In this document: positions 1 to 64,000 of the stretch, one piece after another
Layout of the letters: every line of letters begins with the position of its first letter
Numbering within the stretch: the first letter of the stretch is position 1
Virus record (IMG/VR): IMGVR_UViG_3300037466_002980
Span: 160,001-224,000 of that record
Direction: 5' to 3' (one strand)
DNA from: a virus
Taxonomy: Duplodnaviria; Heunggongvirae; Uroviricota; Caudoviricetes
DNA: 64,000 nt
Notes under the pieces: model-generated
Told to the model about the DNA's origin: nothing
The model's input: the letters and a program-made list of their open reading frames with translations, nothing else
Databases searched by the model: none
Made by a program: the position numbers and the translations under genes

Positions 1-1
1 G

Positions 2-445
2 GAATTATCAGCATTAATGTCCCAAGCGGCACATGAAACTTTAGATTTTACCAGAATGATCGAACATGGTTCTAAATCATATTTCCAGAAATATGAAACT
101 CCAAAAATGGCTAAAGTCTTGGGAAACACAGATAAGAAAGGTAACGTTATTCACGGTGCTGGTGAAAAATTTAAGGGTAGAAGTTTTCTTCAAATCACCG
201 GAAAATATAATTACGAGTTGATCGGTAAAGAACTAGGTATTCCGTTGGGAGAACATCCAGAAATGCTCGAAGATCCGAAAATCGGAGCAATGGCATCAAT
301 TTGGTATTGGAAGCATAGAGTAGCACCGAAAATTAATAATTTCGGCGATATAAGAAAAGTAACATATCAGATTAATCCTGGTTTGGCAGGTCTTGCTTCT
401 AGAGAGAAAAAATTTCAAGCATATAATAATTCAAGAGACTTATAA
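2..445 (+). CDS. GH19 chitinase/endolysin-like protein, 5'-truncated
   Basis: Frame open from window start (ELSALMSQAAHET); HET, KGRSFLQITGKYNY and INPG motifs of GH19 enzymes. Confidence 0.8.
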   Translation, partial: ELSALMSQAAHETLDFTRMIEHGSKSYFQKYETPKMAKVLGNTDKKGNVIHGAGEKFKGRSFLQITGKYNYELIGKELGIPLGEHPEMLEDPKIGAMASIWYWKHRVAPKINNFGDIRKVTYQINPGLAGLASREKKFQAYNNSRDL

Positions 446-469
446 AAATAGGACCCGAAGGTCCTATTT
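445..469. terminator. Intrinsic terminator hairpin between convergent GH19 gene and tmRNA coding piece
   Basis: ATAGGACC-CGAA-GGTCCTAT with A/T runs on both sides. Confidence 0.75.
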
Positions 470-638
470 GGTTATTGAGTAATAAGGTTACCAACCCCAC
501 TTCACTTCATCACTGTTTAAGCAGCGAGAGCGAAGACAGCGTCATTTGCTGCGTTTATAGTTTTGCTTGATTTACGATCATCGCCTATCGTGTTGTCCAT
601 TCCCTTACTATTGACCCTGTCGAAACCTTGACTGGCCC
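446..638 (-). ncRNA. ssrA: Two-piece (permuted) tmRNA, coding piece; tag (A)AANDAVFALAA at 552-517
   Basis: Starts GGGCCAG-TCAAGGTTTCGAC; resume context TAAAC|GCA; tag ends LAA-stop; 3' end approximate. Confidence 0.9.
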
Positions 639-639
639 A

Positions 640-837
640 TCATAAGAAAATTTGATCACCTTGTTTATCACAAAGCATTGTGTAAAAATCCCCAGGTCCG
701 CCTACATATTTAAACATCCACATGCCCTGATTTGCTTCTCGTTCGGTACGAACTAAGATAATCTTTTCAGTAAACTTAGCACCTTGCAATACAGGTAATA
801 TGTCTCCGGTCTGGGTTTTTACATAAATCTTCATCAA
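640..837 (-). CDS. 65-aa hypothetical protein inside the tmRNA intervening segment
   Basis: SD-like TAAGGAAG directly after the tmRNA CCA; ORF fills the 208-nt spacer. Confidence 0.65.
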   Translation of the reverse strand: MMKIYVKTQTGDILPVLQGAKFTEKIILVRTEREANQGMWMFKYVGGPGDFYTMLCDKQGDQIFL

Positions 838-846
838 ACTTCCTTA

Positions 847-910
847 TGGTGGACCAGGCGGGAGTCGAACCCGCGTCCAGAACCCGTTTCTGTTCACTTC
901 ATACAACAAT
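847..910 (-). ncRNA. ssrA: Two-piece tmRNA, acceptor piece
   Basis: GAC-GCGGG-TTCGACT-CCCGC-CTGGTCC-ACCA; CTGGTCC pairs with GGGCCAG giving G3:U70. Confidence 0.9.
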
Positions 911-917
911 AATTTTT

Positions 918-946
918 ATTATATATTACTTACCATAATAAATCAA
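918..946 (-). promoter_or_regulatory. sigma70-type promoter for tmRNA
   Basis: TTGATT-17 nt-TATAAT. Confidence 0.7.
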
Positions 947-1598
947 AATTACCACGCATCACCTTTTCAACACTAGATGATTTTCCGCTGTTATGATCTT
1001 TAACCATATCATCTTGAAAACGATAGGTTCTTATTTTATCACCTCGCATACCAGATCCAACCTGTTCTTTTCTTATTGCGGTAAGCTCCTTAACTTTTTC
1101 ATATCTATCTTCTAATATTAATCTTTCGATTAATGAACTTTTAGCATCGTCGAGGCTATTTGTTCTAGATCTACTTTGAGAAACTGAAACCTTGCCAGTC
1201 GGTATATGAGTAATACGACAGGAATTTTGATGTTTGTTTCTATGTTGTCCGCCGGCACCAGTTCCACTAAACCATTCAATCTTAAAATCCTCATCTTTAA
1301 TTTCAAGACATTGAATTTCTGGATCAATTACAGCCACGGTAACAGTACTGGTATGAACTCGACCTTTTCGTTCGGTTGGTGGAATGCGCTGAATTCTATG
1401 TCCTCCGCATTCATTATTAAGCATAATTAAATCATTACCACGAACTTCAATAAAAATTTCTCCGGGTACCTGTTTAATTATACGATTAATTCAGCCAACT
1501 CTATCAAAATGTTTTTGATATGCTCTAGCCAGGTCGGCTGCGAATAATTTGCTATCCTCACCACCTTCGGCCGCACGAATTTCAATAATTCTCTTCAT
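930..1598 (-). CDS. Class I peptide release factor-like protein lacking domain 1, interrupted by in-frame TGA at 1493-1491
   Basis: SD AGGAG then MKRIIEIRAAEGGEDSKLFAADL...DRVG*INRII continuing in frame into HRIQRIPPTERKGRVHTS, GAGGQH and IRTY motifs. Confidence 0.85.
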
Positions 1599-1639
1599 TG
1601 CAATCTCCTAAGGTTAAAAATTGATTATATGTTATTTCT

Positions 1640-1912
1640 TTATTTTGTGCAAGTGTTCAGAGCAGAACGAAGTTTTTCTTCATAACCTAGATGATTTAAT
1701 CTATCTGCTAGAAGCGCCTGAACCTTAGTTCTCACATCTTCTTCTGTAGTTAAACTATCAAAGTTATCTTTAGGTTGTTCGGGTTCTGCAACACTACATG
1801 GTTTTTCAATTGGAACTTCCACTCTTTGTGTTTCTACCTTAACACCGGGTGGGGTGGTAGCACACGCAGTAAGAAAAAATGCCATTAGAAGGAGAATACT
1901 ATTTTTTACCAT
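1640..1912 (-). CDS. o-spanin (Rz1-like lipoprotein)
   Basis: Signal peptide with LTAC lipobox, Pro-rich, overlaps i-spanin. Confidence 0.75.
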   Translation of the reverse strand: MVKNSILLLMAFFLTACATTPPGVKVETQRVEVPIEKPCSVAEPEQPKDNFDSLTTEEDVRTKVQALLADRLNHLGYEEKLRSALNTCTK

Positions 1913-2306
1913 TTCTTATAATCTCCTCATTTATCAGGTCATTTGCAGAAATGCATTTATCAGAACTTGTTGGTTTAGAACGTAGAATTTCATCTGCCCG
2001 ATTCTTATAATTCTGGGCAGTTTTCTGTGCATTGGCTAATTCGGTCTGATGAGCTTTAATTCTGGTCTCGTTTTCTTTCTTCATCCTATCAATTGATTGA
2101 TTTTGTTCGTCAACAGATCTTTGAAGTGTTTTTATTGATGTATTCGATGTTTCTAAATTTACTTTCATCTGTGCAACGGTTGCTTCTAATTCTTTATTAT
2201 CTGCCTTGAGCATTTTAATTCTAACAGATTGAAAGCCAACAATTGCTACCACAATCAAGAGTAAAACAACATCTTTATATTTTATTAATAGTGATAGAAA
2301 TCCCAT
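1899..2306 (-). CDS. i-spanin (Rz-like)
   Basis: N-terminal TM helix, coiled coil, C-terminal Cys. Confidence 0.75.
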   Translation of the reverse strand: MGFLSLLIKYKDVVLLLIVVAIVGFQSVRIKMLKADNKELEATVAQMKVNLETSNTSIKTLQRSVDEQNQSIDRMKKENETRIKAHQTELANAQKTAQNYKNRADEILRSKPTSSDKCISANDLINEEIIRNGKK

Positions 2307-2335
2307 AATTATCTCCGTACTTTATTTATCGTTAT

Positions 2336-2794
2336 TTATTCGTATAGATCAAAACTACAGAAAGCATTCGCTTCGCTTGTATCACTGACTATCCAATCTG
2401 AAGTTAATTTAAAACCAGTTGCCTGATATATCGACCATGCTGTTTTCTTTGGGAAGGACCAAACTGATAAAAATTCATGTTCTCTTCCAATATAAATTGC
2501 TTCTTTCAATAACAATACACCAATACCTTTTCCACGATATTCTTCTTCAACCCAGAGACCTCGAGATCTTAACGTATTATCAGTGCATTCATGAACACTA
2601 TTTACTCCCACTAATTGATCATCAATAAAACACCCATAACACCAAAGTTGACACTCAAAATTATTACCATCATATTGTCCCGGAAAGCCTAACATTGCAC
2701 TTCGACTTGTAATTTCTGTCTCGCGTTCCTTCCATAATTTTTCTCTCCAGAAGGGAAATATAGTTTCATAATCAATTGCTTTAAATTCTATCAT
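2336..2794 (-). CDS. GNAT acetyltransferase
   Basis: LWVEEEYRGKGIG acetyl-CoA motif A; Y...GF motif. Confidence 0.85.
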   Translation of the reverse strand: MIEFKAIDYETIFPFWREKLWKERETEITSRSAMLGFPGQYDGNNFECQLWCYGCFIDDQLVGVNSVHECTDNTLRSRGLWVEEEYRGKGIGVLLLKEAIYIGREHEFLSVWSFPKKTAWSIYQATGFKLTSDWIVSDTSEANAFCSFDLYE

Positions 2795-2832
2795 GAGATA
2801 TTTATCGATTAAAATTCTGGCAACTTAAAATC

Positions 2833-2867
2833 AAAAAAAAAGACTATGGAGAAAACCCCATAGTCTT
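2833..2867 (-). terminator. Intrinsic terminator after tRNA-Arg
   Basis: AAGACTATGG..CCATAGTCTT plus long T run on minus strand. Confidence 0.85.
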
Positions 2868-2872
2868 AAAAT

Positions 2873-2948
2873 TGGCACCGCCTGGAGGAATCGAACCCAT
2901 CATTCCGGCGTTCGTAGCACCGTGTATTATCCATTATACGAAGGCGGC
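2873..2948 (-). tRNA. tRNA-Arg(ACG)
   Basis: Cloverleaf, loop CT-ACG-AA, encoded CCA. Confidence 0.9.
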
Positions 2949-3071
2949 CTTAATAATTTAAAATTATCGTAATAAAAATTTATACGATCTGTATGGCTCT
3001 AATTAGTTATATTGGAAGTATTTACTCTTTTTAGGTAAAAACTCCCAAATAATTCAACTTTTACAACAAGA

Positions 3072-3929
3072 CTAATCTTTAAAATTAGGCTGTCGTCCTT
3101 GTCCACTCGGAATACAAATACCTTCTATTTTTCCAAAATATTGTGGAAAAAATTCTTGATGTTCAAAAACAAATTGTTCATAGAAATCTTCTATCTCATT
3201 TAAGTTAGAAGCTAACTCTTTATAATTCTTAGAAAGTTTGTTAAACGGAACATTTGCAATATATTTGGGTATTCCAGAAAATATATTTCGAAGATTAGCA
3301 ACATTATTTTGAAATTGTTCATAATAGATTGTTGGAATATTCGGAAATAAAGTTTTAATGATATTCTGTGTTTCTACATATTCCTCAAGTCTCAATGAGA
3401 TTTTTTCAACAGGTATTTCTACTCTTTCTGTTTTATATATAGGATTATGATTTTTATCCTGTAATACAGGATTATGAAAATTTCCAGTTTCCTCGGCAAA
3501 ATGTAATGATAAGACTGAAGTTAAAACATCAGCTCTATCTAATCTAATAAATTGAATATCTTTAATACCATTAATAATTTTAACCGCAGATGGTATATCT
3601 GGTTTGAAGGCTCTAAGATAAATGCCTGCTATTCCATAACGATCTTCATTCGAAAGATCATTTAACCAATCAACTCGTTTTTTCGCTTCATCTAATTTCT
3701 CATTAATTTCTTTTTTAACTATAGATGTTTTTTCATATTCAATATATTCGAAACCCGTAAATGGTTCTCTTTTTAGTTTGTAATTACTTACATTTGATAT
3801 TGGATTGAAGAGTTCGCCGAAATTTAATCTGTCAGTTACTTCTGAAATATAATGACGTACAACATGACTTCCAGATCTCGGTTGAAATATCAATCCAATA
3901 TGCTTTTTAGGTTGAATTTCTGCTTTCAT
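3072..3929 (-). CDS. Sulfotransferase-fold (Stf0-like) protein
   Basis: N-terminal QPRSGSH PAPS-binding-like loop; R.D.L...LS and YYE motifs. Confidence 0.6.
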   Translation of the reverse strand: MKAEIQPKKHIGLIFQPRSGSHVVRHYISEVTDRLNFGELFNPISNVSNYKLKREPFTGFEYIEYEKTSIVKKEINEKLDEAKKRVDWLNDLSNEDRYGIAGIYLRAFKPDIPSAVKIINGIKDIQFIRLDRADVLTSVLSLHFAEETGNFHNPVLQDKNHNPIYKTERVEIPVEKISLRLEEYVETQNIIKTLFPNIPTIYYEQFQNNVANLRNIFSGIPKYIANVPFNKLSKNYKELASNLNEIEDFYEQFVFEHQEFFPQYFGKIEGICIPSGQGRQPNFKD

Positions 3930-3930
3930 T

Positions 3931-5526
3931 TTATATGATACAATAACAATTTCCTGGTTTGACGGTGGTACAATGCGAACCTACGTTGCAGGTGCCCGGG
4001 CATGCAAGGCCGCAATTGGTAAGCAATTCGACACCAACTAACGGATCGGTACTCGGAAGTGCAGTTTGATCAAACGTTGAACTTCCAACAATAACTGTTA
4101 ATGTATTATCAATCGTACTTCCATCGAGCATATATGTTTTATATTGAATTGTATATAAATCATAGCCATTCGCACCAATTGGTTCTTCTGTAGGCATTAA
4201 TGTTAGGACACTAAAATCATCTATTGCAAAACTTGGAAGTGGTGCTAAAAATTCGTAAGATTTAACCAATTCTCTTCTAAAAAGTGTCAGTGGTTTCTTT
4301 TCTCCAACTAAGACCAGGACTGTCAAATCTATAGGATATACTCGAATATTTGTATTTCTTTCATTTTGAAAGGTACAGATACTATTATTAGATGAAGAAT
4401 ATCTAGGATCAGATAAATTTAATAGACCTGTTCTATCAGCCCTAAGTACCCAACTTAAATCAATTAATCCATTTATGTCAGATGTAAATGATGGAGATTC
4501 TCCAGTCGGTGTTGCCCAACGGGTTTGATTATAGACAACTGATGCAGAATAAATTGCAGTAGCAACTGAAGTTCCAGCAATATATCCATATGTTCCGCCG
4601 GGTTTCGCTGCCCATATTTTTTCACCCGGTGCCCATGTATCTAAAATACCTTCATTTACAGAAGATTGTGTTAAACTAGTGATAGTTGGATCGGTATAAT
4701 TCGAGAAATTAGAGGGTAGAAAATTTTGATCATAAGATCCAACAGTTATTACTTCTTTCATTGCTGCTGGAGTAACATCCCCAATCGGTATTCCCGAATT
4801 TCCAGATGCAGCAAGAACAACCGCACCTTGTTCAATTAAAAATCGAATCTTATTTTCAATATAATAATTTCTTTCGATAGCCCAACTCAAATTAATAGCA
4901 GCGAAATTTGGCGATGTCAACATATCTGCAAGTATGGCGTCAAATGCTGCCAATAAATCACTTTGTCTTGTGGGTTGATTTTTATCGAAAATCTTAACAA
5001 CCTTTAAATTTGTTGCTGTTATTCCACATGTCTTACCAGCAATGACACTAGCAAGACTAGTTCCGTGCCCTGTTGAATCTGAAAATTCTCCAGTAAAAGA
5101 ATATAGAGTATCAATACTTACACCGTCAAATTCTGGATGAGTTAAATCAATACCACTATCTACCAAATACACAGAAGTATATTCGCCAAATATCGGAACG
5201 TCTGCTGTTTTAGCTGACAAATCAATATAACGTATTGAATAATCTTTCCACCAATTCTTATCATCGGCTATAACAATTGTTTCTGTTCTTGTTGGTGTAG
5301 CCGGTGGTACTGGAATTATATCCAGAAGTTTTAATGTAGATGCATCGTCGTTGATTACAGATTCAACAAGACCTTCTTTTATTAATGGTTGTGTGGTGGA
5401 TTGCACATGATATACCTTTGTAAAGTTATCAAAGGATTTTATAATCGTGCAGTTATTTGCAGAGAGATAATCGTTTATCTCTTTTTCTGTTGCTGTATCA
5501 AAAAAATCTATCAAGTAATTTGTCAT
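3931..5526 (-). CDS. S8 subtilisin-like peptidase with prodomain and C-terminal 6-Cys peptide
   Basis: LVDSG, HGT, SGN and GTSVA catalytic motifs. Confidence 0.9.
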   Translation of the reverse strand: MTNYLIDFFDTATEKEINDYLSANNCTIIKSFDNFTKVYHVQSTTQPLIKEGLVESVINDDASTLKLLDIIPVPPATPTRTETIVIADDKNWWKDYSIRYIDLSAKTADVPIFGEYTSVYLVDSGIDLTHPEFDGVSIDTLYSFTGEFSDSTGHGTSLASVIAGKTCGITATNLKVVKIFDKNQPTRQSDLLAAFDAILADMLTSPNFAAINLSWAIERNYYIENKIRFLIEQGAVVLAASGNSGIPIGDVTPAAMKEVITVGSYDQNFLPSNFSNYTDPTITSLTQSSVNEGILDTWAPGEKIWAAKPGGTYGYIAGTSVATAIYSASVVYNQTRWATPTGESPSFTSDINGLIDLSWVLRADRTGLLNLSDPRYSSSNNSICTFQNERNTNIRVYPIDLTVLVLVGEKKPLTLFRRELVKSYEFLAPLPSFAIDDFSVLTLMPTEEPIGANGYDLYTIQYKTYMLDGSTIDNTLTVIVGSSTFDQTALPSTDPLVGVELLTNCGLACPGTCNVGSHCTTVKPGNCYCII

Positions 5527-5532
5527 GTTTTA

Positions 5533-6495
5533 TTAACTCTCCTGGGGTTCGAGCACACCGGTAATTGGATTCGATAAAATATATTTAGTTATTCTACTAT
5601 GTTTATCTTTTAAATTGTTTCTATAAGGGTGCCGAAATAAGATATCAAATGTTCGTTTACTAGGACGATTGGCATATAAAAGCCTATCCATAGCAGTAAT
5701 TCTTTCGTTAAATTTTGGATTGTCATAATATTCTTTTAGAACTTCAAATCCTGTTAGTTTCTTTGGTTGTGCAATTACCGGAAATCCTGCTAATTTATAA
5801 TAATTAGGTGTAGAATAACCAGATGTAATTTTATGAAGTTCAAATAAAGGAATAAAGGAATAAGCGAGCACCGGATCATGCAAGAAGAAAAAAGGAATTA
5901 TTGTTCGAGTATCGTTGGTAATTGATTCAGAATATCTCTGTAGACCCAAATGGGTATTGGTAACACCCGGATCTCGAAAAATATAATTTCCACTAAAAAG
6001 TATAGTTCCTTTTTGTATAACTTCAGTCATTTTAATATGAGTGCAAATTTGTGGTGAATCACAATCATAGGTATTTGCTATATCTGATAGATTATTTTCA
6101 AGAAACGAAATAACATCAAACTCTTTATATTCAACCTTAATTTTATGCAATTCACTAAATTGATGTAATTCGATTAAATCGTGTTCATTAAACCAAATTC
6201 CATTTGACACATATTTTATCGATACTACATTAAACGGAATCCCCGATAGATGCCAACTCCATATCATTGCCTGACTATCTACACCACCGCTGCAGAATAA
6301 TGTATATGGTGGTGGACAGGATTTTTCAATTGTATGAATTGCTGATATCGAAGCCTCTAGTGGCTGAGTTTCTTCATTAGAAATCTTATGACTAGAAAGA
6401 TCGATGTGTAATATCGAATTATCTATTGACCATTCGTCTTGTAATTCCGATCCCCATCCGTATTTAATCCAATTATCGACACCAAAGGTCTTCAT
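5533..6495 (-). CDS. PP-loop adenine-nucleotide alpha-hydrolase-like protein
   Basis: SGGVDS PP-loop. Confidence 0.6.
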   Translation of the reverse strand: MKTFGVDNWIKYGWGSELQDEWSIDNSILHIDLSSHKISNEETQPLEASISAIHTIEKSCPPPYTLFCSGGVDSQAMIWSWHLSGIPFNVVSIKYVSNGIWFNEHDLIELHQFSELHKIKVEYKEFDVISFLENNLSDIANTYDCDSPQICTHIKMTEVIQKGTILFSGNYIFRDPGVTNTHLGLQRYSESITNDTRTIIPFFFLHDPVLAYSFIPLFELHKITSGYSTPNYYKLAGFPVIAQPKKLTGFEVLKEYYDNPKFNERITAMDRLLYANRPSKRTFDILFRHPYRNNLKDKHSRITKYILSNPITGVLEPQES

Positions 6496-6767
6496 TAATT
6501 CTCTTCCTGAGAATTCACGGTTCTAATTATTTCAATTGATTTCCATTTACCTATCGGACAACTAGAAGAAGTTAATGAGGTTTTGGCATGAACAAAACAT
6601 CCACATTTTTTACACTGTTGAGTGGGATGAAATAAGAACTCACACTGTTGGCAAATAGATAATCTTTCGGATTTTATTTCACTGTCGACTAAAATTGCCG
6701 AACGAGCTTTTTCTTTAGCTTCATTCAATGATTCTAATTTTTCTTTAAGATTATTTAAAAATGTCAT
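6495..6767 (-). CDS. Small Cys-rich metal-binding protein (DUF6171-like)
   Basis: R..ICxxC...CxxCGC...K......CPxGKW. Confidence 0.7.
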   Translation of the reverse strand: MTFLNNLKEKLESLNEAKEKARSAILVDSEIKSERLSICQQCEFLFHPTQQCKKCGCFVHAKTSLTSSSCPIGKWKSIEIIRTVNSQEEN

Positions 6768-6790
6768 ATTTGCTATTTATCGCAATTTTT

Positions 6791-6866
6791 TGGCAGGGGC
6801 GGCAGGAATCGAACCTAGCTAACCACGGGTCAAAGCCGAGTATGCATACCATTGCATATCACCCCG
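6791..6866 (-). tRNA. tRNA-Gln(TTG)
   Basis: Loop CT-TTG-AC, T arm, GCCA end. Confidence 0.85.
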
Positions 6867-6874
6867 ATAAAAGG

Positions 6875-6939
6875 CAGAATGTTTGTTTTCACTGGTTTTG
6901 ATTAAAAGTCAAATAGTTTGAATTTGCTGTAAACATTCT
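6875..6939 (-). ncRNA. CAGCAA-stem RNA copy A, carrying a Lys(UUU) anticodon arm
   Basis: AGAATGTTT-ACAGCAA...TTTGA-CTTTTAA-TCAAA...AAACATTCTG. Confidence 0.65.
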
Positions 6940-6952
6940 TTAAAAATCAAAA

Positions 6953-7048
6953 CAGAATTCTTTTTATACAATGCACCATGTTTATGAGACATGAAACATC
7001 GATAGGAGTCGAACCTACTTTTCCAATATGGATTGCTGTAAGAATTCT
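6953..7048 (-). ncRNA. CAGCAA-stem RNA copy B, with T arm and CAU anticodon arm
   Basis: AGAATTCTT-ACAGCAA...GTAGG-TTCGACT-CCTAT...CATGT-CTCATAA-ACATG...AAGAATTCTG. Confidence 0.65.
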
Positions 7049-7056
7049 TAAAAACC

Positions 7057-7169
7057 TTCTAATATTACCGAGTGGTTGACTAGACACACTCTACGATTTA
7101 TCTTCGAAGATGCAGCTTCGTTGACTCACGGATAATCGCTAAATCCTATGTTGTCAGGTAATATCAGAA
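7057..7169 (-). ncRNA. Unidentified structured RNA
   Basis: 13-bp closing stem TTCTGATATTACC/GGTAATATTAGAA (G:U on minus strand). Confidence 0.45.
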
Positions 7170-7175
7170 TAAAAA

Positions 7176-7237
7176 TGGAGCGGTTCCACGGGTCGGACTG
7201 GTTACCGTGCGTCAGGAACGTTGACACTTTTCACTCC
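7176..7237 (-). ncRNA. Small GC-rich structured RNA, possible pseudoknot
   Basis: GGAGTG/CGCTCC closing stem, two hairpins, loop GTTCC complementary to 3' GGAAC. Confidence 0.45.
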
Positions 7238-7243
7238 AAAACT

Positions 7244-7320
7244 TGGTACGGACAGTGGGATTCGAACCCACACTTTACAGATTTTAAATCAGTTGACTCT
7301 ACCCATTGGCCTATGCCCGC
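7244..7320 (-). tRNA. tRNA-Leu(TAA), short variable arm
   Basis: Loop TT-TAA-AA, ACCA end. Confidence 0.85.
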
Positions 7321-7325
7321 AAATT

Positions 7326-7484
7326 CTATTTAAAACGTCGAAAAATTTCTTCTCGAACATCATCATAATCAATATCAAGTTCTCTTAATCTATCAAATTC
7401 ATTGGTGGCTTCATAATGCCACATTTTCACAAATGATTCAAATAAATCCAATAAGGCTGAATTTGATAAATCTTCTAATTTCAT
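7326..7484 (-). CDS. 52-aa hypothetical protein (not in ORF track)
   Basis: MKLEDLSNSALL...RRFK* exactly fills the gap between two tRNAs. Confidence 0.5.
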   Translation of the reverse strand: MKLEDLSNSALLDLFESFVKMWHYEATNEFDRLRELDIDYDDVREEIFRRFK

Positions 7485-7490
7485 AAATTC

Positions 7491-7565
7491 TGGTAGGGCT
7501 GGGGAATTTCGAAATCCCGGCCAACGGATTAAAAGTCCGCTGCTCTGCCTCTGAGCTACAACCCC
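7491..7565 (-). tRNA. tRNA-Lys(TTT)
   Basis: GCGGA-CTTTTAA-TCCGT, ACCA end. Confidence 0.9.
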
Positions 7566-7846
7566 AAAATCTCTAAATAATCTTTTAACACTTCATCGGG
7601 AAGATCGGTCCATAATCGAGAAAAATATCGGTGACTTCCTTTACCATTAAAGGGAAATTCGAGATCACAAGAATGAACATGTAATTCTATTTTTGCTCTA
7701 TCTTCATACACATTATATGATGGCCATATTGATTGAAATTTCTTAGAATTAGCCAATAACCAATCATTCTTATATTCGCCATTTCTTCGGCACATTGGTT
7801 GCCAGCCTTGTAATGCTAAGAATAATCTTTCTTCTCGGTATATCAT
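7556..7846 (-). CDS. Hypothetical protein
   Basis: ORF track; coupled to upstream ORF. Confidence 0.6.
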   Translation of the reverse strand: MIYREERLFLALQGWQPMCRRNGEYKNDWLLANSKKFQSIWPSYNVYEDRAKIELHVHSCDLEFPFNGKGSHRYFSRLWTDLPDEVLKDYLEILGL

Positions 7847-8097
7847 TTTTCAATTAGATGTCCAAATTTCAACTTAAATTGAAGAAACCAAGGTTTATAC
7901 CTTTCTCTTCCATTAAGTTTGAGTTCCCAATACGAAAACATCCATTGAACTGCCCAGCCTGTGCCATTTGCACGCCATCTGGGCCTATTAATTAAATATA
8001 CCTCTTCCTTACCGACATTATCGATTAGAGTTTGAATTATAGATTGCACTTCTGCGTTATCTATATCCGAATCTACAATCTTTAATTTTATCTTCAT
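7843..8097 (-). CDS. Hypothetical protein
   Basis: Start moved to ATG just after tRNA-Pro. Confidence 0.6.
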   Translation of the reverse strand: MKIKLKIVDSDIDNAEVQSIIQTLIDNVGKEEVYLINRPRWRANGTGWAVQWMFSYWELKLNGRERYKPWFLQFKLKFGHLIEK

Positions 8098-8173
8098 TGG
8101 TCTCCGTACCGGGATTTGAACCCGGACCATATCGCCCCGAACGATACATGCAACCAGATAACACTTTACAGAG
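8098..8173 (-). tRNA. tRNA-Pro(CGG)
   Basis: TATCG-TTCGGGG-CGATA, C1:G72, A73. Confidence 0.9.
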
Positions 8174-8178
8174 AAAAA

Positions 8179-8739
8179 TCAGATTAGATTTTCTGTTCGA
8201 AGGATATCAACAATTGAATCCTTTAATGTGACTTCTGTTCTAACGTTTAATTCAAGAACTTCATCGTTGATCTTGTTCTTCATTTTCTTGATATCAAGAA
8301 TTTCTTTCTTAAATTCTTCAATATCCTTGTCGGTAAATACACCTGTCTTCACAGAGTCTTCGTGATAGTAGGCTGCTTCTTTTCTATGACGAATCTTTTC
8401 TAATTTACCTTTGATTACTTCGACTTCTTCTGATTTCGGCGATTCAGACCAAACCTTAAGTTGTGCAATTTTCTTATCCATAAAAGCAAGTTCGGAAAGT
8501 TTTTCATTTACACCCGATATTGCATTAACTCGTCCAATTTCTTCCCTTAAGGCATATTGTGCCTTAAGAAGGTCTTTAGTTCTCTTAACCTTTAATAATG
8601 CTTCTTCACGTGCCTTACCAAGGATTTCCGAAACACTCTGAAATTCGTTTAAATCGATCGTAGATTCGATCTTAATTTCTTTAATTTGATCTTGAATTGC
8701 GACCTGAATTGCGTTTGCTTTGCGAAGTGTTACTTTCAT
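8179..8739 (-). CDS. Coiled-coil protein
   Basis: SD AAAGG; Lys/Glu-rich heptads. Confidence 0.75.
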   Translation of the reverse strand: MKVTLRKANAIQVAIQDQIKEIKIESTIDLNEFQSVSEILGKAREEALLKVKRTKDLLKAQYALREEIGRVNAISGVNEKLSELAFMDKKIAQLKVWSESPKSEEVEVIKGKLEKIRHRKEAAYYHEDSVKTGVFTDKDIEEFKKEILDIKKMKNKINDEVLELNVRTEVTLKDSIVDILRTENLI

Positions 8740-8770
8740 TCTAAAACCTTTCTAAATTTGTAATACAGTA

Positions 8771-8984
8771 AAAACGTATGGTAAGCAAATAGCCGGACAA
8801 AATGCAAAAAACATAGAGACCAAATAATTCTTACCCTAAACAACTTTCAATATACAGAGATTCTAATATTCCCGAAAATCAACAAACATGGCAGAGCCTT
8901 TTAGTTTCGGATCACTAGAATACGAATAGTGTTCAGAACCTAAAACCAAGGTTCTGGTTGCTATTCCTCATCTCCATACATTTT
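8771..8984 (-). ncRNA. Structured RNA with 7-nt-periodic UG tracts, upstream of coiled-coil gene
   Basis: Closing stem AAAATGTATGG/CCATACGTTTT; internal hairpin CAGAACCT/AGGTTCTG. Confidence 0.5.
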
Positions 8985-9064
8985 CACCGGTTAGTTTTCT
9001 ATGAAAACTAACAAAACTTATTCTATTTTAAAGTACACTATTTCTAATATACTTTAAAATAGTA

Positions 9065-9966
9065 GGACTGAGATTACATCCTTACTGATCGGTACCTCGT
9101 ATATTATTTCAATATCTTGCGGGATATTGATTCTTACGATATCCACTAGGTCTGTTTTCACAGTATCCTAGTCTACCGACAACATCGCCTTTTAAAGTCA
9201 GGCAGTAGACTTGACATGATATTCTACTCTATAATTTCCATTCCGTCTGCCTTGCGAGCAGTTCATTGGTGCTAACCAATTACGAAACATCTATTATAAA
9301 TCAACTTGGCCTTGCGAGCTTTCGTCGAACTTAGTTACCTTACGGTCTAAGTATTAGATGTCTTTCAAATATCACCGAGGCAGTCTTTGCATTTTAATAC
9401 ACGGTTGGAATCGAACCAACTGCTTTCTGTTAGGATACAGACACTCTACCAAATGAGTTACATTGCAACCTACTATGATGTGCTACCTCAGCTGCTATAT
9501 ACCTTGTTAGATACACAATACAGCACACCACGTATCTTTCATCTCGCGGATTACTCGATTGTCTTTCACGATATATGTCAAGAGTCTCGGCGTTTTCGCG
9601 TATCTTGCCATTTACCATTCAAACTGCATTCAAGCCCTTACTTGCGAGGTTCGGACAAGAACACTACCCTTTCTCATACCAATTAACAAATTGGTTTATT
9701 GTGAGGTCAGCACCACCTGTTACTCTCCGCCAACTAACGTTCCCTTTCGGCGTTTAAGTTGGCGTTCTTTCCACAACATTTGCTTTATTGTTACTTCGTC
9801 CGGTCTTATCAGACAAAGCTCCCTCACGGGAGTGAGCAGGCCTGCTTAATGATCCATTACTGGCGGTAGTATGTAGGCTTCCTACCTTTTTCACTCCTTG
9901 CGGAGATCCTTCTTCAATAACCAGCTGGGCGAACCATACTGGTTATTAGGGGTTCAAGCTCCCCGA
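9065..9966 (-). ncRNA. GOLLD-like giant RNA with embedded degenerate tRNA (~9388-9468)
   Basis: ~900 nt, GC-elevated, no credible ORF, many GNRA hairpins (GCAA, GTAA, GAAA, GTGA), 3' GTAATCTCAG, tRNA-cluster location; family call from memory of the consensus. Confidence 0.7.
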
Positions 9967-9972
9967 AATTCT

Positions 9973-10308
9973 TTACTTATATCTATACTGTTCTCTTATT
10001 CTTGTTTGTACTTCAGCATTATTATTTTTCTTCTTCATCCATTCATGAACAATGGGTGCCCAAATACTAATATGATTCCATGCATTTCCACCTTCACGAA
10101 CTAATCCGAGGTTTTCAAATGCTAAATCGTGACGACCATTTGCTTCCTCGTATTGTTTTCTTAATTTTTTCTGTCTAGTTTCACTAAGTTCGCTGGGATG
10201 AATGGATAATTTAACTCTTTCTTCGCGATCACCATAACGTCCATTCCATGACCAATCATAATTTTTATCTTTTGTTTTTTGTTTTTTGTTCATAGTGTTA
10301 ATCAACAA
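9973..10308 (-). CDS. Basic hypothetical protein
   Basis: ORF track; start may be ATG at ~10293. Confidence 0.6.
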   Translation of the reverse strand: MLINTMNKKQKTKDKNYDWSWNGRYGDREERVKLSIHPSELSETRQKKLRKQYEEANGRHDLAFENLGLVREGGNAWNHISIWAPIVHEWMKKKNNNAEVQTRIREQYRYK

Positions 10309-10316
10309 CAGACTCT

Positions 10317-10345
10317 AGTTTATAAAATTTTAGTTTACATGTCAA
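10317..10345 (-). promoter_or_regulatory. sigma70-type promoter
   Basis: TTGACA-17 nt-TAAACT. Confidence 0.7.
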
Positions 10346-10357
10346 CTTGATTTTTAA

Positions 10358-11149
10358 TTAATTAAATCCCAATTCTTTTCTAATCTTAGTTGCTGAAATA
10401 GACATGATACTTTCATCGAAAATTTCTTCTTCGATTTTATATCCAACATTTCGACCATATGTGATATTAACAATATTAGGTACTCTAATAATTTCAAATT
10501 GTCCTTGATAAATCGGATCTAAATCTTTCTTGATAAATTCTCTTGATTGGTCAAAAGAAAATGGATTACTTTCATTCCAATGTTGGCAATCACGAATCAT
10601 AATTGCAACCTGTCCTGTCTTAGCAATTGCTCTTTCAAATAAATTTCTATGACCTTTATGCCAAGGTTGCCATCTGCCGAGCATTTGAACTGTTTCTTTT
10701 TTCCAATCAAAAACAGGACGGCGTTTATCTTCTATAAGATGATGTCCAATAAATGAAGACCAAACTTCAGAATTTTGTTCAGTAATTCGAAAATCATACG
10801 AATCCGGATTGACAAACATCTTATTTGTATCTTCAAATCTTCCTTTTTCGATAGTATCGAGCCAAATAAACCAGTCTGCATTGAAATGATGTCTCATTTC
10901 AATCAATGGTGCAACAAAATCACAAATAACAAAGTCTGTGTTTTCTTGTTCAGCAAGTTCGGACATTCTCTTACTTTGACGGATTCTGCCTTCATAGGAA
11001 AAATCAAAATCATCAAACTTTGTTCTTATCTCGTCAGCGTTGAACCACGAAACTGTCTTATTATTTGTTTCGAGATATTCTTTTAATTTTCCGGCTAAAG
11101 TTGTCTTCCCGGCACCGGGTAAACCCATAATTAATATTTTCTTAGGCAT
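10358..11149 (-). CDS. APS kinase-like domain fused to HxGH nucleotidyltransferase domain
   Basis: GLPGAGKTT P-loop, NADEIR, FVAP; C-terminal GRWQPWHKGH and ISATKIR. Confidence 0.8.
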   Translation of the reverse strand: MPKKILIMGLPGAGKTTLAGKLKEYLETNNKTVSWFNADEIRTKFDDFDFSYEGRIRQSKRMSELAEQENTDFVICDFVAPLIEMRHHFNADWFIWLDTIEKGRFEDTNKMFVNPDSYDFRITEQNSEVWSSFIGHHLIEDKRRPVFDWKKETVQMLGRWQPWHKGHRNLFERAIAKTGQVAIMIRDCQHWNESNPFSFDQSREFIKKDLDPIYQGQFEIIRVPNIVNITYGRNVGYKIEEEIFDESIMSISATKIRKELGFN

Positions 11150-11507
11150 TTAAATTCCTTTTTTCCCACTTTTCACGTGCCTTCTTAATATCATACTGAA
11201 TTGCAGCAGCACAAGAAAATTGCATTCCTATTTGAAAATTACAATGATTTAATTTAAATGGTTTCAGTACTCTATCACCATTCCACCAACGACGTTCGGT
11301 TTTTATAAGTCCTTTTTCTTCGAGTTCATTTCGAAGTCTTGTAAATTCTGGATGATCAATACTAGAGTGGCAACTATAATCGCCTTTACCTTGAAGTAAT
11401 AAAATTATATCTTCTTCTGTCTTTTCTTTCTTTTCTTTAATGTAATTACCACTATAATGGATTTCTACTGATTTAAGAAATTGTTCGTCAATATAAAATT
11501 GTTTCAT
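11142..11507 (-). CDS. Hypothetical protein
   Basis: ORF track, operon-coupled. Confidence 0.65.
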   Translation of the reverse strand: MKQFYIDEQFLKSVEIHYSGNYIKEKKEKTEEDIILLLQGKGDYSCHSSIDHPEFTRLRNELEEKGLIKTERRWWNGDRVLKPFKLNHCNFQIGMQFSCAAAIQYDIKKAREKWEKRNLNA

Positions 11508-11520
11508 AATGTTCTATAAA

Positions 11521-11609
11521 TGGCGGAAAGTATAGGATTCGAACCTATGCATCCATTTTCTGAACGACAGTTTAGCAAACTGCTGCCTTAACCACTCGGC
11601 CAACTTTCC
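11521..11609 (-). tRNA. tRNA-Ser(GCT)
   Basis: Loop TT-GCT-AA, long variable arm, GCCA. Confidence 0.92.
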
Positions 11610-11612
11610 AAA

Positions 11613-11912
11613 TTAATTGTTATCCGATTTAGCAATTGCGCTCATAAGACATAATGCATTTATTCGCAATTCTTTTGTTTTTCTATTATCGGGATTTCCA
11701 AATACACCCTTAACGAGCGTGTTCTTATTTAATTGATTTTGAAACAAATATGCAATTGCCAGCGATTCCGGATCATTATAATCAAAAAATTTCATTGACA
11801 TTTGCTTCTTATGTTTTAACATGTAAATGGCATGACAAGCATACCTTGCTTTATTGGAAAATACCAATTCGGCTGCTTTTCTATATAATTCACTTTGTTT
11901 CATATCTATCAA
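11613..11912 (-). CDS. Hypothetical protein
   Basis: ORF track between tRNAs. Confidence 0.6.
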   Translation of the reverse strand: MIDMKQSELYRKAAELVFSNKARYACHAIYMLKHKKQMSMKFFDYNDPESLAIAYLFQNQLNKNTLVKGVFGNPDNRKTKELRINALCLMSAIAKSDNN

Positions 11913-11956
11913 TATTTGAATCTATATTATACCGTCTTAAATTTGAAATAGCAATT

Positions 11957-12031
11957 TGGCAAGGGCTGATGTATTCGAAACATCTACAATCACGCTCAGA
12001 ACGTGACGCGTCGCCATTCCGCCTAGCCCCA
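11957..12031 (-). tRNA. tRNA-Gln(CTG), atypical D region
   Basis: TCACG-TTCTGAG-CGTGA, GCCA. Confidence 0.75.
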
Positions 12032-12040
12032 ATAAATCTA

Positions 12041-12115
12041 TGGACCCGCTTAGAGGAATCAAACCTCTATCTTAAGTTTCGAAGACTTTTATATTATTCA
12101 TTATACGAAAGCGGG
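12041..12115 (-). tRNA. tRNA-Arg(TCG), divergent D/T loops
   Basis: Loop CT-TCG-AA; lacks D-loop GG; T loop TTTGATT. Confidence 0.7.
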
Positions 12116-12122
12116 AAAAATC

Positions 12123-12198
12123 TGGTGGAACACATGGGAGTCGAACCCACCTAATCTACCTTATGAGAGTAGTGCATCAGCCGCTCTGCCAATGTTCC
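12123..12198 (-). tRNA. tRNA-Met or Ile2 (CAT)
   Basis: Loop CT-CAT-AA, ACCA. Confidence 0.85.
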
Positions 12199-12203
12199 GA
12201 AAA

Positions 12204-12254
12204 CAGGTTACGTTTCTTTTTACCAAAATAGAATTAAATTGCCGAATGTAACCT
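12204..12254 (-). ncRNA. CAGCAA-stem RNA copy C (minimal, CGGCAA variant)
   Basis: AGGTTAC-ATT-CGGCAA...GTAACCTG. Confidence 0.55.
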
Positions 12255-12260
12255 TTAAAA

Positions 12261-12336
12261 TGGTGCTGCCTCGTGGAATCGAACCACGTTCACATGCTCT
12301 TCAGGCACGCGCTATGACCACATCAGCTAAAGCAGC
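12261..12336 (-). tRNA. tRNA-Phe(GAA)
   Basis: Loop CT-GAA-GA, ACCA. Confidence 0.9.
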
Positions 12337-12337
12337 A

Positions 12338-12691
12338 TTAATCTTTAAAGACATGTATTTCTTCTCTTTTCTTCTTTAATTTAACTTCTTGTTCATCATA
12401 ATGATGTTCGAGATAAAGAATTAAACCTTCGTCAAACGTCCAATTATTTTGTTTACAGAAATTACTAAACATTAGGAAATCTTTTGAATATGCTTCCGGC
12501 ACATAAATTTTTGATTGTTTTAGTAATTCTAAAAATTCAGTTGGCGGAGTTCTTTTAAGATGACGGAAAACTTTCTCATCTGCATTATTTGAACCATTCT
12601 GGAACATCTCTTTCCTTCCACGATGCAATTTCTTGCTTATATTTTTTATAATAATTTCTATAACTTTGAATAGGATCATCTGTCTTAACAT
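12338..12691 (-). CDS. Hypothetical protein (true start probably ~12607)
   Basis: ORF track; 5' part overlaps upstream gene. Confidence 0.5.
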   Translation of the reverse strand: MLRQMILFKVIEIIIKNISKKLHRGRKEMFQNGSNNADEKVFRHLKRTPPTEFLELLKQSKIYVPEAYSKDFLMFSNFCKQNNWTFDEGLILYLEHHYDEQEVKLKKKREEIHVFKD

Positions 12692-13046
12692 CCCCCGGCA
12701 TTGCTAATCTAAAAGGTGTTTTACCGATTGCAGGCAATGCAGGAACAGGTAATATTTGAATAACATCAAATGCCTTATGATTGATAGATTTCTTATATCT
12801 ATATTGATATTCTTTATTTAATTCTGTTGCTAAATCTCTTAACCATAACCAATTATCAAGTGATTCCCTAACCCAAATTGCACTAGGATGATTTTTATGT
12901 GTTATCTTGTAACCTATATCATTTCCCGATAATCTAACTGCTGTACTCAATAATTGAGCATATTCGGTAATCATCTTCACTACATGTTTATCTACATGGT
13001 AGGTTGCATTTAGATAATGATTATTGTCTAAATAAAAAATATTCAT
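12585..13046 (-). CDS. Pyrimidine-dimer DNA glycosylase/endonuclease V-like protein
   Basis: MNIFYLD...DKHVVKM..E.AQLLST, H.NHP..W motifs. Confidence 0.75.
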   Translation of the reverse strand: MNIFYLDNNHYLNATYHVDKHVVKMITEYAQLLSTAVRLSGNDIGYKITHKNHPSAIWVRESLDNWLWLRDLATELNKEYQYRYKKSINHKAFDVIQILPVPALPAIGKTPFRLAMPGDVKTDDPIQSYRNYYKKYKQEIASWKERDVPEWFK

Positions 13047-13240
13047 TCTATGTCTTTAGGACTAACTAAAATCCATCTAACATTTCCGGATGAATCTGAA
13101 AATTCTAATTCAATGCCATATTCGTTAATCTCCGAAATGGATCCTTCAACGCAATCAGAAACTAATTTCTTAATTGCAATTTGATCTTCTTCGGGAAGTC
13201 CATTAAGCAACTCCGGCGATGCTTGTTTTAGTTTTACCAT
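13043..13240 (-). CDS. Hypothetical protein
   Basis: Start moved downstream of tRNA-Gly. Confidence 0.55.
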   Translation of the reverse strand: MVKLKQASPELLNGLPEEDQIAIKKLVSDCVEGSISEINEYGIELEFSDSSGNVRWILVSPKDIE

Positions 13241-13256
13241 ATGTACTTGATTAATT

Positions 13257-13330
13257 TGGAGCGGGTAACGAGAATCGAACTCGTACGATAACCATGGCAA
13301 GGTCACAGGCAACCATTACATCATACCCGC
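13257..13330 (-). tRNA. tRNA-Gly(GCC)
   Basis: GCGGG start, loop TT-GCC-AT, TCCA. Confidence 0.9.
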
Positions 13331-13331
13331 A

Positions 13332-13571
13332 TTATTCTACTAATTTGTTTACTTCTTCGAAACTAATCTCTTGTAATGTTCTTTCGTTTAACCCTCGTCT
13401 GGGGTTAGAACACATCCAACAACTACATGGTTTTGGTGTATCTACAACCATTCCGAGTTGCCTTCCCGGATCTAACTCATTATTAATATGGTGCAAATCT
13501 TTACCCCAATAGAAACGACGTTTTTTCTTTAATCTTTCTATATGAGCTCTTCTTTCAGATCTATCTCTCAT
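13332..13571 (-). CDS. Small basic protein with CSCxxC motif
   Basis: SD AGGAG; PKPCSCWMCSNPRR. Confidence 0.7.
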   Translation of the reverse strand: MRDRSERRAHIERLKKKRRFYWGKDLHHINNELDPGRQLGMVVDTPKPCSCWMCSNPRRGLNERTLQEISFEEVNKLVE

Positions 13572-13581
13572 ATTATTCTCC

Positions 13582-13672
13582 TGGAGGAAGAAGGACGTAT
13601 CGAACGCCTACCGAAAAATATCGATACCTCTGTTTTCGAAACAGCGATGGGGACCTCCCCACAACATCTTCC
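13582..13672 (-). tRNA. tRNA-Ser(CGA) with tRNA-Sec-like 8/4 (allo-tRNA-type) fold
   Basis: 8-bp acceptor GGAAGATG/CTTCTTCC, 4-bp T stem, 6-bp D stem with 4-nt loop, long variable arm. Confidence 0.75.
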
Positions 13673-13681
13673 GATAAAATC

Positions 13682-13755
13682 TGGTAGGTCATGACAGAAT
13701 CGAACTGCCGTCATTGCCTTGTAAAAGCAAGGTTCTCCCATTAAACTAATGACCC
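13682..13755 (-). tRNA. tRNA-Val(TAC)
   Basis: Loop TT-TAC-AA, ACCA. Confidence 0.9.
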
Positions 13756-13770
13756 AATTTAATACTGTTT

Positions 13771-13799
13771 ATTCTAAATTATTTCAGAATGATTGTCAA
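13771..13799 (-). promoter_or_regulatory. Internal sigma70-type promoter
   Basis: TTGACA-17 nt-TAGAAT. Confidence 0.75.
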
Positions 13800-13800
13800 G

Positions 13801-13877
13801 TGGTACCCCTGGTAAGATTCGAACCTACAACCAACAACTTTTGAGGATGTCCGCACTACCAATTAGCGTACAGGGGC
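13801..13877 (-). tRNA. tRNA-Leu(CAA), short variable arm
   Basis: Loop CT-CAA-AA, ACCA. Confidence 0.8.
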
Positions 13878-13886
13878 ATTTTTATT

Positions 13887-13974
13887 TGGAGTGCCGTACT
13901 GGATTCTAACCAGTGTGGGATTTTAATCCATCAGTTTTGCAGACTGCTGCCTTCGTACGCTCGACCAACGGCAC
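13887..13974 (-). tRNA. tRNA-Cys(GCA) with long variable arm
   Basis: Loop CT-GCA-AA, U73, variable arm TGGATTAAAATCCCAC. Confidence 0.8.
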
Positions 13975-13980
13975 ATTATT

Positions 13981-14074
13981 TGGTGGGTGTTGTGGGTTAT
14001 CGAACCACGACCCCTATTATCCATATTCACTGGTAGTGATAGATAACAGTGCTCTCCCTCTGAGCTAAACTCCC
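13981..14074 (-). ncRNA. tRNA-like RNA with elongated anticodon arm and no canonical anticodon loop
   Basis: Acceptor, D and T arms and ACCA present; ~15-bp anticodon helix capped by ACC triloop. Confidence 0.7.
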
Positions 14075-14078
14075 AATA

Positions 14079-14282
14079 TTAGAATAAAATTCTATATCTA
14101 TATTGAATTCCACCTCGAATATATATTGCACTTGATGAACTCTTATCCTTTTGATAATTTCCATCATTTGTTATAGTAGGAAATAGATCCGAGGTAAGAT
14201 AAAATTTACCGTGTTCGAATTGCATTGAAGAACATCCGGTAGATAGTACACCGAACAGTACAATAGATAATAGGCGTTTCAT
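14079..14282 (-). CDS. Small lipoprotein-like protein
   Basis: MKRLL...LSTGC lipobox. Confidence 0.55.
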   Translation of the reverse strand: MKRLLSIVLFGVLSTGCSSMQFEHGKFYLTSDLFPTITNDGNYQKDKSSSSAIYIRGGIQYRYRILF

Positions 14283-14298
14283 TACATTATTTATTATC

Positions 14299-14374
14299 TG
14301 GGCGGTCATTACGGTTACGATCCGTTCTTACCTGTTTCACAGACAGGGGTGGTAGCCACTCCACTAAATGCCGC
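14299..14374 (-). tRNA. tRNA-His(GTG), atypical T loop
   Basis: CCTGT-CTGTGAA-ACAGG; G-1:C73. Confidence 0.8.
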
Positions 14375-14386
14375 ATAAATTCAAAA

Positions 14387-14507
14387 CAGGTTCGCATTTT
14401 TTAAGTTCTACCGCTAAACTAATGTGGCGACCAACTCACATCCGGGATTCGAACCCGGGCCTTCCTTTTACAATAAAGATATAATTTAAATTTGCTGAAA
14501 CGAACCT
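14387..14507 (-). ncRNA. CAGCAA-stem RNA copy D, YrlA-like permuted tRNA mimic
   Basis: AGGTTCG-TTT-CAGCAA, loop AT-TGT-AA, T arm, closed acceptor ATGTG/CACAT, D arm, CGAACCTG. Confidence 0.75.
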
Positions 14508-14512
14508 AATGG

Positions 14513-14932
14513 TCAATTCTTTTTTAATTCCTCAATCAATTCTTCTACATTGTAGAATACACCACTGGCAAATTGATACATGACATCCCAACGTTCGGGA
14601 TTGTCTAATAGGATATAACCAGGTTTTCCACAACCGATAACGTATCCTAATTCTAAATGTGCAGATTTTCCTGCAGGTAATGCTAGAACTGCGATATCAT
14701 TTCTGTCAAGGTGAAATTTATCGAAATTATAGACATGCTTCGCTGCATATCCTTGTAGAGCAGTTTTGTAATCATGCCCCTTTGCTTTCTCGTGATCTCT
14801 CCAACAGTCATCTGCATTCTCGGAAGCTGACCACCAATCATCAAATACTTCGTGTCCTGCATTTCGCAATTTATTAGCGATATTAACAATTTCTGTATTT
14901 CTTAATGAACCGATTAAATAAATGTTTGCCAT
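14513..14932 (-). CDS. Nucleoside 2-deoxyribosyltransferase-like protein
   Basis: IYLIGS...D...LPAGKSAHLELGY pattern. Confidence 0.65.
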   Translation of the reverse strand: MANIYLIGSLRNTEIVNIANKLRNAGHEVFDDWWSASENADDCWRDHEKAKGHDYKTALQGYAAKHVYNFDKFHLDRNDIAVLALPAGKSAHLELGYVIGCGKPGYILLDNPERWDVMYQFASGVFYNVEELIEELKKN

Positions 14933-15089
14933 AATGTAATACTTTAAAACAAATACTTATTTAATGCAAGATTCTTCATTTAGAATTACGAACATATTCA
15001 ATATATTGTTAGAAATTCTGTGATGGGGTTCACTTACGCCGGTACAATCCGGTTCCCATAACCCTCTGGGTAAACATAACAATATAATC

Positions 15090-15167
15090 TGGTACCCAAG
15101 GTGGGATTCGAACCCACACTGTACGGTTTCTAAAACCGGTGTCTCCTGCCAATTGCACTACTTGGGC
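15090..15167 (-). tRNA. tRNA-Leu(TAG), short variable arm
   Basis: Loop TT-TAG-AA, ACCA. Confidence 0.85.
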
Positions 15168-15244
15168 ATAAGGAATAGTAACAGATTCGTTCACATACGG
15201 CTCCCGCCTCCACTGTATATTCCTGTAAAATATTTCAAATAGAA

Positions 15245-15313
15245 TGGTTGTAGTGGACTCGAACCACCTCTCCCGCTTGAATGGCGAGTATCCTGCCCCT
15301 AGACGAACAACAT
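15245..15313 (-). pseudogene. Degenerate tRNA-Glu-like RNA (A33, 5-bp acceptor)
   Basis: CTCGC-CATTCAA-GCGGG, intact T arm, truncated acceptor. Confidence 0.55.
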
Positions 15314-15320
15314 ATTTGAA

Positions 15321-15444
15321 TTCTTAAGTATGATTACTCATACTGTCCATTGTCACTTCATTGACCTACTTTGATTGTGTTCCTTGCCATCGGTCGACGT
15401 TCGTTTCGCGACTCAGTTGGAAATAGACTAGCCATACTTAAGAA
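15321..15444 (-). ncRNA. Unidentified structured RNA
   Basis: Perfect 12-bp closing stem TTCTTAAGTATG/CATACTTAAGAA. Confidence 0.45.
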
Positions 15445-15446
15445 AT

Positions 15447-15520
15447 TGGCATCCCGGGAAGGACTCGAACCCTCACAAACAGTTTTGGAGACTGTGGTGC
15501 TGCCATTACACTACCGAGAT
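15447..15520 (-). tRNA. tRNA-Trp(CCA)
   Basis: ACAGT-CTCCAAA-ACTGT, GCCA. Confidence 0.92.
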
Positions 15521-15526
15521 AAAAAT

Positions 15527-15602
15527 TGGCTCCGGTGACTGGGATCGAACCAATGACCAACGGATTAACAATCCGCCGCTCTACCTACTGAGCTACACCG
15601 GA
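15527..15602 (-). tRNA. tRNA-Asn(GTT)
   Basis: TCC start, loop TT-GTT-AA, GCCA. Confidence 0.92.
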
Positions 15603-16106
15603 ATAAAAACATATTCTTTCAAATATTTCTATTGCATTTTCTTTTAAAATCCATTCTCCTGATTCATTTGTTATATTTGGATGTTGAAGTATTTGTTTTT
15701 CAACATCCTTTCTATTAAGAACAAAATCATATTTTTCAATCTTAAATCTTCGAAATGGATCATATGTCTGATATTGATTTAATCTTGTATTTAAATCAAG
15801 AGTCATTCCGATTTTGTAATGATCTTGATATATCGGATTAGAAATTATATATACCAATCCAGAATCGATATCGTTAAATTTTGCACCATATTGATAATTA
15901 ACCTTCAATAATGTTAATCCGGCTAATCGTCTTGCAAATCTATATTGATTTTTTCTTATTAAACCTTTATTTTTCTTATTAAATATTTTTCCATATATTT
16001 TTATATATTCATTAAGAATATTATCATTTATTTGAAATATATCTTTAGGAATCACAGAATTCGCTATCATTTCGTCGATAACAATTCTCTCAAATTCCTT
16101 CAACAT
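15585..16106 (-). CDS. GIY-YIG-like (T5orf172-type) endonuclease domain protein
   Basis: VYII...YKIGMT...R...YQT...GEW. Confidence 0.7.
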   Translation of the reverse strand: MLKEFERIVIDEMIANSVIPKDIFQINDNILNEYIKIYGKIFNKKNKGLIRKNQYRFARRLAGLTLLKVNYQYGAKFNDIDSGLVYIISNPIYQDHYKIGMTLDLNTRLNQYQTYDPFRRFKIEKYDFVLNRKDVEKQILQHPNITNESGEWILKENAIEIFERICFYSGVAQ

Positions 16107-16412
16107 TTAAACCTTACCTTTTAGAAAATTTGCTGTATCATCTTCATCGATTTCACTGTAGACAGGAATATCTGGATCTCTTCTTCCACCTAACCAACGA
16201 TATATTTTTGTCTGATAGAGTGAACTTTTACTTAAAGCAGCATCTAATGCTATTTTATGTCCATCTCTCATAATTTCGATTTTTCGATTACCACTATCAT
16301 TTTCATAACAATGAATATAATACTCCGTAGTATAATATCCATTTGATACCTTATGATTAAATGTTTTTACATGAACAAATTTTTCTTTTTTCTTAAACCA
16401 AGGAAAAATCAT
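16107..16412 (-). CDS. Hypothetical protein, paralog 2
   Basis: Shares RW..GR.DPDIP.Y.EIDE.DTAN.LKGKV with neighbour. Confidence 0.75.
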   Translation of the reverse strand: MIFPWFKKKEKFVHVKTFNHKVSNGYYTTEYYIHCYENDSGNRKIEIMRDGHKIALDAALSKSSLYQTKIYRWLGGRRDPDIPVYSEIDEDDTANFLKGKV

Positions 16413-16729
16413 ACCTTACCTTTCAGATAATTAGCAGTATCCTCTTCATCAATTTCATCATATTGTGGAATATCGGGATCTTTTCTTCCCAATTCCCACC
16501 GTCTAATTTTTTCATGATATATGGTTCGTTGATTTGCAATATATGCAAGATCTACTTTCTTTTCGTACGTCGAAGAAAATTCAACCTGTCTGTTATCTTT
16601 ATTAGATTGAAGTAAATTATAGTAAAAGGTAATATCAACTTCACCATCATGTGTGTTGAGTTTAAAATTTTCAGAAATTATTTTTACTAATTTCCATTTT
16701 TCTTTTTCAAATCTTTTAAATATCGACAT
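16409..16729 (-). CDS. Hypothetical protein, paralog 1
   Basis: Tandem paralog of 16107-16412. Confidence 0.75.
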   Translation of the reverse strand: MSIFKRFEKEKWKLVKIISENFKLNTHDGEVDITFYYNLLQSNKDNRQVEFSSTYEKKVDLAYIANQRTIYHEKIRRWELGRKDPDIPQYDEIDEEDTANYLKGKV

Positions 16730-16734
16730 ATTTT

Positions 16735-16808
16735 TGGTGCGGGTACCGGGAATCGAACTCGAGACTTCTGTTTGGAAGACAAATGTTATACCACTTAACT
16801 ATACACGC
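16735..16808 (-). tRNA. tRNA-Gly(TCC)
   Basis: Loop CT-TCC-AA, GCG start. Confidence 0.85.
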
Positions 16809-16820
16809 ATTAATTTAGAA

Positions 16821-16999
16821 TGTCAACTATGATTAATTTGCTTTCTTTCGCCACCTATTCCGTCGAAACGGTTTGGACTTACACCATGCTGATAGGCTAT
16901 TGCATTATTGCCGGAAGAATTTGAACCATTATCCTGAGCGAAATACTCTGTCGATAGTAATCAGCTATCCTAGCAAATCAAAAAATAATTATAGTCACA
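16821..16999 (-). ncRNA. Unidentified ~180-nt structured RNA
   Basis: Nested pairings GACTAT/ATAGTT, ATTTGCT/AGCAAAT, GCTGAT/ATCAGC. Confidence 0.45.
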
Positions 17000-17139
17000 T
17001 GGAAGATTTGATATCATGGCGTCCCAAGTATCATCACATTACCACTTACGTCTTCACTATGTAGAACTTCTCCAACACGTAGAGCTTCACACATAGGAGT
17101 AGAACCATATGACTCACTAGGAGCTACCTAATAGAAAAC

Positions 17140-17262
17140 TGGTCTCGCCTGAGGGAATCGAACCCCCTCCTCTCCCTTCTGATGGAATTGAAATTTAGTG
17201 CTGAACGAATTCTTAGACAGAATTGCTTTCGTTTAGCGTGCTAGCCGTTACACCAAGGCGAA
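17140..17262 (-). ncRNA. 123-nt tRNA-like RNA with CAGCA-stem module inserted in the anticodon arm
   Basis: Normal acceptor, D, T and ACCA; insert AATTCTG-TCTA-AGAATT-CGTT-CAGCAC; loop AT-CAG-AA. Confidence 0.7.
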
Positions 17263-17267
17263 AAATA

Positions 17268-17329
17268 TGGCAGGCCCTCATGAATCCGAGTATAAGGTTT
17301 TGGACATCATAGTGACATCGGGAGCGCCT
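17268..17329 (-). ncRNA. Small CCA-ended stem RNA
   Basis: AGGCGCTC/GAGGGCCT-GCCA, no T loop. Confidence 0.45.
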
Positions 17330-17342
17330 ATAAAATCATTAC

Positions 17343-17418
17343 TGGTAGGGGCACTGGGACTCGAACCCAAGAACTCACGGTTTAAGAGACCGGTACGTTA
17401 CCATTACGCCATACCCCC
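17343..17418 (-). tRNA. tRNA-Lys(CTT)
   Basis: Loop CT-CTT-AA, ACCA. Confidence 0.88.
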
Positions 17419-17488
17419 AAATCGAAATAGCGGCTTTCAAGACCGGTTTCAATAAATTTTGCAAATTTAATATATTTCGATCAAAAAT

Positions 17489-17567
17489 TGGCGTCCCTAC
17501 GGGGATTCGAACCCACGCTTTTTACCTTGAAAGGGTAACGTCCTCAAACCATATAGACGATAGAGAC
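17489..17567 (-). tRNA. tRNA-Glu(TTC)
   Basis: TTACC-CTTTCAA-GGTAA, GCCA. Confidence 0.9.
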
Positions 17568-17578
17568 AAGAAAAATAT

Positions 17579-17653
17579 TGGCATCCCGTAGGGGTTTCGA
17601 TCCTTCTCATTAGTTTGAAGGACTAACGGCCACGGCCAGCTGCCTCACGGGAT
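17579..17653 (-). tRNA. Atypical tRNA-Glu-like (C33, G8, A54)
   Basis: TTAGT-CCTTCAA-ACTAA; perfect acceptor ATCCCGT/ACGGGAT-GCCA. Confidence 0.65.
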
Positions 17654-17654
17654 A

Positions 17655-17954
17655 TTAAGGAATATAATCGAAAGGTCTATGATACTGATCTTTTCGATTA
17701 TCCATATAATTCATTATAAAAATTTGTGGAATTATGTGCATTCCTGGATCAAGTCGAAGTTTGAAAAATTCTAAACAGTCGTTCTCTTTTAATTCAACCT
17801 CAAAAATATTTCCATCAAAAATTCTAGCCAGAGAGTTATATCGAAATTCTATTTTCTTAACACCTAATCTTATTCTTGTTTTTTCGTAATCCGGCCAGTC
17901 ATCGGCGGGATAATTAACCGAAATTTCAATACCGATATATAAAATTCTAGACAT
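17655..17954 (-). CDS. Hypothetical protein
   Basis: ORF fills gap between tRNAs. Confidence 0.6.
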   Translation of the reverse strand: MSRILYIGIEISVNYPADDWPDYEKTRIRLGVKKIEFRYNSLARIFDGNIFEVELKENDCLEFFKLRLDPGMHIIPQIFIMNYMDNRKDQYHRPFDYIP

Positions 17955-17968
17955 GGTTGAATTATTAA

Positions 17969-18043
17969 TGGTGCTCCCGAAAGGAATCGAACCTTACGTC
18001 TTCGCGTTATCAGCACGCTGCTCTGCCATTGAGCTACAGGAGC
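17969..18043 (-). tRNA. tRNA-Ile(GAT)
   Basis: Loop CT-GAT-AA, ACCA. Confidence 0.9.
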
Positions 18044-18058
18044 AAAATTAAAATAGGA

Positions 18059-18195
18059 CAGGATCACTTTTTACGTTGCTCTACCAAACTGAGCTATTGC
18101 TTCGTTAAATGTAACAAAAATACACTTAACGAAGCAAGTGGGATTTGAACCCACGACCTACGGCTTGACATGCTAATGATTGCTGCAGGGATCCT
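18059..18195 (-). ncRNA. CAGCAA-stem RNA copy E, YrlA-like permuted tRNA mimic
   Basis: AGGATC-CCTG-CAGCAA, loop AT-GTC-AA, T arm, closed acceptor TTGCTTCGTTAA/TTAACGAAGCAA, D arm GCTC/GAGC, GATCCTG. Confidence 0.75.
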
Positions 18196-18203
18196 TTAAA
18201 AAC

Positions 18204-18278
18204 TGGTCAGGGAGCACAGAATCGAACTGTGTCTACGAGGCTCCAAAGCTCGGCGGCTAACCATTACCATACACCCTG
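18204..18278 (-). tRNA. tRNA-Pro(TGG)
   Basis: Loop TT-TGG-AG, C1:G72, A73. Confidence 0.85.
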
Positions 18279-18375
18279 AAAAACTTTGGTAGATTATATA
18301 CGCCATCATACCGGGGCAATTATCTAATGTAATAATGCAGATTGGAATAGGAAGTCTTTCTATATTACATCTAAC

Positions 18376-18453
18376 TGGAGCTCCCAGAAGGAATCAAACC
18401 TTCATCCACGGACTACAAAACCGTTATAATCTAATCCATTATACTATAGGAGC
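18376..18453 (-). tRNA. tRNA-Thr(TGT)
   Basis: Loop TT-TGT-AG, TCCA. Confidence 0.8.
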
Positions 18454-18460
18454 AAAAAGT

Positions 18461-18536
18461 TGGCGCCGCCAAGGAGGATCGAACTCCTACTACAACCGTG
18501 ACAGGGTCGCGTGCAGTACCACTACACTATGGCGGC
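18461..18536 (-). tRNA. tRNA-Asp(GTC)
   Basis: Loop CT-GTC-AC, GCCA. Confidence 0.9.
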
Positions 18537-18540
18537 AAAT

Positions 18541-18585
18541 TGGTCTAGGTATCCAGTATATTTCTATAGTAACCAGGTAACCCAG
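18541..18585 (-). ncRNA. CCA-ended minihelix with G3:U70/A73
   Basis: CTGGGT...ACCTAG-ACCA hairpin, GAAA loop. Confidence 0.45.
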
Positions 18586-18712
18586 ATGAAATTAGACAAG
18601 CTTCACACTTGATTGAACGTTCCATTCGCTTACTGCAACGTCTAAGCTTCGCTCGGTTTCTCTCGCGCCTTTAACATTCTAGCAAGCGCGGCTATGTACA
18701 CAGAGAGAAATT

Positions 18713-18788
18713 TGGTGGACCAGGAGGGAATCGAACCCTACTTACAATTTCCTTGCAAGGGAAACCAGTAACCCCATTACTCAAGCCC
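18713..18788 (-). tRNA. tRNA-Ala(TGC), reduced D arm
   Basis: TTTCC-CTTGCAA-GGAAA, G3:U70, ACCA. Confidence 0.8.
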
Positions 18789-18795
18789 ATAATTC

Positions 18796-18880
18796 TGGTG
18801 GAGTAGCTAGGAATCGAACCTAGATGATCAGTGATGACAGTTTTACAGACTGCCCCGCCTCCATAACGGTCTACTACTCC
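18796..18880 (-). tRNA. tRNA-Tyr(GTA)
   Basis: Loop CT-GTA-AA, long variable arm, ACCA. Confidence 0.9.
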
Positions 18881-19085
18881 AAAACACTCTTTCGAATGTT
18901 GATATTAAAATACACCATTTTTGATATATTTTAATATCCTAGATTTTTACCACCTACGTTATCTCCATAGGCTTCTCATCTTCTAGTACGCCCTCATTAA
19001 TAGCTAGATGTTTTTACGGTGCCTGGCAGGATCGCGTTTCCTATACACACCGTCCATAATACGTCCTTAGACTTAACATGGAAAT

Positions 19086-19174
19086 AAAAAAGCCGCTTAG
19101 TTTCCTAGCGGCTTCCTTATATAAACTTTCTAGATTTACTTTATGTATTTCTAGTCTCCTTATATAAGGAAGCC
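19086..19174 (-). promoter_or_regulatory. Attenuator: terminator (19114-19086) competing with antiterminator (19174-19159 paired to 19125-19110)
   Basis: AAGCCGCTAG-GAAA-CTAAGCGGCTTTTTT; GGCTTCCTTATATAAG complementary to TTTATATAAGGAAGCC. Confidence 0.85.
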
Positions 19175-19290
19175 TTGGTAGGGTTTTGTTCAATCTCTGT
19201 ACTATTACCTGCCCAATAAAATCCACAGAGATGCATACGATCTAACATCGCATCTACTGTCGGTTTATTAAAACGGTTAATGTAATTCAT
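19141..19290 (-). CDS. 49-aa leader peptide containing all 20 amino acids (not in ORF track)
   Basis: SD AGGA; MNYINRFNKPTVDAMLDRMHLCGFYWAGNSTEIEQNPTKASLYKETRNT*. Confidence 0.8.
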   Translation of the reverse strand: MNYINRFNKPTVDAMLDRMHLCGFYWAGNSTEIEQNPTKASLYKETRNT

Positions 19291-19338
19291 TTTATTCCTA
19301 AAAACTCTCTACTGCACAGACCCATTCTATGCAATGTT

Positions 19339-19378
19339 TATTTATCTCAATTGTAGCAAACGTTTTAATCTACGTCAA
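19339..19378 (-). promoter_or_regulatory. Promoters for the tRNA array: sigma70 plus late-type GATAAATA
   Basis: TTGACG-17 nt-TACAAT with extended TG (19378-19350); GATAAATA at 19346-19339. Confidence 0.75.
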
Positions 19379-19712
19379 CTATATCAAGATGATTTACAAT
19401 TAATTCTGGCTACTTAAAAGTTATAGAAAATCTGCTAAGTTACAACGGTTATCTTCTGTAAACAGATATATATTCGCCTTCAATTTTATTTATCATCGAC
19501 GATTTTACACATACTTAATATAGGTGTCAAATCGCATCTTTTATTGTTTTAGATAGGTGCCGATCCACTATCAATTTATATCGGATGTTAAGTTTTCTTC
19601 TATTCATCACCATAAAACAATATCGCAATTATATATAATTAATTCAGTGTGTCAAGTGGTTTATCAATTTCCAATATTTATCAATGTGATAAATAATAGA
19701 AAATGAGGTAAT

Positions 19713-20369
19713 ATGAATAATTTCTATGTGTATGCTTATATCCGAAGTAAAGATAGCAAAACTGCGAAAGCAGGCACACCATATTATATTGGAAAAGGAA
19801 CTGAAAATCGAAGGTTTCGAAAACATGTCAACATATCAATACCTAACAAAAATTTTATTCTTATAATTGAAAATGATCTTACTGAAATTGGTGCATTAGC
19901 TATAGAACGTAGATTAATTAAATGGTGGGGAAGAAAGAATACAGGAACAGGCATTCTTCTAAATAGAACAGATGGTGGTGAAGGAATCTCTGGTTATAAG
20001 CATACAGAAAATGCTAAAAATAGAATCGGTCAGGCATCTATAGGCAGAAATAAGGGACCAAAAATACTCTCAAACGAAACAAAAAGAAAAATATCGACTT
20101 CATTGAAAGGAAAGAAAAAGCCACCAAGGACAAAAGAACATGCTTTGAAAATATCAGAAGCACTCAAAGGAAAAATTTGCAATGACCTCGAAATTGAACA
20201 ACTAAACAAAATGGTTGAAAAAATTAAGGTTCCTGTTCAAATCTTCGGAAAACAATATTCATCGATAACCGAAGCATCCTTGGCCTTAAATATACATCAT
20301 GAAACGATAAGATATAGATTAAAATCCAAAAATTATCCAGAATATATACAAGAGAAAAAAAATGCCTAG
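19713..20369 (+). CDS. Free-standing GIY-YIG homing endonuclease with NUMOD3-like repeats
   Basis: YVYAY...YYIGKG...R; LNRTDGGEG; HTE..K.KIS repeats. Confidence 0.85.
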   Translation: MNNFYVYAYIRSKDSKTAKAGTPYYIGKGTENRRFRKHVNISIPNKNFILIIENDLTEIGALAIERRLIKWWGRKNTGTGILLNRTDGGEGISGYKHTENAKNRIGQASIGRNKGPKILSNETKRKISTSLKGKKKPPRTKEHALKISEALKGKICNDLEIEQLNKMVEKIKVPVQIFGKQYSSITEASLALNIHHETIRYRLKSKNYPEYIQEKKNA

Positions 20370-21615
20370 AATATCCTTATGGAATCCTCAAAAAACAAAT
20401 GATTATAATTTCATCGATAAAACAATCGGTGAAAATTTCAGAATTGCTGGATTAGGAATTCTTGTTCATATGTATCAAGGTCCTACAACTGATTCAAACG
20501 GAAACACAAATACATCTTTAACAACCATTCAAGATGTTCTTTTCCTACAAAACAACAATAGAAAATATGATCCAAACGTTATTGAATTAAAGGGTCATTA
20601 CACTCCGCAAGATGTTAATTTTGATTTATCACAATTTGGAGTCTTCTTAAGTTCTGATGTTATCCGAATCCAATTTCATTTTAATGATATGATAGATGCA
20701 TTAGGAAGAAAACTCATTGCAGGTGATGTCTTAGAACTACCAAATATGTTTGATACTCCTATTTTCGATAATGCCGTTGGAATTAATCAATATTATGTTA
20801 TTCAGGATGCATTATATGCTGCTGGAGGCTATGGCCAAAAATGGTATCCACACTTATGGTTGGTAAGAGCAAAACTTCTACAAGCATCTCCGGAATACAA
20901 AGAAATCCTTAATCAAGCATCAACAGGACAAACTGCTGGTGGTGCAGGTCAAAGTATTGGAATTATGCCAGAGGGATTTACAGATACAACAGATTCAAAT
21001 GGAAATCCAGGTATAGGAGAAAATCCGAATATTACGAATTCATTAAACTTGTTCTGCCAAATTATTGGTCTCACTGATGAAATTATCAAAGAAGCTGAGT
21101 GCAATGCATTTTTTGATCCTAAATTCTTTGAGAGTGCAAATTTATATATATACATTGATTCAAACACCGGTTATCCAGTAATCGGAAGTAATTATTTCAG
21201 TGGTGACGGTGCACCACCTAATTATTCTACCGACCTAAATGATGATCTAGTTCCTAGTGGACCATTGGTTGGTGCAGGCATTAGTTTTCCGACCGATATG
21301 CAAGATGGACAATATTATTTAAGAATTGATTATTATCCAGAAAGATTATTTCAAAAGCAAGGAAATTGTTTTAAATTAATTGAGGTAAACGTTTTGAAAA
21401 ATTGGACTGCATACAACAGAGTATTGGATACATTTATCGATAATATCAATGATACAACTCTTTCAGATGGAACTGTTGTTCCAGAAAAACAAGCTGTTTC
21501 GACAATTGTTAAACAGAAGGTTGATCTGTATGCTGAGAGAAAGAAACAAACAACCGATAACGAAGCTGCTAGATCTAAGATTGCCGATGATAGAGCTGCC
21601 AATCGCGGTTATTAA
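20362..21615 (+). CDS. Neck/head completion protein (gp14-like)
   Basis: LSQFG..L..D and GDVLELP patterns; position before tail terminator. Confidence 0.6.
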   Translation: MPRISLWNPQKTNDYNFIDKTIGENFRIAGLGILVHMYQGPTTDSNGNTNTSLTTIQDVLFLQNNNRKYDPNVIELKGHYTPQDVNFDLSQFGVFLSSDVIRIQFHFNDMIDALGRKLIAGDVLELPNMFDTPIFDNAVGINQYYVIQDALYAAGGYGQKWYPHLWLVRAKLLQASPEYKEILNQASTGQTAGGAGQSIGIMPEGFTDTTDSNGNPGIGENPNITNSLNLFCQIIGLTDEIIKEAECNAFFDPKFFESANLYIYIDSNTGYPVIGSNYFSGDGAPPNYSTDLNDDLVPSGPLVGAGISFPTDMQDGQYYLRIDYYPERLFQKQGNCFKLIEVNVLKNWTAYNRVLDTFIDNINDTTLSDGTVVPEKQAVSTIVKQKVDLYAERKKQTTDNEAARSKIADDRAANRGY

Positions 21616-21629
21616 AGGAACTTTTAAAA

Positions 21630-23078
21630 TTGGATTTCTTTTACGATTCTCAAATAAGACGATATCTTGTTCAATTTATGAGAATTTTCTCTGATATGAA
21701 AATTCGAATTGGACCGGATGCCAATGGACTTTTTTCTATACAGAGAGTTCCAATTTTATATGGTGATCCATCATGGATGGTTTCACAATTAATTAAAGGA
21801 GCAAGTCAAAATACATTGCTTCCTTCTCCAATGTTTAGTGTATGGATTGAAAATATTAAACACGAACCAAAGAGAAGACAAGATCCACAATATGTTGGTA
21901 AGGTTTCTACAGTAGAAAGAAGTTATAATTATCAAACAGATACCTACGGACAGGACCCTGGTGTACGACAAGATGTTGAAAGATACATGCCTGTACCATA
22001 CGATATGTTTTTTAGATTAGATGTATGGACAACAAATACAACCATTAAATTACAAATTTTTGAACAGATTTGTATGATATTTAATCCTTCATTACAACTC
22101 CAACAAAATAGTAATCTTTTAGATTGGACAAGTATTTTTGAGGTTTGGCTAGAAGATGTTATTTGGACAAATAGAAGTATTCCACAAGGTTCCGATGATA
22201 CTCGTGATGTGATGAGCTTTAAATTTAAGATACAAGGATGGATTAATCCTCCAGCCAAATTAAAACGAAGTGGTCTAATCGCAGAAATAGTTACGCAGGT
22301 TTTTAACACCAGTGAAGTCCAGAGTATTCGTGATAGTATCGAAGAAGGTATCGAATACGATCCATTTAGTTGTTTAGATCAAATTCCAATTCAAATTATT
22401 ACAACCGAAGGGGATTATAAGATTTCGGTTGCGAAGGGAAATTCCTCTGATCTAATTACTCTCTTAAACGAAAATGGAGAAATAGATCCAACACTAAGTT
22501 GGCCAGATTTAATCCAAAAATACGGACAGATCACACCTAATATTACAAAAATAAGATTGAAATTAGATCCGAATATTGAGGTAGATACTTCTGATATTAT
22601 TGGAACAATAAGTCAAGATCCTAATCATCAAAACATTTTATTCTTTACACCCGATATAGATACATTACCACCTACGACACTTACACCTATCACAACAATT
22701 ATTGATCCTGTTGAAGTTACACCGGGAAATGGATTACCTGCTGCTACCGCTGGACAACGTTATCTATTAACATCAGCCGACAGTGCGGGTGAAGAACCTG
22801 CAATTCCTCCAAATGTATCAACAAGTCCATGGGGACAGATGCTGATTGCCTATCCAAATGACATTATCGAATATAATGGTATAAATTGGTTTGTTGCTTT
22901 TGATTCAAGAAATTCTATTGGAAAAAATTATGTTATAAATAATGCAAACGGTAGTCAATATATGTTTGACGGTAAAGACTGGACATATACCTATTATGGC
23001 ATGTATAATCCAGGCTACTGGAGAATTGATAATATCATTTCTGCACCAAACGGAACTACAGTTAACAATTACGAATAA
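21630..23078 (+). CDS. Tail terminator/sheath stabiliser (gp15-like)
   Basis: FFYDSQIRRY..QF, VPILYG, PVPY, QIFEQI...FNP. Confidence 0.75.
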   Translation: MDFFYDSQIRRYLVQFMRIFSDMKIRIGPDANGLFSIQRVPILYGDPSWMVSQLIKGASQNTLLPSPMFSVWIENIKHEPKRRQDPQYVGKVSTVERSYNYQTDTYGQDPGVRQDVERYMPVPYDMFFRLDVWTTNTTIKLQIFEQICMIFNPSLQLQQNSNLLDWTSIFEVWLEDVIWTNRSIPQGSDDTRDVMSFKFKIQGWINPPAKLKRSGLIAEIVTQVFNTSEVQSIRDSIEEGIEYDPFSCLDQIPIQIITTEGDYKISVAKGNSSDLITLLNENGEIDPTLSWPDLIQKYGQITPNITKIRLKLDPNIEVDTSDIIGTISQDPNHQNILFFTPDIDTLPPTTLTPITTIIDPVEVTPGNGLPAATAGQRYLLTSADSAGEEPAIPPNVSTSPWGQMLIAYPNDIIEYNGINWFVAFDSRNSIGKNYVINNANGSQYMFDGKDWTYTYYGMYNPGYWRIDNIISAPNGTTVNNYE

Positions 23079-23082
23079 CTAA

Positions 23083-23535
23083 ATGACCAATTTCAATACT
23101 TCACAAAAAATAGGAGTGGGAACAATTTTTGTTTCGACCAAAACTCAACGCATACTTCTGAATCTTAGAGCACCCCATAAAACACATTCGATGTGTTGGT
23201 CATTATGGGGCGGTATGGTGGAACAAGGTGAACAACCTAAGGAAGCACTTCTCCGAGAATTATCAGAGGAAATGGGATCTATTCCGGATATTGAACGAAT
23301 TTATCCCTTTGATATCTATCATAGCAAGGATAAACATTTTCGATATTATACTTTCGTATGTGTCGTTGAAGAGGAATTTATTCCGGAATTAAATATTGAA
23401 AGTGCTGGTTATGCATGGATTGACTTAGGACAATGGCCAAAACCAATGCATCAAGGGGCTAAAATTAGTTTCTGCAATCTCAAAGCAATTGAAAAGATAA
23501 AATTAATTATCAATCAACATTCGAATTCTCAATAA
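23083..23535 (+). CDS. NUDIX hydrolase
   Basis: GG..E.GE....A..RE..EE.G box. Confidence 0.92.
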   Translation: MTNFNTSQKIGVGTIFVSTKTQRILLNLRAPHKTHSMCWSLWGGMVEQGEQPKEALLRELSEEMGSIPDIERIYPFDIYHSKDKHFRYYTFVCVVEEEFIPELNIESAGYAWIDLGQWPKPMHQGAKISFCNLKAIEKIKLIINQHSNSQ

Positions 23536-24013
23536 GATATACAGGTTTATCTAATTCTTGCTGAACAAACTTAACCAGATTTGACGGAGTAGCTGATACC
23601 GAAATATCTATTCCAGCTTTTTCGTACACCGCCTGCACATATCTTGCACATTCCCAAAGATTATCATCAATATCTAAATCTAGAAAAGACTCAATTGCTT
23701 GTATCTGAGAATATTTTTCACCGATTATAGACATTGCATATTCTTCGATATCAGGTGTCCAATTAATTTCCATCGGAACATGATAAAAGTCTCCTAATTT
23801 AGATAAAGGAAAAATTCTCACTAACGGAACCACAGCTTCCAAACAAAATACTCGTCCACCGGTTACCCATGCTATTCCAACATGCGAATATTCTGATTTT
23901 GTAAAAATTCTAACTGCTTGAACTTTTATATCGTGCCAAGATTTCCAACCAGCATGAGAGAATGCTAGGAGATCACCAGATTTGATATTAGTTCGTATAT
24001 CAGAATATTTCAT
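23510..24013 (-). CDS. Permuted papain-like NlpC/P60 (YaeF/YiiX) enzyme
   Basis: GD, SHVG, downstream Cys, TP motif order. Confidence 0.75.
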   Translation of the reverse strand: MKYSDIRTNIKSGDLLAFSHAGWKSWHDIKVQAVRIFTKSEYSHVGIAWVTGGRVFCLEAVVPLVRIFPLSKLGDFYHVPMEINWTPDIEEYAMSIIGEKYSQIQAIESFLDLDIDDNLWECARYVQAVYEKAGIDISVSATPSNLVKFVQQELDKPVYLIENSNVD

Positions 24014-24906
24014 TACTGTTTAGGAACCCACAATCCACCACCGGACGCTGTAGCACCGAATCCAAAATTAACGTAATTGGTCCCCGAATATGAAAATTCA
24101 TCAAGAAGTGTAGCTGATGAAACAGAGGATAATTTAATATCATATGCTGTTCCGGCAAAAACACTATTAAAACTCATTCCGGCAGAATAAAGTGCTATAT
24201 ATTGATTTTCAGAAGCATCTCTATACAAACCACTTCCTGCACCTTGTGGTCCACCAACATTTAATATTGGACCCAAATTGGTTATCGCTGCAGATACAGT
24301 GGTATCGCCCGATGATGTTTGATTTTTAGCTCTCGAGATAAACCAAGATGAAGTGTTGGCCAATGAAAACCACGGAGCCGATTGTCCGGCGGCCTGTGAA
24401 AACATTGCATAGCAAGGATATCCAGAAGGAATGGCAGCATCTCGGGTAGTTTCGATAGTTGAACCTGTAAATCCTCGAAAACTACCAGTGGTGGTCCAAG
24501 AAATCATAATAATATTCTTTGCTGTGGCATAGATATAAAAATAACCACCATTGGTTGCATCCCATGAACCGGATCCTGTGGTACATGCATTGGTTCCAGC
24601 ATGAGTACTTGCATTCCATGTTTCAGCAATAAAGCATAAGAAGGTAGAAATACCGTTTAATTGTATGCCCCAATATTTATATGTAACTCCATCCTGTGCT
24701 AAAGTACGTAGCATCTGCCAATTTGTTCCTGCAGAGGCATCCCAAACTGACCAACCAGCAGCAACCGTTGAAGTAATAGAAGTATTAGACTGAACACAAG
24801 ATGCACTAAGACTGGCAACGTTTGTTGTACCAGTTAAAATAGATATAATATCTGATAACACCTGTGCCTGCGTTGATCCAGCTTTGTAATTATAAACAGC
24901 ATACAT
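24013..24906 (-). CDS. Virion-associated protein, paralog
   Basis: Ser/Thr/Gly-rich; paralog of 25197-26096. Confidence 0.65.
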   Translation of the reverse strand: MYAVYNYKAGSTQAQVLSDIISILTGTTNVASLSASCVQSNTSITSTVAAGWSVWDASAGTNWQMLRTLAQDGVTYKYWGIQLNGISTFLCFIAETWNASTHAGTNACTTGSGSWDATNGGYFYIYATAKNIIMISWTTTGSFRGFTGSTIETTRDAAIPSGYPCYAMFSQAAGQSAPWFSLANTSSWFISRAKNQTSSGDTTVSAAITNLGPILNVGGPQGAGSGLYRDASENQYIALYSAGMSFNSVFAGTAYDIKLSSVSSATLLDEFSYSGTNYVNFGFGATASGGGLWVPKQ

Positions 24907-24921
24907 AATTTAAATCCTTAA

Positions 24922-25200
24922 TTAGAACGATGTTATCGATCCCCAAATAAACTGAGAATTAGATGATACAGTCGTACCTCCCTTAGCTGGACCAAATGTA
25001 CCACCATTAAATCCGCTATTTAATATTGATGTAATGGCAGTTGATTGAATGATAGTTCCACCAAGAGAATCGCCAGCTTGAAATCGTTGACGATATGTAT
25101 TAAATGATATTAATGTACCACTTACTGTCAAATTAATTCCAGTAGATTCTCTGGGTCCTGCCGCGGGTTGAACTGTAGTGGTGTAAACAAGAACTGTCAT
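24922..25200 (-). CDS. Hypothetical virion protein
   Basis: ORF track, operon context. Confidence 0.55.
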   Translation of the reverse strand: MTVLVYTTTVQPAAGPRESTGINLTVSGTLISFNTYRQRFQAGDSLGGTIIQSTAITSILNSGFNGGTFGPAKGGTTVSSNSQFIWGSITSF

Positions 25201-26096
25201 TTCTTAGGTACCCAAAGTCCGGAAGAGGCTGTTGTAACACCATTTCCAAAATTTACATAATTAACACCACTAATTACAATTTCATCTAAAATATTAACTC
25301 CGGAAAGAATAGTAACTGCTTTTAAATCATAACCAGAACCTAACCATGTGCCGTTATACACAGCACCGGTGCTATTCATAGCTACATATTGAGTTTCAGA
25401 CGCATCTCTATAATATCCACCACCTACCGAAGTCGCATTACCTACTGCTGTCACAACTCCATATCCCATAGACGATGCAGTCGAAGATGTAAGAGTATCG
25501 CCGGTTGTTGAAACATTCTTAACTCTTGGAATTTGCATACCAGATGTAGATCCAAGAAGAGATAAATTAATACCAATACCGGTTCCGAGTGTGTCTAAAA
25601 TCCAACATGGATATGTAGATGGTATTGTATCTCTTGTAATTTCAAATAAGGAACCAGTAAGGCCTTTATATCCAGTGGCCGATAACCATGATAAGAATAC
25701 AATATTTTTCGGAGTGGCATAGATATAAAAGAATCCACCATTGGTTGCATCCCAGGCCCCCGTTGATGAAGTACATGTATTGGTTCCGACGTGAGTACTA
25801 CTATTAAAACTTTCATATGCCGTCATTGTGAACGCTGTGGTTGTAGTCATCTGAACGCCCCAATATTTAAACGTGGTAGCGTCTTGATTGAGTACTCTTA
25901 AAACTTGCTGGTTGGTACCGGCAGAAGCATCATATACTGACCAACCAGCTGCTTCTGTTGAAACAATAGAGGAGTTGACTTGAACACAAGATGCACTAAG
26001 TGAAGATACTAACGTAGTTCCTGTAAGGATAGCTACAATATCTGATAACACCTGTGCTTGTGTTGATCCTGCCTTATAATTATAAACAGCATACAT
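25197..26096 (-). CDS. Virion-associated protein, paralog
   Basis: Same MYAVYNYKAGSTQAQVLSDI N-terminus and GLWVPK end. Confidence 0.65.
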   Translation of the reverse strand: MYAVYNYKAGSTQAQVLSDIVAILTGTTLVSSLSASCVQVNSSIVSTEAAGWSVYDASAGTNQQVLRVLNQDATTFKYWGVQMTTTTAFTMTAYESFNSSTHVGTNTCTSSTGAWDATNGGFFYIYATPKNIVFLSWLSATGYKGLTGSLFEITRDTIPSTYPCWILDTLGTGIGINLSLLGSTSGMQIPRVKNVSTTGDTLTSSTASSMGYGVVTAVGNATSVGGGYYRDASETQYVAMNSTGAVYNGTWLGSGYDLKAVTILSGVNILDEIVISGVNYVNFGNGVTTASSGLWVPKK

Positions 26097-26102
26097 GATA
26101 TA

Positions 26103-26291
26103 TTATGTTCCACCTATATTAATTTCAGTTAATCCGTTAATTGTTCCATCAACTTCAATATAACCGTTATTATGAATAATTACATTTCTAAATTCAGTAT
26201 CAAATGTAATATCCATCGATGTTACGCGATTACAAAAATCATGAAAACTTTCACCTTCGTTTTGTTGAATTTTATATGCTCTAATTGTCAT
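26103..26291 (-). CDS. Hypothetical protein
   Basis: SD AAGGA, operon context. Confidence 0.55.
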   Translation of the reverse strand: MTIRAYKIQQNEGESFHDFCNRVTSMDITFDTEFRNVIIHNNGYIEVDGTINGLTEINIGGT

Positions 26292-26301
26292 GATATATTC
26301 C

Positions 26302-26643
26302 TTAAATCATTATTTCTACACTAAATCCAGCATTATTGGTACTTGACCCCGATATTCCTGCTGTAAAATAATCCGTTGATACAACAGATAATGATAAGCC
26401 GGTTGTCGATCCGGTAGATTGTCCCGCTAATATGGTAACTGTAGTAAATGAAACTCCATTTTTATATAAGGTAATTGTTGTATTCACAGAGACCGCACCG
26501 GCAGCCCATGCATAGATAGCACTAAGAAGACCTGTTGCATTTGGATAAATCGGCAATCCGGTATTAACTGTTCCAGAAACTCCAGGGAATACACCAAGAA
26601 ATGTTACCTTTCTGTTTACATTATATGTCATACAATACTCCAA
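26302..26643 (-). CDS. Hypothetical virion protein
   Basis: Beta-rich, operon context. Confidence 0.55.
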   Translation of the reverse strand: MEYCMTYNVNRKVTFLGVFPGVSGTVNTGLPIYPNATGLLSAIYAWAAGAVSVNTTITLYKNGVSFTTVTILAGQSTGSTTGLSLSVVSTDYFTAGISGSSTNNAGFSVEIMI

Positions 26644-27881
26644 TAACCTAATTGGTTACTATATACAAATGAATAGGATGGTCTTGATGTTGAAGAAGTA
26701 ACAACAGTAGAAGAACCATCGATTGTCTTACCATTGCCATCGATTGTCATTGTGTTTGCATCGGTTGTTATTTTTTTAATTGTATGAAATTCTCCATCCA
26801 CCGGAGAAGCTGGAAATCTAACTGTTGTATTTCCACCGCTTGTATCAACTGAATAGAAAGCACTTGTTGAAGATATAGTTGTTCCGCCGACACTATATGT
26901 TATAGCAGTTCCTACTGATATAGGAGTTCCACTCGTTGTTGCAATTGTTACATTTTTGGTGGTATTATCGGTTGTAATAGTAACATTGTTTCCTGCTACC
27001 AACGTTAATGTTTGAGTAGTAGAAGCTGCCGTTACTGTTGTTTGGCCAGATACAGCTATTGATGAAAAGAGATTTTGATCACCGGTATTTGTACCCGATA
27101 GGTTCGAACCGGTAACTGTTCCGGTTGCTGCCACCGAAGTAGGTGTAATATTTCCCAATGTTAATGTTATTGCTGGCGTAGTTGTTGGGTTTGATACTGT
27201 TCCCGAAACACCATTAGCTGTAGTAACAGAAACACTAGTAACCGTTCCTCCTCCACCATTTGATGCACTTGTGATCCTACCTTTTGAATCAATTGTGATA
27301 TTCGCATTTGTATAGGATCCAGCAACTACAGCAGTATTCGCTAAGGTTGTTACAAAACTTCCCGTACCTGTGCCCGTTACATCACCAGTTAAAGTAATAG
27401 TTTGATCACCAGTATTTGTACCAGATAGATTTGAACCAGTAACTGTTCCGGTGGCAGCAACAGAGGTTGGTGTTATATTGCCAAGGGTTAATGTTATTGC
27501 TGGCGTGGTTGTTGGGTTAGCTACTGATCCTGAAACTCCATTTGCAGTGGTAACAGAAACATTAGTTACTGTTCCTCCACTACCTATACCGCTTGACGCA
27601 CTTGTAATTCTGCCTTTTGAATCAATTGTGATATTTGCAGATGTGTAAACACCGGGTGTAACACTCGTATCAGATAATGTCGCTGCAAAACTTCCTGTTC
27701 CGGATCCAGTAACATCACCGGTTAAAGTAATAGTCTGATCTCCGGTATTTGTTCCAGTCAAATTCGAACCGCTAACTGTTCCAGTTGCGGTTATTGTTCC
27801 ACGTACATCGAGCGAAACGTCTGTTCCATCTTGCCTGGATATTTCGACTATGCCGTCTTGCGAGGATACCTTATATGACAT
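26628..27881 (-). CDS. Repetitive fibre-like virion protein
   Basis: Tandem NTGDQTITLTGDVTG...ITIDSKGRITSAS repeats. Confidence 0.75.
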   Translation of the reverse strand: MSYKVSSQDGIVEISRQDGTDVSLDVRGTITATGTVSGSNLTGTNTGDQTITLTGDVTGSGTGSFAATLSDTSVTPGVYTSANITIDSKGRITSASSGIGSGGTVTNVSVTTANGVSGSVANPTTTPAITLTLGNITPTSVAATGTVTGSNLSGTNTGDQTITLTGDVTGTGTGSFVTTLANTAVVAGSYTNANITIDSKGRITSASNGGGGTVTSVSVTTANGVSGTVSNPTTTPAITLTLGNITPTSVAATGTVTGSNLSGTNTGDQNLFSSIAVSGQTTVTAASTTQTLTLVAGNNVTITTDNTTKNVTIATTSGTPISVGTAITYSVGGTTISSTSAFYSVDTSGGNTTVRFPASPVDGEFHTIKKITTDANTMTIDGNGKTIDGSSTVVTSSTSRPSYSFVYSNQLGYWSIV

Positions 27882-27920
27882 AATTTTGTTTTATTTTATA
27901 TTTATATAGAAAATCCATTA

Positions 27921-29729
27921 TTAAATAGTTGTACTAAACAATCCACCTGTACCAGTGACACCACCTGTTCCAAGAGTTGTGCCGTTCTCTAGCAAGAAGG
28001 ATAGTTCACGAACATTATATGCTGATCCGGTAATAGTTCCCGAACTTAGCGACATATAATTTTCAACAAAACTATTTCCTTCTACATAGAAAATATAATT
28101 CCCACCACTACAAGTACATGGTTGGGAAAATGTTATACCACCCTGCATACGAACATGTGACTGTCCATAAACCGCTACCAATCCGTCGATTGTTGAGATG
28201 TTAATAGTTGGACTAAACACATCCAACATAGCGTTGTTTAAAACAGAAAAAACGGTAGCACCAGTGCCTGTAAAGGTACACCCAGTTGTTTTAAGGTAGA
28301 CTCCGGGGCCGTCAGCTAAGATTATGTTTCCGCCGGTATTATTAAGTGTAATGCCTTGAATAGATGTAGGAGTGCTACCAGCGTATGAGCTAAACTGACC
28401 ATTGATGATTGTTGATAGCGTTCCGGTAATGATAAGTTCTGAATTAGCACTTGCTCCTACAGCAACTGGAACGGTTACGCTTTCGTTGTAAGTTCCGTTT
28501 CCGATACTGACAGTAACTCCCCATCCGTTGAAGTCAAGTCTTGAAACTATTAACATCGCGTGTGAGATTGTTAAGAATGCACCAGCAGAACTATTTGTCA
28601 GACCATTATTTGAATCAGAACCATCGGTGCGCACGTAATATGTTCTGGCAGCGGTTAATATTTCTCTGCCACCGGTTGCTCCGTTGAAACTCGAAGATGC
28701 ATCAAGTGTTCCTGTTATCGTACCTGGCATTGTAACAGGTGAATAGAGAGAAGAGCCACGAATGAGAGTATATGCTGTACCTGTTGGTGATCCCGAGGTT
28801 GTCACGTTGAAGCTGACCATCGAAAGGTCACTAGCTTCGATCAAGGCTACACTGAAGTTGTTCGTTCCCGAGAACACAATGTTACCTGTGATTTCGGCTC
28901 TAGAAGCATTAGAAAGCTCCAACCACGAGTGAGGAGTGCTAAATGCATTGCTTTGAATCGTTATGTTCGAGATAACACCCAGTGATCCGTCAAACAGTTG
29001 AACGGCAGTACCATTAGTAGGAAGATTGAAAATAACAGAATCGCACTCAAAGATTGATCCATCGTACGCTGCGATTGCAACACTCGAAGCATTAATTTGT
29101 AAGTTGTAAATCGCCCAAACGTTTGAGAAATATAAGTTGAATCCACCATTAATAACAACGTTCGACGGAGTGACATTGTTACCTTGAATTGAAACATTAA
29201 ACCAATCTTGACCTGTACAGAGTACCTGATTTAATTCGTTGGTTTCGGTATATGTTCCATCGGCGAGTTGGATGGTAACTGTAGCAAGAGATCCAATTGT
29301 TAATGTGTAAACAGTGGTAATTGCTTTATTAATTGTTGCAAAAGGCGTTGCAGGAGATAAACCATTATTGGAATCACTTCCACTTGGGTCGACATAATAG
29401 GTAACGTTAGTTTCAAGTTGTCCTCCGCCTCCGGTTCCGTTTGCTGCACTTGTAATTCGTCCTTTAGCATCAACTGTGATGTTAGCTGAAGTATATGAGC
29501 CTGCAGTAACTCCACTCGATGAAAGTATTGTTGCGAAACTTCCTGTACCTGACCCGGTTACATCACCGGTTAATGTAATAGTCTGATCTCCAGTGTTGGT
29601 GCCAGTTAAATTGGAACCAACAATTGTGCCAGTTGCATTAATAGATCCTTCAACATCAACTAAAATACCTGTTCCATCAGATTTTGCAAATATTAAAGAT
29701 CCGTCTTGAACTACAATTTTATGCGCCAT
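27921..29729 (-). CDS. Fibre/spike-like protein with two beta-helix-like domains
   Basis: Same N-terminal repeat; two YYV...GSDSNNGL...F.TI..A modules. Confidence 0.7.
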   Translation of the reverse strand: MAHKIVVQDGSLIFAKSDGTGILVDVEGSINATGTIVGSNLTGTNTGDQTITLTGDVTGSGTGSFATILSSSGVTAGSYTSANITVDAKGRITSAANGTGGGGQLETNVTYYVDPSGSDSNNGLSPATPFATINKAITTVYTLTIGSLATVTIQLADGTYTETNELNQVLCTGQDWFNVSIQGNNVTPSNVVINGGFNLYFSNVWAIYNLQINASSVAIAAYDGSIFECDSVIFNLPTNGTAVQLFDGSLGVISNITIQSNAFSTPHSWLELSNASRAEITGNIVFSGTNNFSVALIEASDLSMVSFNVTTSGSPTGTAYTLIRGSSLYSPVTMPGTITGTLDASSSFNGATGGREILTAARTYYVRTDGSDSNNGLTNSSAGAFLTISHAMLIVSRLDFNGWGVTVSIGNGTYNESVTVPVAVGASANSELIITGTLSTIINGQFSSYAGSTPTSIQGITLNNTGGNIILADGPGVYLKTTGCTFTGTGATVFSVLNNAMLDVFSPTINISTIDGLVAVYGQSHVRMQGGITFSQPCTCSGGNYIFYVEGNSFVENYMSLSSGTITGSAYNVRELSFLLENGTTLGTGGVTGTGGLFSTTI

Positions 29730-29798
29730 ACCTTTCCTATCAATTTCTTATATTTATCAAGAAATTGTCATTAAAAACAAATTGGAAAGTTTTTCAAT

Positions 29799-29823
29799 AA
29801 AAAAGGCCCGAATAAATCGGGCC
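29799..29823 (-). terminator. Terminator after major capsid gene
   Basis: GGCCCGA-TTTAT-TCGGGCC-TTTTTT. Confidence 0.85.
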
Positions 29824-29852
29824 CCAAACCTACTAAAAGTTCTAACTAAGGA

Positions 29853-31025
29853 TTAATAGAACTTCAATGTTGCGCTATTGATACCAACTTTCGAAAGGTA
29901 GTCAGCTGCGTTACCGAACGAGTTAGCGGTATTGGTAAGTTCCAAGTATCCGTAACGTGTCATAAATGAAACAACTGGTTCGAAAGTCTGTGGATCCATA
30001 ACAGGACCAACGCTCATTAATGGAATGTATGGGCAGTAGTAAGCTGCTGCGTCTGTTTCTGTTGGTCCTTTGTAACCAATAAGGACTGGATCTCCATCGC
30101 TTGCGTATTGGTTAACGTAAACACGCATGGTGCTATTGAGTGTACCGACAAATTTTGTATTTGTTGGTGCTTCAAATGTACCTTCTGTGGTACGAGCAAA
30201 ACTCGATGTTGTAGCAGACTGAAGAATTGTTAATGCTGTTGGCGAAACAACTGCCCAGTTAGCTGCACCACGACGTGTACGTGCTGCGATAAGGTTAGCT
30301 TGTTGGTTGATCATAACTGCAAGAGCGGCCATTTCATCACCAACGTATGTTGCTGTACCAGAAACAGCGGCTTGGTCAAATGTTGTTGGAGCAACAGGGA
30401 CTAAACTACCGAGCTTGAAAAGCATTTCCTGGTCAATTTCAACTGTAATTTCTTGTGCAAGTGCTTGCATAATTTCTGCTTCGATGTCAATACCATGAAT
30501 AGCGTTAGCATCTTGTGCAGCTTCGAAAGTCCAACGTGCCGATAGCTTACGTGTTTTAGCTTCGACAGTTTCCTTTAGAATCTGAATGCTTAACTTGTTA
30601 CCTGGTACGCCTTCTAATCTAGCTGTGCTTGCGGCAGCTGGATCAGCAGCATTTTCGTTACCCGAATATGCTTTAGCAATATCAAATGGACTCAATGCTT
30701 CAGTACCTGCTGTAATTCCAGCGGCAGTATTAGCATAACGAACACGCAATGTATGGATCTGTCCAACAGGTCCTGTCATTGGCTGAACACCCATGATTTC
30801 ATTTGCAATGACGGTTGGCATAACACGTCGAATTAGCGGTAACATAACTTTGTTAAGTACAGCGATATTACCTGCTTGTGTAGCTCCTGCGGTAGCCGAT
30901 TCAGCTAAGTATTTACGAGTGTTTTCAAACACTACGTCCATGCTTTGACGGCGGGTTCCCGAAAGGCCTTCTAGAAGGGCTTCTTTAGTAGCGGCCCAGT
31001 TTGATTCAAATAGCTTAGTTGCCAT
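29853..31025 (-). CDS. Major capsid protein (T4 gp23-like)
   Basis: GVQPMTGP.GQI, AKTRKLSARWT.E.AQD, YCPYIPL, TRYG. Confidence 0.95.
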   Translation of the reverse strand: MATKLFESNWAATKEALLEGLSGTRRQSMDVVFENTRKYLAESATAGATQAGNIAVLNKVMLPLIRRVMPTVIANEIMGVQPMTGPVGQIHTLRVRYANTAAGITAGTEALSPFDIAKAYSGNENAADPAAASTARLEGVPGNKLSIQILKETVEAKTRKLSARWTFEAAQDANAIHGIDIEAEIMQALAQEITVEIDQEMLFKLGSLVPVAPTTFDQAAVSGTATYVGDEMAALAVMINQQANLIAARTRRGAANWAVVSPTALTILQSATTSSFARTTEGTFEAPTNTKFVGTLNSTMRVYVNQYASDGDPVLIGYKGPTETDAAAYYCPYIPLMSVGPVMDPQTFEPVVSFMTRYGYLELTNTANSFGNAADYLSKVGINSATLKFY

Positions 31026-31041
31026 TATTAATTCTCCTAAA

Positions 31042-32160
31042 TTACTTTCTAATTCCGGCTAAGGATAAAATTTTCTGAAGATCAACGACTTCTTCCTGAT
31101 CTTCGCTTCGAGTGTTATCCACTCTATTACCTGTTCTTTCAGACAATGTTGCTTCGTTCAACTGTGGTTTTTGTGTCACAGGTTTACGTTCGATTGCTTC
31201 ATTAAGAACGCTTGGTAGATACTTGTTATATGCTACCTGTAAATTCTTTGTCTGAACTGATTCAAGCAATTCTTTCATCACTGCCTTCTTGTCTTTAGAC
31301 AATGGGGCGAGTAATTCGTTCATGGCTTTTTCTCTTTCTACGAGGTCCTGTGTAACCTTAAGTTTAGTATCAAGACTTTCCATTACGCTTCTTGACTTCT
31401 TAACTGATTCGTTAAGATTTTTCAATTCAGCTTCTTTCTGTTCTAATACTTTCTGAAGTTTTCTAATTTCAGTACCTTCGTTTAAATACGAAGCCATAAA
31501 TTCACCAGCGTAAGCTTCAAACATCTTACGACCGAATTCGTTTTCACGGGCAATACGAATATCATCCTTGAATTGTCCAATTTCAGTACGTAATGCTTTT
31601 TCGATGTTGGCTTCAACAATCTGAGCTGCACGCTTGATAAATTGTGTCTTTGTTTCTTGTAGTTTCTGTTTACCTTCAGTAACCATCTTGACTTTCTGTT
31701 CTGCGAGAGATTTCTTGTCTTCGCGGAAATCACGAATTTCTTCAGCAAGTTGTTTCAAAAGGAAGTTTTCAAGTTTCTTAAAATTTTCCTTCATTAACTT
31801 CTTTTCGCCATGAAATTCTTTCATTTCCTTTGCGACGGCTTCTGTGATGAACTTGTTTAACATTCCTGTGTGTTCAAGTAGCCTATTCTTATAAGCAACT
31901 TTTTCTTCGACAAGTTTCCTCTTGTCTTCGGCGAATTCTTCGAGTTCGACGCGAACTTTATCTGTTAAGAAACGATCCATGGACTGGACGAGAACTCCCT
32001 TGTCATGTTCAAACTTACGAGCAAATTCTTCACGAAGTGTTGCTGCAACTTCTTCACGTGCTTCGGCAATTCTTTCTTCCCAGAGTCCAACAATCTGATT
32101 CTTTACATCTTCAGAAAGTCCGACGCTTTCGCTCAAGATCTCATCAATTTTCTTTGCCAT
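31042..32160 (-). CDS. Prohead scaffold protein (gp22-like)
   Basis: Coiled coil between protease and capsid genes. Confidence 0.8.
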   Translation of the reverse strand: MAKKIDEILSESVGLSEDVKNQIVGLWEERIAEAREEVAATLREEFARKFEHDKGVLVQSMDRFLTDKVRVELEEFAEDKRKLVEEKVAYKNRLLEHTGMLNKFITEAVAKEMKEFHGEKKLMKENFKKLENFLLKQLAEEIRDFREDKKSLAEQKVKMVTEGKQKLQETKTQFIKRAAQIVEANIEKALRTEIGQFKDDIRIARENEFGRKMFEAYAGEFMASYLNEGTEIRKLQKVLEQKEAELKNLNESVKKSRSVMESLDTKLKVTQDLVEREKAMNELLAPLSKDKKAVMKELLESVQTKNLQVAYNKYLPSVLNEAIERKPVTQKPQLNEATLSERTGNRVDNTRSEDQEEVVDLQKILSLAGIRK

Positions 32161-32171
32161 CTTGAGTTCTC

Positions 32172-32810
32172 CTAATATTTTAACTCTTGAATAAATCGTT
32201 GAATGTCTTTCGCAAGCTGTTTCTGTGCTGCGGCTTCGTATAATGCATCTTTGGCTGTAGACATTAAACTTGCACCGCCTTTCATGTTGTAAAGACTTTC
32301 ATAAATTGTTCTTGGATATGCGTTCGGTGCACTCGGTTGAGCGACTATATCGACTGTTACAATTTCAAAATCAGAAACTGCACCATCATCGTTAACATTT
32401 CCAGAACCACGGGATGAAACACCCAACTTTGCGCCCGATTCCAATAGCGTCTTTACGATATTGCCCATCGGAGTTGAGACAATTTTCAACTTACCGTATC
32501 CGTCAGTGCCATCCATCCACATTTCAGTGATAAGGTGGCTCACACGATCTAAATTAATCGAAAGTTCTTCTGGATGATCCAGTTCTCCCATAACTGATTG
32601 ACCGTGTGTAATCTTTTCTGTAATAGAATTAACAGCCCTAGCAATTTCTCTTGCCGGATAAACACGCTGATTTTGGTTACGAACGTCTCCTTGTATAAAG
32701 ATTCCCTTCATACAAAGATCTTTTCCACCGCGAGCGTTGGTTTCCTCAAGTAATGTTACGTGTGCCTTATCAAAAGATAGATACTCGTAAAGTTTATTTG
32801 CCATAGACAT
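32172..32810 (-). CDS. Prohead protease (gp21-like)
   Basis: N.N.RVYP, GELDHP, GVSSRGSG, D.V..PSAP.A. Confidence 0.93.
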   Translation of the reverse strand: MSMANKLYEYLSFDKAHVTLLEETNARGGKDLCMKGIFIQGDVRNQNQRVYPAREIARAVNSITEKITHGQSVMGELDHPEELSINLDRVSHLITEMWMDGTDGYGKLKIVSTPMGNIVKTLLESGAKLGVSSRGSGNVNDDGAVSDFEIVTVDIVAQPSAPNAYPRTIYESLYNMKGGASLMSTAKDALYEAAAQKQLAKDIQRFIQELKY

Positions 32811-32821
32811 CTATTTTCCTA

Positions 32822-33853
32822 TTATTCGTGCCTTGCGCCAGGCTTGCTTGGTGCTTTAGATAAAGGACTCTTTACATCTGTCTTACCAGAGTGACTTCCT
32901 TTTCCTGTACCAACAAACTTACCTTCTGCCTTATCAGCATGGCTTCCTGTTTTCTTTAATGGAACATCAACGTTATCTGATGGAGTATCATCGGACGCAC
33001 AATCGCCTGTCCATTTTCCATATTCGCCGCCAGTAGACTTGCTACCTAAAATGTTATCAGTCTTTCCACCGTAACTTGGCTTTGAAGGAGCTTTTGAAAA
33101 TACAGACTTACCTTGTTCGGCACCCTTTGGGGTATCTTTACCTGTACCAGCAAAACCAGGATTTGCACTCTTCTGTCCTGTATCGCCGACTTTCTTCATA
33201 AATTGTGTTTCTTCGTCGACTTTCTTATCTTTCTTTAAATCTTTAGCTTCTGGTGCTTTCTTGATCTTACCATCTTTCTTCTTTTCAAACATGGTAGCAA
33301 CTACTTCACCAACGACTTTTTCTTCTCCGCCGAAATCAGGCATTCCTTCATCGCCGCCCATATCCATTTCAGGTTCCTCTTCGGCGCCAAATTCGCCAGC
33401 AAGATCTGCATGTTCTGGCTCTTGCATTTCTTCGCCCATTAAAGCGTCAAATTCTGCACGAAGTTCAGCAAGCTGTGATTCGAGATCTTCAACTCTGTCT
33501 TCGACATCGCCTTCGCCCATTTCTTCTTCGCCTTCTTCGCTTCCCATTTCGTCAGAAGGTTCGTCATCCTCTTCGGATGCTTCACCATCGTTTTGTTCAT
33601 CTGTATCAATTTCGTCCTTGTCAGACGCAATTTCATCTGTAAAATTCTTATTAGGTTCACCACCAACATCGTCTTCAGATTCTTCAATCTCTTCATTACC
33701 TTCTTCGACATCCATGTCTTCTTCTTCGACAATGCTTTCGTAGATGGTACGAGCCTTTTCAACAATGATTTGATGGAGAAGTTCAGCTGCCTGGTCAGAT
33801 TCTTCGTTAAGAAGAAGATCTAACACTTGTTCTAACTTCATTTGTTGTGACAT
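32822..33853 (-). CDS. Acidic prohead core/scaffold-like protein
   Basis: Asp/Glu-rich, in head module. Confidence 0.65.
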   Translation of the reverse strand: MSQQMKLEQVLDLLLNEESDQAAELLHQIIVEKARTIYESIVEEEDMDVEEGNEEIEESEDDVGGEPNKNFTDEIASDKDEIDTDEQNDGEASEEDDEPSDEMGSEEGEEEMGEGDVEDRVEDLESQLAELRAEFDALMGEEMQEPEHADLAGEFGAEEEPEMDMGGDEGMPDFGGEEKVVGEVVATMFEKKKDGKIKKAPEAKDLKKDKKVDEETQFMKKVGDTGQKSANPGFAGTGKDTPKGAEQGKSVFSKAPSKPSYGGKTDNILGSKSTGGEYGKWTGDCASDDTPSDNVDVPLKKTGSHADKAEGKFVGTGKGSHSGKTDVKSPLSKAPSKPGARHE

Positions 33854-34023
33854 GCCCTATCTCCTTAGTTGTTAGGTTTTCAAAATTACCAATTAAAGGT
33901 ATTCATGATATTTAACTAGAAGTCAGGGAATATAGACGAAAATGGCCGAAAAAGAGGCCATTTTGATGATTTTGTCGATTGACAAGAAATATTTAGTTCA
34001 GGTATCTAAAGAATAAAAATATG

Positions 34024-34242
34024 TTATAAAGTTGGCTGTTGAGGTTCAGCAGATTGTCCATACATATCTGGTAAGAACTCTAGATGCTGTGCTTTATCAT
34101 ATTTTTCAGCATCTCTAGCCTTTCTTAGTTTTTGAAGGTGCATGAAGGTAAGGCGTGGACGACGTGTATCATCCATTTTAGCCTTTCCTAATTCATCATC
34201 AGCTGGATCATAAAATTCAACTAAAAGATTTTTTGCCCTCAT
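34024..34242 (-). CDS. Small head-module protein
   Basis: DTRRPRLT..L.KLR...MYG; late promoter upstream. Confidence 0.7.
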   Translation of the reverse strand: MRAKNLLVEFYDPADDELGKAKMDDTRRPRLTFMHLQKLRKARDAEKYDKAQHLEFLPDMYGQSAEPQQPTL

Positions 34243-34272
34243 AATATCCTTTTTCCCGAATTATTATTTATC

Positions 34273-34488
34273 TTATAATGCTGGATAGACATCAACAGCT
34301 TGAGTTACTGATCCCGAATGTCCCATTTGATTACTACGTTTCATAATATCTTTCATTTTACGCGCTGAATCAGATTTATTCTCGGGATCATCTTTTGCCT
34401 GCCCCCAGGGTTTAATTCTTTTCTGAACTTCAAAACGGAAATCGTCGTCCTCGTCTTTAACACCTTCCATAATTTCTGAAATTTTCAT
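34273..34488 (-). CDS. Small protein with MKISEIME N-terminus
   Basis: SD AAGGA. Confidence 0.6.
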   Translation of the reverse strand: MKISEIMEGVKDEDDDFRFEVQKRIKPWGQAKDDPENKSDSARKMKDIMKRSNQMGHSGSVTQAVDVYPAL

Positions 34489-34499
34489 TTTATCGATCC

Positions 34500-36224
34500 T
34501 TATTGTCCAAAATTATCTACTTCATTATCGGAAACTTCTGACCCATCTCCGCCGGTCATATCCATACCTTCGGTACCCTCTTCGCCTTCTGGAGGAAGCA
34601 TTCCATCAATGCCAGAACTTGTAATTCCAACATCTGATAAACCAGTTGGTGCAGATCCACCACCCATTGGTTCAGGTGCAAACGTTTTAGTGAGTCTGCT
34701 TCTCTCTTCCTTCCACATACGTTCATTTTCTGCAAGTTCTGCATCAGTCCAACCAAGATACCTTTTAAGAATAAATCTCTTAGAAACAAACGAAATATCA
34801 GTCAATGCAGTAAAGGCATTAATTTTTGCTGCATCTAATTCGAGTTGTCTGTATTCAGAGAATGATTGTGGTTCTGTAAACTGAATTTCAAATAAACTGT
34901 TATCAACTGTGACACCACGATGCTTTAAGAATAATTTAAATTCTGTATCGAAAGATTCAATAATTTGTTGTTGGTATCTTGAAACCACTTTAGCAAATCT
35001 AAATTCTTGAATAAATGCTGTTCCAACCTTACCATCATTTATTGTGGCAGTTCCATCTTCTGGACCGGTTGGGAGATATGAACTTGGAACACCAAGCGCT
35101 CTCATCATTTTATTATTGAAATATCTTAAATCATCAATATCACCAAGATTTTCACCACCAGGTAATACTTCTACCTTAGATCCACGACCTTCACTTGTTA
35201 CAGCAAAGAAGTAGTCTTCAAGAATAGACATTGGATTATATGTAGAATCGACAACATTTGCTCCGCCACCAGTTCTACTTGGAATTCTCTTTTGCTGAAC
35301 TTCATAGCGAACACGTTCAAGATACTGTTGTGATTTGTTTGGAGGCATTGTTCCGACGTCAATAAAGAAAACACGTCTTTCTGGTGCTCTGTGAACACGA
35401 TAAATTAAGATTGCATCTTCAAGTAATTCTTTCTGTTTATAAACTTTATAAATCTGTTCAAGAATACTTAAACCAAATGGCCATGCAGCATTCATACCAT
35501 CAGTTAATGAAAGTTGAACAATATGTTCTGCATCTACTGCAACTGCACCACCATCTTGGTAGTTAGCTGTTCCTGCACCACCATAACCGCCCGATACATA
35601 ATTCATGTTACCTTGCATTGGCGGAGAAAATACAATACTATTCGCACCAAAAGTTTCATTTGAAAGTTTATTAAGCTGGTTAGTAGCAACCATGCTTTTG
35701 ATATTTAAATCAATATCCTTAATAAAATAACTTTCAATTTTCTTTCCATCACTTTCGTTAACAATAACCTTCTCTACTTTGGCAGGATCTACCCAATAGA
35801 GTTCAAATGTTTCTGGATCTCGAATAAAAAATTGATCTCCATATACTAGGGTTGATCTAAACATTCTCCATAGACGTCTATTTAATTTATTTAATCTAAC
35901 CCATTGTCCTAAAGATTTTTCTAAAATTTGAATTTCAGCTGGCGTTGGTTCTTCATTATAATTAATAACCAATGGCATTTTAGTTGGTTCATTAACTTCA
36001 GTTCCAAAATCAGCAATTGTATCTAGTGCAGCACTTATTTCATGATCAAAATTCATCTGATCATAAACTGAATATCTTTGTAATCTATCTGGTGGTCCAG
36101 AATAAACTTCTGGAAGCCAATTACTATATTTAGATATAGAAGCATATGCTGAAGTGCTATCTATTGATCTCTGTGATGCTGGTAAAACGGAATTTACCGG
36201 CTTAAAAAACTTACGCCATGTCAT
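34500..36224 (-). CDS. Portal protein (gp20-like)
   Basis: LEDAILIYR..RAPERRVF.IDVG.MP, EDYFF, LPGG.NLG.IDD. Confidence 0.95.
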   Translation of the reverse strand: MTWRKFFKPVNSVLPASQRSIDSTSAYASISKYSNWLPEVYSGPPDRLQRYSVYDQMNFDHEISAALDTIADFGTEVNEPTKMPLVINYNEEPTPAEIQILEKSLGQWVRLNKLNRRLWRMFRSTLVYGDQFFIRDPETFELYWVDPAKVEKVIVNESDGKKIESYFIKDIDLNIKSMVATNQLNKLSNETFGANSIVFSPPMQGNMNYVSGGYGGAGTANYQDGGAVAVDAEHIVQLSLTDGMNAAWPFGLSILEQIYKVYKQKELLEDAILIYRVHRAPERRVFFIDVGTMPPNKSQQYLERVRYEVQQKRIPSRTGGGANVVDSTYNPMSILEDYFFAVTSEGRGSKVEVLPGGENLGDIDDLRYFNNKMMRALGVPSSYLPTGPEDGTATINDGKVGTAFIQEFRFAKVVSRYQQQIIESFDTEFKLFLKHRGVTVDNSLFEIQFTEPQSFSEYRQLELDAAKINAFTALTDISFVSKRFILKRYLGWTDAELAENERMWKEERSRLTKTFAPEPMGGGSAPTGLSDVGITSSGIDGMLPPEGEEGTEGMDMTGGDGSEVSDNEVDNFGQ

Positions 36225-38611
36225 ACTTGTGCCCTGGTATATTTGAGAATATCTTTACTTGTAGATGCCATAGAATTAATGCTATGAAGAAGTTGTTCCA
36301 TCAACGAATTTTGATAATTTAATGCTGTATTTATGTTAACATCACTAGAGGACTTCTCAATTCCTGTTCCTGCTGCAGAAGACGATTCTGGAATCTTCAC
36401 TGCCTTGACTGATTGAGTATCGGGCTGTTCTGCAATTGTTTTCGGTGAAACTACATTTGTTTGTGATGGACTTTTAATAATAGTTACATTATTGGAACTA
36501 ACTGCACTCGATTTAGATTCAGAAATCTTTGTATTTGTCACTGATGATGCCGGTGATTTATTTTCACCAGAACCAAACCATCCTTTAGCAAAATCAGGAA
36601 TAAATTTTCCAACGACACGGCCTATTAATTGTTTGAATGCATCGCCTATATCATTCACAATATTAGTAAATTCTGAAAATATCGATTTAACACTATCAGG
36701 AATTAATCCAATAACCTCTTTTATTTTTCCACTAATCCACGATGCAATGTTTGCATATCCATCTCCGATTTCGGAAAAAGTTTTCATAAAATAATCTTTT
36801 ATCTGAATCAATCCCTTCCAGAATGAAGAGAGGGTATCTAACAGGCCAGCAGTAATATCATCAATTCCTTTAAATAGAGAATCCATCATATCGTTGAACC
36901 AATTGAAATTTGATACAACTCCGTATATCTGTTCTCCAATTGCCTGTCCTACTTCAAATGCTGCATAAAGTAATCCTGCCACACCTAATAATCTTCCAAC
37001 TATAGGAAGTAATCTTCCTATTCCACCAAATAATCTGCTTATTAGTCCCGGTGCCTTAGATCCTTCTTCTGCAATCAGACCAAAATTCTTCGAAGCAACT
37101 CTAACAATCGATCCTAATATTTTCATTCCGGCAAAAAATGTCCCAATTACAATGCCTATGCCAACCCACGATCTTGTTTGATCACTAAAAAGATTTATGA
37201 ATGCATCAATCTTTTTATTAAGCCATTCTAAACCATTTGCAAACATTTCAATCATTGGTGCTGTTGGTGCAAATGCCTGTTGCAACTTAGAAAGTAATGT
37301 TTCCCATTGAGTTGCTAATGCTGCTCGAGCCTTATTTGTACTTTCTAATTTCTTAAGATCTTTTTCATTTAATTCTGTAACAGCTCTTGCCGATTGTTGT
37401 AAACCAGCATACATTTCAAGTGCTTTGTTTGCTTCTCCAGCTAATTCCGGAACTTGACTATAGAAGTTCGCTTGTTGCTTATTTGCTTCAATTTCTGCGT
37501 GATTTCTTCTTTCAAATTCCTTTAATGCTTGAGCTTGTTGTTGTGGACTTAATCCATCTAGGCTTCTAACAAATGCTTGCATCTTCTGTGCAAATCCACC
37601 TTGACCTAATTTCTGTAATGTCATTGATGTTTCGTTAAGTGGTTTTACTACATCGGTCATCATCTTTAAAAGACTCTTACCAAAATTTTGATTCTTTAAC
37701 GATGATACAAATTCTAAGGTAGATTCGGCTGCTTTTTCACCTACCTGTCCTTGTAAAACACTCGCTTCGTTACTCTTTGCTAATGCATCTAAATTGGCTA
37801 AAATTGCTGCTCTTGCCATTCCGGTTGCAAGACTTAATTTATTAATTCTATCTCCAAATCCAACTAATTCTGACGAAACCTGTAATACGCTCTTCTTACT
37901 GACGTCAGTGTATCCCATTTGTGTATCTAAATAAGCACCGAGTAAATCAGCAGATTCCTTGCTAGAAAATCCAAATTGCAATAAATTCTTTGTTGCTAAA
38001 CCAACTGTCTTAGCAAATTTTCCTGCACTAAATGCATTCACTGCTGCATTATATTTCGTCATACTAGCTGCTAATTCTGTATAACGAACTCCAGTAAGTG
38101 CGGTAATCTGTTGAAGAGAATTAAATCCGTCAGATGCAGATTGTAGATTAGCGACCAAATTGATGCCTTCAGCATTTAGTTTGGTATAGGTATCAAAATT
38201 TTCTTTAAATGTATTTTGAATTGCTGCTCCGAAAGCAACTATTCTACCTCTGATTTCTGTCCAGACAGCAAGCTGATCTTCCCAGTGCTTCTTCTTTTTC
38301 TTAAAATGATCTTCTTCTTCTTTTCGTTCTTTCTTTTTCTTAGTATTTTCGGAATTTTCTTTAGCAAGGTTTTTAACTGCTTCTTCTAGCTCATCGTTAT
38401 ACTTCTTTGTTGTCTCTGGATTATTTGAACCTTTTCCGCCGAATTTTTTGGCAGCTTCTGCTAACATTTTATTCTGGACTTGTAATGTCTTTTCTAAAAT
38501 GCCTTGAATTTTAAATAAGGTACTTTCAGTAGCCCATGGCGGAAGTCCGCTTAATGCTTCTGTAAACGCACCATCAGCAGCACCCGTAATAAAAACAGAA
38601 TTATCAGCCAT
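36221..38611 (-). CDS. Tape measure-like/baseplate hub protein
   Basis: Helical Ala-rich protein with central hydrophobic segments. Confidence 0.65.
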   Translation of the reverse strand: MADNSVFITGAADGAFTEALSGLPPWATESTLFKIQGILEKTLQVQNKMLAEAAKKFGGKGSNNPETTKKYNDELEEAVKNLAKENSENTKKKKERKEEEDHFKKKKKHWEDQLAVWTEIRGRIVAFGAAIQNTFKENFDTYTKLNAEGINLVANLQSASDGFNSLQQITALTGVRYTELAASMTKYNAAVNAFSAGKFAKTVGLATKNLLQFGFSSKESADLLGAYLDTQMGYTDVSKKSVLQVSSELVGFGDRINKLSLATGMARAAILANLDALAKSNEASVLQGQVGEKAAESTLEFVSSLKNQNFGKSLLKMMTDVVKPLNETSMTLQKLGQGGFAQKMQAFVRSLDGLSPQQQAQALKEFERRNHAEIEANKQQANFYSQVPELAGEANKALEMYAGLQQSARAVTELNEKDLKKLESTNKARAALATQWETLLSKLQQAFAPTAPMIEMFANGLEWLNKKIDAFINLFSDQTRSWVGIGIVIGTFFAGMKILGSIVRVASKNFGLIAEEGSKAPGLISRLFGGIGRLLPIVGRLLGVAGLLYAAFEVGQAIGEQIYGVVSNFNWFNDMMDSLFKGIDDITAGLLDTLSSFWKGLIQIKDYFMKTFSEIGDGYANIASWISGKIKEVIGLIPDSVKSIFSEFTNIVNDIGDAFKQLIGRVVGKFIPDFAKGWFGSGENKSPASSVTNTKISESKSSAVSSNNVTIIKSPSQTNVVSPKTIAEQPDTQSVKAVKIPESSSAAGTGIEKSSSDVNINTALNYQNSLMEQLLHSINSMASTSKDILKYTRAQV

Positions 38612-38694
38612 ATTTTCAGCCTATTAAGTCCCTTGATAAATAATAAAAAAGTATATTTCGATCTTATTTATCAGAAATATTTTCAAGGAAAATT

Positions 38695-39534
38695 ATGGAA
38701 CAACATCAGAATCCACTAAAACAGTATTTTAGGCAAATTAAATTATTCATAAAACTACCAAGTGGAATTACATATTATCCACCGGGATCAATTAAATTTA
38801 CAGATCAAGGTGAAGTGGGAATTTTTCCAATGACTGGAAAGGACGAATTAATCCTCAAAAATCCCGATGCCCTCTTAAATGGCGAAGCATTAATCGAAGT
38901 TTTAAAAAGTTGCGCACCATCTATTTCAGATCCAAAGATATTGTTAACAAATGATATCAATGCATTAATTACCGCTATTAGATATGCAACCTTTAATGAT
39001 AAACTAGAAACCGAAATTGCTTGTCCTTCGTGTGGTCATCAAAATTTATTCAAATTAGATTTAGGTTATGCATTAGACCACATGACGTATTTAGAAGCCG
39101 ATTACGTTGTAAATCTCGAATCCGGACTTACAGTTTTTGTCAGGCCATACGGATTTACCGATCTTCTTGCAGGTTTACATGCTCAATTTGAACAAACAAA
39201 AATTCAAAGAGCTATCGAAAACGAAGATCTAACAGAAGAACAAAGAATAAAATTATTTTCTACCGCGTTTAAAGAAATGTCAAAAATTTCTTATTTGTTA
39301 GTTGCAAATTCAATTATCAAGGTTGTTGATGAAAGAAATAATATTCATGTAACCGATAAGAAAGATATTAAAGAATTTATAGATAATATCGATAAGAAAA
39401 GCATCGATCAAATTTCCGATCTAGTACAAGAAATTAATAAGGTAGGTATTAAACAAACATTCCCAGCTAAATGTGAAAAATGTAATCACGAATGGGAACA
39501 CGAAATTGATTTTAATCCGGTAAATTTTTCATAA
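38695..39534 (+). CDS. Baseplate hub assembly/tail chaperone (gp26-like)
   Basis: NPL..YFR....I.LPS, P..LLNG, two CxxC pairs. Confidence 0.75.
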   Translation: MEQHQNPLKQYFRQIKLFIKLPSGITYYPPGSIKFTDQGEVGIFPMTGKDELILKNPDALLNGEALIEVLKSCAPSISDPKILLTNDINALITAIRYATFNDKLETEIACPSCGHQNLFKLDLGYALDHMTYLEADYVVNLESGLTVFVRPYGFTDLLAGLHAQFEQTKIQRAIENEDLTEEQRIKLFSTAFKEMSKISYLLVANSIIKVVDERNNIHVTDKKDIKEFIDNIDKKSIDQISDLVQEINKVGIKQTFPAKCEKCNHEWEHEIDFNPVNFS

Positions 39535-39542
39535 GGTCCTTA

Positions 39543-39761
39543 ATGTATCTACCATCCGAAAAATTAATGGACCTGTTAAAAACGTATGAAAACGAATGTA
39601 ATAAATTAAGAGAAGATATAGCAGAAATTTGTTACGTTATGAAGGGTGGTGTTGATTATGATTCTGCCTGGGGAATGAGTTTCGAAGATAGAGAAATATT
39701 AATTAAGGTAATTAATAGACACCTAAAAGCATCTAATCCTAACGGTAAAGAATATATGTGA
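39543..39761 (+). CDS. gp51-like small assembly protein
   Basis: M.GG..Y..AW.M...DR motif after gp26-like gene. Confidence 0.65.
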   Translation: MYLPSEKLMDLLKTYENECNKLREDIAEICYVMKGGVDYDSAWGMSFEDREILIKVINRHLKASNPNGKEYM

Positions 39762-39770
39762 GGCAATATC

Positions 39771-40340
39771 ATGCAAAAGAAGACAGATATACACGAACTT
39801 GACATTCCTAAAGATGATGTGGAATGTTGGAATAGATACACAAAATTTCATTGGGTCTATGATCTTTCTAGATTGTTTGAAGCACAGAGCCTTAAATGGT
39901 CTCCGTTTAAAACTGAAGAATTTTTTGTAAAAAGAAAGACATATGATATCATATCTGCAAATTCTCAAACTGATTCTTATATCTACACTAAAGACATAGA
40001 TGGAGATCTAACAATTTCAGAAGTTTACCTAATAAAAGGTGAATTAAAATACATGAGACATATCAATTCAACAACTCTAGAAGAATTACCTCTAAATGGA
40101 CAAATAGAACTAAGACTCAATGCTTTTTCAACTTTGTATTTTCAGAAGTTTACCGGTGTAATCACAATAGAAACAATTGGAATAGATATAGTCAGAATTA
40201 GACTTCGTCCATATGTAGACATTATGGAAGAGAAGAATCATGAAGTCATTAAATTACTTCGTAGAATCTATAAGAAATCAGAAACTTCAATTATTAATGG
40301 TCTTACAGACCAAGTCCATCAAGAATCCCTCGCTTCGTAA
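39771..40340 (+). CDS. Hypothetical protein
   Basis: ORF track, SD GAGG. Confidence 0.65.
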   Translation: MQKKTDIHELDIPKDDVECWNRYTKFHWVYDLSRLFEAQSLKWSPFKTEEFFVKRKTYDIISANSQTDSYIYTKDIDGDLTISEVYLIKGELKYMRHINSTTLEELPLNGQIELRLNAFSTLYFQKFTGVITIETIGIDIVRIRLRPYVDIMEEKNHEVIKLLRRIYKKSETSIINGLTDQVHQESLAS

Positions 40341-40399
40341 ACTTCGCTCGTATTCTTTCGGACTAATAAAAAATTCTTATTTAATAATGATTTTATTTA

Positions 40400-40890
40400 A
40401 GGCTTGACGGGAGAGTCAGACCAAGGGTATCGCTACGCCTTGGTGGTGAAACTTCTTGACAGTTTCGCCAGACTCTGAAATAGGATATTTTATGTAGTGT
40501 TGGATTGATTATGTCAACTACGCGCTCATAAGGCGTCCCGGAAGGGGTCCAGTATCTATGTCGATACCTTTTGGACTCAGTGTAATTCAATAGCTTTTCA
40601 GACAACTATTGACACTCAGCAGGCCATACCCTGTTTTCACATACCTGCTGCAAACTCCTCACTATCTTACGACAAATTAAATTTGCTTTCTTATAGCTCT
40701 GCCGCTGTGCATTCAACGGTCCTGGCTGTTGCGCTCCATTCCGAACGACTCGCCGGCGATATTATAACGAAGGCTCGCTACCCTTATTCTGCATTAAACT
40801 TAATTTCTATGATTTGATTTGATTTAAGATTTGGGTTTAATTTGTTTTCTGTTTTTAATGTTTTCTGATTTTTAAATTTTTTCTATATAT
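40400..40890 (+). other. Non-coding hairpin array followed by T-rich repeats (ncRNA or origin-like)
   Basis: About nine adjacent hairpins; GATTT and TGTTTT repeats at 40810-40885. Confidence 0.5.
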
Positions 40891-41038
40891 AAACCTAAAC
40901 GCTGTTGTCCTTATACGTTCACAGGGCGCGTTACTCCTGCTATCTAAATTTTCGATTTTAAAATGATGAACAATTACTATGAACTGTTATTACTATTTTA
41001 GCAGTATTTAATCATTGGCCTTAATAATTTTGATATAA

Positions 41039-41608
41039 TTAAAATTGACCATCGGGATCGGTAACAAAATGTCTCATTTCTTCAACACGAATTAACCAAC
41101 CGCGAAGATATTTTGCCTGAGTTGGTTTTCTTTGAACAATGTTTCTATAATAATCTGCACGTTCATCACATACAGAATTACATAAGGCAATCTCATCTGC
41201 ATTTTTAATAGCTTCGATTGTTTCTTGTCCAATTTTTCCATCAACGGTAACATTTACTGCACGTTGAATTAATTTTGCTGCAGAAGCAAGTCCTATATTA
41301 ATAGAACCGTCAAAGTGTAATGCGGCAAGACGTCCCGGCATATCATCACAATGAGAAGGAATCCAATATCTATCAAAATAAATGTGTTTGGCCTGTTCCC
41401 AATTTAAATTTTTAACATCAATATCTGGATTTTCATTTTCGGCAATTCCGTATTTTGTTTCTCCACCTGGATCGTTAGGATCATTGGTGTAACCTGTATA
41501 TTTGTCGCTTGTACCATCAATGGCCCCTGGATTATCTAAACTCCAGAATCCACCAACTTCATATTTCATTTCATGATTTACGGCTGATTCAAATGCTTGC
41601 GAATACAC
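41039..41608 (-). CDS. GH108 lysozyme with peptidoglycan-binding domain
   Basis: EVGG...DPNDPGGETKYGI; DGKIG..T; GW..R. Confidence 0.88.
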   Translation of the reverse strand: MYSQAFESAVNHEMKYEVGGFWSLDNPGAIDGTSDKYTGYTNDPNDPGGETKYGIAENENPDIDVKNLNWEQAKHIYFDRYWIPSHCDDMPGRLAALHFDGSINIGLASAAKLIQRAVNVTVDGKIGQETIEAIKNADEIALCNSVCDERADYYRNIVQRKPTQAKYLRGWLIRVEEMRHFVTDPDGQF

Positions 41609-41667
41609 AGTTTTCTCCCAATATAACGATATTTATGTGATAAATAACAAAACAAGGGATTTAATGA

Positions 41668-42186
41668 ATGCCAAGTAAATCAAAAACAAAAGGAAATTCC
41701 TGGGAATTAGATGTATCTAAATTTCTAAGCGAAACCTATAACGAAAATTTTCTAAGAATACCGTCATCGGGTGCATTTGTTGGTGGAAAAAATAACATCA
41801 GAAAAGTATCATTAGATGGATCACAACTTCAAAGTAAGAAGGGCGATATACATCCACCGGAAACATGGAAACATTGGAATATTGAATGTAAGAATTATAA
41901 AGATTTTCCATTTCATCAATTATGGACAACTGATGTGAAAATTTTAGACTCGTGGATTCAACAACAGAAAGATGTTGAAGATCCAGGAGATTTAAATTTA
42001 ATTCTTATTAAGATTAGTAGAAAAGATAAATGGGTTGTATTTCCGGAAAATCTCGGATTTATTGTCGATCGTTCTCTTCTGTACAAAGGCTGGTATTTTG
42101 TATCATGGGATGATTTCTGGACAAAGGAACAGAATCGTAATCTTGTGAAACAACATTCCCAATTAGGTACCAATAAAGATTTATGA
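41668..42186 (+). CDS. Holliday junction resolvase (PD-(D/E)XK)
   Basis: K.KG...E, SGA, GDI, IECK. Confidence 0.8.
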   Translation: MPSKSKTKGNSWELDVSKFLSETYNENFLRIPSSGAFVGGKNNIRKVSLDGSQLQSKKGDIHPPETWKHWNIECKNYKDFPFHQLWTTDVKILDSWIQQQKDVEDPGDLNLILIKISRKDKWVVFPENLGFIVDRSLLYKGWYFVSWDDFWTKEQNRNLVKQHSQLGTNKDL

Positions 42187-42839
42187 TTCCAACCTTTCTT
42201 GATTTACCTTTAATTAATTTAGAATGTGGACCCCCAGAAGATAGACGAAGATTAACATTCAGACTCGATTTTTTAAGACGTCGGGTTGGTGTTCTTGTAA
42301 GTGGTGGATTAGATAGTGCTTTATTGTATTATCTATTGGTTCGATTAAATCATGAAAATAATTGGTCTCATGAAATAACTCCCTATACGATTCTTCGAAA
42401 AGAAGGTTCACCTGAGTTTGCTCCTTTGGTTATTAATTATATCGATAGTTTGTTTGGATTACCGAAGAGAGAATTATCGATTGTTGGCGATAATACATTA
42501 CCCGAAAATAAACAGGTAGAATCTGGTGTGGTAGAAATACTTAAAAATCAAGGTATTGTCTATCTCGGATTAATTGAAAATTTAGAAATTCATACAGTTG
42601 GTTGGAATACACCAACAATATGGAAAGATTCAGAGATTAGAAAATACCCCCTCAAGCATCTTAATAAGAGTCATATCATTGATTTAATCTATCAATGTAA
42701 TCAAGAATATTTATTTGAAATTACACATAGTTGCATTTTTCCATCGGGCAGATGTAATGAATGCAATGGATGCAATGGATGCAATGAACGTAATTGGGGT
42801 TTTATGCAACTTGGAAAAACAGATCCAGGAAAGCGATAA
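42183..42839 (+). CDS. QueC-like PP-loop protein
   Basis: SGGLDS; P...L.K..I; T.SC...C..C..C.ER. Confidence 0.65.
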   Translation: MIPTFLDLPLINLECGPPEDRRRLTFRLDFLRRRVGVLVSGGLDSALLYYLLVRLNHENNWSHEITPYTILRKEGSPEFAPLVINYIDSLFGLPKRELSIVGDNTLPENKQVESGVVEILKNQGIVYLGLIENLEIHTVGWNTPTIWKDSEIRKYPLKHLNKSHIIDLIYQCNQEYLFEITHSCIFPSGRCNECNGCNGCNERNWGFMQLGKTDPGKR

Positions 42840-42848
42840 TTTAATCTA

Positions 42849-43319
42849 TTAAATTCGAGAAAAATTATTCTTCTTATTTGATTTCTTATAATCACCAGAT
42901 ATAAATGATTTATACGAATGACAATCTTTACATAATGTCTGAACATTATCTGGAACATTATTAAAATGATTGCCATCAATGTGGTCTAATTCCAATTGGC
43001 CTGAAAACTTTATAGTAGTGGTACATGTGAAACCTAATCGACCATCGATATTTTCACAAAAATCTTTTTTATGTGCTTTTATATTTTCTGGTAATAATTT
43101 CTTACCATAACTGGCTTCATGGCAAGACCTGCATACTGTTCTAAGTACACGTCTAGTTTTTACATTTTCTACAGACCCTGATGATAATGTAACAGGGTTT
43201 TCACAACCATGATTAATACATTTCGGTCTAGGCATTCCGTCTGGAAAGAGATACGGCGCCTCCCATATTTGAACCTGATTTGTCATACCGGTTATATTTA
43301 TGAGATGACGCCAAATCAA
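42849..43319 (-). CDS. HNH endonuclease
   Basis: LDHIDGNH.NN...N..TLC..CH. Confidence 0.85.
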   Translation of the reverse strand: MIWRHLINITGMTNQVQIWEAPYLFPDGMPRPKCINHGCENPVTLSSGSVENVKTRRVLRTVCRSCHEASYGKKLLPENIKAHKKDFCENIDGRLGFTCTTTIKFSGQLELDHIDGNHFNNVPDNVQTLCKDCHSYKSFISGDYKKSNKKNNFSRI

Positions 43320-45082
43320 ACTGACGCATTTGATTCTAAGGTAGTAAATCCGCCTTCTTTAACAACCTTAAGAACATCAGTGACACGACCAACTAATTCG
43401 TCACGGTGCGAAATTAAGAAAATATTTCGTTTATTATCACGACTCATCTTCTTTAGTATTCTTAATGAAGATTCGACACCACTTGAATCTAAACCATTAT
43501 CAATTAATTCATCAATAAATAGCAAATTAATCTTATCATTCATACTTTCAAACACATCGCGGAAGGCCCATGATAATGAAAGTATCAATCTTGTACGTTC
43601 GCCTCTACTTAAATTATCAAAGTCAAATTCTTTACCATACATACTGATTTCAACTTCAAGGTCTGATTTGAATTTAACGCTGTGAGGTAAACCTATTTCG
43701 GAGATATAATACGATAATCTCTGATTTAATAAAGAAAGGTTTTGATCAATAATTTTCTTTCTGATAAAACTATCTTTACTTGTCAACAATTTAAGAAGAA
43801 ATTCCTGATGATCTCTTAGTTTTACTAATTCATTGAGTTTATCGAAATTAATTTCTTGAAGACCATCTTTCCTCAATGATTCGATTTGCTCAATATAAGG
43901 GTTCTGTGCCTTCAATTCATTCTCTAAATTGTTTCCTAACTTGTCCAAAATATTTTTATGCTGATATGCTTCGTCGATAGTTTCATAAAATGTTTTCGGA
44001 ACTTCCGGAATAAGTCCTTCAACAGATTGAAGTAATATCAACACTTCATCTCTTTTAAGAATCTTCGCATCTAATTTTTTTCTAAGATCCTTTTGTTGTT
44101 CTTCATATTCTTCGTGAACACGATGATGTGTTTCTTTATCCATTTCTTGATTACAGGTAGGACAAATTTTTTCATTAGATGTTTTTAGAACATTAACAAG
44201 TTTCTTAAGACTTTTTTCGTTTGAATCAATATCGGACTGCAAAGATGATAATTCTTTAGATAAAGAACGATGTTCTGACCTAAGATCTTCAATTTCTTTT
44301 TTAGTCTTATGATTTTGTATTTCCGAATCAATATCAACATTCAACAATTCAGTGATTTGTGTTTGCAAATCATCTATCTTATTAATTTTATTCGTCTCCC
44401 ATCCCTGTGATTTTCGTTCTAGAAGTACAATGTTTTGTTCTATTCTTCTATTTGCTTCGGTAGCTGCAGAAATACGAAACTCTTCTTCTTTAATCTCATC
44501 TTTGGTTGTCTTGTTGATATTACTTAACTTTTCAGCCTTTTCAGACAATTTTGTAATACCTAACAATTGTTCAATGATTGTTCTTTGATCACTAGATTTT
44601 AAAGCCAAGAAAGGTTCTACATAAGTATTCAAGGCTAAGATATGTTTAAACATATCATGGCTAAAACCAATAGTTCTAACAATTTCTTCTTGAGTATGTC
44701 GTCCTTCACCTTGTGATTCATCGTCACTAGCATCAGTTTCAACATCGCCTTTGGTGAATTTAAAGATAGCAGGCTTTCTGCCACGTTCTATCTTATATGT
44801 TACACCATCTAATTCAAATCCAAGTGTTACCAACATGTGCTTCATGTTGGATTTATTAATTAAATTATCTTTCTTAATGTTGGTTAATGCTGTACCAAAC
44901 AATGCATAACTGATTGCATTTACGATACTAGATTTTCCTACACCATTTTTATTATCATTTCCGCCTAGATCTAAATTTTCACCTAAAACTAAAATCAAAT
45001 CATTATTATTAAAATTTATCGACTGTGTAACATTGCCGATACTCATGAAATTTTTAATTGTCAAACTTTGTAATAATAGCAT
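43316..45082 (-). CDS. Recombination exonuclease ATPase subunit (gp46/Rad50-like)
   Basis: NGVGKS Walker A, CPTC hook, LSRGE signature, FIDE, ISH. Confidence 0.93.
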   Translation of the reverse strand: MLLLQSLTIKNFMSIGNVTQSINFNNNDLILVLGENLDLGGNDNKNGVGKSSIVNAISYALFGTALTNIKKDNLINKSNMKHMLVTLGFELDGVTYKIERGRKPAIFKFTKGDVETDASDDESQGEGRHTQEEIVRTIGFSHDMFKHILALNTYVEPFLALKSSDQRTIIEQLLGITKLSEKAEKLSNINKTTKDEIKEEEFRISAATEANRRIEQNIVLLERKSQGWETNKINKIDDLQTQITELLNVDIDSEIQNHKTKKEIEDLRSEHRSLSKELSSLQSDIDSNEKSLKKLVNVLKTSNEKICPTCNQEMDKETHHRVHEEYEEQQKDLRKKLDAKILKRDEVLILLQSVEGLIPEVPKTFYETIDEAYQHKNILDKLGNNLENELKAQNPYIEQIESLRKDGLQEINFDKLNELVKLRDHQEFLLKLLTSKDSFIRKKIIDQNLSLLNQRLSYYISEIGLPHSVKFKSDLEVEISMYGKEFDFDNLSRGERTRLILSLSWAFRDVFESMNDKINLLFIDELIDNGLDSSGVESSLRILKKMSRDNKRNIFLISHRDELVGRVTDVLKVVKEGGFTTLESNASV

Positions 45083-45089
45083 CTATTTC

Positions 45090-45467
45090 CTAATCATTGA
45101 TAACTTCAACAGCAAGAGGCCAAGGTCCTTGATGACCAGTCATTCTTTTATAATGGTCATATCTTGTGTTATTTCTTGCATGAGTCTGAATTTTATTGGC
45201 TACAGTTTCGGCAACATCTCTACTTCCGTAGGTTGCGACAGCAGCCCATCCATTATTATGTGAATGGTGAACTCTTCTTGCGGCCTCATCAGCTGGTAAA
45301 CCTGTTCCGTAAACTACAGCCTCAATTACAACTTCAAATGGCGTAACCGGATCATTTAAAATCACAACAGTTGAACCACCCGGTTCTCGTAATGGTATTT
45401 CTTCTTGTTTCTTAACCGGTGGACGGTCAATAACTTCGCCTGCCTCTAAAATTTCGTCTATTTTCAT
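45090..45467 (-). CDS. clpS: ClpS-like N-degron adaptor
   Basis: VVILND..TP.E.V...A......H..G.A.V pattern. Confidence 0.75.
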   Translation of the reverse strand: MKIDEILEAGEVIDRPPVKKQEEIPLREPGGSTVVILNDPVTPFEVVIEAVVYGTGLPADEAARRVHHSHNNGWAAVATYGSRDVAETVANKIQTHARNNTRYDHYKRMTGHQGPWPLAVEVIND

Positions 45468-45494
45468 ATTATTCTCCGAACAACAGAATATTTA

Positions 45495-46532
45495 TTAGAG
45501 GTCGTTATAAATTTCAATCAACTTTGTCGGATCGATTGTTGTACTATCAATACCCGAAAGCTGTTCGGTAACAATCTGATCAATAGTTTTGAAATTTACA
45601 TTCAATGCAGAAGTGTTGGTTATTTCTTCATCTAAATTTCGAATAAGTTTAAATTCACGAACTTGATATTGAGTTAAAAAAGTTTCACGAAGAAATAAAG
45701 CTTCTTCGTATGTAATATCTAGATCTAATGTAACCTGAAGATACGTTTTTGACTTTAGATAAAGTTCAGGATTTTCAAGTAATGAAGAAAGACTGATACT
45801 AATAAATCGCGGACCTTCTTCATAATTTAAAAATTCCGGAGATTTATCCCATTCAAGAAACATTGCTCCTCTTTCGAAATCCCATGTATCGGAATAATTA
45901 TGTCCAAACGGATTACCAATATAATTAATCTTACCTTTGGTTTGCCTTTTATGGAAATGTCCAGAAAATACATAATCCTGATGTTTGAAATGTGTGCTAT
46001 TTAAAGTTCCAGTATCTGGCATCTCCACCATAGCATTCATTTTAAATCCCGGTAATTCTAAATGGCCAAATAGATATTTAGATTTGAGTGCTGATACATT
46101 TTTCCATTCTTCCTCAACTAACCAAGGAACCAATGCAACATCATTCTTCAATACAGGTGAATCAATTAATTCTACATTTGGATATAGTGAGGCAAACTTT
46201 GCTGAAGTCACTGCTCGACTTTCACGATAATATAAATCATGATTACCAACCATAAAATATGTCTTTTCAAAATTATCATTCAAAAGCTGAATAAATTTGA
46301 GAGCATATTCTGCAGTCTGAACATTAATTGTATTTCTATGATGCATAAAATCACCAAGAAAGATGCATGTTTCTGCATCTCTTTTCTTAGCTTCATTTAC
46401 AAACCATTGACCGAAATCCATACAATCTTGATTATGTTCTTCAGCATTATGTCTTAATCCAAGATGTATATCTGTGAAGGCCATACATCGTTTAAAAAGA
46501 TTAGTCATGATCCCTCGCATAATCTTGGGCAT
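45495..46532 (-). CDS. Recombination nuclease subunit (gp47/Mre11-like)
   Basis: DIH.G, GD, GNHD, GH, SGHFH. Confidence 0.93.
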   Translation of the reverse strand: MPKIMRGIMTNLFKRCMAFTDIHLGLRHNAEEHNQDCMDFGQWFVNEAKKRDAETCIFLGDFMHHRNTINVQTAEYALKFIQLLNDNFEKTYFMVGNHDLYYRESRAVTSAKFASLYPNVELIDSPVLKNDVALVPWLVEEEWKNVSALKSKYLFGHLELPGFKMNAMVEMPDTGTLNSTHFKHQDYVFSGHFHKRQTKGKINYIGNPFGHNYSDTWDFERGAMFLEWDKSPEFLNYEEGPRFISISLSSLLENPELYLKSKTYLQVTLDLDITYEEALFLRETFLTQYQVREFKLIRNLDEEITNTSALNVNFKTIDQIVTEQLSGIDSTTIDPTKLIEIYNDL

Positions 46533-47463
46533 CTTCTCTTAGGCGACGAATTTCATTTTCAACTTCAAGTTGACGAGAGAAGCTTGGACTTGCACCACTA
46601 TCAATAAGTAAATCATCACGTATATCTTGATTTCGTTTTTCAATATTCAAAACTCTTGTGAAACTATTTGTTACACTTGCAGTATAATATGAAAATGGAT
46701 TATCGGATTTATATTCGTCGAATTGAAGTCCCATCTGGGATAATTGAAGAAGTGCTTGCCCCTTCATTTCATCGATGTATGTATAACCTCGCCAATTTCC
46801 TTTTTGAGCATATCTATTAACCATTAAAATAAACATTTCGGCTAATTTATTTGTAATAGATCCATGTTCGAGTGAAAATTTTCCTTTTCTAGAATGTGAT
46901 CTTCCAACTTCTTTAGCAATATTATTTTCAATGATATAATGCTTGAAGGGATAGAAATTTAATTTCACATAATTATCGGCAAGATTTTTCGGATTCTTCT
47001 TACGTCCCGGTGCCAACGGAATATGATCGAAACATAAAACTCTATAGACTAAATCATCTAATGAAATAGTTTCTGGTTTAATCTTATATTCAGATAGTTT
47101 AGGTTTATTTGATTTCGATACATTCGGTGCTGTATTTGCTAATGCAGCTTCAAATGCCGATACACTTAATCTTGCGGCACGATTAATTTTTGCCTTCTCT
47201 TGAACTTCTGGATTAAATATGTCAGAAAGATTTTCAACAATTACGTCATAGTCGCTATATTTTCCTTCAACGTATTCACAAAAAGAATTTTTACTTTTAT
47301 GAATTTCTTTTAACATATCTTTATTATTAAGATAATTAATTTTCTTGGCAGGTACTACTTCTACCACCACCGGAGTTTCCACCACAATTTCATCTGATAT
47401 CTCATCTAAATCTGTTGAAGATTCAATATCGAATGTTTCTTCGTCGTCGTTGGGGAATGTCAT
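46501..47463 (-). CDS. Late-transcription sigma factor (gp55-like)
   Basis: NYLNNK, NWRGYTY.DEM, FDE.KS.NPF.Y.T. Confidence 0.85.
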   Translation of the reverse strand: MTFPNDDEETFDIESSTDLDEISDEIVVETPVVVEVVPAKKINYLNNKDMLKEIHKSKNSFCEYVEGKYSDYDVIVENLSDIFNPEVQEKAKINRAARLSVSAFEAALANTAPNVSKSNKPKLSEYKIKPETISLDDLVYRVLCFDHIPLAPGRKKNPKNLADNYVKLNFYPFKHYIIENNIAKEVGRSHSRKGKFSLEHGSITNKLAEMFILMVNRYAQKGNWRGYTYIDEMKGQALLQLSQMGLQFDEYKSDNPFSYYTASVTNSFTRVLNIEKRNQDIRDDLLIDSGASPSFSRQLEVENEIRRLREDAQDYARDHD

Positions 47464-47491
47464 GTAAATTTTCTCCTATAAGAGTTTCATC

Positions 47492-47520
47492 ATTATAACG
47501 AAAATCACGAAAAAGGTCAA
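47492..47520 (-). promoter_or_regulatory. sigma70-type promoter for gp55-47-46 operon
   Basis: TTGACC-17 nt-TATAAT. Confidence 0.75.
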
Positions 47521-47581
47521 GGATTTCATTATGTCCCTTGTTTATTACCAGATAAATACCAAAGTAGGAGAATTATCGGCA

Positions 47582-48268
47582 ATGCCACAAGTAGATTTCA
47601 GAGCGAGATTACAACCTAAAGATTTCGATAGACAAGCACAAGATAGTGATGTTTTGGGTCCTAGAAATCCAAATAACATTCTATTTCCTCTTTGGAATAC
47701 AAGTGGTGTTCTTTTTCCATATACTCCGTCTATAACCACTGGTAGCGTAGCTGAATACGATCCAACAGCTTTTATTCACTCAAACTATGGATATAACGCA
47801 TATGTTCGATCTTATCCAAGACCAATTAGTATCGCTGCTGAATTTACAGCTCAAACAAATGATGAAGCATTATATTTATTGGCGGTCCTTTGGTTTTTCC
47901 GTTCCATAACGAAATCTTATTTTGGTATTAATCCATACAATAAGGCCGGTACACCACCACCCACATTGATATTTAATTATTTAGGTGATTATCAATTTAA
48001 TAATGTTCCGGTTGTTGTGAAAAATTTTGATTTCACATATGAATCTAATATCGATTATGTTCCAGTTAGTACCGCACTGAATAGTCAATATGCAGGAAAT
48101 ATCGGAGTAGATTTAGCACCAGGATCTTCATCGGGATTTACTTATGTTCCAACACACTTGAGTGTGAATGTTGAATTAGATACACAATATATTCCTATAC
48201 AGACCAGAAATGAATTTAACCTTGATGATTTTAGACAAGGAAAGCTAATCAATAAAGGATTTATCTAA
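47582..48268 (+). CDS. Baseplate/tail tube initiator-like protein (gp48/gp54-like)
   Basis: FPYTP, G.PPP; start moved to ATG after AGGAG. Confidence 0.65.
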   Translation: MPQVDFRARLQPKDFDRQAQDSDVLGPRNPNNILFPLWNTSGVLFPYTPSITTGSVAEYDPTAFIHSNYGYNAYVRSYPRPISIAAEFTAQTNDEALYLLAVLWFFRSITKSYFGINPYNKAGTPPPTLIFNYLGDYQFNNVPVVVKNFDFTYESNIDYVPVSTALNSQYAGNIGVDLAPGSSSGFTYVPTHLSVNVELDTQYIPIQTRNEFNLDDFRQGKLINKGFI

Positions 48269-48555
48269 TGGCCCAGAATAGTAAAGATACTAGTCAATAC
48301 CTTCTCACACCGACGAAAGATTGGTACCTTGATATTTGGGTGCCCAGAGTAGTTTCAAAAAATGACTTTGATAAAGTTATTATCATTCCGCCTTCATTTG
48401 ATCAGAGACCCGATTTATTAAGTTATCAGGAATACGGAACACCTTCACTTTGGTGGGTGTTTGCGGTTAGAAATCCGGATTTAATTATTGATCCAATTAA
48501 CGATTTTGTTGCTGGATTACAGATATACGTACCTAATAATATACTTAAACAATAA
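48268..48555 (+). CDS. Baseplate wedge gp53-like (LysM-type)
   Basis: RPDLLSY..YG...LWWV. Confidence 0.8.
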   Translation: MAQNSKDTSQYLLTPTKDWYLDIWVPRVVSKNDFDKVIIIPPSFDQRPDLLSYQEYGTPSLWWVFAVRNPDLIIDPINDFVAGLQIYVPNNILKQ

Positions 48556-51299
48556 TGGCTGATTTAAAATCTTTTATGAGTAATAGTGTTCAAAACACTA
48601 TTAATTCTGTAACAAATAATATCAATTCAACAGTTAATTCAGCTGTTAATTCTGCTACGAGCAAAGTTAATTCAACAATTTCGTCATTCACTTCCCAAAT
48701 TCCGGGTGCAGGTTCCATTCCTGCATTAAATCCTACAACTTTAGATAATAATGCTTTTACCTTTAACGATACCGGCAATTCTGTAGGATCAAGCACAACC
48801 TCAACAACATCTCCCACAGCGGACTATAAATTAAATTTCTTGCCAAACGTTCTAGATAATTACGATGTTTACACTTATCATTGGAAACTTTTTATAACAT
48901 CATTGAATGATGCAACAAGTGGAAATATTTTAAATCTTGATGCACAGACAATAATTGCAGAAAGCGGAGTATCTGATTTAACAATTGATAAAGTAGAATT
49001 TCATTCAATTTGTGTCCCATCTATTGAAGCAGGAACTGGAACACAAACAATTGTTAAATTTGAAATTATGGAACCGGCAGGTGCAGGTTTAATCGATAAA
49101 CTCTATTATCAGGCAACAGCATTAGGTATTGGAAACTGGATGGTTATGCCGTGTTTCTTACAATTAGAATTTAGAGGAAGAAATCCCGATACATCGAGCT
49201 CGGATATTGACGGTGCATCCGGTGGCCTTGGATCATTGAAATGGGTTTGGCCGGTTAAATTAACTACCGCCAAGGCAAACGTAACCAAAATGGGAACATT
49301 GTATCAATTTGATGCAATTTTCTATTCAGAACTCGGTCAATCAAATTCATATTTTAATATTCAACATAACGTGGTATTGAAAAAGTTAAAAACTTTCAGA
49401 GATGCTATGACAGAACTTGAAGATAAACTAAATGCTGACCAGTTTGAAAAGTTAATTGACAACTATAGCATTCCGGATACCTATAAAATTATCATAGATC
49501 CTGCCTTTGCTGATAAACCAATAACGTTAACTCCTTCAAATAAAAACACTTCTCGTGGAAACGATTATTTGGATTTTGAAAAGAAAACCGCAACTTATAA
49601 TGCTGGAACAAGTATTGATAAGATTGTCGATTCTTTGTGCGGAAGTATGGATTATTTTCAGCAAAAATTACAAAGTTCTAATACCCCAGATGCACAACCA
49701 AATTCGATAAATCAAGAACCAACGCAAATGAAAACTCTATGGAGAGTTATTACAGAAACCAAACCAATTGCTTATGATGCCTTGCGTCAAGATAATGCTG
49801 TTGAAGTTACCATTTATATCGTCGAATATGACATAGGCATTTTAGATATCGATGCTGCCCAAACAGGCCAGACGCCCGATACAATTAATGCGGCTAAGAA
49901 AAGATTTGCTGAATATGCAAAGAGAAAAATTCTAAATAAGAAATATAATTATATCTTTACCGGTTTAAATGATCAAATTCTCGAATTAGATTTAAACATG
50001 AATTTTTCATTTATATCGACACTATCCAGATTTGGTGGAATTTATTCAGATACTGCTACCAACGAATATGGTGTAGTTGCTCATAATAATGCCGAGACTG
50101 CTAAGAATGCAGCGGAACAGGTGCGCCAGACTTTACAATTCGTTAATAATGCTACGAATACACAAGAATCACAAGATAAAATTAATAATACCATTCAGAG
50201 TATTAACGCTGCCCAATTAGATAATGATACAAAACAACGATATATCGCAATTTTAAATTTTGCCAAGAATCCCGATAGGCAATCTGCTGCAAATCAAATC
50301 ACGACTGCAGGTGGAATTGGAAATGCTTCGACACTTTCGGAGGCTACACGAAATGCTGTTTCGCTTGCTCAACCATTATCGGCAACAAATAGTAATGGTG
50401 ATAATATTAATTTAACATTTATTTCAGATGTAAATATTAATTCCACACAGGCACAACAGACAGCAACCTCATATCAAGAATCTTTAAAGAAGGAAAAATT
50501 AAGACCGATTGCATTTAGAGAAGGATCACAAGAAGTTAACCTTCAAACTGGTATAGATCCTAGCAGCAATCCGGGAAGACAACGAACATCTAGCATTTTT
50601 GCAACAGCCTTATATCAAGGTATGGGTGATGTAAGTTTAACTCATTTGAAAATGAAAATTAAAGGTGATCCATATTGGGTTTTTCCTCGAAATATTGGCA
50701 AAGATATTACAATCTTTCCATACAAATCCAATTTAGCACCATTAGACGCTATTAATGAAATAAAGAAAGCTCATATACAATATCCAAATTCTGTTAATTT
50801 ATTTGGAACTGATAATTTCATTGTAATTCGTTTTAGGACTCCGAGAATCTATAATGCCACTTCTTCTCCGACAGACCCATTTAGTGAAGTAGAAACATTT
50901 AGTGGTGTTTATAAGGTTATTAGAGTTGTAAGTCATTTTGAAAATGGAAAATTCACACAGGAACTTGAATGTATTATCGATCCCGTAATCGATCTTGCAG
51001 ACTTCTTAAAAGATATCGAAGATGCTGTTAAAAATCCCGATCTAACTATTCAGCAAACTGCAGATACTACAATTTCTATTCCCGATCTTTCGATTAAGAC
51101 AGATAGAATTTCATCTGCAGAAAATTTAATAAACGGACAGGTTGCTACCGTGCGTAATCAAATTGGAAGTGTTGTTAGCACCGCACAAACAACAGTTGGA
51201 AAAATTCAAGGAGCGGTAAGTAACATTCCTACAATTATTCCAACACCAGACCAGGCAGTTGCTCAAGCCCTTGCCGCAGCAGGAATTGGAAATATATAA
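48555..51299 (+). CDS. Baseplate hub protein (gp27-like)
   Basis: I.GDPYW, FSGVY.V..V...F..G.F.Q.L; position before gp5. Confidence 0.6.
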   Translation: MADLKSFMSNSVQNTINSVTNNINSTVNSAVNSATSKVNSTISSFTSQIPGAGSIPALNPTTLDNNAFTFNDTGNSVGSSTTSTTSPTADYKLNFLPNVLDNYDVYTYHWKLFITSLNDATSGNILNLDAQTIIAESGVSDLTIDKVEFHSICVPSIEAGTGTQTIVKFEIMEPAGAGLIDKLYYQATALGIGNWMVMPCFLQLEFRGRNPDTSSSDIDGASGGLGSLKWVWPVKLTTAKANVTKMGTLYQFDAIFYSELGQSNSYFNIQHNVVLKKLKTFRDAMTELEDKLNADQFEKLIDNYSIPDTYKIIIDPAFADKPITLTPSNKNTSRGNDYLDFEKKTATYNAGTSIDKIVDSLCGSMDYFQQKLQSSNTPDAQPNSINQEPTQMKTLWRVITETKPIAYDALRQDNAVEVTIYIVEYDIGILDIDAAQTGQTPDTINAAKKRFAEYAKRKILNKKYNYIFTGLNDQILELDLNMNFSFISTLSRFGGIYSDTATNEYGVVAHNNAETAKNAAEQVRQTLQFVNNATNTQESQDKINNTIQSINAAQLDNDTKQRYIAILNFAKNPDRQSAANQITTAGGIGNASTLSEATRNAVSLAQPLSATNSNGDNINLTFISDVNINSTQAQQTATSYQESLKKEKLRPIAFREGSQEVNLQTGIDPSSNPGRQRTSSIFATALYQGMGDVSLTHLKMKIKGDPYWVFPRNIGKDITIFPYKSNLAPLDAINEIKKAHIQYPNSVNLFGTDNFIVIRFRTPRIYNATSSPTDPFSEVETFSGVYKVIRVVSHFENGKFTQELECIIDPVIDLADFLKDIEDAVKNPDLTIQQTADTTISIPDLSIKTDRISSAENLINGQVATVRNQIGSVVSTAQTTVGKIQGAVSNIPTIIPTPDQAVAQALAAAGIGNI

Positions 51300-53827
51300 T
51301 GCCATATTTAGATAGTCATGCTAGAACTACGAAACCAACAAAAAACGAAATGTTTCAACCAGCTGGTAGAATACCGACATTGTTCGGTGTATTCGTTGGT
51401 TTCGTAAAAGATGTAAAAGATGTTCAAAAAAACGGAAGATTAAGAGTTTGGATTCCGGAATTAGGATCTGCACCAGATAATCCCGATGGTTGGGTCATTG
51501 TTAACTATTGTTCACCTTTTGCTGGAGCAACAAACGTAGAAACATCGGGAAAAAGTGCATTCGAAGCATTTGATAAAACACAAACCTCTTATGGATTCTG
51601 GATGATTCCGCCCGACATTAACAATCAAGTTTTGGTAATGTTTATAAACGGAGACCCGTCTAGAGGAATATGGATTGGTTCTCTTTATAACCAATTTATG
51701 AATAATATGGTTCCGGGAATGTCCTCAAGTACAAATAACTATCAATATCCTGGAAAAAATATACCAGTTGCAGAATATAATAAATGGAATTCAAAGGTAA
51801 CAGATCCCGATGCTGCTACAAAACCATACGAACAAACAAAATTTCAAGGTATTGGAAATCAAGGACTTATAACAGATGACCAACGTGGTGTAACAAATAC
51901 ATCAGCTAGAAGAGAATCTCCTAGCCAAGTGTTTGGTATCCTAACACCGGGCCCTGCAATTGATGCGTCAGCTTCGCCGGAAGCAATAAGAAGAAAGGGT
52001 GGTTCTGCATTCATAATGGATGACGGAGATGGACACGAATATATTCAGTTGGCAACCAAAACCGGAGCTCAGATTAAATTAGACGAAACAAATGGTTTCA
52101 TATATGTTATTAATCGTGATGGAACAGGATGGATTCAAATTGATGAAAAAGGAAATATAGATCTTTTTGGTGCAGCAAATATTTCTTTAAGATCACAAGC
52201 TGACATTAACTTTCGAGCTGATAGAAATATTAATATTGAAGCAGGACAGAATATCTATTTAAAGGCTGCGATGGATACCGTTCAAAGCACAACCGATTTC
52301 ACATACGATGTTAATAATGATCCTACTGCATCGAAAATACCTTATTTCAAATATGTAGGCGAAGGAAAAGGACAAGGCGGAAATATTGTTATGCAGGCAT
52401 GGAATAATTGGCATAGTACCACTTATAACACTGCCTATTTAAGTGTGATTCAAAACAATATGAATATTGATATTGGAAACTCATTTGCATTAACAACTGT
52501 TGCTGGTGGACAAGATTATAATTCTAAGATGGGAATTAAGTTTGCAACCCAGGCGTCTGTTGATATTGCTGCCACAACAAATATTCGTGTAAATGCAAAT
52601 GGTTCCATATCTTTATCGTCACAAGATGATGTAACAATGTGTTCAAAGACAAAATTCAGTATTAATGGCGATACAGGTGTTGCAATTTCTAGTGCTAATC
52701 AAATCGGTGTTACCGGAAACACAATTTTTGGAGACGATGTTGGAATTGTTGGTACATTGACAGTGGCAGGTGGAAGTACATTAGCTGGTCCAGTAAGCAC
52801 CGGTGGTTCCGCACCAGTAAATCCTCCGATAGATCCAAATAGTCCCGATCCTGCATTGGTTGCACAAACCGCAATTCAGGCAGAAATTAAACCTATGGTT
52901 GATAAGATCAATATCTTAGCAACATGGTCGACAATTTCGAATTTTCCAGAATGGCAACCAGATCAGAATTATAAAGCGAATGATATTGTTACCTATAAAG
53001 GAATCGCATACATCGCGAAGAATTCTGTTCCATTTACACAGGTGTTTGATATTACCTTCTGGGACATATATGTTCCGCCTGATAAGTTTAAGAGAAATGC
53101 TGAAGGTGTAAGAACAACTGTTACAAGATTCCCAACATATGAACCATGCCCAGAACATGATAATTTTAAACTATCCTCTATTACCGGATATACTCCTGTT
53201 AAGACCGAGGGCGATAAAACATATGAAGGATCTGGTGCTCCTGGTAATGATAATGCAACATCTCCACCGCCTGACACTACACCTGGTGCAAATAATACAG
53301 ATGTTCAACCGGAATCATCTTCTAATAGTGTTGTTTCAAAAGACTTCAATATGCCTGCATATGAATGCCAATTGAAGATACACGAAGGTGTAAAATATCA
53401 ATCATATCTTGATTCGAGAAATTTACCTACAGGCGGAATTGGGCATTTGCTTAGAACAAATGAAATATCACAATATCCTGTTCCAAGCCCATTAAGTGAA
53501 GATCAAGTTACAACTTGGTTTAATTTTGATGCACCAAGTTCGATTAAAGGAATTCAAGATCTCCTAGGAATTGATACATGGGGTAATCTTTCCGATGTTA
53601 GAAAACGTGCCTGTGCAGACCTTTGTTACAATATGGGCCCTACTAGACTATCAAAGTTTACCAATTTCATTTCTGCAATGAAGGTTGGTAATTATTCGGT
53701 AGCAGGAAAAGCATTACAAGATTCTAAATGGTACACTCAGGTCGGAAGAAGAGGACCAAATATTATTTCTATGATCACACAAAACATCGATCCTAACGGA
53801 TGCGATAAGAAATTTCCAACTACATAG
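51299..53827 (+). CDS. Baseplate spike gp5-like with CBM-like and C-terminal GH24 lysozyme domains
   Basis: OB-fold GRLRVWIP, V.V.F.NGD; HEG....YLD.....T.GIGH; S.WY.QV..R. Confidence 0.88.
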   Translation: MPYLDSHARTTKPTKNEMFQPAGRIPTLFGVFVGFVKDVKDVQKNGRLRVWIPELGSAPDNPDGWVIVNYCSPFAGATNVETSGKSAFEAFDKTQTSYGFWMIPPDINNQVLVMFINGDPSRGIWIGSLYNQFMNNMVPGMSSSTNNYQYPGKNIPVAEYNKWNSKVTDPDAATKPYEQTKFQGIGNQGLITDDQRGVTNTSARRESPSQVFGILTPGPAIDASASPEAIRRKGGSAFIMDDGDGHEYIQLATKTGAQIKLDETNGFIYVINRDGTGWIQIDEKGNIDLFGAANISLRSQADINFRADRNINIEAGQNIYLKAAMDTVQSTTDFTYDVNNDPTASKIPYFKYVGEGKGQGGNIVMQAWNNWHSTTYNTAYLSVIQNNMNIDIGNSFALTTVAGGQDYNSKMGIKFATQASVDIAATTNIRVNANGSISLSSQDDVTMCSKTKFSINGDTGVAISSANQIGVTGNTIFGDDVGIVGTLTVAGGSTLAGPVSTGGSAPVNPPIDPNSPDPALVAQTAIQAEIKPMVDKINILATWSTISNFPEWQPDQNYKANDIVTYKGIAYIAKNSVPFTQVFDITFWDIYVPPDKFKRNAEGVRTTVTRFPTYEPCPEHDNFKLSSITGYTPVKTEGDKTYEGSGAPGNDNATSPPPDTTPGANNTDVQPESSSNSVVSKDFNMPAYECQLKIHEGVKYQSYLDSRNLPTGGIGHLLRTNEISQYPVPSPLSEDQVTTWFNFDAPSSIKGIQDLLGIDTWGNLSDVRKRACADLCYNMGPTRLSKFTNFISAMKVGNYSVAGKALQDSKWYTQVGRRGPNIISMITQNIDPNGCDKKFPTT

Positions 53828-53839
53828 GAGAAATAAAGA

Positions 53840-54658
53840 ATGCCATGTGCTGCACCTACAACTGTTGTTGGCGGAGTTACATTATCAACTAACAATTTTG
53901 AAAATGCTCAAGCCTTGATTGCTACGGTTGGATCGGACCAATCGGATCCAACCGCTGATGAATATGAAGGTTATATTGCTAATGGCAATAATACCAACGG
54001 AACAACCGGAATTCAACAATCACCCTTACCAACACAGACTACATTACCACCTACATCGTCGATCCCTCCAAAGCAAACCAATGATACGCCTGCCTCTGGT
54101 AAAAATGGAACACCGGTTGTTTCGCCCACATGGGATGGATCTAATTATGATATCGCCATGAGTACAAATTTCATTCTAAGAAATTTTACTGTAGGATATG
54201 GATCTGGAGATCCAAATACCACATCACGAGGATGTTTATTTCCAAATGAACTAAATGATGGCTTCGGATTAACAAAACAACAAAGGTTTGAAAATCTTCA
54301 AGCCCTATCGGTTAACATATTGGAACCTTTGTGGAATAAGTTTGGTCCTTTTAGAATTAATTCTGGCATAAGAAACGAAAATTCTGTTAAACCACCTGGA
54401 ATCAGTCAGCATTGCACTGGACAGGCAGTTGATATTCAATTTCCAGATTGGACATATGATAGTTATTGGCAAAATGCTCCCTGGGTAAAGGATAATCTTC
54501 CGTTTGACCAATTTATTTTTGAACATAGTTCGAGAACTAAAACAGTCTGGTTTCATCTTAGCTATAATTCATCGGGTGGACGATCAACATCAGATCCCAC
54601 GAAGGTTATGACTATGTATCGTGGATGTTATGATTCTGGATTGAAACGTTATTATTAA
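53840..54658 (+). CDS. Peptidase M15A-like endopeptidase
   Basis: INSG.R, SQH..GQAVD, W.H.S. Confidence 0.85.
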   Translation: MPCAAPTTVVGGVTLSTNNFENAQALIATVGSDQSDPTADEYEGYIANGNNTNGTTGIQQSPLPTQTTLPPTSSIPPKQTNDTPASGKNGTPVVSPTWDGSNYDIAMSTNFILRNFTVGYGSGDPNTTSRGCLFPNELNDGFGLTKQQRFENLQALSVNILEPLWNKFGPFRINSGIRNENSVKPPGISQHCTGQAVDIQFPDWTYDSYWQNAPWVKDNLPFDQFIFEHSSRTKTVWFHLSYNSSGGRSTSDPTKVMTMYRGCYDSGLKRYY

Positions 54659-54702
54659 GTTGGTATATTATTTTCCTTGATAAATAACAAAAAGGGAATA
54701 AT

Positions 54703-55122
54703 ATGGCACTTAATCAACTTGGATTTGTTCAAAAAAATATAATTACAAAGAAACCATACTTTGTTGGTTTTAACACTGTTGGTCAATCTCGCCCTCCTTA
54801 TTCACTAACTAATATCGAACTTGTCAAACGCGATATAAACAATCAGTTTGCTACACCAATGGGTTCCAGGGTAATGCTACCTACATATGGAACAAAAATC
54901 TATAGTTATCTTTTTGATCCTTTTGACGAATATACAAAGAATTCTATTATTCAAGATGCAACAAGAGTTGTTCAATCCGATCCAAGAGTATCTTTAGTTT
55001 CAATTGATGTATTCCAAGAAGATCAGGCATTAACTGTTGCAATGATATTGAAATTTCAACCGGAATCGGTTACCGATAGTTTATTTGTAACATTTAGCCA
55101 ACAGAATCAGGAGTCATTCTAA
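54703..55122 (+). CDS. Baseplate wedge gp25-like
   Basis: G.R.M.P.YG...LFDP, DPRV. Confidence 0.85.
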   Translation: MALNQLGFVQKNIITKKPYFVGFNTVGQSRPPYSLTNIELVKRDINNQFATPMGSRVMLPTYGTKIYSYLFDPFDEYTKNSIIQDATRVVQSDPRVSLVSIDVFQEDQALTVAMILKFQPESVTDSLFVTFSQQNQESF

Positions 55123-58100
55123 TGTCGGAAAGCCTTCGTCAAAGTAACCTATTTGCGGCCGAGGATTATAAGAAAGTATTCAAGGCCTTTTCTTTTATCG
55201 ATTATACTGCATATGATTTTGATAGCCTTAAACAGGCGTTAATGAATTATATTCAAACATATTATCCAGAAGATTTCAACGATTATGTTGAAAGCTCGGA
55301 ATTTATTGCTATTATTGAATTGTTGGCATATTTTGGTACAAGTCTAGCATTCAGAACAGATTTAAATAGTCGCGAAAACTTTATTGATACTGCAGAAAGA
55401 AGAGAAAGTATCATTCGTCTGGCACAGATGGTAAATTATGTTCCAAGACGAAATGTTGCCGCAAGTGGATTGATGAAAATTTCAGCTGTTCAGACAGATC
55501 AAGTTTTAATCGATGCTAACGGCACAAACCTCAATGGAACAACAGTTTTCTGGAATGATCCAAATAATCCAGATTGGTTCGATCAGTTTATTCAAATTTG
55601 TAATTCTGCATTTAGCACTTTGAATCCATTTGGTAAACCAACCAAGAGTGGAACAATTGGTAGTATTCCAACCGATTTATATCAATTAAATAACGTTCTT
55701 AGACTAAATGTTACCTATCCTGTTTCTATTACAATAAACGGACAGACATATCCAATTGATGTCTGTAATCCAGATTTTATCACCAATCAAACTATATTTG
55801 AAAGAGATCCAGATCCATCAAATTCCTTTAATTTTATCTATAGAAACGATAGCTTAGGTGTTGCATCTGAAAATACCGGATTTTTTCTTTATTTTAAACA
55901 AGGAAATCTTGTTAATGTGGATTCTAATTTCGAATTTCCTGTTCCAAATAGATTATTCCCAATTGATATTCAAAATATTAACCAAGACGATGTTTATGTT
56001 CAAGAAACTGATCAAGATGGTAACGTTTTAAACAAATGGGTTAAGGTTCCTGCATTGTCAGGTGAAAATATTATTTACAATAGCATCCAATTTGGAATTC
56101 GTAATATTTTTGATGTAATTTCCGGTGCTAATGATACAGTTACCATTCGATTTGCAGATGGCAATTTCGGTAATGTCCCGACCGGTTTGTTTAGAACATG
56201 GGTAAGAATAAGTGCCAATCAATCGTTAATTATACGTCCAACTGATGCACAGGGATTAACAATAACAATTCCATATATTGGTGTAGATCAACAACAATAT
56301 AACCTAAAGATTACATTTAATCTTGAACAAACAATTGGAAATGCAGCTGCGTCCGAAACAATTGATCAAATTAAATTAAGAGCTCCGGAAGTTTTCTCTA
56401 CTCAATCTAGAATGGTCAACGGTAGTGATTATAATGTTCTACCTTTAATTTATGGTAATCAAATTTCTAAGATTCAAGCAATTAATAGAACATTCAGTGG
56501 ACAGAGTAGATATATCGACTTAAATGATCCCACCGGATTCCACAGAGACTTAATTATTTTCGGCGAAGACGGTGCATTATATCGAGACAACGATAATGTA
56601 TTAGAAGAAATAGTCGAAAATTCTTCTAATTCAGAAACAATCGAACAGATCCTAATTGATGCCATACAAAATATGTTACAAAATCCTAACGTAACATCAT
56701 TCTTCTATGATTCGTATCTTCCGGGATTTGAATCTACCATAAAGGTTAATCCACCCGGAACTGGAAGATCATTACTCAATTTAGTTCCGACAATTGGAGA
56801 TCCTTCGGAACCATTATATTGGAGAACTAGTCCATCTAAATTTAAGAATGATACTGGATATTTTGTTAACTCTACTAGTCCGACCGCACCGGCTGCTCCG
56901 TTAATTAACACTCTTAGTACCAATAACGTAAATGGTGATCTATACCAACCATGGGCATTTATTAGAAGCGGATCAGTGGTCCAATTTGCATTAAATTCGA
57001 CAGATACAGCAACATTAAATTCTGTTTCTGTAGATAATGTTATTCAGTCAGGACAGGTAGTGAATGTGAATATTAATAATCCTTTTGCTAATATAGGTCC
57101 AGTTGAATTAAGTGATCCAGAACAGAATAACTATCAGGCCGTGCATGTCTATCCGACATTTAGAAATATTTTAAATAATACAGAAATTGCCGAAATAGTT
57201 ACTACTATTCAGAATGGTATTTCATTCTATATGTATTACGATTTATTATCCGATGAATGGCATACTTCGACTGCCGCAACACCAGGAATTTCAAATCAAG
57301 CTGATCAACCATTTGTGTATCCTCCTGCAATTGTAAATGCTGGTATTCCAGAAATTTATTCCGATTGGTCAATTCACCCAGATAGTGGAATTTTATATGC
57401 GAGTATATCAACGATCGGAGGAATTACTACATATGATTTAACCGCACGTGGAAGAACATATGTGTTTGAATCATACAGAGATGTTCGTTTCTATTGGGAA
57501 CCAAACCAGGTCATTATTGATAATGTATCTGGACAGGCGTTGAAAGATACAATCGAAATTATGCCTTTTGTGAATACAAATGATACCATTGATAACAACG
57601 AACCTGTGATTTCTGATCCAACACAGGCTTATTTAGAAACCGAAATTTCCTTCAACATATCTGGAGTATTCACTCAAGATGACGGTTATGTAGATAATTC
57701 AAAGGTACAAGTTTCATTACTTGATTCTAATAACGACGGAATACCAGACGATCCCACAGGATTTTCCAAAATCGTTTCTGATACAGATAGAGTGGTATTT
57801 GAATTCTATACAAATGAAATTACTGGATATCAATCAACACGACCTTGGATTTCAACTTGGGGTATAAACCTACAAAATGTTTCTACAACACTATATGTTT
57901 ATTTTCCAGTATTGAATCCAACAGTTGGAACAGATACAACTTTATATAATGCACCATTTATAGCAAACGTTCAATTCAATCCTACTACACAGAATGCATA
58001 TATTTTAAATCCTGCATCTTATAGTGCGGTAGGATATGAATTTACAGAATTAGATACAAATGATTTAATTTTTATCTATCAACTATCACAATTAAAATTT

Positions 58101-59048
58101 GATTCTGTAACACCTGGCACGGTAACAATTGCTAATCAGGTGTCTGCATTCTTTAATAACGATACAACTACCTTTCCATGGTTAATGGGAACAGCTAATG
58201 TCGTGAATAAATCCGACATTGTTACAACATATTTCTACGATAAGGTTTTTCTTCTTTCTTCTATTAGTCCTCCGGGATTTGGAGTGTATTACACTTTATA
58301 TTCTACAACAACCAGTAATCTTCTAGCTTACCCAAGCGGACAAATTGCTAAAGAAAACTTAGATACAACACATTTCGATAAAAATGGCAAGGTATTCACA
58401 CAAAATGAAACAATTGCATTAGACAGTAGATTACCATTGTATTTTAAATGGAGCCATTATAGTCCAATTGATCAACGCATAGATCCGTCTGCTTCTAATA
58501 TTGTCGATATGATTGTTATTACAGATAGCTATTATAGAGATATGGTAATTTGGAAAAATAGTGGTGGCACAACACTTACAAAGCCAGTGCCGCCAACTAC
58601 TGAAGAATTAAGAATTCAATTCCAAGCTCTTGATCAATATAAGATGCTAAGTGATAATATGATTTGGAATTCGGGTAGTTTTAAAATCCTATTTGGACCA
58701 CAAGCACCAACTGAATTACAAGCAACATTTAAGGTTGTTAAGGCACCGTCGACCAGCATCAGTGACAATGAAGTTAAGACAAGAGTAATTCAAGCAATTG
58801 ATGCTTATTTCGATATTAGAAATTGGGACTTTGGAGAGAAATTTTTCTACACAGAACTAGCAGCATTCATACACCAACAGCTTTCTAGAATTATCAGTTC
58901 TGTAGTTATTGTTCCTAATAATGCTAGTTCACAATTTGGTGATTTATTTGAAATTATTGCAGGACCGACAGAATTATTCATGTCTACAGCAACAGTAAAT
59001 AATGTTCAAATTATTGCAAACCTAACAAATCAAAATTTAAGAATTTAA
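55122..59048 (+). CDS. Baseplate wedge gp6-like
   Basis: DFD.LK, DFNDY.ESS, ENF..TA.RR.S, FADG.FG..P, RMV...DY. Confidence 0.85.
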   Translation: MSESLRQSNLFAAEDYKKVFKAFSFIDYTAYDFDSLKQALMNYIQTYYPEDFNDYVESSEFIAIIELLAYFGTSLAFRTDLNSRENFIDTAERRESIIRLAQMVNYVPRRNVAASGLMKISAVQTDQVLIDANGTNLNGTTVFWNDPNNPDWFDQFIQICNSAFSTLNPFGKPTKSGTIGSIPTDLYQLNNVLRLNVTYPVSITINGQTYPIDVCNPDFITNQTIFERDPDPSNSFNFIYRNDSLGVASENTGFFLYFKQGNLVNVDSNFEFPVPNRLFPIDIQNINQDDVYVQETDQDGNVLNKWVKVPALSGENIIYNSIQFGIRNIFDVISGANDTVTIRFADGNFGNVPTGLFRTWVRISANQSLIIRPTDAQGLTITIPYIGVDQQQYNLKITFNLEQTIGNAAASETIDQIKLRAPEVFSTQSRMVNGSDYNVLPLIYGNQISKIQAINRTFSGQSRYIDLNDPTGFHRDLIIFGEDGALYRDNDNVLEEIVENSSNSETIEQILIDAIQNMLQNPNVTSFFYDSYLPGFESTIKVNPPGTGRSLLNLVPTIGDPSEPLYWRTSPSKFKNDTGYFVNSTSPTAPAAPLINTLSTNNVNGDLYQPWAFIRSGSVVQFALNSTDTATLNSVSVDNVIQSGQVVNVNINNPFANIGPVELSDPEQNNYQAVHVYPTFRNILNNTEIAEIVTTIQNGISFYMYYDLLSDEWHTSTAATPGISNQADQPFVYPPAIVNAGIPEIYSDWSIHPDSGILYASISTIGGITTYDLTARGRTYVFESYRDVRFYWEPNQVIIDNVSGQALKDTIEIMPFVNTNDTIDNNEPVISDPTQAYLETEISFNISGVFTQDDGYVDNSKVQVSLLDSNNDGIPDDPTGFSKIVSDTDRVVFEFYTNEITGYQSTRPWISTWGINLQNVSTTLYVYFPVLNPTVGTDTTLYNAPFIANVQFNPTTQNAYILNPASYSAVGYEFTELDTNDLIFIYQLSQLKFDSVTPGTVTIANQVSAFFNNDTTTFPWLMGTANVVNKSDIVTTYFYDKVFLLSSISPPGFGVYYTLYSTTTSNLLAYPSGQIAKENLDTTHFDKNGKVFTQNETIALDSRLPLYFKWSHYSPIDQRIDPSASNIVDMIVITDSYYRDMVIWKNSGGTTLTKPVPPTTEELRIQFQALDQYKMLSDNMIWNSGSFKILFGPQAPTELQATFKVVKAPSTSISDNEVKTRVIQAIDAYFDIRNWDFGEKFFYTELAAFIHQQLSRIISSVVIVPNNASSQFGDLFEIIAGPTELFMSTATVNNVQIIANLTNQNLRI

Positions 59049-59054
59049 AAGATT

Positions 59055-62000
59055 ATGGCGAATTATATAAATCGTTTACCTGCAGTATTTCAGACCACGA
59101 CTGAAAAGAAATTTTTTGATGCTACTTTTGATCAAGTCTTTTCAAAGAAAGATAGTGATTTATTAGCGGGATATCTCGGAAGAAGAGATCCTGGCGAATA
59201 TAATCCTATTTCTGATTTCTACATACCAGAACCAACTAAAAATAGAACTTGGTGGCAATTAGAATCAACTGCATATTCTCTTGATACTTCGGGAAATAAA
59301 TCAAATATCTTTTTCTATGAAGATCTATTGAATAAAATTCAATCCCTTGGTGGAAATATTCTAAACCAAGATAGATTATTTGAATCTAAGTTTTATAGTT
59401 TCGGTCCTCCAATCGATTATGATATGTTTATTAACTATCAAAATTATTATTGGATAGATCAATATCTTCCAACAATTGAAATTACTGGGGTAACTGCTTC
59501 GTCGATTATTGGACAACCAATATTTACTACACCGAATACTGCAACACCTCCGGGATTAACATTATCGACAGGAATGGTAATTTCGTTGCTCGATGACCCC
59601 GATTATTCTTCGCCACACCTTGTAGAAAACTTCGGTGGTTGCACTGGAATTCAGTTAGTACCTAAATTTCCAGATTTCATTGCAGGAACTATCTTTGAAA
59701 ATCTACCATGGGACGGAGAGATCGAACTCTCTACTGGAAGAATTATCGATAATAGATTCTGGGATGCAACTACCTGGGATACAGAAACACAGCCAGGAAC
59801 AGGAGATTATATCACCATTGAACGTGGTGCACGAGATAGAAATGCATGGTCAAGAACTAATAAATGGTTCCATATTGATGTAATCAATAAAGTATCAGAA
59901 TTAACCGGAACTTCGTTTCCATCGAATGCAACAAGAGCTCTTCGACCAATTATTCAGTTTATCGCTGATTTAGTTTTATATAAATCTGGAACTCAATTTA
60001 GAGATGAAATTGATTACGGTTTCAGAGATAACGGAATCGGCAATCCTTTATTGTTTACTGATTTTAATGGAAAATTAGCTGCAACATTAAACAGCACCTA
60101 TGGTATTAATATTGTCAATGGAACTTCGGTTGTATTTTTCAACGATACAACACAGATTACCGAAGATATACATCCATGGGATACCTTTAATTGGGACACT
60201 GTTTCCTGGGATTCTGGTAATATTGAAACTATAAATCAATTTATTTTTATTGCTTCAATTGATAATAGCGGATTTGTTACATTTTCTCCAAAGACATCTT
60301 ATCTAACACCTATCGTTGAAGGCGATATTGTTTTTATTGATGCAGACGCACCGTATAATGGTGCATTAAGAGGCGAAACATGGTATTACAGTAATGGTAC
60401 ATGGCAAGAAGCATTCAACGATAAAATTTCTATAAATCAACCACCGTTGTTCCAATTGTATGATCATAATAGTATTCCTTTAGATGATTCTACTGCTTAT
60501 CCCGGAAGTAATTTTGAAGGTAATAAAATATTTTCATATAAGGTAGATACAACTCCTGGCGCTACAGTTGATCCTGTTTTAGGATTTCCTATTATCTATA
60601 CATCTTTAGGACAATCGTCAGATATTATTTTTCAAAATAATTTGATTACTGATAGATATATCTATAACAATTTTAAAAATATAGATGGTTACTATTACTA
60701 CAAGAAATCTACTAAACCGGTTCTTTATAATAGTTGGAACTTATATGATTTATGTGATTGTCCTACAATTATTCCAACACCACCATGTAACTGTATCGAA
60801 ACAAGTAAACAGCGAGTTATTGACAAATATGTTGTGGGTTTTGGATCGCAATATCAATTTAAATTGAGTGCAACACCTGTTGGATATCCTGGAACTTCAA
60901 CGCATTCTCCTGATATCATTGTAATTGTTAATGGCATCGAAGTTAAGAGTTCTTCCGAACAAACAGATGGTTATGGATTTGTGGTAGTCAATGATACTGT
61001 TTATGTTGACCTAAGTATATATCTAACCAATTTATTACTTACACAGCAGAAACAACCACCTGTTGTTGAAATCCAAACATATACACGTGATGAATTAGAT
61101 CCAGCTGCAAGCGGTTATTTTCAGATCCCACAACAACTAGAAGCAAATCCGTCTCAATTAGAAGTTGCTGAAATCAGCGGCAGTAATTTGATTCAACACT
61201 TTACTTCGATAATCTCTAATCAAATTGGATTCACCGGAACTGCTTTTGGTGGAAGCAATAATTATCGAGATTCGAGAAAAAATAGATCCATCGGATCTTA
61301 CATTCTTCAGAATGTAGCACCAATTTTAAAATCAATGCTTGTATCTTCAACTGACGATTTAGATTTCATCACAGCTGAGCGTTTTAGTCAGGATGAATAT
61401 ACAAAATTTAAAAACAAATATATTTCTACCTCGGCACAACTAATTAATCAAAGCTTTAATCCAGTTCAATATCATACTAATTCTATTTCGATAACATATT
61501 GGGTAGATGAAATTATTAAGAGATTGAATATTTCGAAAGAATTTTCGGATGCATTTGCATATTCTTATATGATTGCAACCGGAACCCCCACCTTTACAGA
61601 ATCTCATACTGTAGCCGGAAACTCCACTGTTCTACTTGATAATTATATCGATTTATCCGATCCGAAGAATATTCTATATGTCTACGAAGATAATGGTTCT
61701 ACTACAGAATTACTTGTTATCGGTCAAGATTATGATATTATTTCTACAAACTTATCAATTGAAGTTGAATTAAAGAAAGGATCGTCTGTTGGTACATTTG
61801 TGTTTTATTTGTATCAAAATCCATTACCGACATATATTCCATCAACACCGACTAAATTAGGGTTGTATAATGCATACATTCCGAGAAAAGAACTAGATAC
61901 ATCATATGCTATTCCTACATATGTTATTATTGGACACGATGGTTCTAAAACTATTGCATATGGCGATTATAGGGACGAGTTATTACTTGATTTAGAAATA

Positions 62001-64000
62001 CGAATTTACAATAATATTCAAGAAACATTTAGAAATGAATATGTTCCTTCGGCTAGTTTAGTAACAGTCAAATCTGGTTATTTCAGAAAAACTCGTTATT
62101 CAGTAAATGATTATTTAGATATTACAGAATCTTATCTAAATAAATGGTCCGCTAAGAATAGAGTAAATTACAGAATTAATGACTGGCCTACAGCAAGTAC
62201 GGTCACACCAGTCAATGAACTTTGGAAACTCTATAACTATAGAAATGCGGTCGATACCTATGGCAATTCCCTAAACCTACCAGGAAACTGGAAGGGAATC
62301 TATCAATTCTATTATGATACCTATAATCCAAATACACGTCCTTGGGAAATGCTTGGATTCAGTGAACAACCATCATGGTGGATTGTTGAATACGGAGTTC
62401 CAACGATAAATGGATTAGGGGAATTATCGTGGACATCTACAAGTGCTGGATTACACCAAATGTGGCAGGACCTCGAAGATGGAATTATTCGACAAGGACC
62501 ACGTGCTGTATATGATCCGATAACATTAAACCCAGTCTCTATTCATGAATACGCTAGACCAGGACTTTTATCAATAATTCCAGTTGATGCATCTGGTAAT
62601 CTTATTCCAGTTCCTACATTATTCAATGTAGCAATGTCTGGAAATAATTATGCACCATTTGATGGATTTGATGAAGATTGGATTTATGGTGATGGCGGAC
62701 CTGTTGAACAGGCATGGATGAGTACATCTGGTTATGCCTTCAGTGTACAAGAATTTATTTTCCTAACAAGACCGGGTCCTTTTGGAGAATATAGTTGGGA
62801 TACACTCGGAACAAGTGTATCTCCTGGTACGTTTACTATTCCCGGAATCGAAGGACCGGTACAATCATTATTGAATTGGCAATATGTTCAAAATGATTTA
62901 TATTCCAGTACTGATACATTCTTCGCATGGATGAGACCAAAGAATAAAGATCAAAATGTGCATGCCGAGACAATCGACGGTATTATTCAAGTTCGTTTCG
63001 GATATCAAGCATGGATTAGCGATAGACTATTATTCCTTGGAAAAGATATAACTGATAATTTTGGTCAGAAAGTTAGAACATTAGATGTTAACCTGGCAAA
63101 CAAATTAGCTGGATTTACAAATAAAGACACCACAACCAATTATATCGAATCTGTAACTCCGGGTGCAACCACAAATACCTTAGCAATTCCATCAATTGAT
63201 TTCCAGGTTATTTTACACAAAGGACCACCAGTAAAAACCTATGCATATAGCGGGGTAATTATTCGTGCATTATCTGATGGAGCATTTGCAGTATATGGTT
63301 ATGATCTTTTGAATTCTGAATTTATAATTCAGGATCGAAGTAATAATCAATTAATTGATGTTACTGTTGGTGCAACACCAGCTGAATTTAGATATTTCAA
63401 TGTTGGTGATACCTATAATGTCGGTGATATTGTTAGATACAATGGTGTTTATTATCAAAGTTTAATAACCCAAACAGTGACTTCTTTTGTATCAACAAAC
63501 TGGAAAAAATTACCTGGATTACCAAATATCGGTGGTATATCAGTAAGCTATAAGCCAATTTCAGCTTCGACTACAACTAAGATTCCTTACGGCTATGTAA
63601 TGTCTACGGTACAAGAAGTTTTTGATTTCTTGATCGGTTGGGGTGCATGGCTCGAATCTCAAGGCTGGCAGTTTGAAAATGTAAATCAAGACACCGCACA
63701 GGTTGAAGATTGGTTGTTTTCTGCAAAACAATTCTTATTCTGGTTAAATTCAAGTTGGGCACCCGATGCATCTATTCAGTTAAGTCCGATTGCCAATTCT
63801 GCTACATTAATTGTAGATACCGGATATCCAGATGATGTAGAAACCTTAAATAATGGTGTATATAGTATTCTAGACAAATATGGAGTAGCAATAGCTCCTA
63901 ATAATACAACAATAGATCGAGATGGAAAGAGTATCACTGTTTCTCCAAATGATGTATCTGTTGGTGGAATCTATTTCTTACAGGTAACCGCCTCCGAAAC
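59055..64000 (+). CDS. Very large baseplate/virion protein, 3'-truncated (not in ORF track)
   Basis: MANYINRLPAVFQT.TEKKFF.ATFDQ...; appears open to window end (spot-checked only). Confidence 0.75.
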   Translation, partial: MANYINRLPAVFQTTTEKKFFDATFDQVFSKKDSDLLAGYLGRRDPGEYNPISDFYIPEPTKNRTWWQLESTAYSLDTSGNKSNIFFYEDLLNKIQSLGGNILNQDRLFESKFYSFGPPIDYDMFINYQNYYWIDQYLPTIEITGVTASSIIGQPIFTTPNTATPPGLTLSTGMVISLLDDPDYSSPHLVENFGGCTGIQLVPKFPDFIAGTIFENLPWDGEIELSTGRIIDNRFWDATTWDTETQPGTGDYITIERGARDRNAWSRTNKWFHIDVINKVSELTGTSFPSNATRALRPIIQFIADLVLYKSGTQFRDEIDYGFRDNGIGNPLLFTDFNGKLAATLNSTYGINIVNGTSVVFFNDTTQITEDIHPWDTFNWDTVSWDSGNIETINQFIFIASIDNSGFVTFSPKTSYLTPIVEGDIVFIDADAPYNGALRGETWYYSNGTWQEAFNDKISINQPPLFQLYDHNSIPLDDSTAYPGSNFEGNKIFSYKVDTTPGATVDPVLGFPIIYTSLGQSSDIIFQNNLITDRYIYNNFKNIDGYYYYKKSTKPVLYNSWNLYDLCDCPTIIPTPPCNCIETSKQRVIDKYVVGFGSQYQFKLSATPVGYPGTSTHSPDIIVIVNGIEVKSSSEQTDGYGFVVVNDTVYVDLSIYLTNLLLTQQKQPPVVEIQTYTRDELDPAASGYFQIPQQLEANPSQLEVAEISGSNLIQHFTSIISNQIGFTGTAFGGSNNYRDSRKNRSIGSYILQNVAPILKSMLVSSTDDLDFITAERFSQDEYTKFKNKYISTSAQLINQSFNPVQYHTNSISITYWVDEIIKRLNISKEFSDAFAYSYMIATGTPTFTESHTVAGNSTVLLDNYIDLSDPKNILYVYEDNGSTTELLVIGQDYDIISTNLSIEVELKKGSSVGTFVFYLYQNPLPTYIPSTPTKLGLYNAYIPRKELDTSYAIPTYVIIGHDGSKTIAYGDYRDELLLDLEIRIYNNIQETFRNEYVPSASLVTVKSGYFRKTRYSVNDYLDITESYLNKWSAKNRVNYRINDWPTASTVTPVNELWKLYNYRNAVDTYGNSLNLPGNWKGIYQFYYDTYNPNTRPWEMLGFSEQPSWWIVEYGVPTINGLGELSWTSTSAGLHQMWQDLEDGIIRQGPRAVYDPITLNPVSIHEYARPGLLSIIPVDASGNLIPVPTLFNVAMSGNNYAPFDGFDEDWIYGDGGPVEQAWMSTSGYAFSVQEFIFLTRPGPFGEYSWDTLGTSVSPGTFTIPGIEGPVQSLLNWQYVQNDLYSSTDTFFAWMRPKNKDQNVHAETIDGIIQVRFGYQAWISDRLLFLGKDITDNFGQKVRTLDVNLANKLAGFTNKDTTTNYIESVTPGATTNTLAIPSIDFQVILHKGPPVKTYAYSGVIIRALSDGAFAVYGYDLLNSEFIIQDRSNNQLIDVTVGATPAEFRYFNVGDTYNVGDIVRYNGVYYQSLITQTVTSFVSTNWKKLPGLPNIGGISVSYKPISASTTTKIPYGYVMSTVQEVFDFLIGWGAWLESQGWQFENVNQDTAQVEDWLFSAKQFLFWLNSSWAPDASIQLSPIANSATLIVDTGYPDDVETLNNGVYSILDKYGVAIAPNNTTIDRDGKSITVSPNDVSVGGIYFLQVTASE

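Follow-up and report, generated by a model that had tools for sequence, protein, structure and literature searches.

The window, i.e., the whole stretch of 64,000 nucleotides that was analysed, comprises bases 160001-224000 of the genome of a 363-kb freshwater phage (IMG/VR record of 362,810 bp, with direct terminal repeats). On its minus strand, ARAGORN recognizes a permuted tmRNA gene at positions 426-939 with the tag AANDAVFALAA*. The Rfam family RF04321 (tmRNA_permuted) matches positions 908-517 over its full model (1-213) with 122.1 bits and an E-value of 2.4e-23, the gathering score being 47. The permuted two-piece tmRNA that had been proposed in the initial annotation is thereby borne out by both ARAGORN and the covariance model, and the promoter, the acceptor piece, the 208-nt spacer, G1 at 638, the tag and the terminator are all found at the minus-strand positions given there. 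In the direction of transcription, the acceptor piece, which ends in CCA, is followed by an intervening segment (IVS) and then by the coding piece, starting from G1. The features of the locus are the following:

918-946, minus strand: sigma-70-like promoter, with -35 box TTGATT (946-941), a 17-nt gap and -10 box TATAAT (923-918); 10 of 12 positions match
847-909, minus strand: acceptor piece, with a 5′ strand pairing with the coding piece, T-arm GGACGCGGGTTCGACTCCCGCC, 3′ acceptor strand CTGGTCC and ACCA (Rfam alignment)
639-846, minus strand: IVS of 208 nt, predicted to be absent from the mature two-piece tmRNA
833-846, minus strand: 5′ strand of the stem that closes the IVS (closing stem), TAAGGAAGTTTGAT, which includes the Shine–Dalgarno (SD) sequence AAGGAAG (845-839) as well as the beginning of the start codon
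640-834, minus strand: nested gene for the 64-aa protein P0001, ATG 834-832, TGA 642-640 (dN/dS; model pLDDT 93.1)
643-656, minus strand: 3′ strand of the same closing stem, ATCAAATTTTCTTA, doubling as codons for the last residues ..DQIFL
639-642, minus strand: TGAT motif 5′ of G1; the ORF stops at its TGA, and T639 would be nucleotide -1 relative to a presumed RNase P cut
470-638, minus strand: coding piece, with 5′ acceptor strand GGGCCAG (638-632), hairpin motif TAGGCGATGA..AATCAAGCAAAA, tag frame and 3′ region
517-552, minus strand: tag frame AANDAVFALAA plus TAA (ARAGORN, Rfam)
441-469, minus strand: intrinsic terminator, with a 10-bp stem, a UUCG loop and UUUUUAU; dG -13.9 kcal/mol, z -4.13

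The acceptor piece ends with ...CTGGTCCACCA, its CCA being located at 849-847. The acceptor stem (CTGGTCC x GGGCCAG) has 7 bp including the G3:U pair, and the T-arm reads GGACGCGGG-TTCGACT-CCCGCC. The acceptor stem covaries among loci (A6:U, U6:A, G6:C, and also GGGGGTG/CACCTCC), and compensatory changes are present in the T-stem of related loci too. The tag frame, at 552-517, consists of an Ala resume codon, a hydrophobic ..ALAA end and then a stop. Related loci have comparable -35 and -10 boxes, which precede the acceptor piece by 5-8 nt. In the window, the promoter overlaps the end of a release-factor gene. The terminator was not called by the consensus scan, yet it is plain in the sequence.

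The window has no match at gathering to RF01850, the family of betaproteobacterial two-piece tmRNAs (gathering 84 bits). L003, a locus of which the tmRNA pieces are 100% identical to those of the window in the parts compared, scores 55.5 bits against this cut-off. However, RF01850 is passed by relatives whose nested gene belongs to the same family, namely L169 (144.9 bits), L153 (123 bits) and L170 (108.9 bits). Because these relatives pass while the window copy fails, the lineage can be classed by its covariance scores as a beta-type tmRNA of which the window holds a divergent copy. For the same reason, the phage tmRNA lineage appears to derive from the betaproteobacterial two-piece type. The host may accordingly be Burkholderiales-like. 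A search of INPHARED for close phage relatives matched the T-arm alone, in tmRNAs of Stenotrophomonas and Xanthomonas phages. No match to SmpB (PF01668) at E<=1 was found anywhere in the 362,810-bp phage genome, so that SmpB of the host would be needed.

The spacer ORF and its family

The IVS is nearly filled by an ORF that extends from ATG 834-832 to TGA 642-640 and encodes 64 aa plus stop. An SD-like AAGGAAG is positioned 2-8 nt past the CCA, and a single T (639) separates the stop from G1. A word-indexed search yielded six homologues, each of 64 aa and with 72-94% identity, which are located on ten contigs; in every one of these contigs, the RF04321 match spans the ORF. Exhaustive profile searching, together with another round of indexed search and two collection scans, brought in further members. 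Among 11 compared copies of the ORF there are 0 indels, the variable sites are distributed over codon positions 1/2/3 as 18/16/38, and dN/dS amounts to 0.07-0.35 (NG86, Nei-Gojobori). Four of the copies (L005-L008) differ from each other by 3-9 nt, all of them synonymous, and encode an identical protein. Judging by this substitution pattern, the spacer ORF is a genuine gene under purifying selection. The earlier description of a spacer almost fully occupied by an ORF with its own SD hence withstands the comparison of related spacers that it had called for, and the nested layout is kept in approximately 25 related loci. Neither the tmRNA, matched with an E-value of 2.4e-23, nor the ORF, which shows selection in the tests, is explained by chance. 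The ORF and the tmRNA are co-transcribed from the sole evident promoter. Read-through from the ORF into the tag was considered as a conserved feature and rejected: the frame is open past the UGA into the tag frame in the window, and most relatives have 1-3 stops in between.

All homologues with at least 58% identity and a readable context are located within the IVS of a permuted tmRNA (RF04321 match). Two divergent lineages are likewise embedded in an IVS, namely P0008, with 70 aa, and P0010, of which the true start is its Met23. The neighbours of the embedded loci (L003-L019, L021, L149-L153, L169 and L170) differ, a release factor, tRNA arrays and a PD-(D/E)XK nuclease being among them. More distant members of the family (P0009, P0011, P0018, P0019 and 16 metagenome loci) are free-standing genes in tight small-ORF phage arrays. 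These free-standing homologues carry ordinary SDs, and no tmRNA was found near them. The embedded P0008 group has a 7-residue insertion that is common to the free-standing clade, and is sister to that clade with a support of 93/94. The label embedded or free changes three times on the protein tree, which is otherwise poorly resolved, and the well-supported branches are compatible with one origin. Moreover, the acceptor pieces of L013 and L014 are 58% identical while their ORFs are 94% identical, and, conversely, L005 and L018 have ORFs with 67% identity and acceptor pieces with 92% identity. Because ORF similarity and tmRNA-backbone similarity disagree, these identity values indicate an exchange of spacer content between tmRNA backbones.

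P0001 has no Pfam match at E<=1, and the PHROG search was empty as well; by both, it has no nuclease domain (HNH, LAGLIDADG or GIY-YIG). A homing-endonuclease gene nested in the tmRNA was therefore rejected as a candidate, the more so as no intron family reaches gathering in the window (Rfam). With 21 sequences, AlphaFold2 predicts a small beta-barrel of five strands and one short helix (pLDDT 93.1, pTM 0.78), while the model obtained with 7 sequences is poor (pLDDT 58.8). A Foldseek search of the PDB with the P0001 model gave nothing at E<=0.001. Its best match was YgdR (E 0.29), and matches to Hfq were weak, with a TM of approximately 0.44 and E above 1. In the VIA wide search, a chromodomain ranked best with Z 4.0, followed by Tudor, SH3 and ribosomal-protein folds at Z 3-3.8. 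The best structural neighbour in the ESM Atlas is the Y07B domain of phage T4 (PF27001), with a TM of 0.62 by query and an rmsd of 2.0 over 53 residues. This is a likeness between models, accompanied by no Pfam sequence match at E<=1, and is to be taken as a lead. The ESM-Atlas feature search returned sub-threshold beta-trefoil-like rows alone (score 0.84). Altogether, the predicted model makes a small beta-barrel fold of the SH3/Tudor/Sm-like class plausible for P0001, but these searches assign it to no family.

The intervening segment as a slot and its closing stem

The motif of the coding piece is common to at least 119 IMG/VR stretches. In 72 of 80 loci that were fetched with this motif, CCA and G1 could be placed; seven placements were discarded, as their spacers were implausibly long (more than 300 nt) or aberrant. 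The IVS ranges from 29 to 284 nt in the fetched loci. Of the unique IVSs of at least 86 nt, 18 out of 26 are filled by an ORF that begins 7-14 nt past the CCA, whereas 500 shuffles of the interior gave a mean of 2.4 and a maximum of 7 filled IVSs. An SD-like AAGGA is confined to the ORF-bearing IVSs. No homologue of P0001 occurs among these 18 spacer ORFs or elsewhere in the 80 loci that the coding-piece motif had retrieved. The cargo instead comprises hydrophobic peptides of 23-26 aa, which are conserved in five loci, peptides of 29-36 aa, proteins of 52 and 56 aa with GTG starts, and one Cys-rich protein of 86 aa. Most of the spacer ORFs stop at the TGA of TGAT, and five of them (L043, L058, L060, L073 and L086) reach G1 without an in-frame stop. 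By the content of these spacers, the IVS across the phage tmRNA family presents itself as an exchangeable slot, which is either empty or occupied by one of many unrelated small genes. The suggestion in the initial annotation that the spacer might be a neutral insertion site is hence half right: there is a slot with exchangeable cargo, but it is not neutral, as the cargo is under purifying selection.

The core of the window precursor is highly structured, with an MFE of -76.4 kcal/mol compared to -49.2 +/- 4.7 for shuffled sequences (z -5.78). In the predicted structure, the acceptor stem is continued by an IVS stem of 14-16 bp (CA-UAAGGAAGUUUGAU x AUCAAAUUUUCUUAUG), in which the SD and the start codon pair with the last codons of the ORF. 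In all embedded copies of the gene, the IVS opens with a strand that pairs to the last ORF codons over 10-15 bp, with compensatory changes, and TGAT before G1 is left unpaired. Among 76 unique IVSs, the closing stem has a mean of 9.3 consecutive bp, against 4.4 in controls in which the 5′ and 3′ ends were mismatched between loci. These 76 IVSs have 51 distinct 5′ 10-mers, and 66 of them end in ATGAT, TTGAT or CTGAT. The U at position -1 fits the known preference of RNase P. The same stem and YTGAT are present in non-coding IVSs of 29 nt, as well as in the chromosomal ssrA genes of Advenella and Pelistega, where the IVS measures 30-114 nt and has no ORF. From this distribution, the ORF has borrowed its SD region and its stop from a pre-existing precursor structure. 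The SD directly after the CCA and the stop 1 nt before G1, to which the initial annotation had drawn attention, are thus present, but they do not represent a special adaptation of this gene, being family-wide and including non-coding spacers and bacterial ssrA.

Translation and maturation of the precursor

The predicted probability that the SD and AUG are unpaired is approximately 0.5 in the nascent RNA and drops to 0.08 when transcription has supplied the 3′ half of the closing stem. Because the SD and AUG would be free for approximately half of the time in the nascent RNA and paired after the 3′ end of the ORF is made, ribosome loading is best understood as co-transcriptional. We infer that translation most likely takes place on the nascent precursor and not from an excised mini-mRNA. 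We therefore favor, with fair confidence, a dual-role precursor, in which the beta-type ssrA transcript of the phage would be translated during its own synthesis; one transcript probably serves as messenger and as stable-RNA precursor. A single promoter and terminator bracket the acceptor piece, the IVS and the coding piece. The IVS forms a hairpin, with a closing stem that stacks on the acceptor stem and an upper part that is filled by the 64-codon gene. In this arrangement the nested gene reuses the precursor, the SD and start being provided by the 5′ strand of the stem, the last five codons by the 3′ strand and the stop by the TGA of TGAT. Ribosomes would load while transcription has yet to reach the 3′ strand of the closing stem. 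After termination at the UGA, the closing stem and the acceptor stem would form and shut off initiation, upon which RNase P would cleave at G1, the 3′ end would be trimmed to CCA and the IVS would be discarded. The protein yield would in this way be tied to tmRNA transcription.

A stronger form of this reading, which we regard as possible but doubtful, holds that translation and maturation of the one precursor are mechanistically coupled beyond their co-location, the IVS acting as a regulated device. The closing stem would then permit translation of the pre-tmRNA only during its synthesis, making it a one-shot messenger, and a ribosome terminating at the UGA next to G1 would time acceptor-stem formation and the RNase P cut. 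In the five loci with spacer ORFs that lack an in-frame stop before G1, cleavage would create a non-stop mRNA, and the product would be passed to trans-translation. If the coupling is true, the IVS would be a regulated expression device that is loaded by phages with many small effectors.

A different view concerns the protein rather than the transcript. P0001 could be a dedicated partner or modulator of trans-translation: it might act as a chaperone of the two-piece tmRNA, replace SmpB, or inhibit SmpB or tmRNA of the host, and encoding it in the IVS would match its production to that of the tmRNA. The two are obligatorily co-expressed in approximately 25 loci, the phage genome lacks SmpB, and a release-factor gene and tRNAs adjoin. 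A fold of the SH3/Sm/Tudor class, plausible for P0001 and with a weak likeness to Hfq (TM of approximately 0.44, E above 1), would also fit, as RNA binding is frequent among small beta-barrels. However, SmpB and Hfq are basic RNA binders, and the family is mostly mildly acidic, with a pI of 4.6-5.7 in 15 of 21 members. Neither the PF01668 profile nor the fold searches gave a sequence or fold match to SmpB. Moreover, most tmRNAs of the same family have an empty spacer or unrelated cargo, mainly small hydrophobic peptides, and the free-standing members of the protein family have no tmRNA nearby. We consider a dedicated role in trans-translation unlikely; P0001 probably acts as a small factor that is accessory or directed at the host, not as a dedicated tmRNA cofactor.

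The initial annotation had proposed that tmRNA maturation excises a mini-mRNA. In such a model, RNase P and 3′ trimming would free the IVS, and only processed precursors would yield protein. In its favor is the exact fit of the ORF between the processing sites, with an SD from 2 nt past the CCA and a stop 1 nt from G1. The same junction motifs are present without an ORF, which argues that the fit was inherited and did not evolve for a mini-mRNA. The excised spacer would also be a poor template, because the closing stem would persist and keep the SD and start paired. In the prediction, SD and AUG are locked by a stem of 14-16 bp with the 3′ end of the ORF, in accordance with the unpaired probability of 0.08. 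The released RNA would further have a 3′ UTR of 1 nt and no protecting structure beyond the closing stem. In the one analogue that has been studied, the excised 23S IVS of Coxiella, the RNA is quickly degraded and its ORF is apparently untranslated in vivo (PMC4990558). The mini-mRNA is accordingly not upheld and is rather improbable.

Less probable again is the reading in which the ORF behaves selfishly or hitch-hikes, as a cassette that spreads by recombination via the conserved junctions with little or no benefit to the phage. The incongruence between ORF and tmRNA-backbone similarity is consistent with such spread, as are the invariant flanking junction sequences and the varied and patchy cargo. 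However, neither a nuclease nor a recombinase domain is present in the 64-aa protein, which is under strong purifying selection, and free-standing paralogues are retained in ordinary gene arrays. Lastly, an untranslated ORF, conserved through RNA-level constraint on a spacer hairpin that is highly structured (z -5.78) and has its ends bound by the closing stem, is very improbable in view of the clustering of substitutions at third codon positions, the four copies with one identical protein despite 3-9 nt differences, the 0 indels in 11 copies, the ordinary SDs on free-standing homologues and the confident fold from the family alignment.

Comparison with known systems

Several transcripts give rise to both a functional RNA and a protein, such as SgrS/SgrT, RNAIII/hld and mixed tRNA-mRNA operons. 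Compared to SgrS/SgrT and RNAIII/hld, the coding part in the window is the discarded segment between the RNA halves, and the translation signals are located within the processing stem. The two-piece tmRNA of Betaproteobacteria (RF01850; RF04321 in general), e.g., ssrA of Advenella and Pelistega, has the same order of acceptor piece, IVS and coding piece. These ssrA genes share the G3:U pair, the encoded CCA, a tag of the ANDxxFALAA/ANDESYALAA type, the coding-piece motif, the closing stem and YTGAT with the window. Their IVS of 30-114 nt, however, contains no SD or ORF, unlike the IVS of 208 nt with a selected gene in the window.

Phage two-piece tmRNAs are already known, mostly from aquatic phages. 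They make up 53 of 133 unique phage tmRNAs, nearly all of them from aquatic phages (PMC9004378). Those of the OM43 phage Melnitz and of pelagimyophages resemble the window in being phage permuted ssrA genes with an early-type promoter and no SmpB; unlike the beta type of the window, they are of the alphaproteobacterial type and have a glutamine riboswitch in the 3′ domain (PMC9004378). The intervening segment is not discussed in that study (PMC9004378). Other nested content has been described for tmRNA genes: homing-endonuclease genes occur in group I introns of the T-loop, and a permuted IVS has been noted to contain a repeat element or a gene for tRNA-Ala (PMC11915505). These cases are alike in that extra genetic content inside the tmRNA gene is removed at maturation, but the window has no intron and its cargo is a gene for a small non-nuclease protein. 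A protein-coding IVS is not mentioned in the 2025 census of 97,179 tmRNA sequences (PMC11915505), and a limited search, with key older tmRNA papers beyond reach, found no published description of a protein-coding permuted-tmRNA spacer.

Among described systems, the closest to the window is the S23p ORF of the 23S rRNA IVS in Coxiella burnetii, which is likewise located in a stem-closed segment that is cut from a stable-RNA precursor (PMC4990558). In Coxiella, the IVS is excised by RNase III and the ORF is decaying and apparently untranslated in vivo (PMC4990558). The phage ORF, in contrast, is under purifying selection, and has an SD and free-standing homologues.

The IVS of permuted tmRNAs has hitherto been viewed as discarded filler. 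Here, it holds a selected gene with its RBS and stop built into the processing stem, which would provide a natural system in which translation competes with the folding and processing of a stable RNA on one molecule. Across the family, the spacers may form a pool of small phage effectors behind seemingly strong sigma-70-type tmRNA promoters. Nested small genes of this class are easily missed or mislabelled in annotation. In L003 and L004, the 87-aa ORF that gene callers drew across the acceptor piece is spurious.

Spacer cargo and its reading frame

Some spacers of other phage tmRNAs, found by the coding-piece motif, carry cargo different from that of the window. In five of these loci (L043, L058, L060, L073 and L086), the ORF in the intervening segment has no in-frame stop before G1, the first nucleotide of the coding piece, and extends 13-66 nt past it into that piece. 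RNase P cleavage would turn these ORFs into non-stop messages. In five further loci (L054, L066, L074, L076 and L091), the intervening segment measures 86-89 nt and is filled by a conserved hydrophobic peptide of 23-24 aa, which begins with MNDDL and ends in an aliphatic run. The start, the SD and the TGA-T-G1 geometry of this small gene are as in the spacer gene of the window.

In the window, the spacer ORF and the tag reading frame share one frame (517-834, minus strand), a UGA being the sole stop between them, and the same holds for its near twin, L003. Since additional stops are present in other relatives, this shared frame is probably incidental. Public gene calls contain an 87-aa ORF that spans the tmRNA promoter and the acceptor piece in L003 (2644-2907) and in the related locus L004 (979-1242); this call is probably spurious, arising from the unannotated RNA gene.

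The surrounding translation module

Together with a release-factor gene and the tmRNA, 27 tRNA genes form a large translation module in the window, and a GOLLD RNA lies within the span of the tRNA genes:

930-1598, minus strand: release-factor gene, immediately upstream of the tmRNA promoter
2873-18877, minus strand (all 27): tRNA genes
9065-9531, minus strand: GOLLD RNA (Rfam RF02032, 198.9 bits versus 150)
9401-9463: tRNA-like element within the GOLLD RNA (RF00005 match)

Codon 36 of the release-factor gene is an in-frame TGA. If this codon is read through, the resulting factor is 222 aa long, has no domain 1 and carries the PPT and GGQ motifs. The gene is split identically, into 35 aa and 164 aa, in L003 and L004. 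TGA is also the stop codon of 8 of the 40 ordinary long frames in the window.

Variant and bacterial two-piece tmRNAs

Among loci with a homologue of the spacer gene, the acceptor pieces of L014/L015, L016 and L017 have the unusual T-loops GGCGGTA, GGCAGTG and GGCAGTT instead of the TTCGAAT type; despite this, their tmRNAs pass RF04321, the Rfam model for permuted tmRNA. Very long tags are predicted for L018/L019 and L014: the L018 tag has 27 aa (ANANTKGEVAINGRGVKIAARRAAVLA, ARAGORN), and that of L014, read by eye from the sequence, has approximately 26 aa with ANDEAFALAA at its C-terminal end.

Among bacterial genomes (loci L172-L194), the 27-nt coding-piece motif of the phage family recurs exactly in the chromosomal two-piece ssrA of Advenella and Pelistega (Alcaligenaceae), which also has the closing stem of the intervening segment and the YTGAT architecture common to the phage tmRNAs. 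One match among these bacterial loci lies on a contig of a 'Crocinitomicaceae' MAG, which may be a misbinned phage contig, because its acceptor stem is phage-type.

What the first reader, a model, noticed from the sequence alone, without database searches (positions are those of the whole stretch)
6875..18195. Family of CAGCAA-stem RNAs presenting different anticodon loops (Y-RNA-like permuted tRNA mimics)
Seen: five free copies (6875-6939, 6953-7048, 12204-12254, 14387-14507, 18059-18195) share 5'-AG(A/G)-stem, then C(A/G)GCAA, then cargo, then complementary stem-CTG-3'. Stem sequences differ but pairing is kept. Cargo includes anticodon-type loops CT-TTT-AA (Lys), CT-CAT-AA, AT-TGT-AA (Thr) and AT-GTC-AA (Asp). 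Two copies run T arm, closed acceptor, D arm, so they cannot be aminoacylated. Known: that topology defines bacterial YrlA Y RNAs, which bind Ro60; PrrC and PARIS AriB cut tRNA-Lys(UUU). Inference: a protein-binding handle carrying interchangeable anticodon baits, acting as decoys or sensors for host anticodon nucleases. No partner protein gene is in this window.
Basis: partly seen in the sequence, partly recalled or inferred. Interest (0 to 1): 0.8.

Follow-up and report, generated by a model that had tools for sequence, protein, structure and literature searches.

The report
Partner RNAs of phage Ro60-like protein
Five small RNA genes hidden among this giant phage's tRNA genes share one docking "handle" and carry different pieces of tRNA; they are most likely partners of a Ro60-shaped protein encoded elsewhere in the same phage, a pairing I found in neither Rfam nor the papers I could search.

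Summary
The five elements are AG-stem, unpaired (A/U)CRGCAA, variable cargo, stem', CUG. The stem covaries: 92% of cells pair, against 33-48% with slid partners.

The window lies in a complete 363-kb jumbo phage. That phage has no Pfam TROVE gene, but it encodes a DUF2828+DUF7788 protein 21-33 kb downstream on the same strand, with two further handles in its leader. Its AlphaFold model (pLDDT 91) matches full-length Ro60 structures first.

In 80 distant viral DUF2828 loci, a cargo-blind descriptor finds 133 handles on the gene's strand and 5 opposite, peaking within 1 kb of the gene. tRNA-array loci without the gene stay near background. Four of four near-complete records with remote handles encode DUF2828; none of ten large records without handles does.

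Cargo is enriched for anticodon-type loops (18 against 0.7 in shuffles) and T-loops (14 against 0).

The RNAs fail the YrlA and Dictyostelium Class I thresholds, so I call them a new variant of the Ro60/Y-RNA kind. The anticodon-nuclease decoy idea is untested. This scan has noted the same pairing before on other DNA (205 notes, at least 158 genomes).

The parts
6875..6939 (-). Handle RNA A (65 nt). 9-bp closing stem AGAAUGUUU/AAACAUUCU, unpaired ACAGCAA, cargo is one hairpin with the anticodon-type loop CUUUUAA, 3' CUG. It lies 9 nt upstream of tRNA-Gln(uug).
   Evidence: model R1 37.6 bits; Rfam Class I model 23.9 bits, end to end
6953..7048 (-). Handle RNA B (96 nt). 9-bp stem AGAAUUCUU/AAGAAUUCU, ACAGCAA; cargo is a small hairpin, a T arm (UAGG-UUCGACU-CCUA) and a hairpin with loop CUCAUAA; 3' CUGU.
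   Evidence: (z = -4.1); Class I model 22.8 bits
12204..12254 (-). Handle RNA C (51 nt). 7-bp stem AGGUUAC/GUAACCU, variant motif CGGCAA, minimal cargo, 3' CUGU. It is packed 5-6 nt from tRNA-Phe and tRNA-Met.
   Evidence: model R1 38.5 bits; Class I model 23.9 bits
14387..14507 (-). Handle RNA D (121 nt). 8-bp stem AGGUUCGU/GCGAACCU, UCAGCAA; cargo is a hairpin with loop AUUGUAA, then T arm, acceptor closed by a loop, and D arm (a permuted tRNA-like body); 3' CUGU. It lies 13 nt upstream of tRNA-His.
   Evidence: YrlA model positions 26-82, 18.6 bits; positional orthologue in relative G001 upstream of tRNA-His with the same stem
18059..18195 (-). Handle RNA E (137 nt). 6-bp stem AGGAUC/GAUCCU, GCAGCAA; cargo is a T arm, a long closed acceptor hairpin and a D arm (YrlA-type tRNA-like body); 3' CUGU. 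It lies between tRNA-Pro and tRNA-Ile.
   Evidence: (z = -6.8); YrlA model positions 23-87, 39.5 bits against a threshold of 69
2873..18877 (-). Context: the minus-strand tRNA array (27 tRNA genes in the window). The five handle RNAs sit in it with tRNA-like spacing. The array continues beyond the window's start, past further tRNAs, to handle RNAs F and G and the DUF2828 gene at genome 143,909-145,508.

Best explanation
The five elements are small non-coding RNAs of a Y-RNA-like family. Each has a common 'handle' and a variable cargo. The handle is a 6-9-bp helix formed by the RNA's 5' and 3' ends, an unpaired U-W-CAGCAA beginning exactly 10 nt after the first paired A, and a 3' CUG(U) tail.

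They are co-transcribed with the phage's tRNAs, sit 5-15 nt from neighbouring tRNAs, and are probably released by the same end-processing. This step is inferred.

The handle is the docking site for the phage's own Ro60-fold ring protein (DUF2828+DUF7788, 478 aa, with a complete vWA MIDAS motif). That protein is encoded on the same strand downstream in the same tRNA region. Binding is inferred from comparative evidence and not shown.

By analogy with Ro60 and Y RNA, the handle would hold the RNA on the ring. The cargo is built from tRNA parts: an anticodon-type hairpin, a T arm, or a whole T-acceptor-D body. It would give the particle a tRNA-like face, either to engage proteins that recognise tRNA or to gate access to the ring. 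The likely setting is tRNA or RNA quality control, repair or counter-defence during infection; this is the least certain step.

Two further handles lie in the leader of the protein's mRNA. One is degenerate and abuts the ribosome-binding site, which suggests the protein may also regulate its own synthesis (inferred).
For: - Family and covariation within this genome.
- Protein: Pfam DUF2828 90 bits and DUF7788 177 bits. AF2 pLDDT 91, pTM 0.90. The top 13 PDB matches are all full-length Ro60/TROVE (Xenopus, human, Deinococcus Rsr, Thermus phage phiLo; E 4e-8 to 6e-5, TM 0.5-0.63), and vWA-only hits follow at E >= 0.013. The MIDAS residues D268, S270, S272, T339 and D371 are invariant.
- Linkage: in 80 viral loci with 46-74% identical proteins (1.31 Mb) there are 133 descriptor hits on the gene's strand against 5 opposite; shuffles give 12-19 for both strands together; 65 of 80 loci are positive. 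Density is 5.3-6.3 per 10 kb within 1 kb of the gene, against 0-1.0 elsewhere. 28 of 40 loci without any tRNA still have handles.
- Control: 116 tRNA-array loci without DUF2828 (1.0 Mb, about 1,200 tRNAs) give 27 same-strand against 15 opposite-strand hits. Two of the three control loci that contain DUF2828 have 6 and 3 handles.
- Prediction test: 4 of 4 near-complete records with remote good handles encode DUF2828. 0 of 10 large tRNA-rich records without handle hits do.
- Features the descriptor did not constrain are conserved: the A-to-motif offset is 10 in 94 of 102 hits, and two U positions are 84-86% conserved.
- No protein family recurs among the 150 nearest ORFs, at most 3 of 150, so the RNA is the gene's only constant neighbour.
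- The same pairing occurs in Felix O1 (4 handles right after ORF86) and in mycobacteriophage Lumos (3 handles right after a DUF2828 'RNA-binding protein'; related mycobacteriophages label it 'Ro-like').
- The layout is the one published for Y RNAs, a 5'/3' stem flanking an unpaired motif (PMC4201824, PMC12135203).
Against: - There is no direct evidence of transcription, of RNA ends, or of binding. Everything rests on co-occurrence, adjacency, fold prediction and analogy.
- In this phage the five window copies lie 21-33 kb from the gene, so local linkage holds only for copies F and G.
- 15 of 80 DUF2828 loci showed no handle with my descriptor. The descriptor also misses known variants such as the Lumos type (UGG...CCAG).
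- My covariance model R1 is over-fitted. It found handles only in the closest relative among four DUF2828-positive records.
- I chose the 'good-looking' remote handles for the prediction test by eye, though before the test was run.
- What the particle does is unknown even for canonical bacterial Ro60-YrlA.
Confidence: 0.75

Rival explanations
1. The handle presents isolated anticodon loops as baits, and the RNAs act as decoys or sensors for host anticodon nucleases (PrrC, RloC, PARIS AriB, colicin-type enzymes). This protects the phage's and the host's tRNAs. It could be a sub-function of the Ro60-like particle rather than an alternative to it.
For: Cargo hairpins are strongly enriched for canonical 7-nt U33/R37 loops, 18 against 0.7 in shuffles with a maximum of 2. 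Loops of A and B are identical to tRNA-Lys(UUU) and tRNA-Met loops. The triplets seen across the family (UUU, GUU, GUA, UGU, UCU, CAU, GAA) include anticodons of tRNAs that I recall as anticodon-nuclease targets; that is my own knowledge, not tested here. Triplets change between orthologous elements of related phages while the loop geometry is kept, as an arms race would predict. The elements sit in a phage tRNA array, itself thought to counter tRNA-targeting defences.
Against: Only 18 of 108 members carry such a loop, and most have unrelated small hairpins. The orthologue of B replaces the loop with a UUCG hairpin. The stems do not copy any tRNA's anticodon stem. Many anticodon nucleases need modified bases or the whole tRNA body (own knowledge). 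Nothing here tests cleavage or protection.
Confidence: 0.12
2. They are true YrlA-type Y RNAs that work with a host-encoded canonical Ro60 (Rsr), not with the phage protein.
For: D and E share the T arm, closed acceptor, D arm body with YrlA, and E scores 39.5 bits on the YrlA model. YrlA RNAs are known in phages (PMC4201824).
Against: They score below Rfam's threshold of 69 bits, and the match covers only the tRNA-like core. The YrlA handle motif GNCGAAN0-1G is absent, and a different motif is conserved instead. A, B and C have no tRNA-like body. The handle tracks DUF2828 across phages of very different hosts. No TROVE gene is in the phage, and the host is unknown.
Confidence: 0.04
3. They are structural spacers or processing signals of the tRNA precursor (for RNase P, Z, E or III) with no protein partner of their own, and their link to DUF2828 is incidental.
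For: They are packed between tRNAs with 5-15-nt spacers on the tRNA strand. U-rich sequence often follows the 3' CUG.
Against: 116 phage tRNA-array loci without DUF2828 show only background. 28 of 40 DUF2828 loci with no tRNA nearby still have handles. The hits peak within 1 kb of the gene. A strictly conserved unpaired hexamer at a fixed distance from the helix end is not expected of a mere spacer.
Confidence: 0.05
4. They are phage counterparts of the Dictyostelium Class I RNAs in the strict sense: one RNA class shared by viruses, bacteria and social amoebae, acting through the RRM protein Rnp1A/CIBP or a similar factor rather than through a Ro60-like ring.
For: A, B and C align end to end with Rfam RF01414 at 22-24 bits. 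They share the G-C-closed stem, UUACAGCAA, a variable body and the 3' CUG. The paper reports conserved AAG starts and CUGU ends and a covarying 6-bp stem (PMC7919456), as seen here.
Against: They are below Rfam's threshold of 41.5 bits here, and in seven further loci holding about 19 short-cargo copies. At window scale the E-values are about 1. No RRM partner is evident. The eukaryotic promoter context does not apply. The authors found no Class I RNAs outside Dictyostelia.
Confidence: 0.04

Closest known systems
Ro60 (Rsr/TROVE) with Y RNAs, especially bacterial and phage YrlA (Rfam RF02553; Chen et al. 2014, PMC4201824) and Thermus phage phiLo Ro60 with Yrl1/Yrl2 (PMC12135203)
   Same: A ring protein of the Ro60 fold (HEAT-repeat ring plus vWA with MIDAS). 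Small RNAs encoded on the same strand next to the gene. A handle made of a 5'/3' terminal helix flanking an unpaired conserved motif. A modular second domain that in some members is a T arm, closed acceptor, D arm tRNA mimic. Several paralogous RNAs per genome.
   Different: The protein is not recognised by Pfam TROVE; it belongs to DUF2828+DUF7788. The unpaired motif is UWCAGCAA at a fixed 10-nt offset with a 3' CUG tail, not GNCGAAN0-1G or CGAA. Cargo is far more varied: lone anticodon-type hairpins, lone T arms, or tiny bodies. Copies are embedded in tRNA arrays, up to 33 kb from the gene. All score below Rfam's YrlA threshold.
Dictyostelium Class I RNAs (Rfam RF01414; Kjellin et al. 2021, PMC7919456)
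   Same: 42-65-nt RNAs with a short covarying stem joining the 5' and 3' ends. A conserved unpaired motif (CCUUACAGCAA) directly after the 5' strand. A variable body. Conserved AAG start and CUGU end. Many paralogues per genome. A, B and C align to the model over its whole length.
   Different: Scores are 22-24 bits, below the 41.5-bit threshold. The Class I RNAs are eukaryotic nuclear genes with a DUSE promoter. Their shown direct binder is an RRM protein (Rnp1A/CIBP). No tRNA-derived cargo is described for them. Whether Dictyostelia have a DUF2828-type protein could not be tested here. One pull-down protein, DDB_G0281243, is of unknown function.
tRNA and permuted or tRNA-like RNAs of phage tRNA arrays (Rfam RF00005)
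   Same: Cargo of D and E has canonical T and D arms. Cargo of A and B has canonical anticodon loops. The elements share genomic context and probably processing with the tRNAs.
   Different: The acceptor is closed by a loop and the body is opened between the D arm and the anticodon side, so they cannot be charged. E reaches only 25.8 bits on the tRNA model, against a threshold of 29. ARAGORN calls none of them.

Membership tests
YrlA (Rfam RF02553) | Score at or above Rfam's gathering threshold (69 bits) over the whole model | tested here: not met
   E scores 39.5 bits on model positions 23-87 only. D scores 18.6 bits on positions 26-82. A, B and C give no match.
YrlA (Rfam RF02553) | GNCGAAN0-1G motif near the 5' end (the proposed Ro60 contact; PMC4201824) | tested here: not met
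   The motif is absent from the handle region of all seven copies. UWCRGCAA is conserved there instead.
YrlA (Rfam RF02553) | tRNA-like domain: T arm, acceptor closed by a loop, D arm | tested here: met
   Met for D and E. Not met for A, B (T arm only) and C.
YrlA (Rfam RF02553) | Encoded within about 4 kb of, and on the same strand as, a TROVE-domain Ro60 gene | tested here: not met
   No PF05731 match in the complete 362.8-kb genome, while the control genomes ring. The Ro60-fold gene present is DUF2828, on the same strand but 21-33 kb from the window copies.
Y RNA in the broad sense (partner RNA of a Ro60-family ring) | 5' and 3' ends form a helix that flanks an unpaired conserved motif | tested here: met
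Y RNA in the broad sense (partner RNA of a Ro60-family ring) | Genomic linkage to a Ro60-fold protein gene across lineages | tested here: met
   133 against 5 strand-specific hits in 80 loci, peaking within 1 kb of the gene. Controls are near background. 4 of 4 against 0 of 10 at record level. Also seen in Felix O1 and Lumos.
Y RNA in the broad sense (partner RNA of a Ro60-family ring) | Physical binding to the ring protein | not testable with these tools
   Needs RIP/CLIP or a gel shift.
Dictyostelium Class I RNA (Rfam RF01414) | Score at or above Rfam's gathering threshold (41.5 bits) | tested here: not met
   A, B and C score 22.8-23.9 bits. No match at threshold in seven further loci holding about 19 short-cargo copies.
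Dictyostelium Class I RNA (Rfam RF01414) | Short covarying terminal stem, adjacent conserved motif ending ACAGCAA, variable body | tested here: met
   UUACAGCAA is exact in A, B and F. D and E carry CAGCAA, and C the variant CGGCAA.
Dictyostelium Class I RNA (Rfam RF01414) | Mature ends AAG... and ...CUGU; eukaryotic DUSE promoter about 60 nt upstream | tested here: inconclusive
   The sequence has (A/U)AG at the start of every copy and CUGU at the end of 4 of the 6 clean copies, but the RNA ends are not mapped. A DUSE promoter is not applicable to a phage operon.
Ro60/TROVE protein family (for the partner protein) | Pfam TROVE domain (PF05731) | tested here: not met
   Only DUF2828 and DUF7788 match.
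Ro60/TROVE protein family (for the partner protein) | Fold: HEAT-repeat ring followed by a vWA domain with a MIDAS motif | tested here: met
   The top 13 Foldseek PDB matches are full-length Ro60 structures. D-x-S-x-S, T and D are invariant in 52 homologues.

The most novel reading that the evidence does not exclude
The Ro60-like ring plus handle RNAs is a programmable bait system. Each RNA presents an isolated tRNA part (anticodon loop, T arm or tRNA elbow) to capture, sense or divert host tRNA-targeting defence nucleases. The swapping of anticodon triplets between orthologous RNAs of related phages records an arms race. A second reading is also not excluded: the unexplained Class I RNAs of Dictyostelium are eukaryotic members of the same RNA class and work with a DUF2828-type protein, and the uncharacterised pull-down protein DDB_G0281243 is the obvious candidate to check.
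Probability: 0.15. Interest if true: 0.9.

Novelty: new variant of a known kind. Interest (0 to 1): 0.72.

Why it matters
Ro60 and its Y RNAs are a classic but still poorly understood RNA-surveillance particle. Known bacterial and phage examples all use a TROVE protein and a GNCGAA/CGAA handle.

The evidence here points to a second, much larger branch. The DUF2828 family has more than 6,000 clusters at 50% identity and is present in 710 cultured phage genomes, including Felix O1-type phages and phages of Listeria, Staphylococcus, Enterococcus, Campylobacter and Mycobacterium. It comes with its own handle and with cargo assembled from tRNA parts.

That gives names and a testable partner to many unannotated gaps in phage tRNA arrays. 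It also offers cultivable systems for asking what Ro-like particles do during infection. It ties tRNA arrays, tRNA mimicry and possibly anti-defence into one system. Finally, it offers a concrete, quickly checkable hypothesis for the 20-year-old puzzle of the Dictyostelium Class I RNAs.

Tried and rejected
1. Rfam at gathering threshold finds none of the five. Only tRNAs, GOLLD and a permuted tmRNA are reported.
2. Pfam TROVE in the phage genome: no match.
3. Pfam on the eight ORFs downstream of A and B: no Ro-like protein there (subtilase, GNAT, RF-1 domain, DUF6171 zinc knuckle).
4. Sequence search of the DUF2828 protein against the PDB: only spurious repeat-protein hits. The Ro60 relation is visible by fold only.
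5. Handle-only covariance model R1. It recovers only the short-cargo copies A and C in the own genome, because long cargo is penalised. It finds handles only in the nearest relative and is too over-fitted for surveys. My own descriptor replaced it.
6. Descriptor candidates at genome 136.8 kb (a coding tandem repeat), window 57.0-57.2 kb and several others were rejected as chance. They lie in coding sequence and lack the conserved flanks.
7. Megablast of the array against cultured phages: only tRNA-sized hits.
8. Conserved protein neighbours of DUF2828: none.
9. Is DDB_G0281243, or any Dictyostelium protein, a DUF2828 protein? Not resolvable here. Avesson 2011 is not held, the proteome supplements are truncated and show no family motifs, and a search for longer homologues gave only one plant protein.
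10. The cargo stems are not copies of the phage's own tRNA anticodon stems.
11. MITE or mobile-element reading rejected: the copies differ in stem and cargo and keep only the RNA-level features.
12. Intrinsic-terminator reading rejected: the closing stems are AU-rich and enclose 20-110 nt of cargo.

Full report
**1. What is there**

The window is part of a complete 362,810-bp virus record with direct terminal repeats, window = 160,001-224,000. Its first 19 kb are a minus-strand tRNA array with 27 tRNAs, a permuted tmRNA and a GOLLD RNA. Genome-wide there are 45 tRNAs plus the tmRNA, all on the minus strand, 43 of them between 128.5 and 178.9 kb.

Read on that strand, the five elements have one architecture:
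- (A/U)-A-G starts a 6-9-bp helix.
- An unpaired (A/U)CRGCAA follows.
- Cargo of about 20-110 nt comes next.
- The complementary strand closes the helix, followed by CUG(U).

It also returns a sixth copy, F, at genome 145,414-145,508, with 13 hits in all against 3.8 in shuffles. A degenerate seventh copy, G, has CCGCAU in place of CAGCAA. It follows F and ends 3 nt before the Shine-Dalgarno sequence of the next gene.

Across the seven copies the helix pairs in 92% of cells, against 33-48% with slid partners, and 5 of 9 pairs show compensatory changes. All five window copies fold with the closing helix and leave the motif unpaired. They sit 5-15 nt from neighbouring tRNAs, like members of the array.

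**2. Cargo**

- A carries one hairpin with loop CUUUUAA.
- B carries a T arm plus a hairpin with loop CUCAUAA.
- C has almost no cargo.
- D and E carry T arm, closed acceptor, D arm. D also has an AUUGUAA hairpin.

The loops of A and B are identical to those of the phage's tRNA-Lys(UUU) and tRNA-Met, but the stems are unrelated. E matches the YrlA model only in its tRNA-like core (positions 23-87, 39.5 bits, threshold 69). D does so weakly, at 18.6 bits.

**3. The partner**

The genome has no Pfam TROVE match. It does have a 478-aa DUF2828+DUF7788 protein at genome 143,909-145,345 on the minus strand, directly downstream of F and G.

Sequence search against the PDB gave nothing meaningful. An AlphaFold2 model built on 52 diverse homologues (pLDDT 91, pTM 0.90) has full-length Ro60/TROVE structures as its top 13 Foldseek matches: Xenopus and human Ro60, Deinococcus Rsr and Thermus phage phiLo Ro60. 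vWA-only hits follow two to three orders of magnitude weaker. The MIDAS residues are invariant.

PHROG 850 calls the family 'RNA-binding protein', and some mycobacteriophage records call it 'Ro-like RNA binding protein'. The family is very large: 6,206 clusters at 50% identity and 710 cultured phage records.

**4. Does the handle go with the protein?**

- *DUF2828 loci.* I fetched 80 viral loci whose DUF2828 proteins are 46-74% identical to this one (1.31 Mb). They gave 133 descriptor hits on the gene's strand and 5 on the other. Shuffles gave 12-19 for both strands together. 65 of 80 loci were positive.
- *Position.* Hits peak within 1 kb upstream (6.3 per 10 kb) and downstream (5.3 per 10 kb) of the gene, against 0-1.0 farther out.
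- *Unconstrained features.* The A-to-motif distance is 10 nt in 94 of 102 distinct hits. Two U positions are 84-86% conserved, and a purine follows AG.
- *tRNA independence.* 28 of 40 loci without any tRNA still have handles.
- *Control.* I fetched 119 phage tRNA-array loci chosen only by two T-arm motifs one tRNA apart (1.03 Mb, 1,233 tRNAs). The 116 without a local DUF2828 gave 27 same-strand and 15 opposite-strand hits. Two of the three with DUF2828 gave 6 and 3 textbook handles.
- *Prediction test.* Five control loci had good-looking handles but no local gene; I picked them by eye before testing. Four of their records are at least 96% complete, and all four encode DUF2828 elsewhere. The fifth is a 17%-complete fragment. 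Ten large tRNA-rich records without handle hits have none. Fisher's exact p is about 0.001.
- *Neighbours.* No protein family recurs among the 150 ORFs nearest to DUF2828, at most 3 of 150. The RNA is the gene's only constant neighbour.

**5. Cultured examples**

Felix O1 has four handles (AGACC...UUACAGCAA...GGUCUG) in the tRNA array right after its DUF2828 gene, ORF86. One of them carries T-acceptor-D cargo.

In mycobacteriophage Lumos the protein annotated 'RNA-binding protein' is DUF2828+DUF7788, not TROVE. The gap after it holds three ACAGCAA handles whose outermost pair is flipped (U-A, ending CCAG). The middle one matches the YrlA model at 39.3 bits through its tRNA-like core, while the model's own handle segment is deleted or mismatched.

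Chen et al. 2014 covered phages annotated with a TROVE domain, such as ET08, and defined the handle as GNCGAAN0-1G. The phiLo study used a stem plus a CGAA bulge. The pairing seen here is therefore parallel to the published one. It has the same layout and the same tRNA-like module, but a different protein subfamily and a different handle motif.

I found no paper on DUF2828 or DUF7788 function, or on this RNA family. A jumbo-phage review mentions only ROT/TROVE proteins with a tRNA-like partner.

**6.

Its stated refutation test is not met. Among 122 cargo hairpins from 108 distinct family members:
- 44 have 7-nt loops (shuffles 6.0, maximum 13);
- 18 are U33/R37 loops that are not T-loops (shuffles 0.7, maximum 2);
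- 14 are T-loops (shuffles 0).

So tRNA parts are a real theme of the cargo. But only about one member in six has an anticodon-type loop.

In the 385-kb relative G001, positional orthologues keep the handle while the cargo changes:
- the orthologue of A keeps its loop geometry but changes the triplet from UUU to UCC;
- the orthologue of D keeps its loop geometry but changes the triplet from UGU to GUA;
- the orthologue of B has a UUCG hairpin instead of the CAU loop.

This fits either rapid diversification or weak constraint. It does not discriminate between them, and nothing here tests cleavage or protection.

**7. Dictyostelium Class I RNAs**

They share the closing G-C pair, UUACAGCAA, a variable body and the 3' CUG. 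The paper adds conserved AAG starts, CUGU ends and a covarying 6-bp stem, and reports no such RNAs outside Dictyostelia.

The scores are below Rfam's 41.5-bit threshold. Seven further loci with about 19 short-cargo copies also gave no threshold match. At window scale the E-values are about 1. Membership is therefore not met, and the resemblance is a lead only.

The DdR-21 pull-down recovered Rnp1A/CIBP, GuaB, NdkC and DDB_G0281243, the last described as of unknown function. I could not determine whether that protein, or any Dictyostelium protein, is of the DUF2828 type.

**8. Verdict**

These are most likely Y-RNA-like partner RNAs of a phage Ro60-fold protein. I class them as a new variant of a known kind of ribonucleoprotein, with modular tRNA-derived cargo.

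- *Shown:* the family, its covariation, the protein's fold, and strong strand-specific, distance-dependent and genome-level co-occurrence.
- *Inferred:* transcription and processing, binding, and any role in tRNA quality control or counter-defence.

This scan had already noted the same pairing on other DNA: 205 notes in at least 158 genomes by its index, including this genome's DUF2828 locus. I did not use those notes as evidence.

Noticed in passing
window 7049-7243 (-): A 195-nt gene-free stretch between tRNA-Leu(uaa) and element B. It folds into a hairpin plus a domain closed by a 13-bp 5'/3' stem, with an unpaired ...GUCAACGAAGC... that nearly matches the canonical Y-RNA GNCGAA motif. It has no CAGCAA handle, and z is only -2.0.
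   Followed up: partly
L003:2269-2314 (-) = genome 145,358-145,403 (outside the window): Degenerate handle G (CCGCAU instead of CAGCAA) ends 3 nt before the Shine-Dalgarno sequence of the DUF2828 gene. Relative G001 has a similar degenerate handle (CAGCAU) right before its DUF2828 start. This may be an autoregulatory operator.
   Followed up: partly
window 6495-6767 (-): A 90-aa protein with DUF6171 and a CCHC zinc knuckle, encoded just downstream of element A and tRNA-Gln. A zinc knuckle could bind RNA.
   Followed up: no
L209:5460-5800 (+) (Mycobacterium phage Lumos): Three ACAGCAA handle RNAs right after the DUF2828 gene have the outermost pair flipped (5' UGG... / ...CCA-G 3') relative to AG.../...CUG. 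This variant escapes my descriptor and shows the family is broader than I counted.
   Followed up: partly
L204-L208 (relative phage G001, 110-205 kb) against window elements A, B, D: Orthologous handle RNAs keep their stem and position, but the cargo triplet changes (UUU to UCC, UGU to GUA), or the anticodon-type loop is replaced by a UUCG hairpin.
   Followed up: partly
window 930-1424 (-) and 426-939 (-): A 164-aa ORF with RF-1 and PCRF domains (release-factor or ArfB-like) abuts the permuted two-piece tmRNA gene.
   Followed up: no
window 9065-9531 (-): A GOLLD RNA (199 bits) lies inside the tRNA array, with an embedded tRNA-like segment at 9401-9463.
   Followed up: no
genome 157,384-157,460 (-), outside the window: A tRNA with anticodon CUA (amber suppressor type; ARAGORN labels it Pyl) lies in the same array.
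   Followed up: no

Follow-up and report, generated by a model that had tools for sequence, protein, structure and literature searches.

The tRNA array of this phage is preceded by a leader open reading frame (ORF) that contains all 20 amino acids, and on comparison of more than 100 homologous sequences this completeness is a selected property of the leader family. It is not absolute, as about 17% of the distant representatives are incomplete. The leader ORF is very probably translated and selected for completeness. Judging from sequence and folding models, the ORF and the RNA elements that follow it probably form a ribosome-mediated leader-peptide attenuator that gates the phage tRNA array; it would sense a shortage of any aminoacyl-tRNA, and a stalled ribosome would result in read-through. 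An attenuator had been proposed in an earlier sequence-only reading of the same DNA, and this interpretation is supported by the completeness of the leaders, covariation, the array context in 35 of 38 loci and the folding models.

Leader cassette and tRNA array

The window is the whole stretch of DNA that was analysed, 64,000 nucleotides long, and corresponds to bases 160001-224000 of an IMG/VR virus record of 362,810 bp with direct terminal repeats. An adjacent structural protein has 40% identity to a virion protein of the Pseudomonas jumbo phage PA5oct and 33-35% identity to proteins of Atu_ph07, Phosso and SCTP-2. The DNA sequencing runs that contain the locus are rhizosphere and soil metagenomes.

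All of the elements described here are on the minus strand. The leader ORF (19141-19290) has 49 codons followed by TAA, and its frame is open in every homologue. As the sequence-only reading had counted, 20 of 20 amino acids occur by codon 35 and 29 distinct codons occur among the first 39. The proposed sensing zone spans codons 1-37 (19180-19290); the amino-acid set is complete within it, and its boundary is predicted from ribosome geometry. A Shine-Dalgarno-like AGGA (19296-19299) is located 6 nt before the ATG, and its GGA is conserved in relatives. The promoter expected ahead of the ribosome binding site is also recovered as a consensus match, a sigma70-like site at 19350-19378 (TTGACG-17-TACAAT with TG). 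The consensus scan places two stronger sigma70-like sites further upstream. One of these (19502-19530, TTGACA-17-TAAAAT) matches 11/12 positions and lies in a stretch that is also alike in relatives; the other (19628-19655, TTGACA-16-TATAAT) is a 12/12 consensus match only. A motif, GATAAATAA, follows the second promoter at 19494-19486 and occurs again before the leader at 19338-19346, where its core GATAAATA is invariant in 38/38 aligned relatives. This motif occurs 23 times in the genome, where about 10 copies would be expected, and most copies precede an ORF start by 15-50 nt. It is similar to the late promoter of phage T4, TATAAATA, and is a putative phage promoter.

The tRNA array (2873-18877) contains 27 tRNAs in the window and runs on past the window start. 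These tRNAs cover 20/20 amino acids, in agreement with the sequence-only reading. A GOLLD RNA (9531-9065) is located within the array and a permuted tmRNA (426-939) after it. A same-strand tRNA array lies behind the cassette in 35 of the 38 loci with at least 300 nt of flanking sequence; the other three have less than 900 nt. The first array gene in the 38 loci is usually tRNA-Tyr, located 220-300 nt after the terminator. No conserved sigma70-type promoter was seen when the aligned spacer between the terminator and the first tRNA was inspected by eye, and the sole promoter-scan match in the window spacer is a 9/12 site at 19084-19056. Internal promoters had been proposed at 13799 and 10345. 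Sigma70-like sites are found at both positions, as well as at 16826, but such sites are no more frequent in the array than in shuffled sequences. If active, the in-array sites may leave only the initial portion of the array under direct control.

Homologous leaders and amino-acid completeness

No usable match was found by blastn or tblastn searches of the leader against the INPHARED phages, and a peptide-word search of viral contigs was unsuccessful with either the single leader peptide or an 8-sequence alignment. Relatives were first gathered through the structural protein, which gave 80 related loci, 7 of them with an alignable leader. Viral and metagenome contigs were then scanned with DNA patterns that specify the helix arm and the terminator only. 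Since these patterns are not tied to the sensing zone, they cannot bias the composition of the upstream peptide. The scans yielded 40 distinct full-length leaders of 49-63 amino acids, with a mean pairwise identity of 57% and a minimum of 27%. Three further leaders have a 1-nt deletion right after the EQDPI-K codons, and translation in the shifted frame would also end within the hairpin loop. All 20 amino acids are retained in two of the three; the other lacks Trp because of one TGG-to-TCG difference. A profile built from the 40 leaders was searched against 1.84 billion proteins; taking one representative per 50%-identity cluster, this gave 70 small proteins with a mean pairwise identity of 38%.

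The related phages bearing the cassette at the heads of their tRNA arrays are uncultured jumbo phages, and the all-20 leader form is a trait of a single large clade of jumbo phages from soil and freshwater. No all-20 leader is present at the array heads of PA5oct, SCTP-2, Atu_ph07, Phosso or a 608-kb contig; at those of PA5oct, SCTP-2 and the 608-kb contig there is nothing comparable to the cassette. Atu_ph07 has the ATGATAAATAACTTTGT motif in common, followed by a 42-codon ORF with 18 kinds of amino acid. Within this ORF, about 180 nt before the first tRNA, 8 nt are complementary to the 5' arm of the phage's own terminator, and the model gives a modest switch (0.53 to 0.92). In Phosso the ORF has 54 codons and 19 kinds of amino acid, and the AGGAAACU loop recurs in the terminator; the model yields no equilibrium switch, and promoters are located after the terminator. 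The ORF-plus-terminator layout may be older than the all-20 form.

The amino acids of the leader and of the array are the same 20 in the three complete genomes examined, this one included. A stricter correspondence, in which the amino acids missing from a leader mirror the tRNAs missing from its array, is not supported in three cases. The leaders of P0019, an incomplete distant family member, and of Phosso lack Cys, yet both arrays include tRNA-Cys, and the leader of Atu_ph07 lacks Cys and Leu with Cys, Asn and Thr absent from the tRNA stretches examined.

The completeness of a single leader is within chance and becomes significant only across homologues. The chance of finding 20/20, which the sequence-only reading had offered as a check, is 1.4% (natural windows) to 1.7% (independent, identically distributed residues) for a random 49-residue window, and 13 of the 591 ATG-ORFs of 40-65 amino acids in the same genome also hold all 20. 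Among the homologues, all 20 amino acids are present in 40/40 full-length leaders from the DNA scans, or 42/43 when the frameshifted variants are added, and in 58/70 of the profile-search representatives. The other 12 representatives miss one or two residues. Two null models were used for comparison. In column shuffles, residues were permuted inside alignment columns so that the preferences of each column were retained. This predicted 18.0 complete leaders out of 40 (maximum 27), with the observed count reached in 0/5000 shuffles, and 18.5 out of 70 representatives (maximum 31), with the observed count reached in 0/3000. The tree-aware null used a FastTree tree, column-specific frequencies and parsimony-scaled rates, and started from a real complete leaf. 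It predicted 16-25 complete leaders out of 39 (maximum 35), and 39/39 was obtained in 0/1200 runs. Incomplete homologues had been named in the sequence-only reading as the result that would count against it; the homologous leaders are instead complete at a frequency above both nulls.

The way in which completeness is maintained can be seen in the positions of individual residues. In the 40 leaders Val is spread over 19 alignment columns and His over 9. Trp is present as a single copy in 40/40 leaders, Cys in 34 and Arg in 29. About 5.4 amino acids on average occur once per leader, and there are no runs of one regulatory codon. In one clade the segment ACLRAG replaces the ARLCAG of its sisters, so that the only Arg and the only Cys are swapped by two point changes. 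In the examples examined, which comprise the window and four relatives, a change of EQDP to EQNP is accompanied by an Asp elsewhere.

The position at which the set becomes complete was compared with the start of the downstream helix. Taking a as the Ala codon in the 5' arm of this helix (arm A), the amino-acid set is complete by codon a-3 in 39/40 leaders and in 54 of the 57 complete representatives considered. Most often the last amino acid to appear is the Ile of EQDPI, at precisely a-3; it is hardly ever supplied by the tail. When its A-site codon is hungry, a ribosome unwinds the mRNA as far as about +11 or +12, counted from the first base of the P site. Because arm A begins at the third base of codon a-1, the last stall that would leave arm A fully free is at a-3. 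This boundary is a good fit to the attenuator model on the sequences compared, although it is mostly one conserved block, amounts to about one evolutionary observation and was recognised post hoc.

The reading frame is conserved more than the peptide. An ATG, a GGA and an open frame are found in 43/43 DNA-scan sequences and in the 70 representatives, at mean identities of 38-57%; for a random frame of 49 codons the chance of being open is about 4%. All of the length differences between leaders are multiples of 3 except for one tail frameshift. Differences at the three codon positions are 0.33, 0.31 and 0.40, and the ratio of non-synonymous to synonymous differences is 4.4 to 1, which is near neutral. 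AlphaFold2 with the 40-sequence alignment gave a pLDDT of 56.8 and a pTM of 0.17 and no confident fold, and a Pfam search with the leader peptide returned no family. Arm A of the RNA helix dictates the C-terminal 10-12 residues (ASFYKESG..), and precisely this tail, immediately beyond the sensing zone, tolerates a 1-nt frameshift. The GYW and EQDP blocks are nearly invariant; their conservation exceeds what a sensor of composition alone would require. The comparative evidence says that the frame and the amino-acid alphabet matter, and suggests that the peptide sequence drifts almost neutrally.

Proposed antiterminator helix, terminator and folding models

The 16-bp helix described between codons 39-44 and a downstream strand is present. 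Arm A (19159-19174, encoding K-A-S-L-Y-K) pairs with arm B (19110-19125) through 15 Watson-Crick pairs and one G.U pair, and the A:B hairpin alone folds at -28.4 kcal/mol (z = -7.6). It encloses an inner helix, CUAGA/UCUAG (19130-19154), with a loop that contains the stop codon (19143-19141). The intrinsic terminator (19082-19112), identified by folding and covariation, consists of an 8-bp stem that has a bulged A and is capped by a GAAA loop, GCCGCUAG-GAAA-CU-A-AGCGGC, at 19112-19092, followed by a U6AUUU tract at 19091-19082. The hairpin alone folds at -11.1 kcal/mol, and it was missed by the consensus scan because of the bulged A. Arm B, which was read from the sequence, covariation and folding, shares its last 3 nt (GCC) with the first 3 nt of the terminator stem. 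The helix had been said to sequester the 5' arm of the terminator. The two do overlap, by 3 nt only, or by 5 nt if an A-U extension is counted.

Three further structured elements are predicted in the leader transcript. A 5' hairpin (19311-19335, -11.3 kcal/mol) follows the invariant GATGATAAATAA, and 6 of its 7 pairs have compensatory changes in relatives. The proposed pause hairpin, AGAUGC/GCAUCU, is found by folding in the middle of the leader (19229-19255) at -9 kcal/mol, but it is not significant alone (z = -1.5). Relatives have a hairpin at the same relative place with different stem sequences and z scores mostly of -1 to -2. A conserved structured RNA lies between the terminator and the first tRNA (18878-19081), with 57 predicted pairs of which 32 have compensatory changes. 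No Rfam family, T-box included, matched in 18880-19400 at E values up to 1.

The structures were compared in an alignment of 38 sequences. Covarying helices among relatives, another of the checks proposed earlier, are seen as compensatory changes in the A:B helix, the inner helix and the terminator. The A:B helix covaries at 4 pairs; in three separate sequences a synonymous TCC-to-TCU change converts a C:G pair to U:A, and one further leader (L179) has the same change at the neighbouring A:B pair. A G:C pair of the inner helix becomes A:U in 4 sequences. In the terminator stem a G:C pair becomes A:U in 3 sequences and U:A in 1. The shared GCC and the U6 run are invariant in the alignment. In most relatives the A:B helix is interrupted in its middle by a C.A mismatch, and in some by a second mismatch, leaving an effective helix of 9 G+C-rich basal pairs and 4 more.

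The folding models suggest that the state of arm A determines the form of the terminator. In the minimum-energy fold of the window sequence from arm A to the 3' arm of the terminator, 16/16 A:B pairs are kept and the terminator is reduced to a stub of 5 bp, with 3 nt between its end and the U tract. A 5-bp stub set off from its U tract should not terminate. In partition functions of the 38 homologues, the mean probability of the basal terminator pairs is 0.32 with free RNA or with a ribosome at codon 15, and 0.99 with a ribosome covering arm A. A free arm A is therefore predicted to give a truncated terminator and a masked arm A a full one. The modelled equilibrium switch is about threefold (0.32 to 0.99) and is not all-or-none. 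In a pure-masking model with the ribosome at the stop codon, the terminator probability is only 0.40. RNAalifold run on the family prefers a local hairpin inside arm A together with a terminator extended into the A-rich part of arm B, which indicates that alternative structures exist.

Proposed mechanism and known systems

The proposed attenuator would operate as follows. Transcription would start at the promoters upstream of 19338, and a ribosome would load at the AGGA and ATG and trail the RNA polymerase. If codons 1 to about 37 are decoded without delay, the ribosome would already cover or have passed arm A by the time arm B and the terminator leave the polymerase. With arm A occupied, arm B would be free, the full terminator (19112-19092 and the U tract) would form and transcription would stop before the array. 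For a ribosome that has reached the stop codon, which threads a 31-nt loop, a steric separation of the two arms is assumed. A stall at any codon of the sensing zone, or the lack of a ribosome, would allow arm A to pair with arm B. This pairing would take the GCC and the A-rich run from the terminator and leave the 5-bp stub, 3 nt from the U tract, so that the polymerase could read through into the structured RNA and the tRNA genes. Fresh phage tRNAs would then restore decoding, closing a negative feedback loop. We infer translation, coupling to the polymerase and the direction and size of the response. The trigger could be the cleavage or depletion of host tRNAs, or a shortage of amino acids. 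There is about an even chance that the cassette is a purpose-built alphabet sensor in this full sense, in which any hungry codon opens the terminator and the cleavage or depletion of host tRNAs, through defence or infection, leads with feedback to the on-demand deployment of a complete replacement set of tRNAs.

Selected completeness and a conserved frame require translation, but they leave the output unfixed. It is possible, though rather unlikely, that the ORF is a translated general decoding sensor with an output other than termination at this site. The output could be RNase III or RNase E cleavage of the A:B helix, the stability or folding of the downstream structured RNA, or a response of opposite polarity. 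The A:B and inner helices together form a stem of about 21 bp, which is the size of an RNase III substrate, the strongly covarying RNA begins right after the terminator, and the helix and terminator overlap by merely 3 nt. Against such an output, a terminator with an invariant U6 adjoins arm B in every homologue, the GCC common to both is invariant, and the A:B helix and the terminator are mutually exclusive in the folding models. The distantly related Atu_ph07 also repeats the logic with a different sequence, through the 8-nt complement between its ORF and its own terminator. Termination is the preferred output.

The completeness of the leader could also be a by-product of composition if the ORF were simply a small protein-coding phage gene that has a 3' hairpin and terminator of its own and is located ahead of the tRNA array by chance. 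Gene callers predict the ORF in many metagenomes, its start codon and Shine-Dalgarno sequence are conserved, and the near invariance of GYW and EQDP would be expected of a protein. This explanation is improbable, since completeness exceeds every column-preserving and tree-aware null, replacement is near neutral in a peptide with no confident fold and no family, and the C-terminal 10-12 residues are set by a covarying RNA helix in a tail that tolerates a frameshift. It is even harder to regard the ORF as accidental, in an untranslated structured 5' leader or an insulating terminator. Small ORFs with all 20 amino acids do occur in the genome (13/591) and a frame of 49 codons is open by chance about 4% of the time; however, the frame is open with ATG and GGA in all 43 DNA-scan sequences and the 70 representatives, and apart from the one tail frameshift the length differences are multiples of 3. 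An accidental ORF is therefore very improbable.

The regulation of phage tRNA genes is, to our knowledge, essentially undescribed. Full-text literature searches found no description of phage tRNA genes preceded by a leader peptide or an attenuator, or of a leader with all amino acids. Why phages carry tRNA genes is an old question, and phage tRNAs have recently been tied to escape from host defences that cleave tRNAs (PMC10264068, PMC11464382, PMC11555353). If the proposed attenuator is correct, the phage checks codon by codon how well the cell can decode, and expresses its full tRNA set only when something is missing. The leaders would then be the first peptide family known to us in which selection acts on completeness of composition instead of on sequence, and the cassette the first general translation-capacity sensor known to us that controls tRNA genes. 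Selection on the amino-acid alphabet of a peptide, and not on its sequence, would be overlooked by standard conservation measures. The cassette is about 300 nt long and could serve as a natural reporter of charged-tRNA sufficiency.

The cassette is similar to the trpL, hisL, leuL, pheL, thrL and multivalent ilvGMEDA leaders in that a short leader ORF, here predicted to be translated, precedes an intrinsic terminator that is excluded by an alternative helix. As in the trp/his-type attenuators, the position of the lead ribosome is proposed to decide the outcome, with a stall giving read-through. Unlike these attenuators, the leader has no single-codon runs and instead contains 20/20 amino acids, about five of them only once per leader. 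The classical 1:2, 2:3 and 3:4 scheme is replaced by one long antiterminator hairpin with its 5' arm inside the ORF, so that a lack of translation should also give read-through. The genes that would be controlled are phage tRNA and other RNA genes, whereas classical attenuators control biosynthetic enzymes.

Other regulatory leaders resemble parts of the proposed mechanism. In E. coli pheST, attenuation at the pheM leader ties the supply of a charged tRNA to a component of the decoding machinery, as is proposed here; pheM senses Phe only and controls a synthetase, whereas the cassette would sense 20 amino acids and control tRNA genes. The ermC, cat-type and bmrB-bmrCD leader ORFs convert ribosome slowing into downstream expression and provide general sensing of the translation state. 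These leaders need a specific arrest by the nascent peptide or a drug and are without compositional completeness, and we know of no stalling leader of this type that controls tRNA genes or is borne by a phage. T-box riboswitches also sense tRNA charging, as proposed for the cassette, and place a terminator and antiterminator before translation-related genes. They bind one uncharged tRNA directly and need no ORF, and the cassette has no T-box match in Rfam. Compared with these systems, the sequence of the cassette points to leader-peptide attenuation with an unprecedented sensing principle and target.

RNAs encoded in and ahead of the tRNA array

The intrinsic terminator (19082..19112, minus strand) that separates the leader ORF from the tRNA array is followed by an RNA of some 200 nt (18878-19081, minus strand), which is conserved and ends ahead of tRNA-Tyr. 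It has a multi-helix fold with 57 predicted pairs, 32 of which show compensatory changes in a comparison with 10 relatives. The loops that are kept include AACGAG and CACUGUAAAAAACAU. An Rfam search matched this RNA to no family. All transcripts that read through the terminator have this RNA as their first product.

The array also contains a full-length GOLLD RNA (9065-9531, minus strand; Rfam RF02032, 198.9 bits), and a permuted tmRNA (426-939, minus strand; RF04321, 122 bits) lies close to the array end. The tag predicted by ARAGORN for the latter is AANDAVFALAA. Of the three complete genomes compared, G002 and G003 each have one permuted tmRNA in the same relative position as in the window. 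A weak YrlA/Y-RNA-like match (18072-18162, minus strand), which at 39.5 bits is under the gathering score, is located between tRNA-Pro and tRNA-Ile. Each array of the three genomes (G000, G002 and G003) has one tRNA with a CUA anticodon that ARAGORN calls Pyl; these tRNAs are amber-suppressor-like. Phosso has two tRNAs with the same call.

Leader variants in relatives

Six loci, including L109 (283-462), have a leader in which a 12-nt unit is triplicated in tandem (CAGY-CAGY-CAGYW); both the frame and the presence of all 20 amino acids are intact. The leaders of L103, L111 and L131, on three contigs from different samples, have a common 1-nt deletion in an A run directly past the proposed sensing zone (codons 1-37 of the window leader, 19180..19290, minus strand). 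The deletion alters the frame of the tail, and the stop codon is still within the hairpin loop. The L103 leader also lacks Trp due to a TGG to TCG change.

Probable promoter motif and likeness to other phages

A predicted protein of 218 aa (19713-20369, plus strand) carries NUMOD3 as well as NUMOD1 motifs, and its N-terminus is GIY-YIG-like; it is probably a homing endonuclease. Its ORF is an insertion, flanked by the structural gene on one side and by the divergent promoters of the leader on the other. The motif GATAAATAA occurs in the window at 19338-19346 and 19486-19494 (minus strand) and at 19688 (plus strand), with 20 further sites in the genome. It is about 2.3-fold over-represented and its sites are mostly 15-50 nt upstream of ORF starts. 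It is probably a promoter motif of the phage's own, resembling the T4 late promoter. Agrobacterium phage Atu_ph07 has an identical ATGATAAATAACTTTGT upstream of its tRNA array. The Phosso array is preceded by a terminator (L154, 1440-1475); its loop sequence, AGGAAACU, is identical to that of the window terminator, whereas the stems are different.
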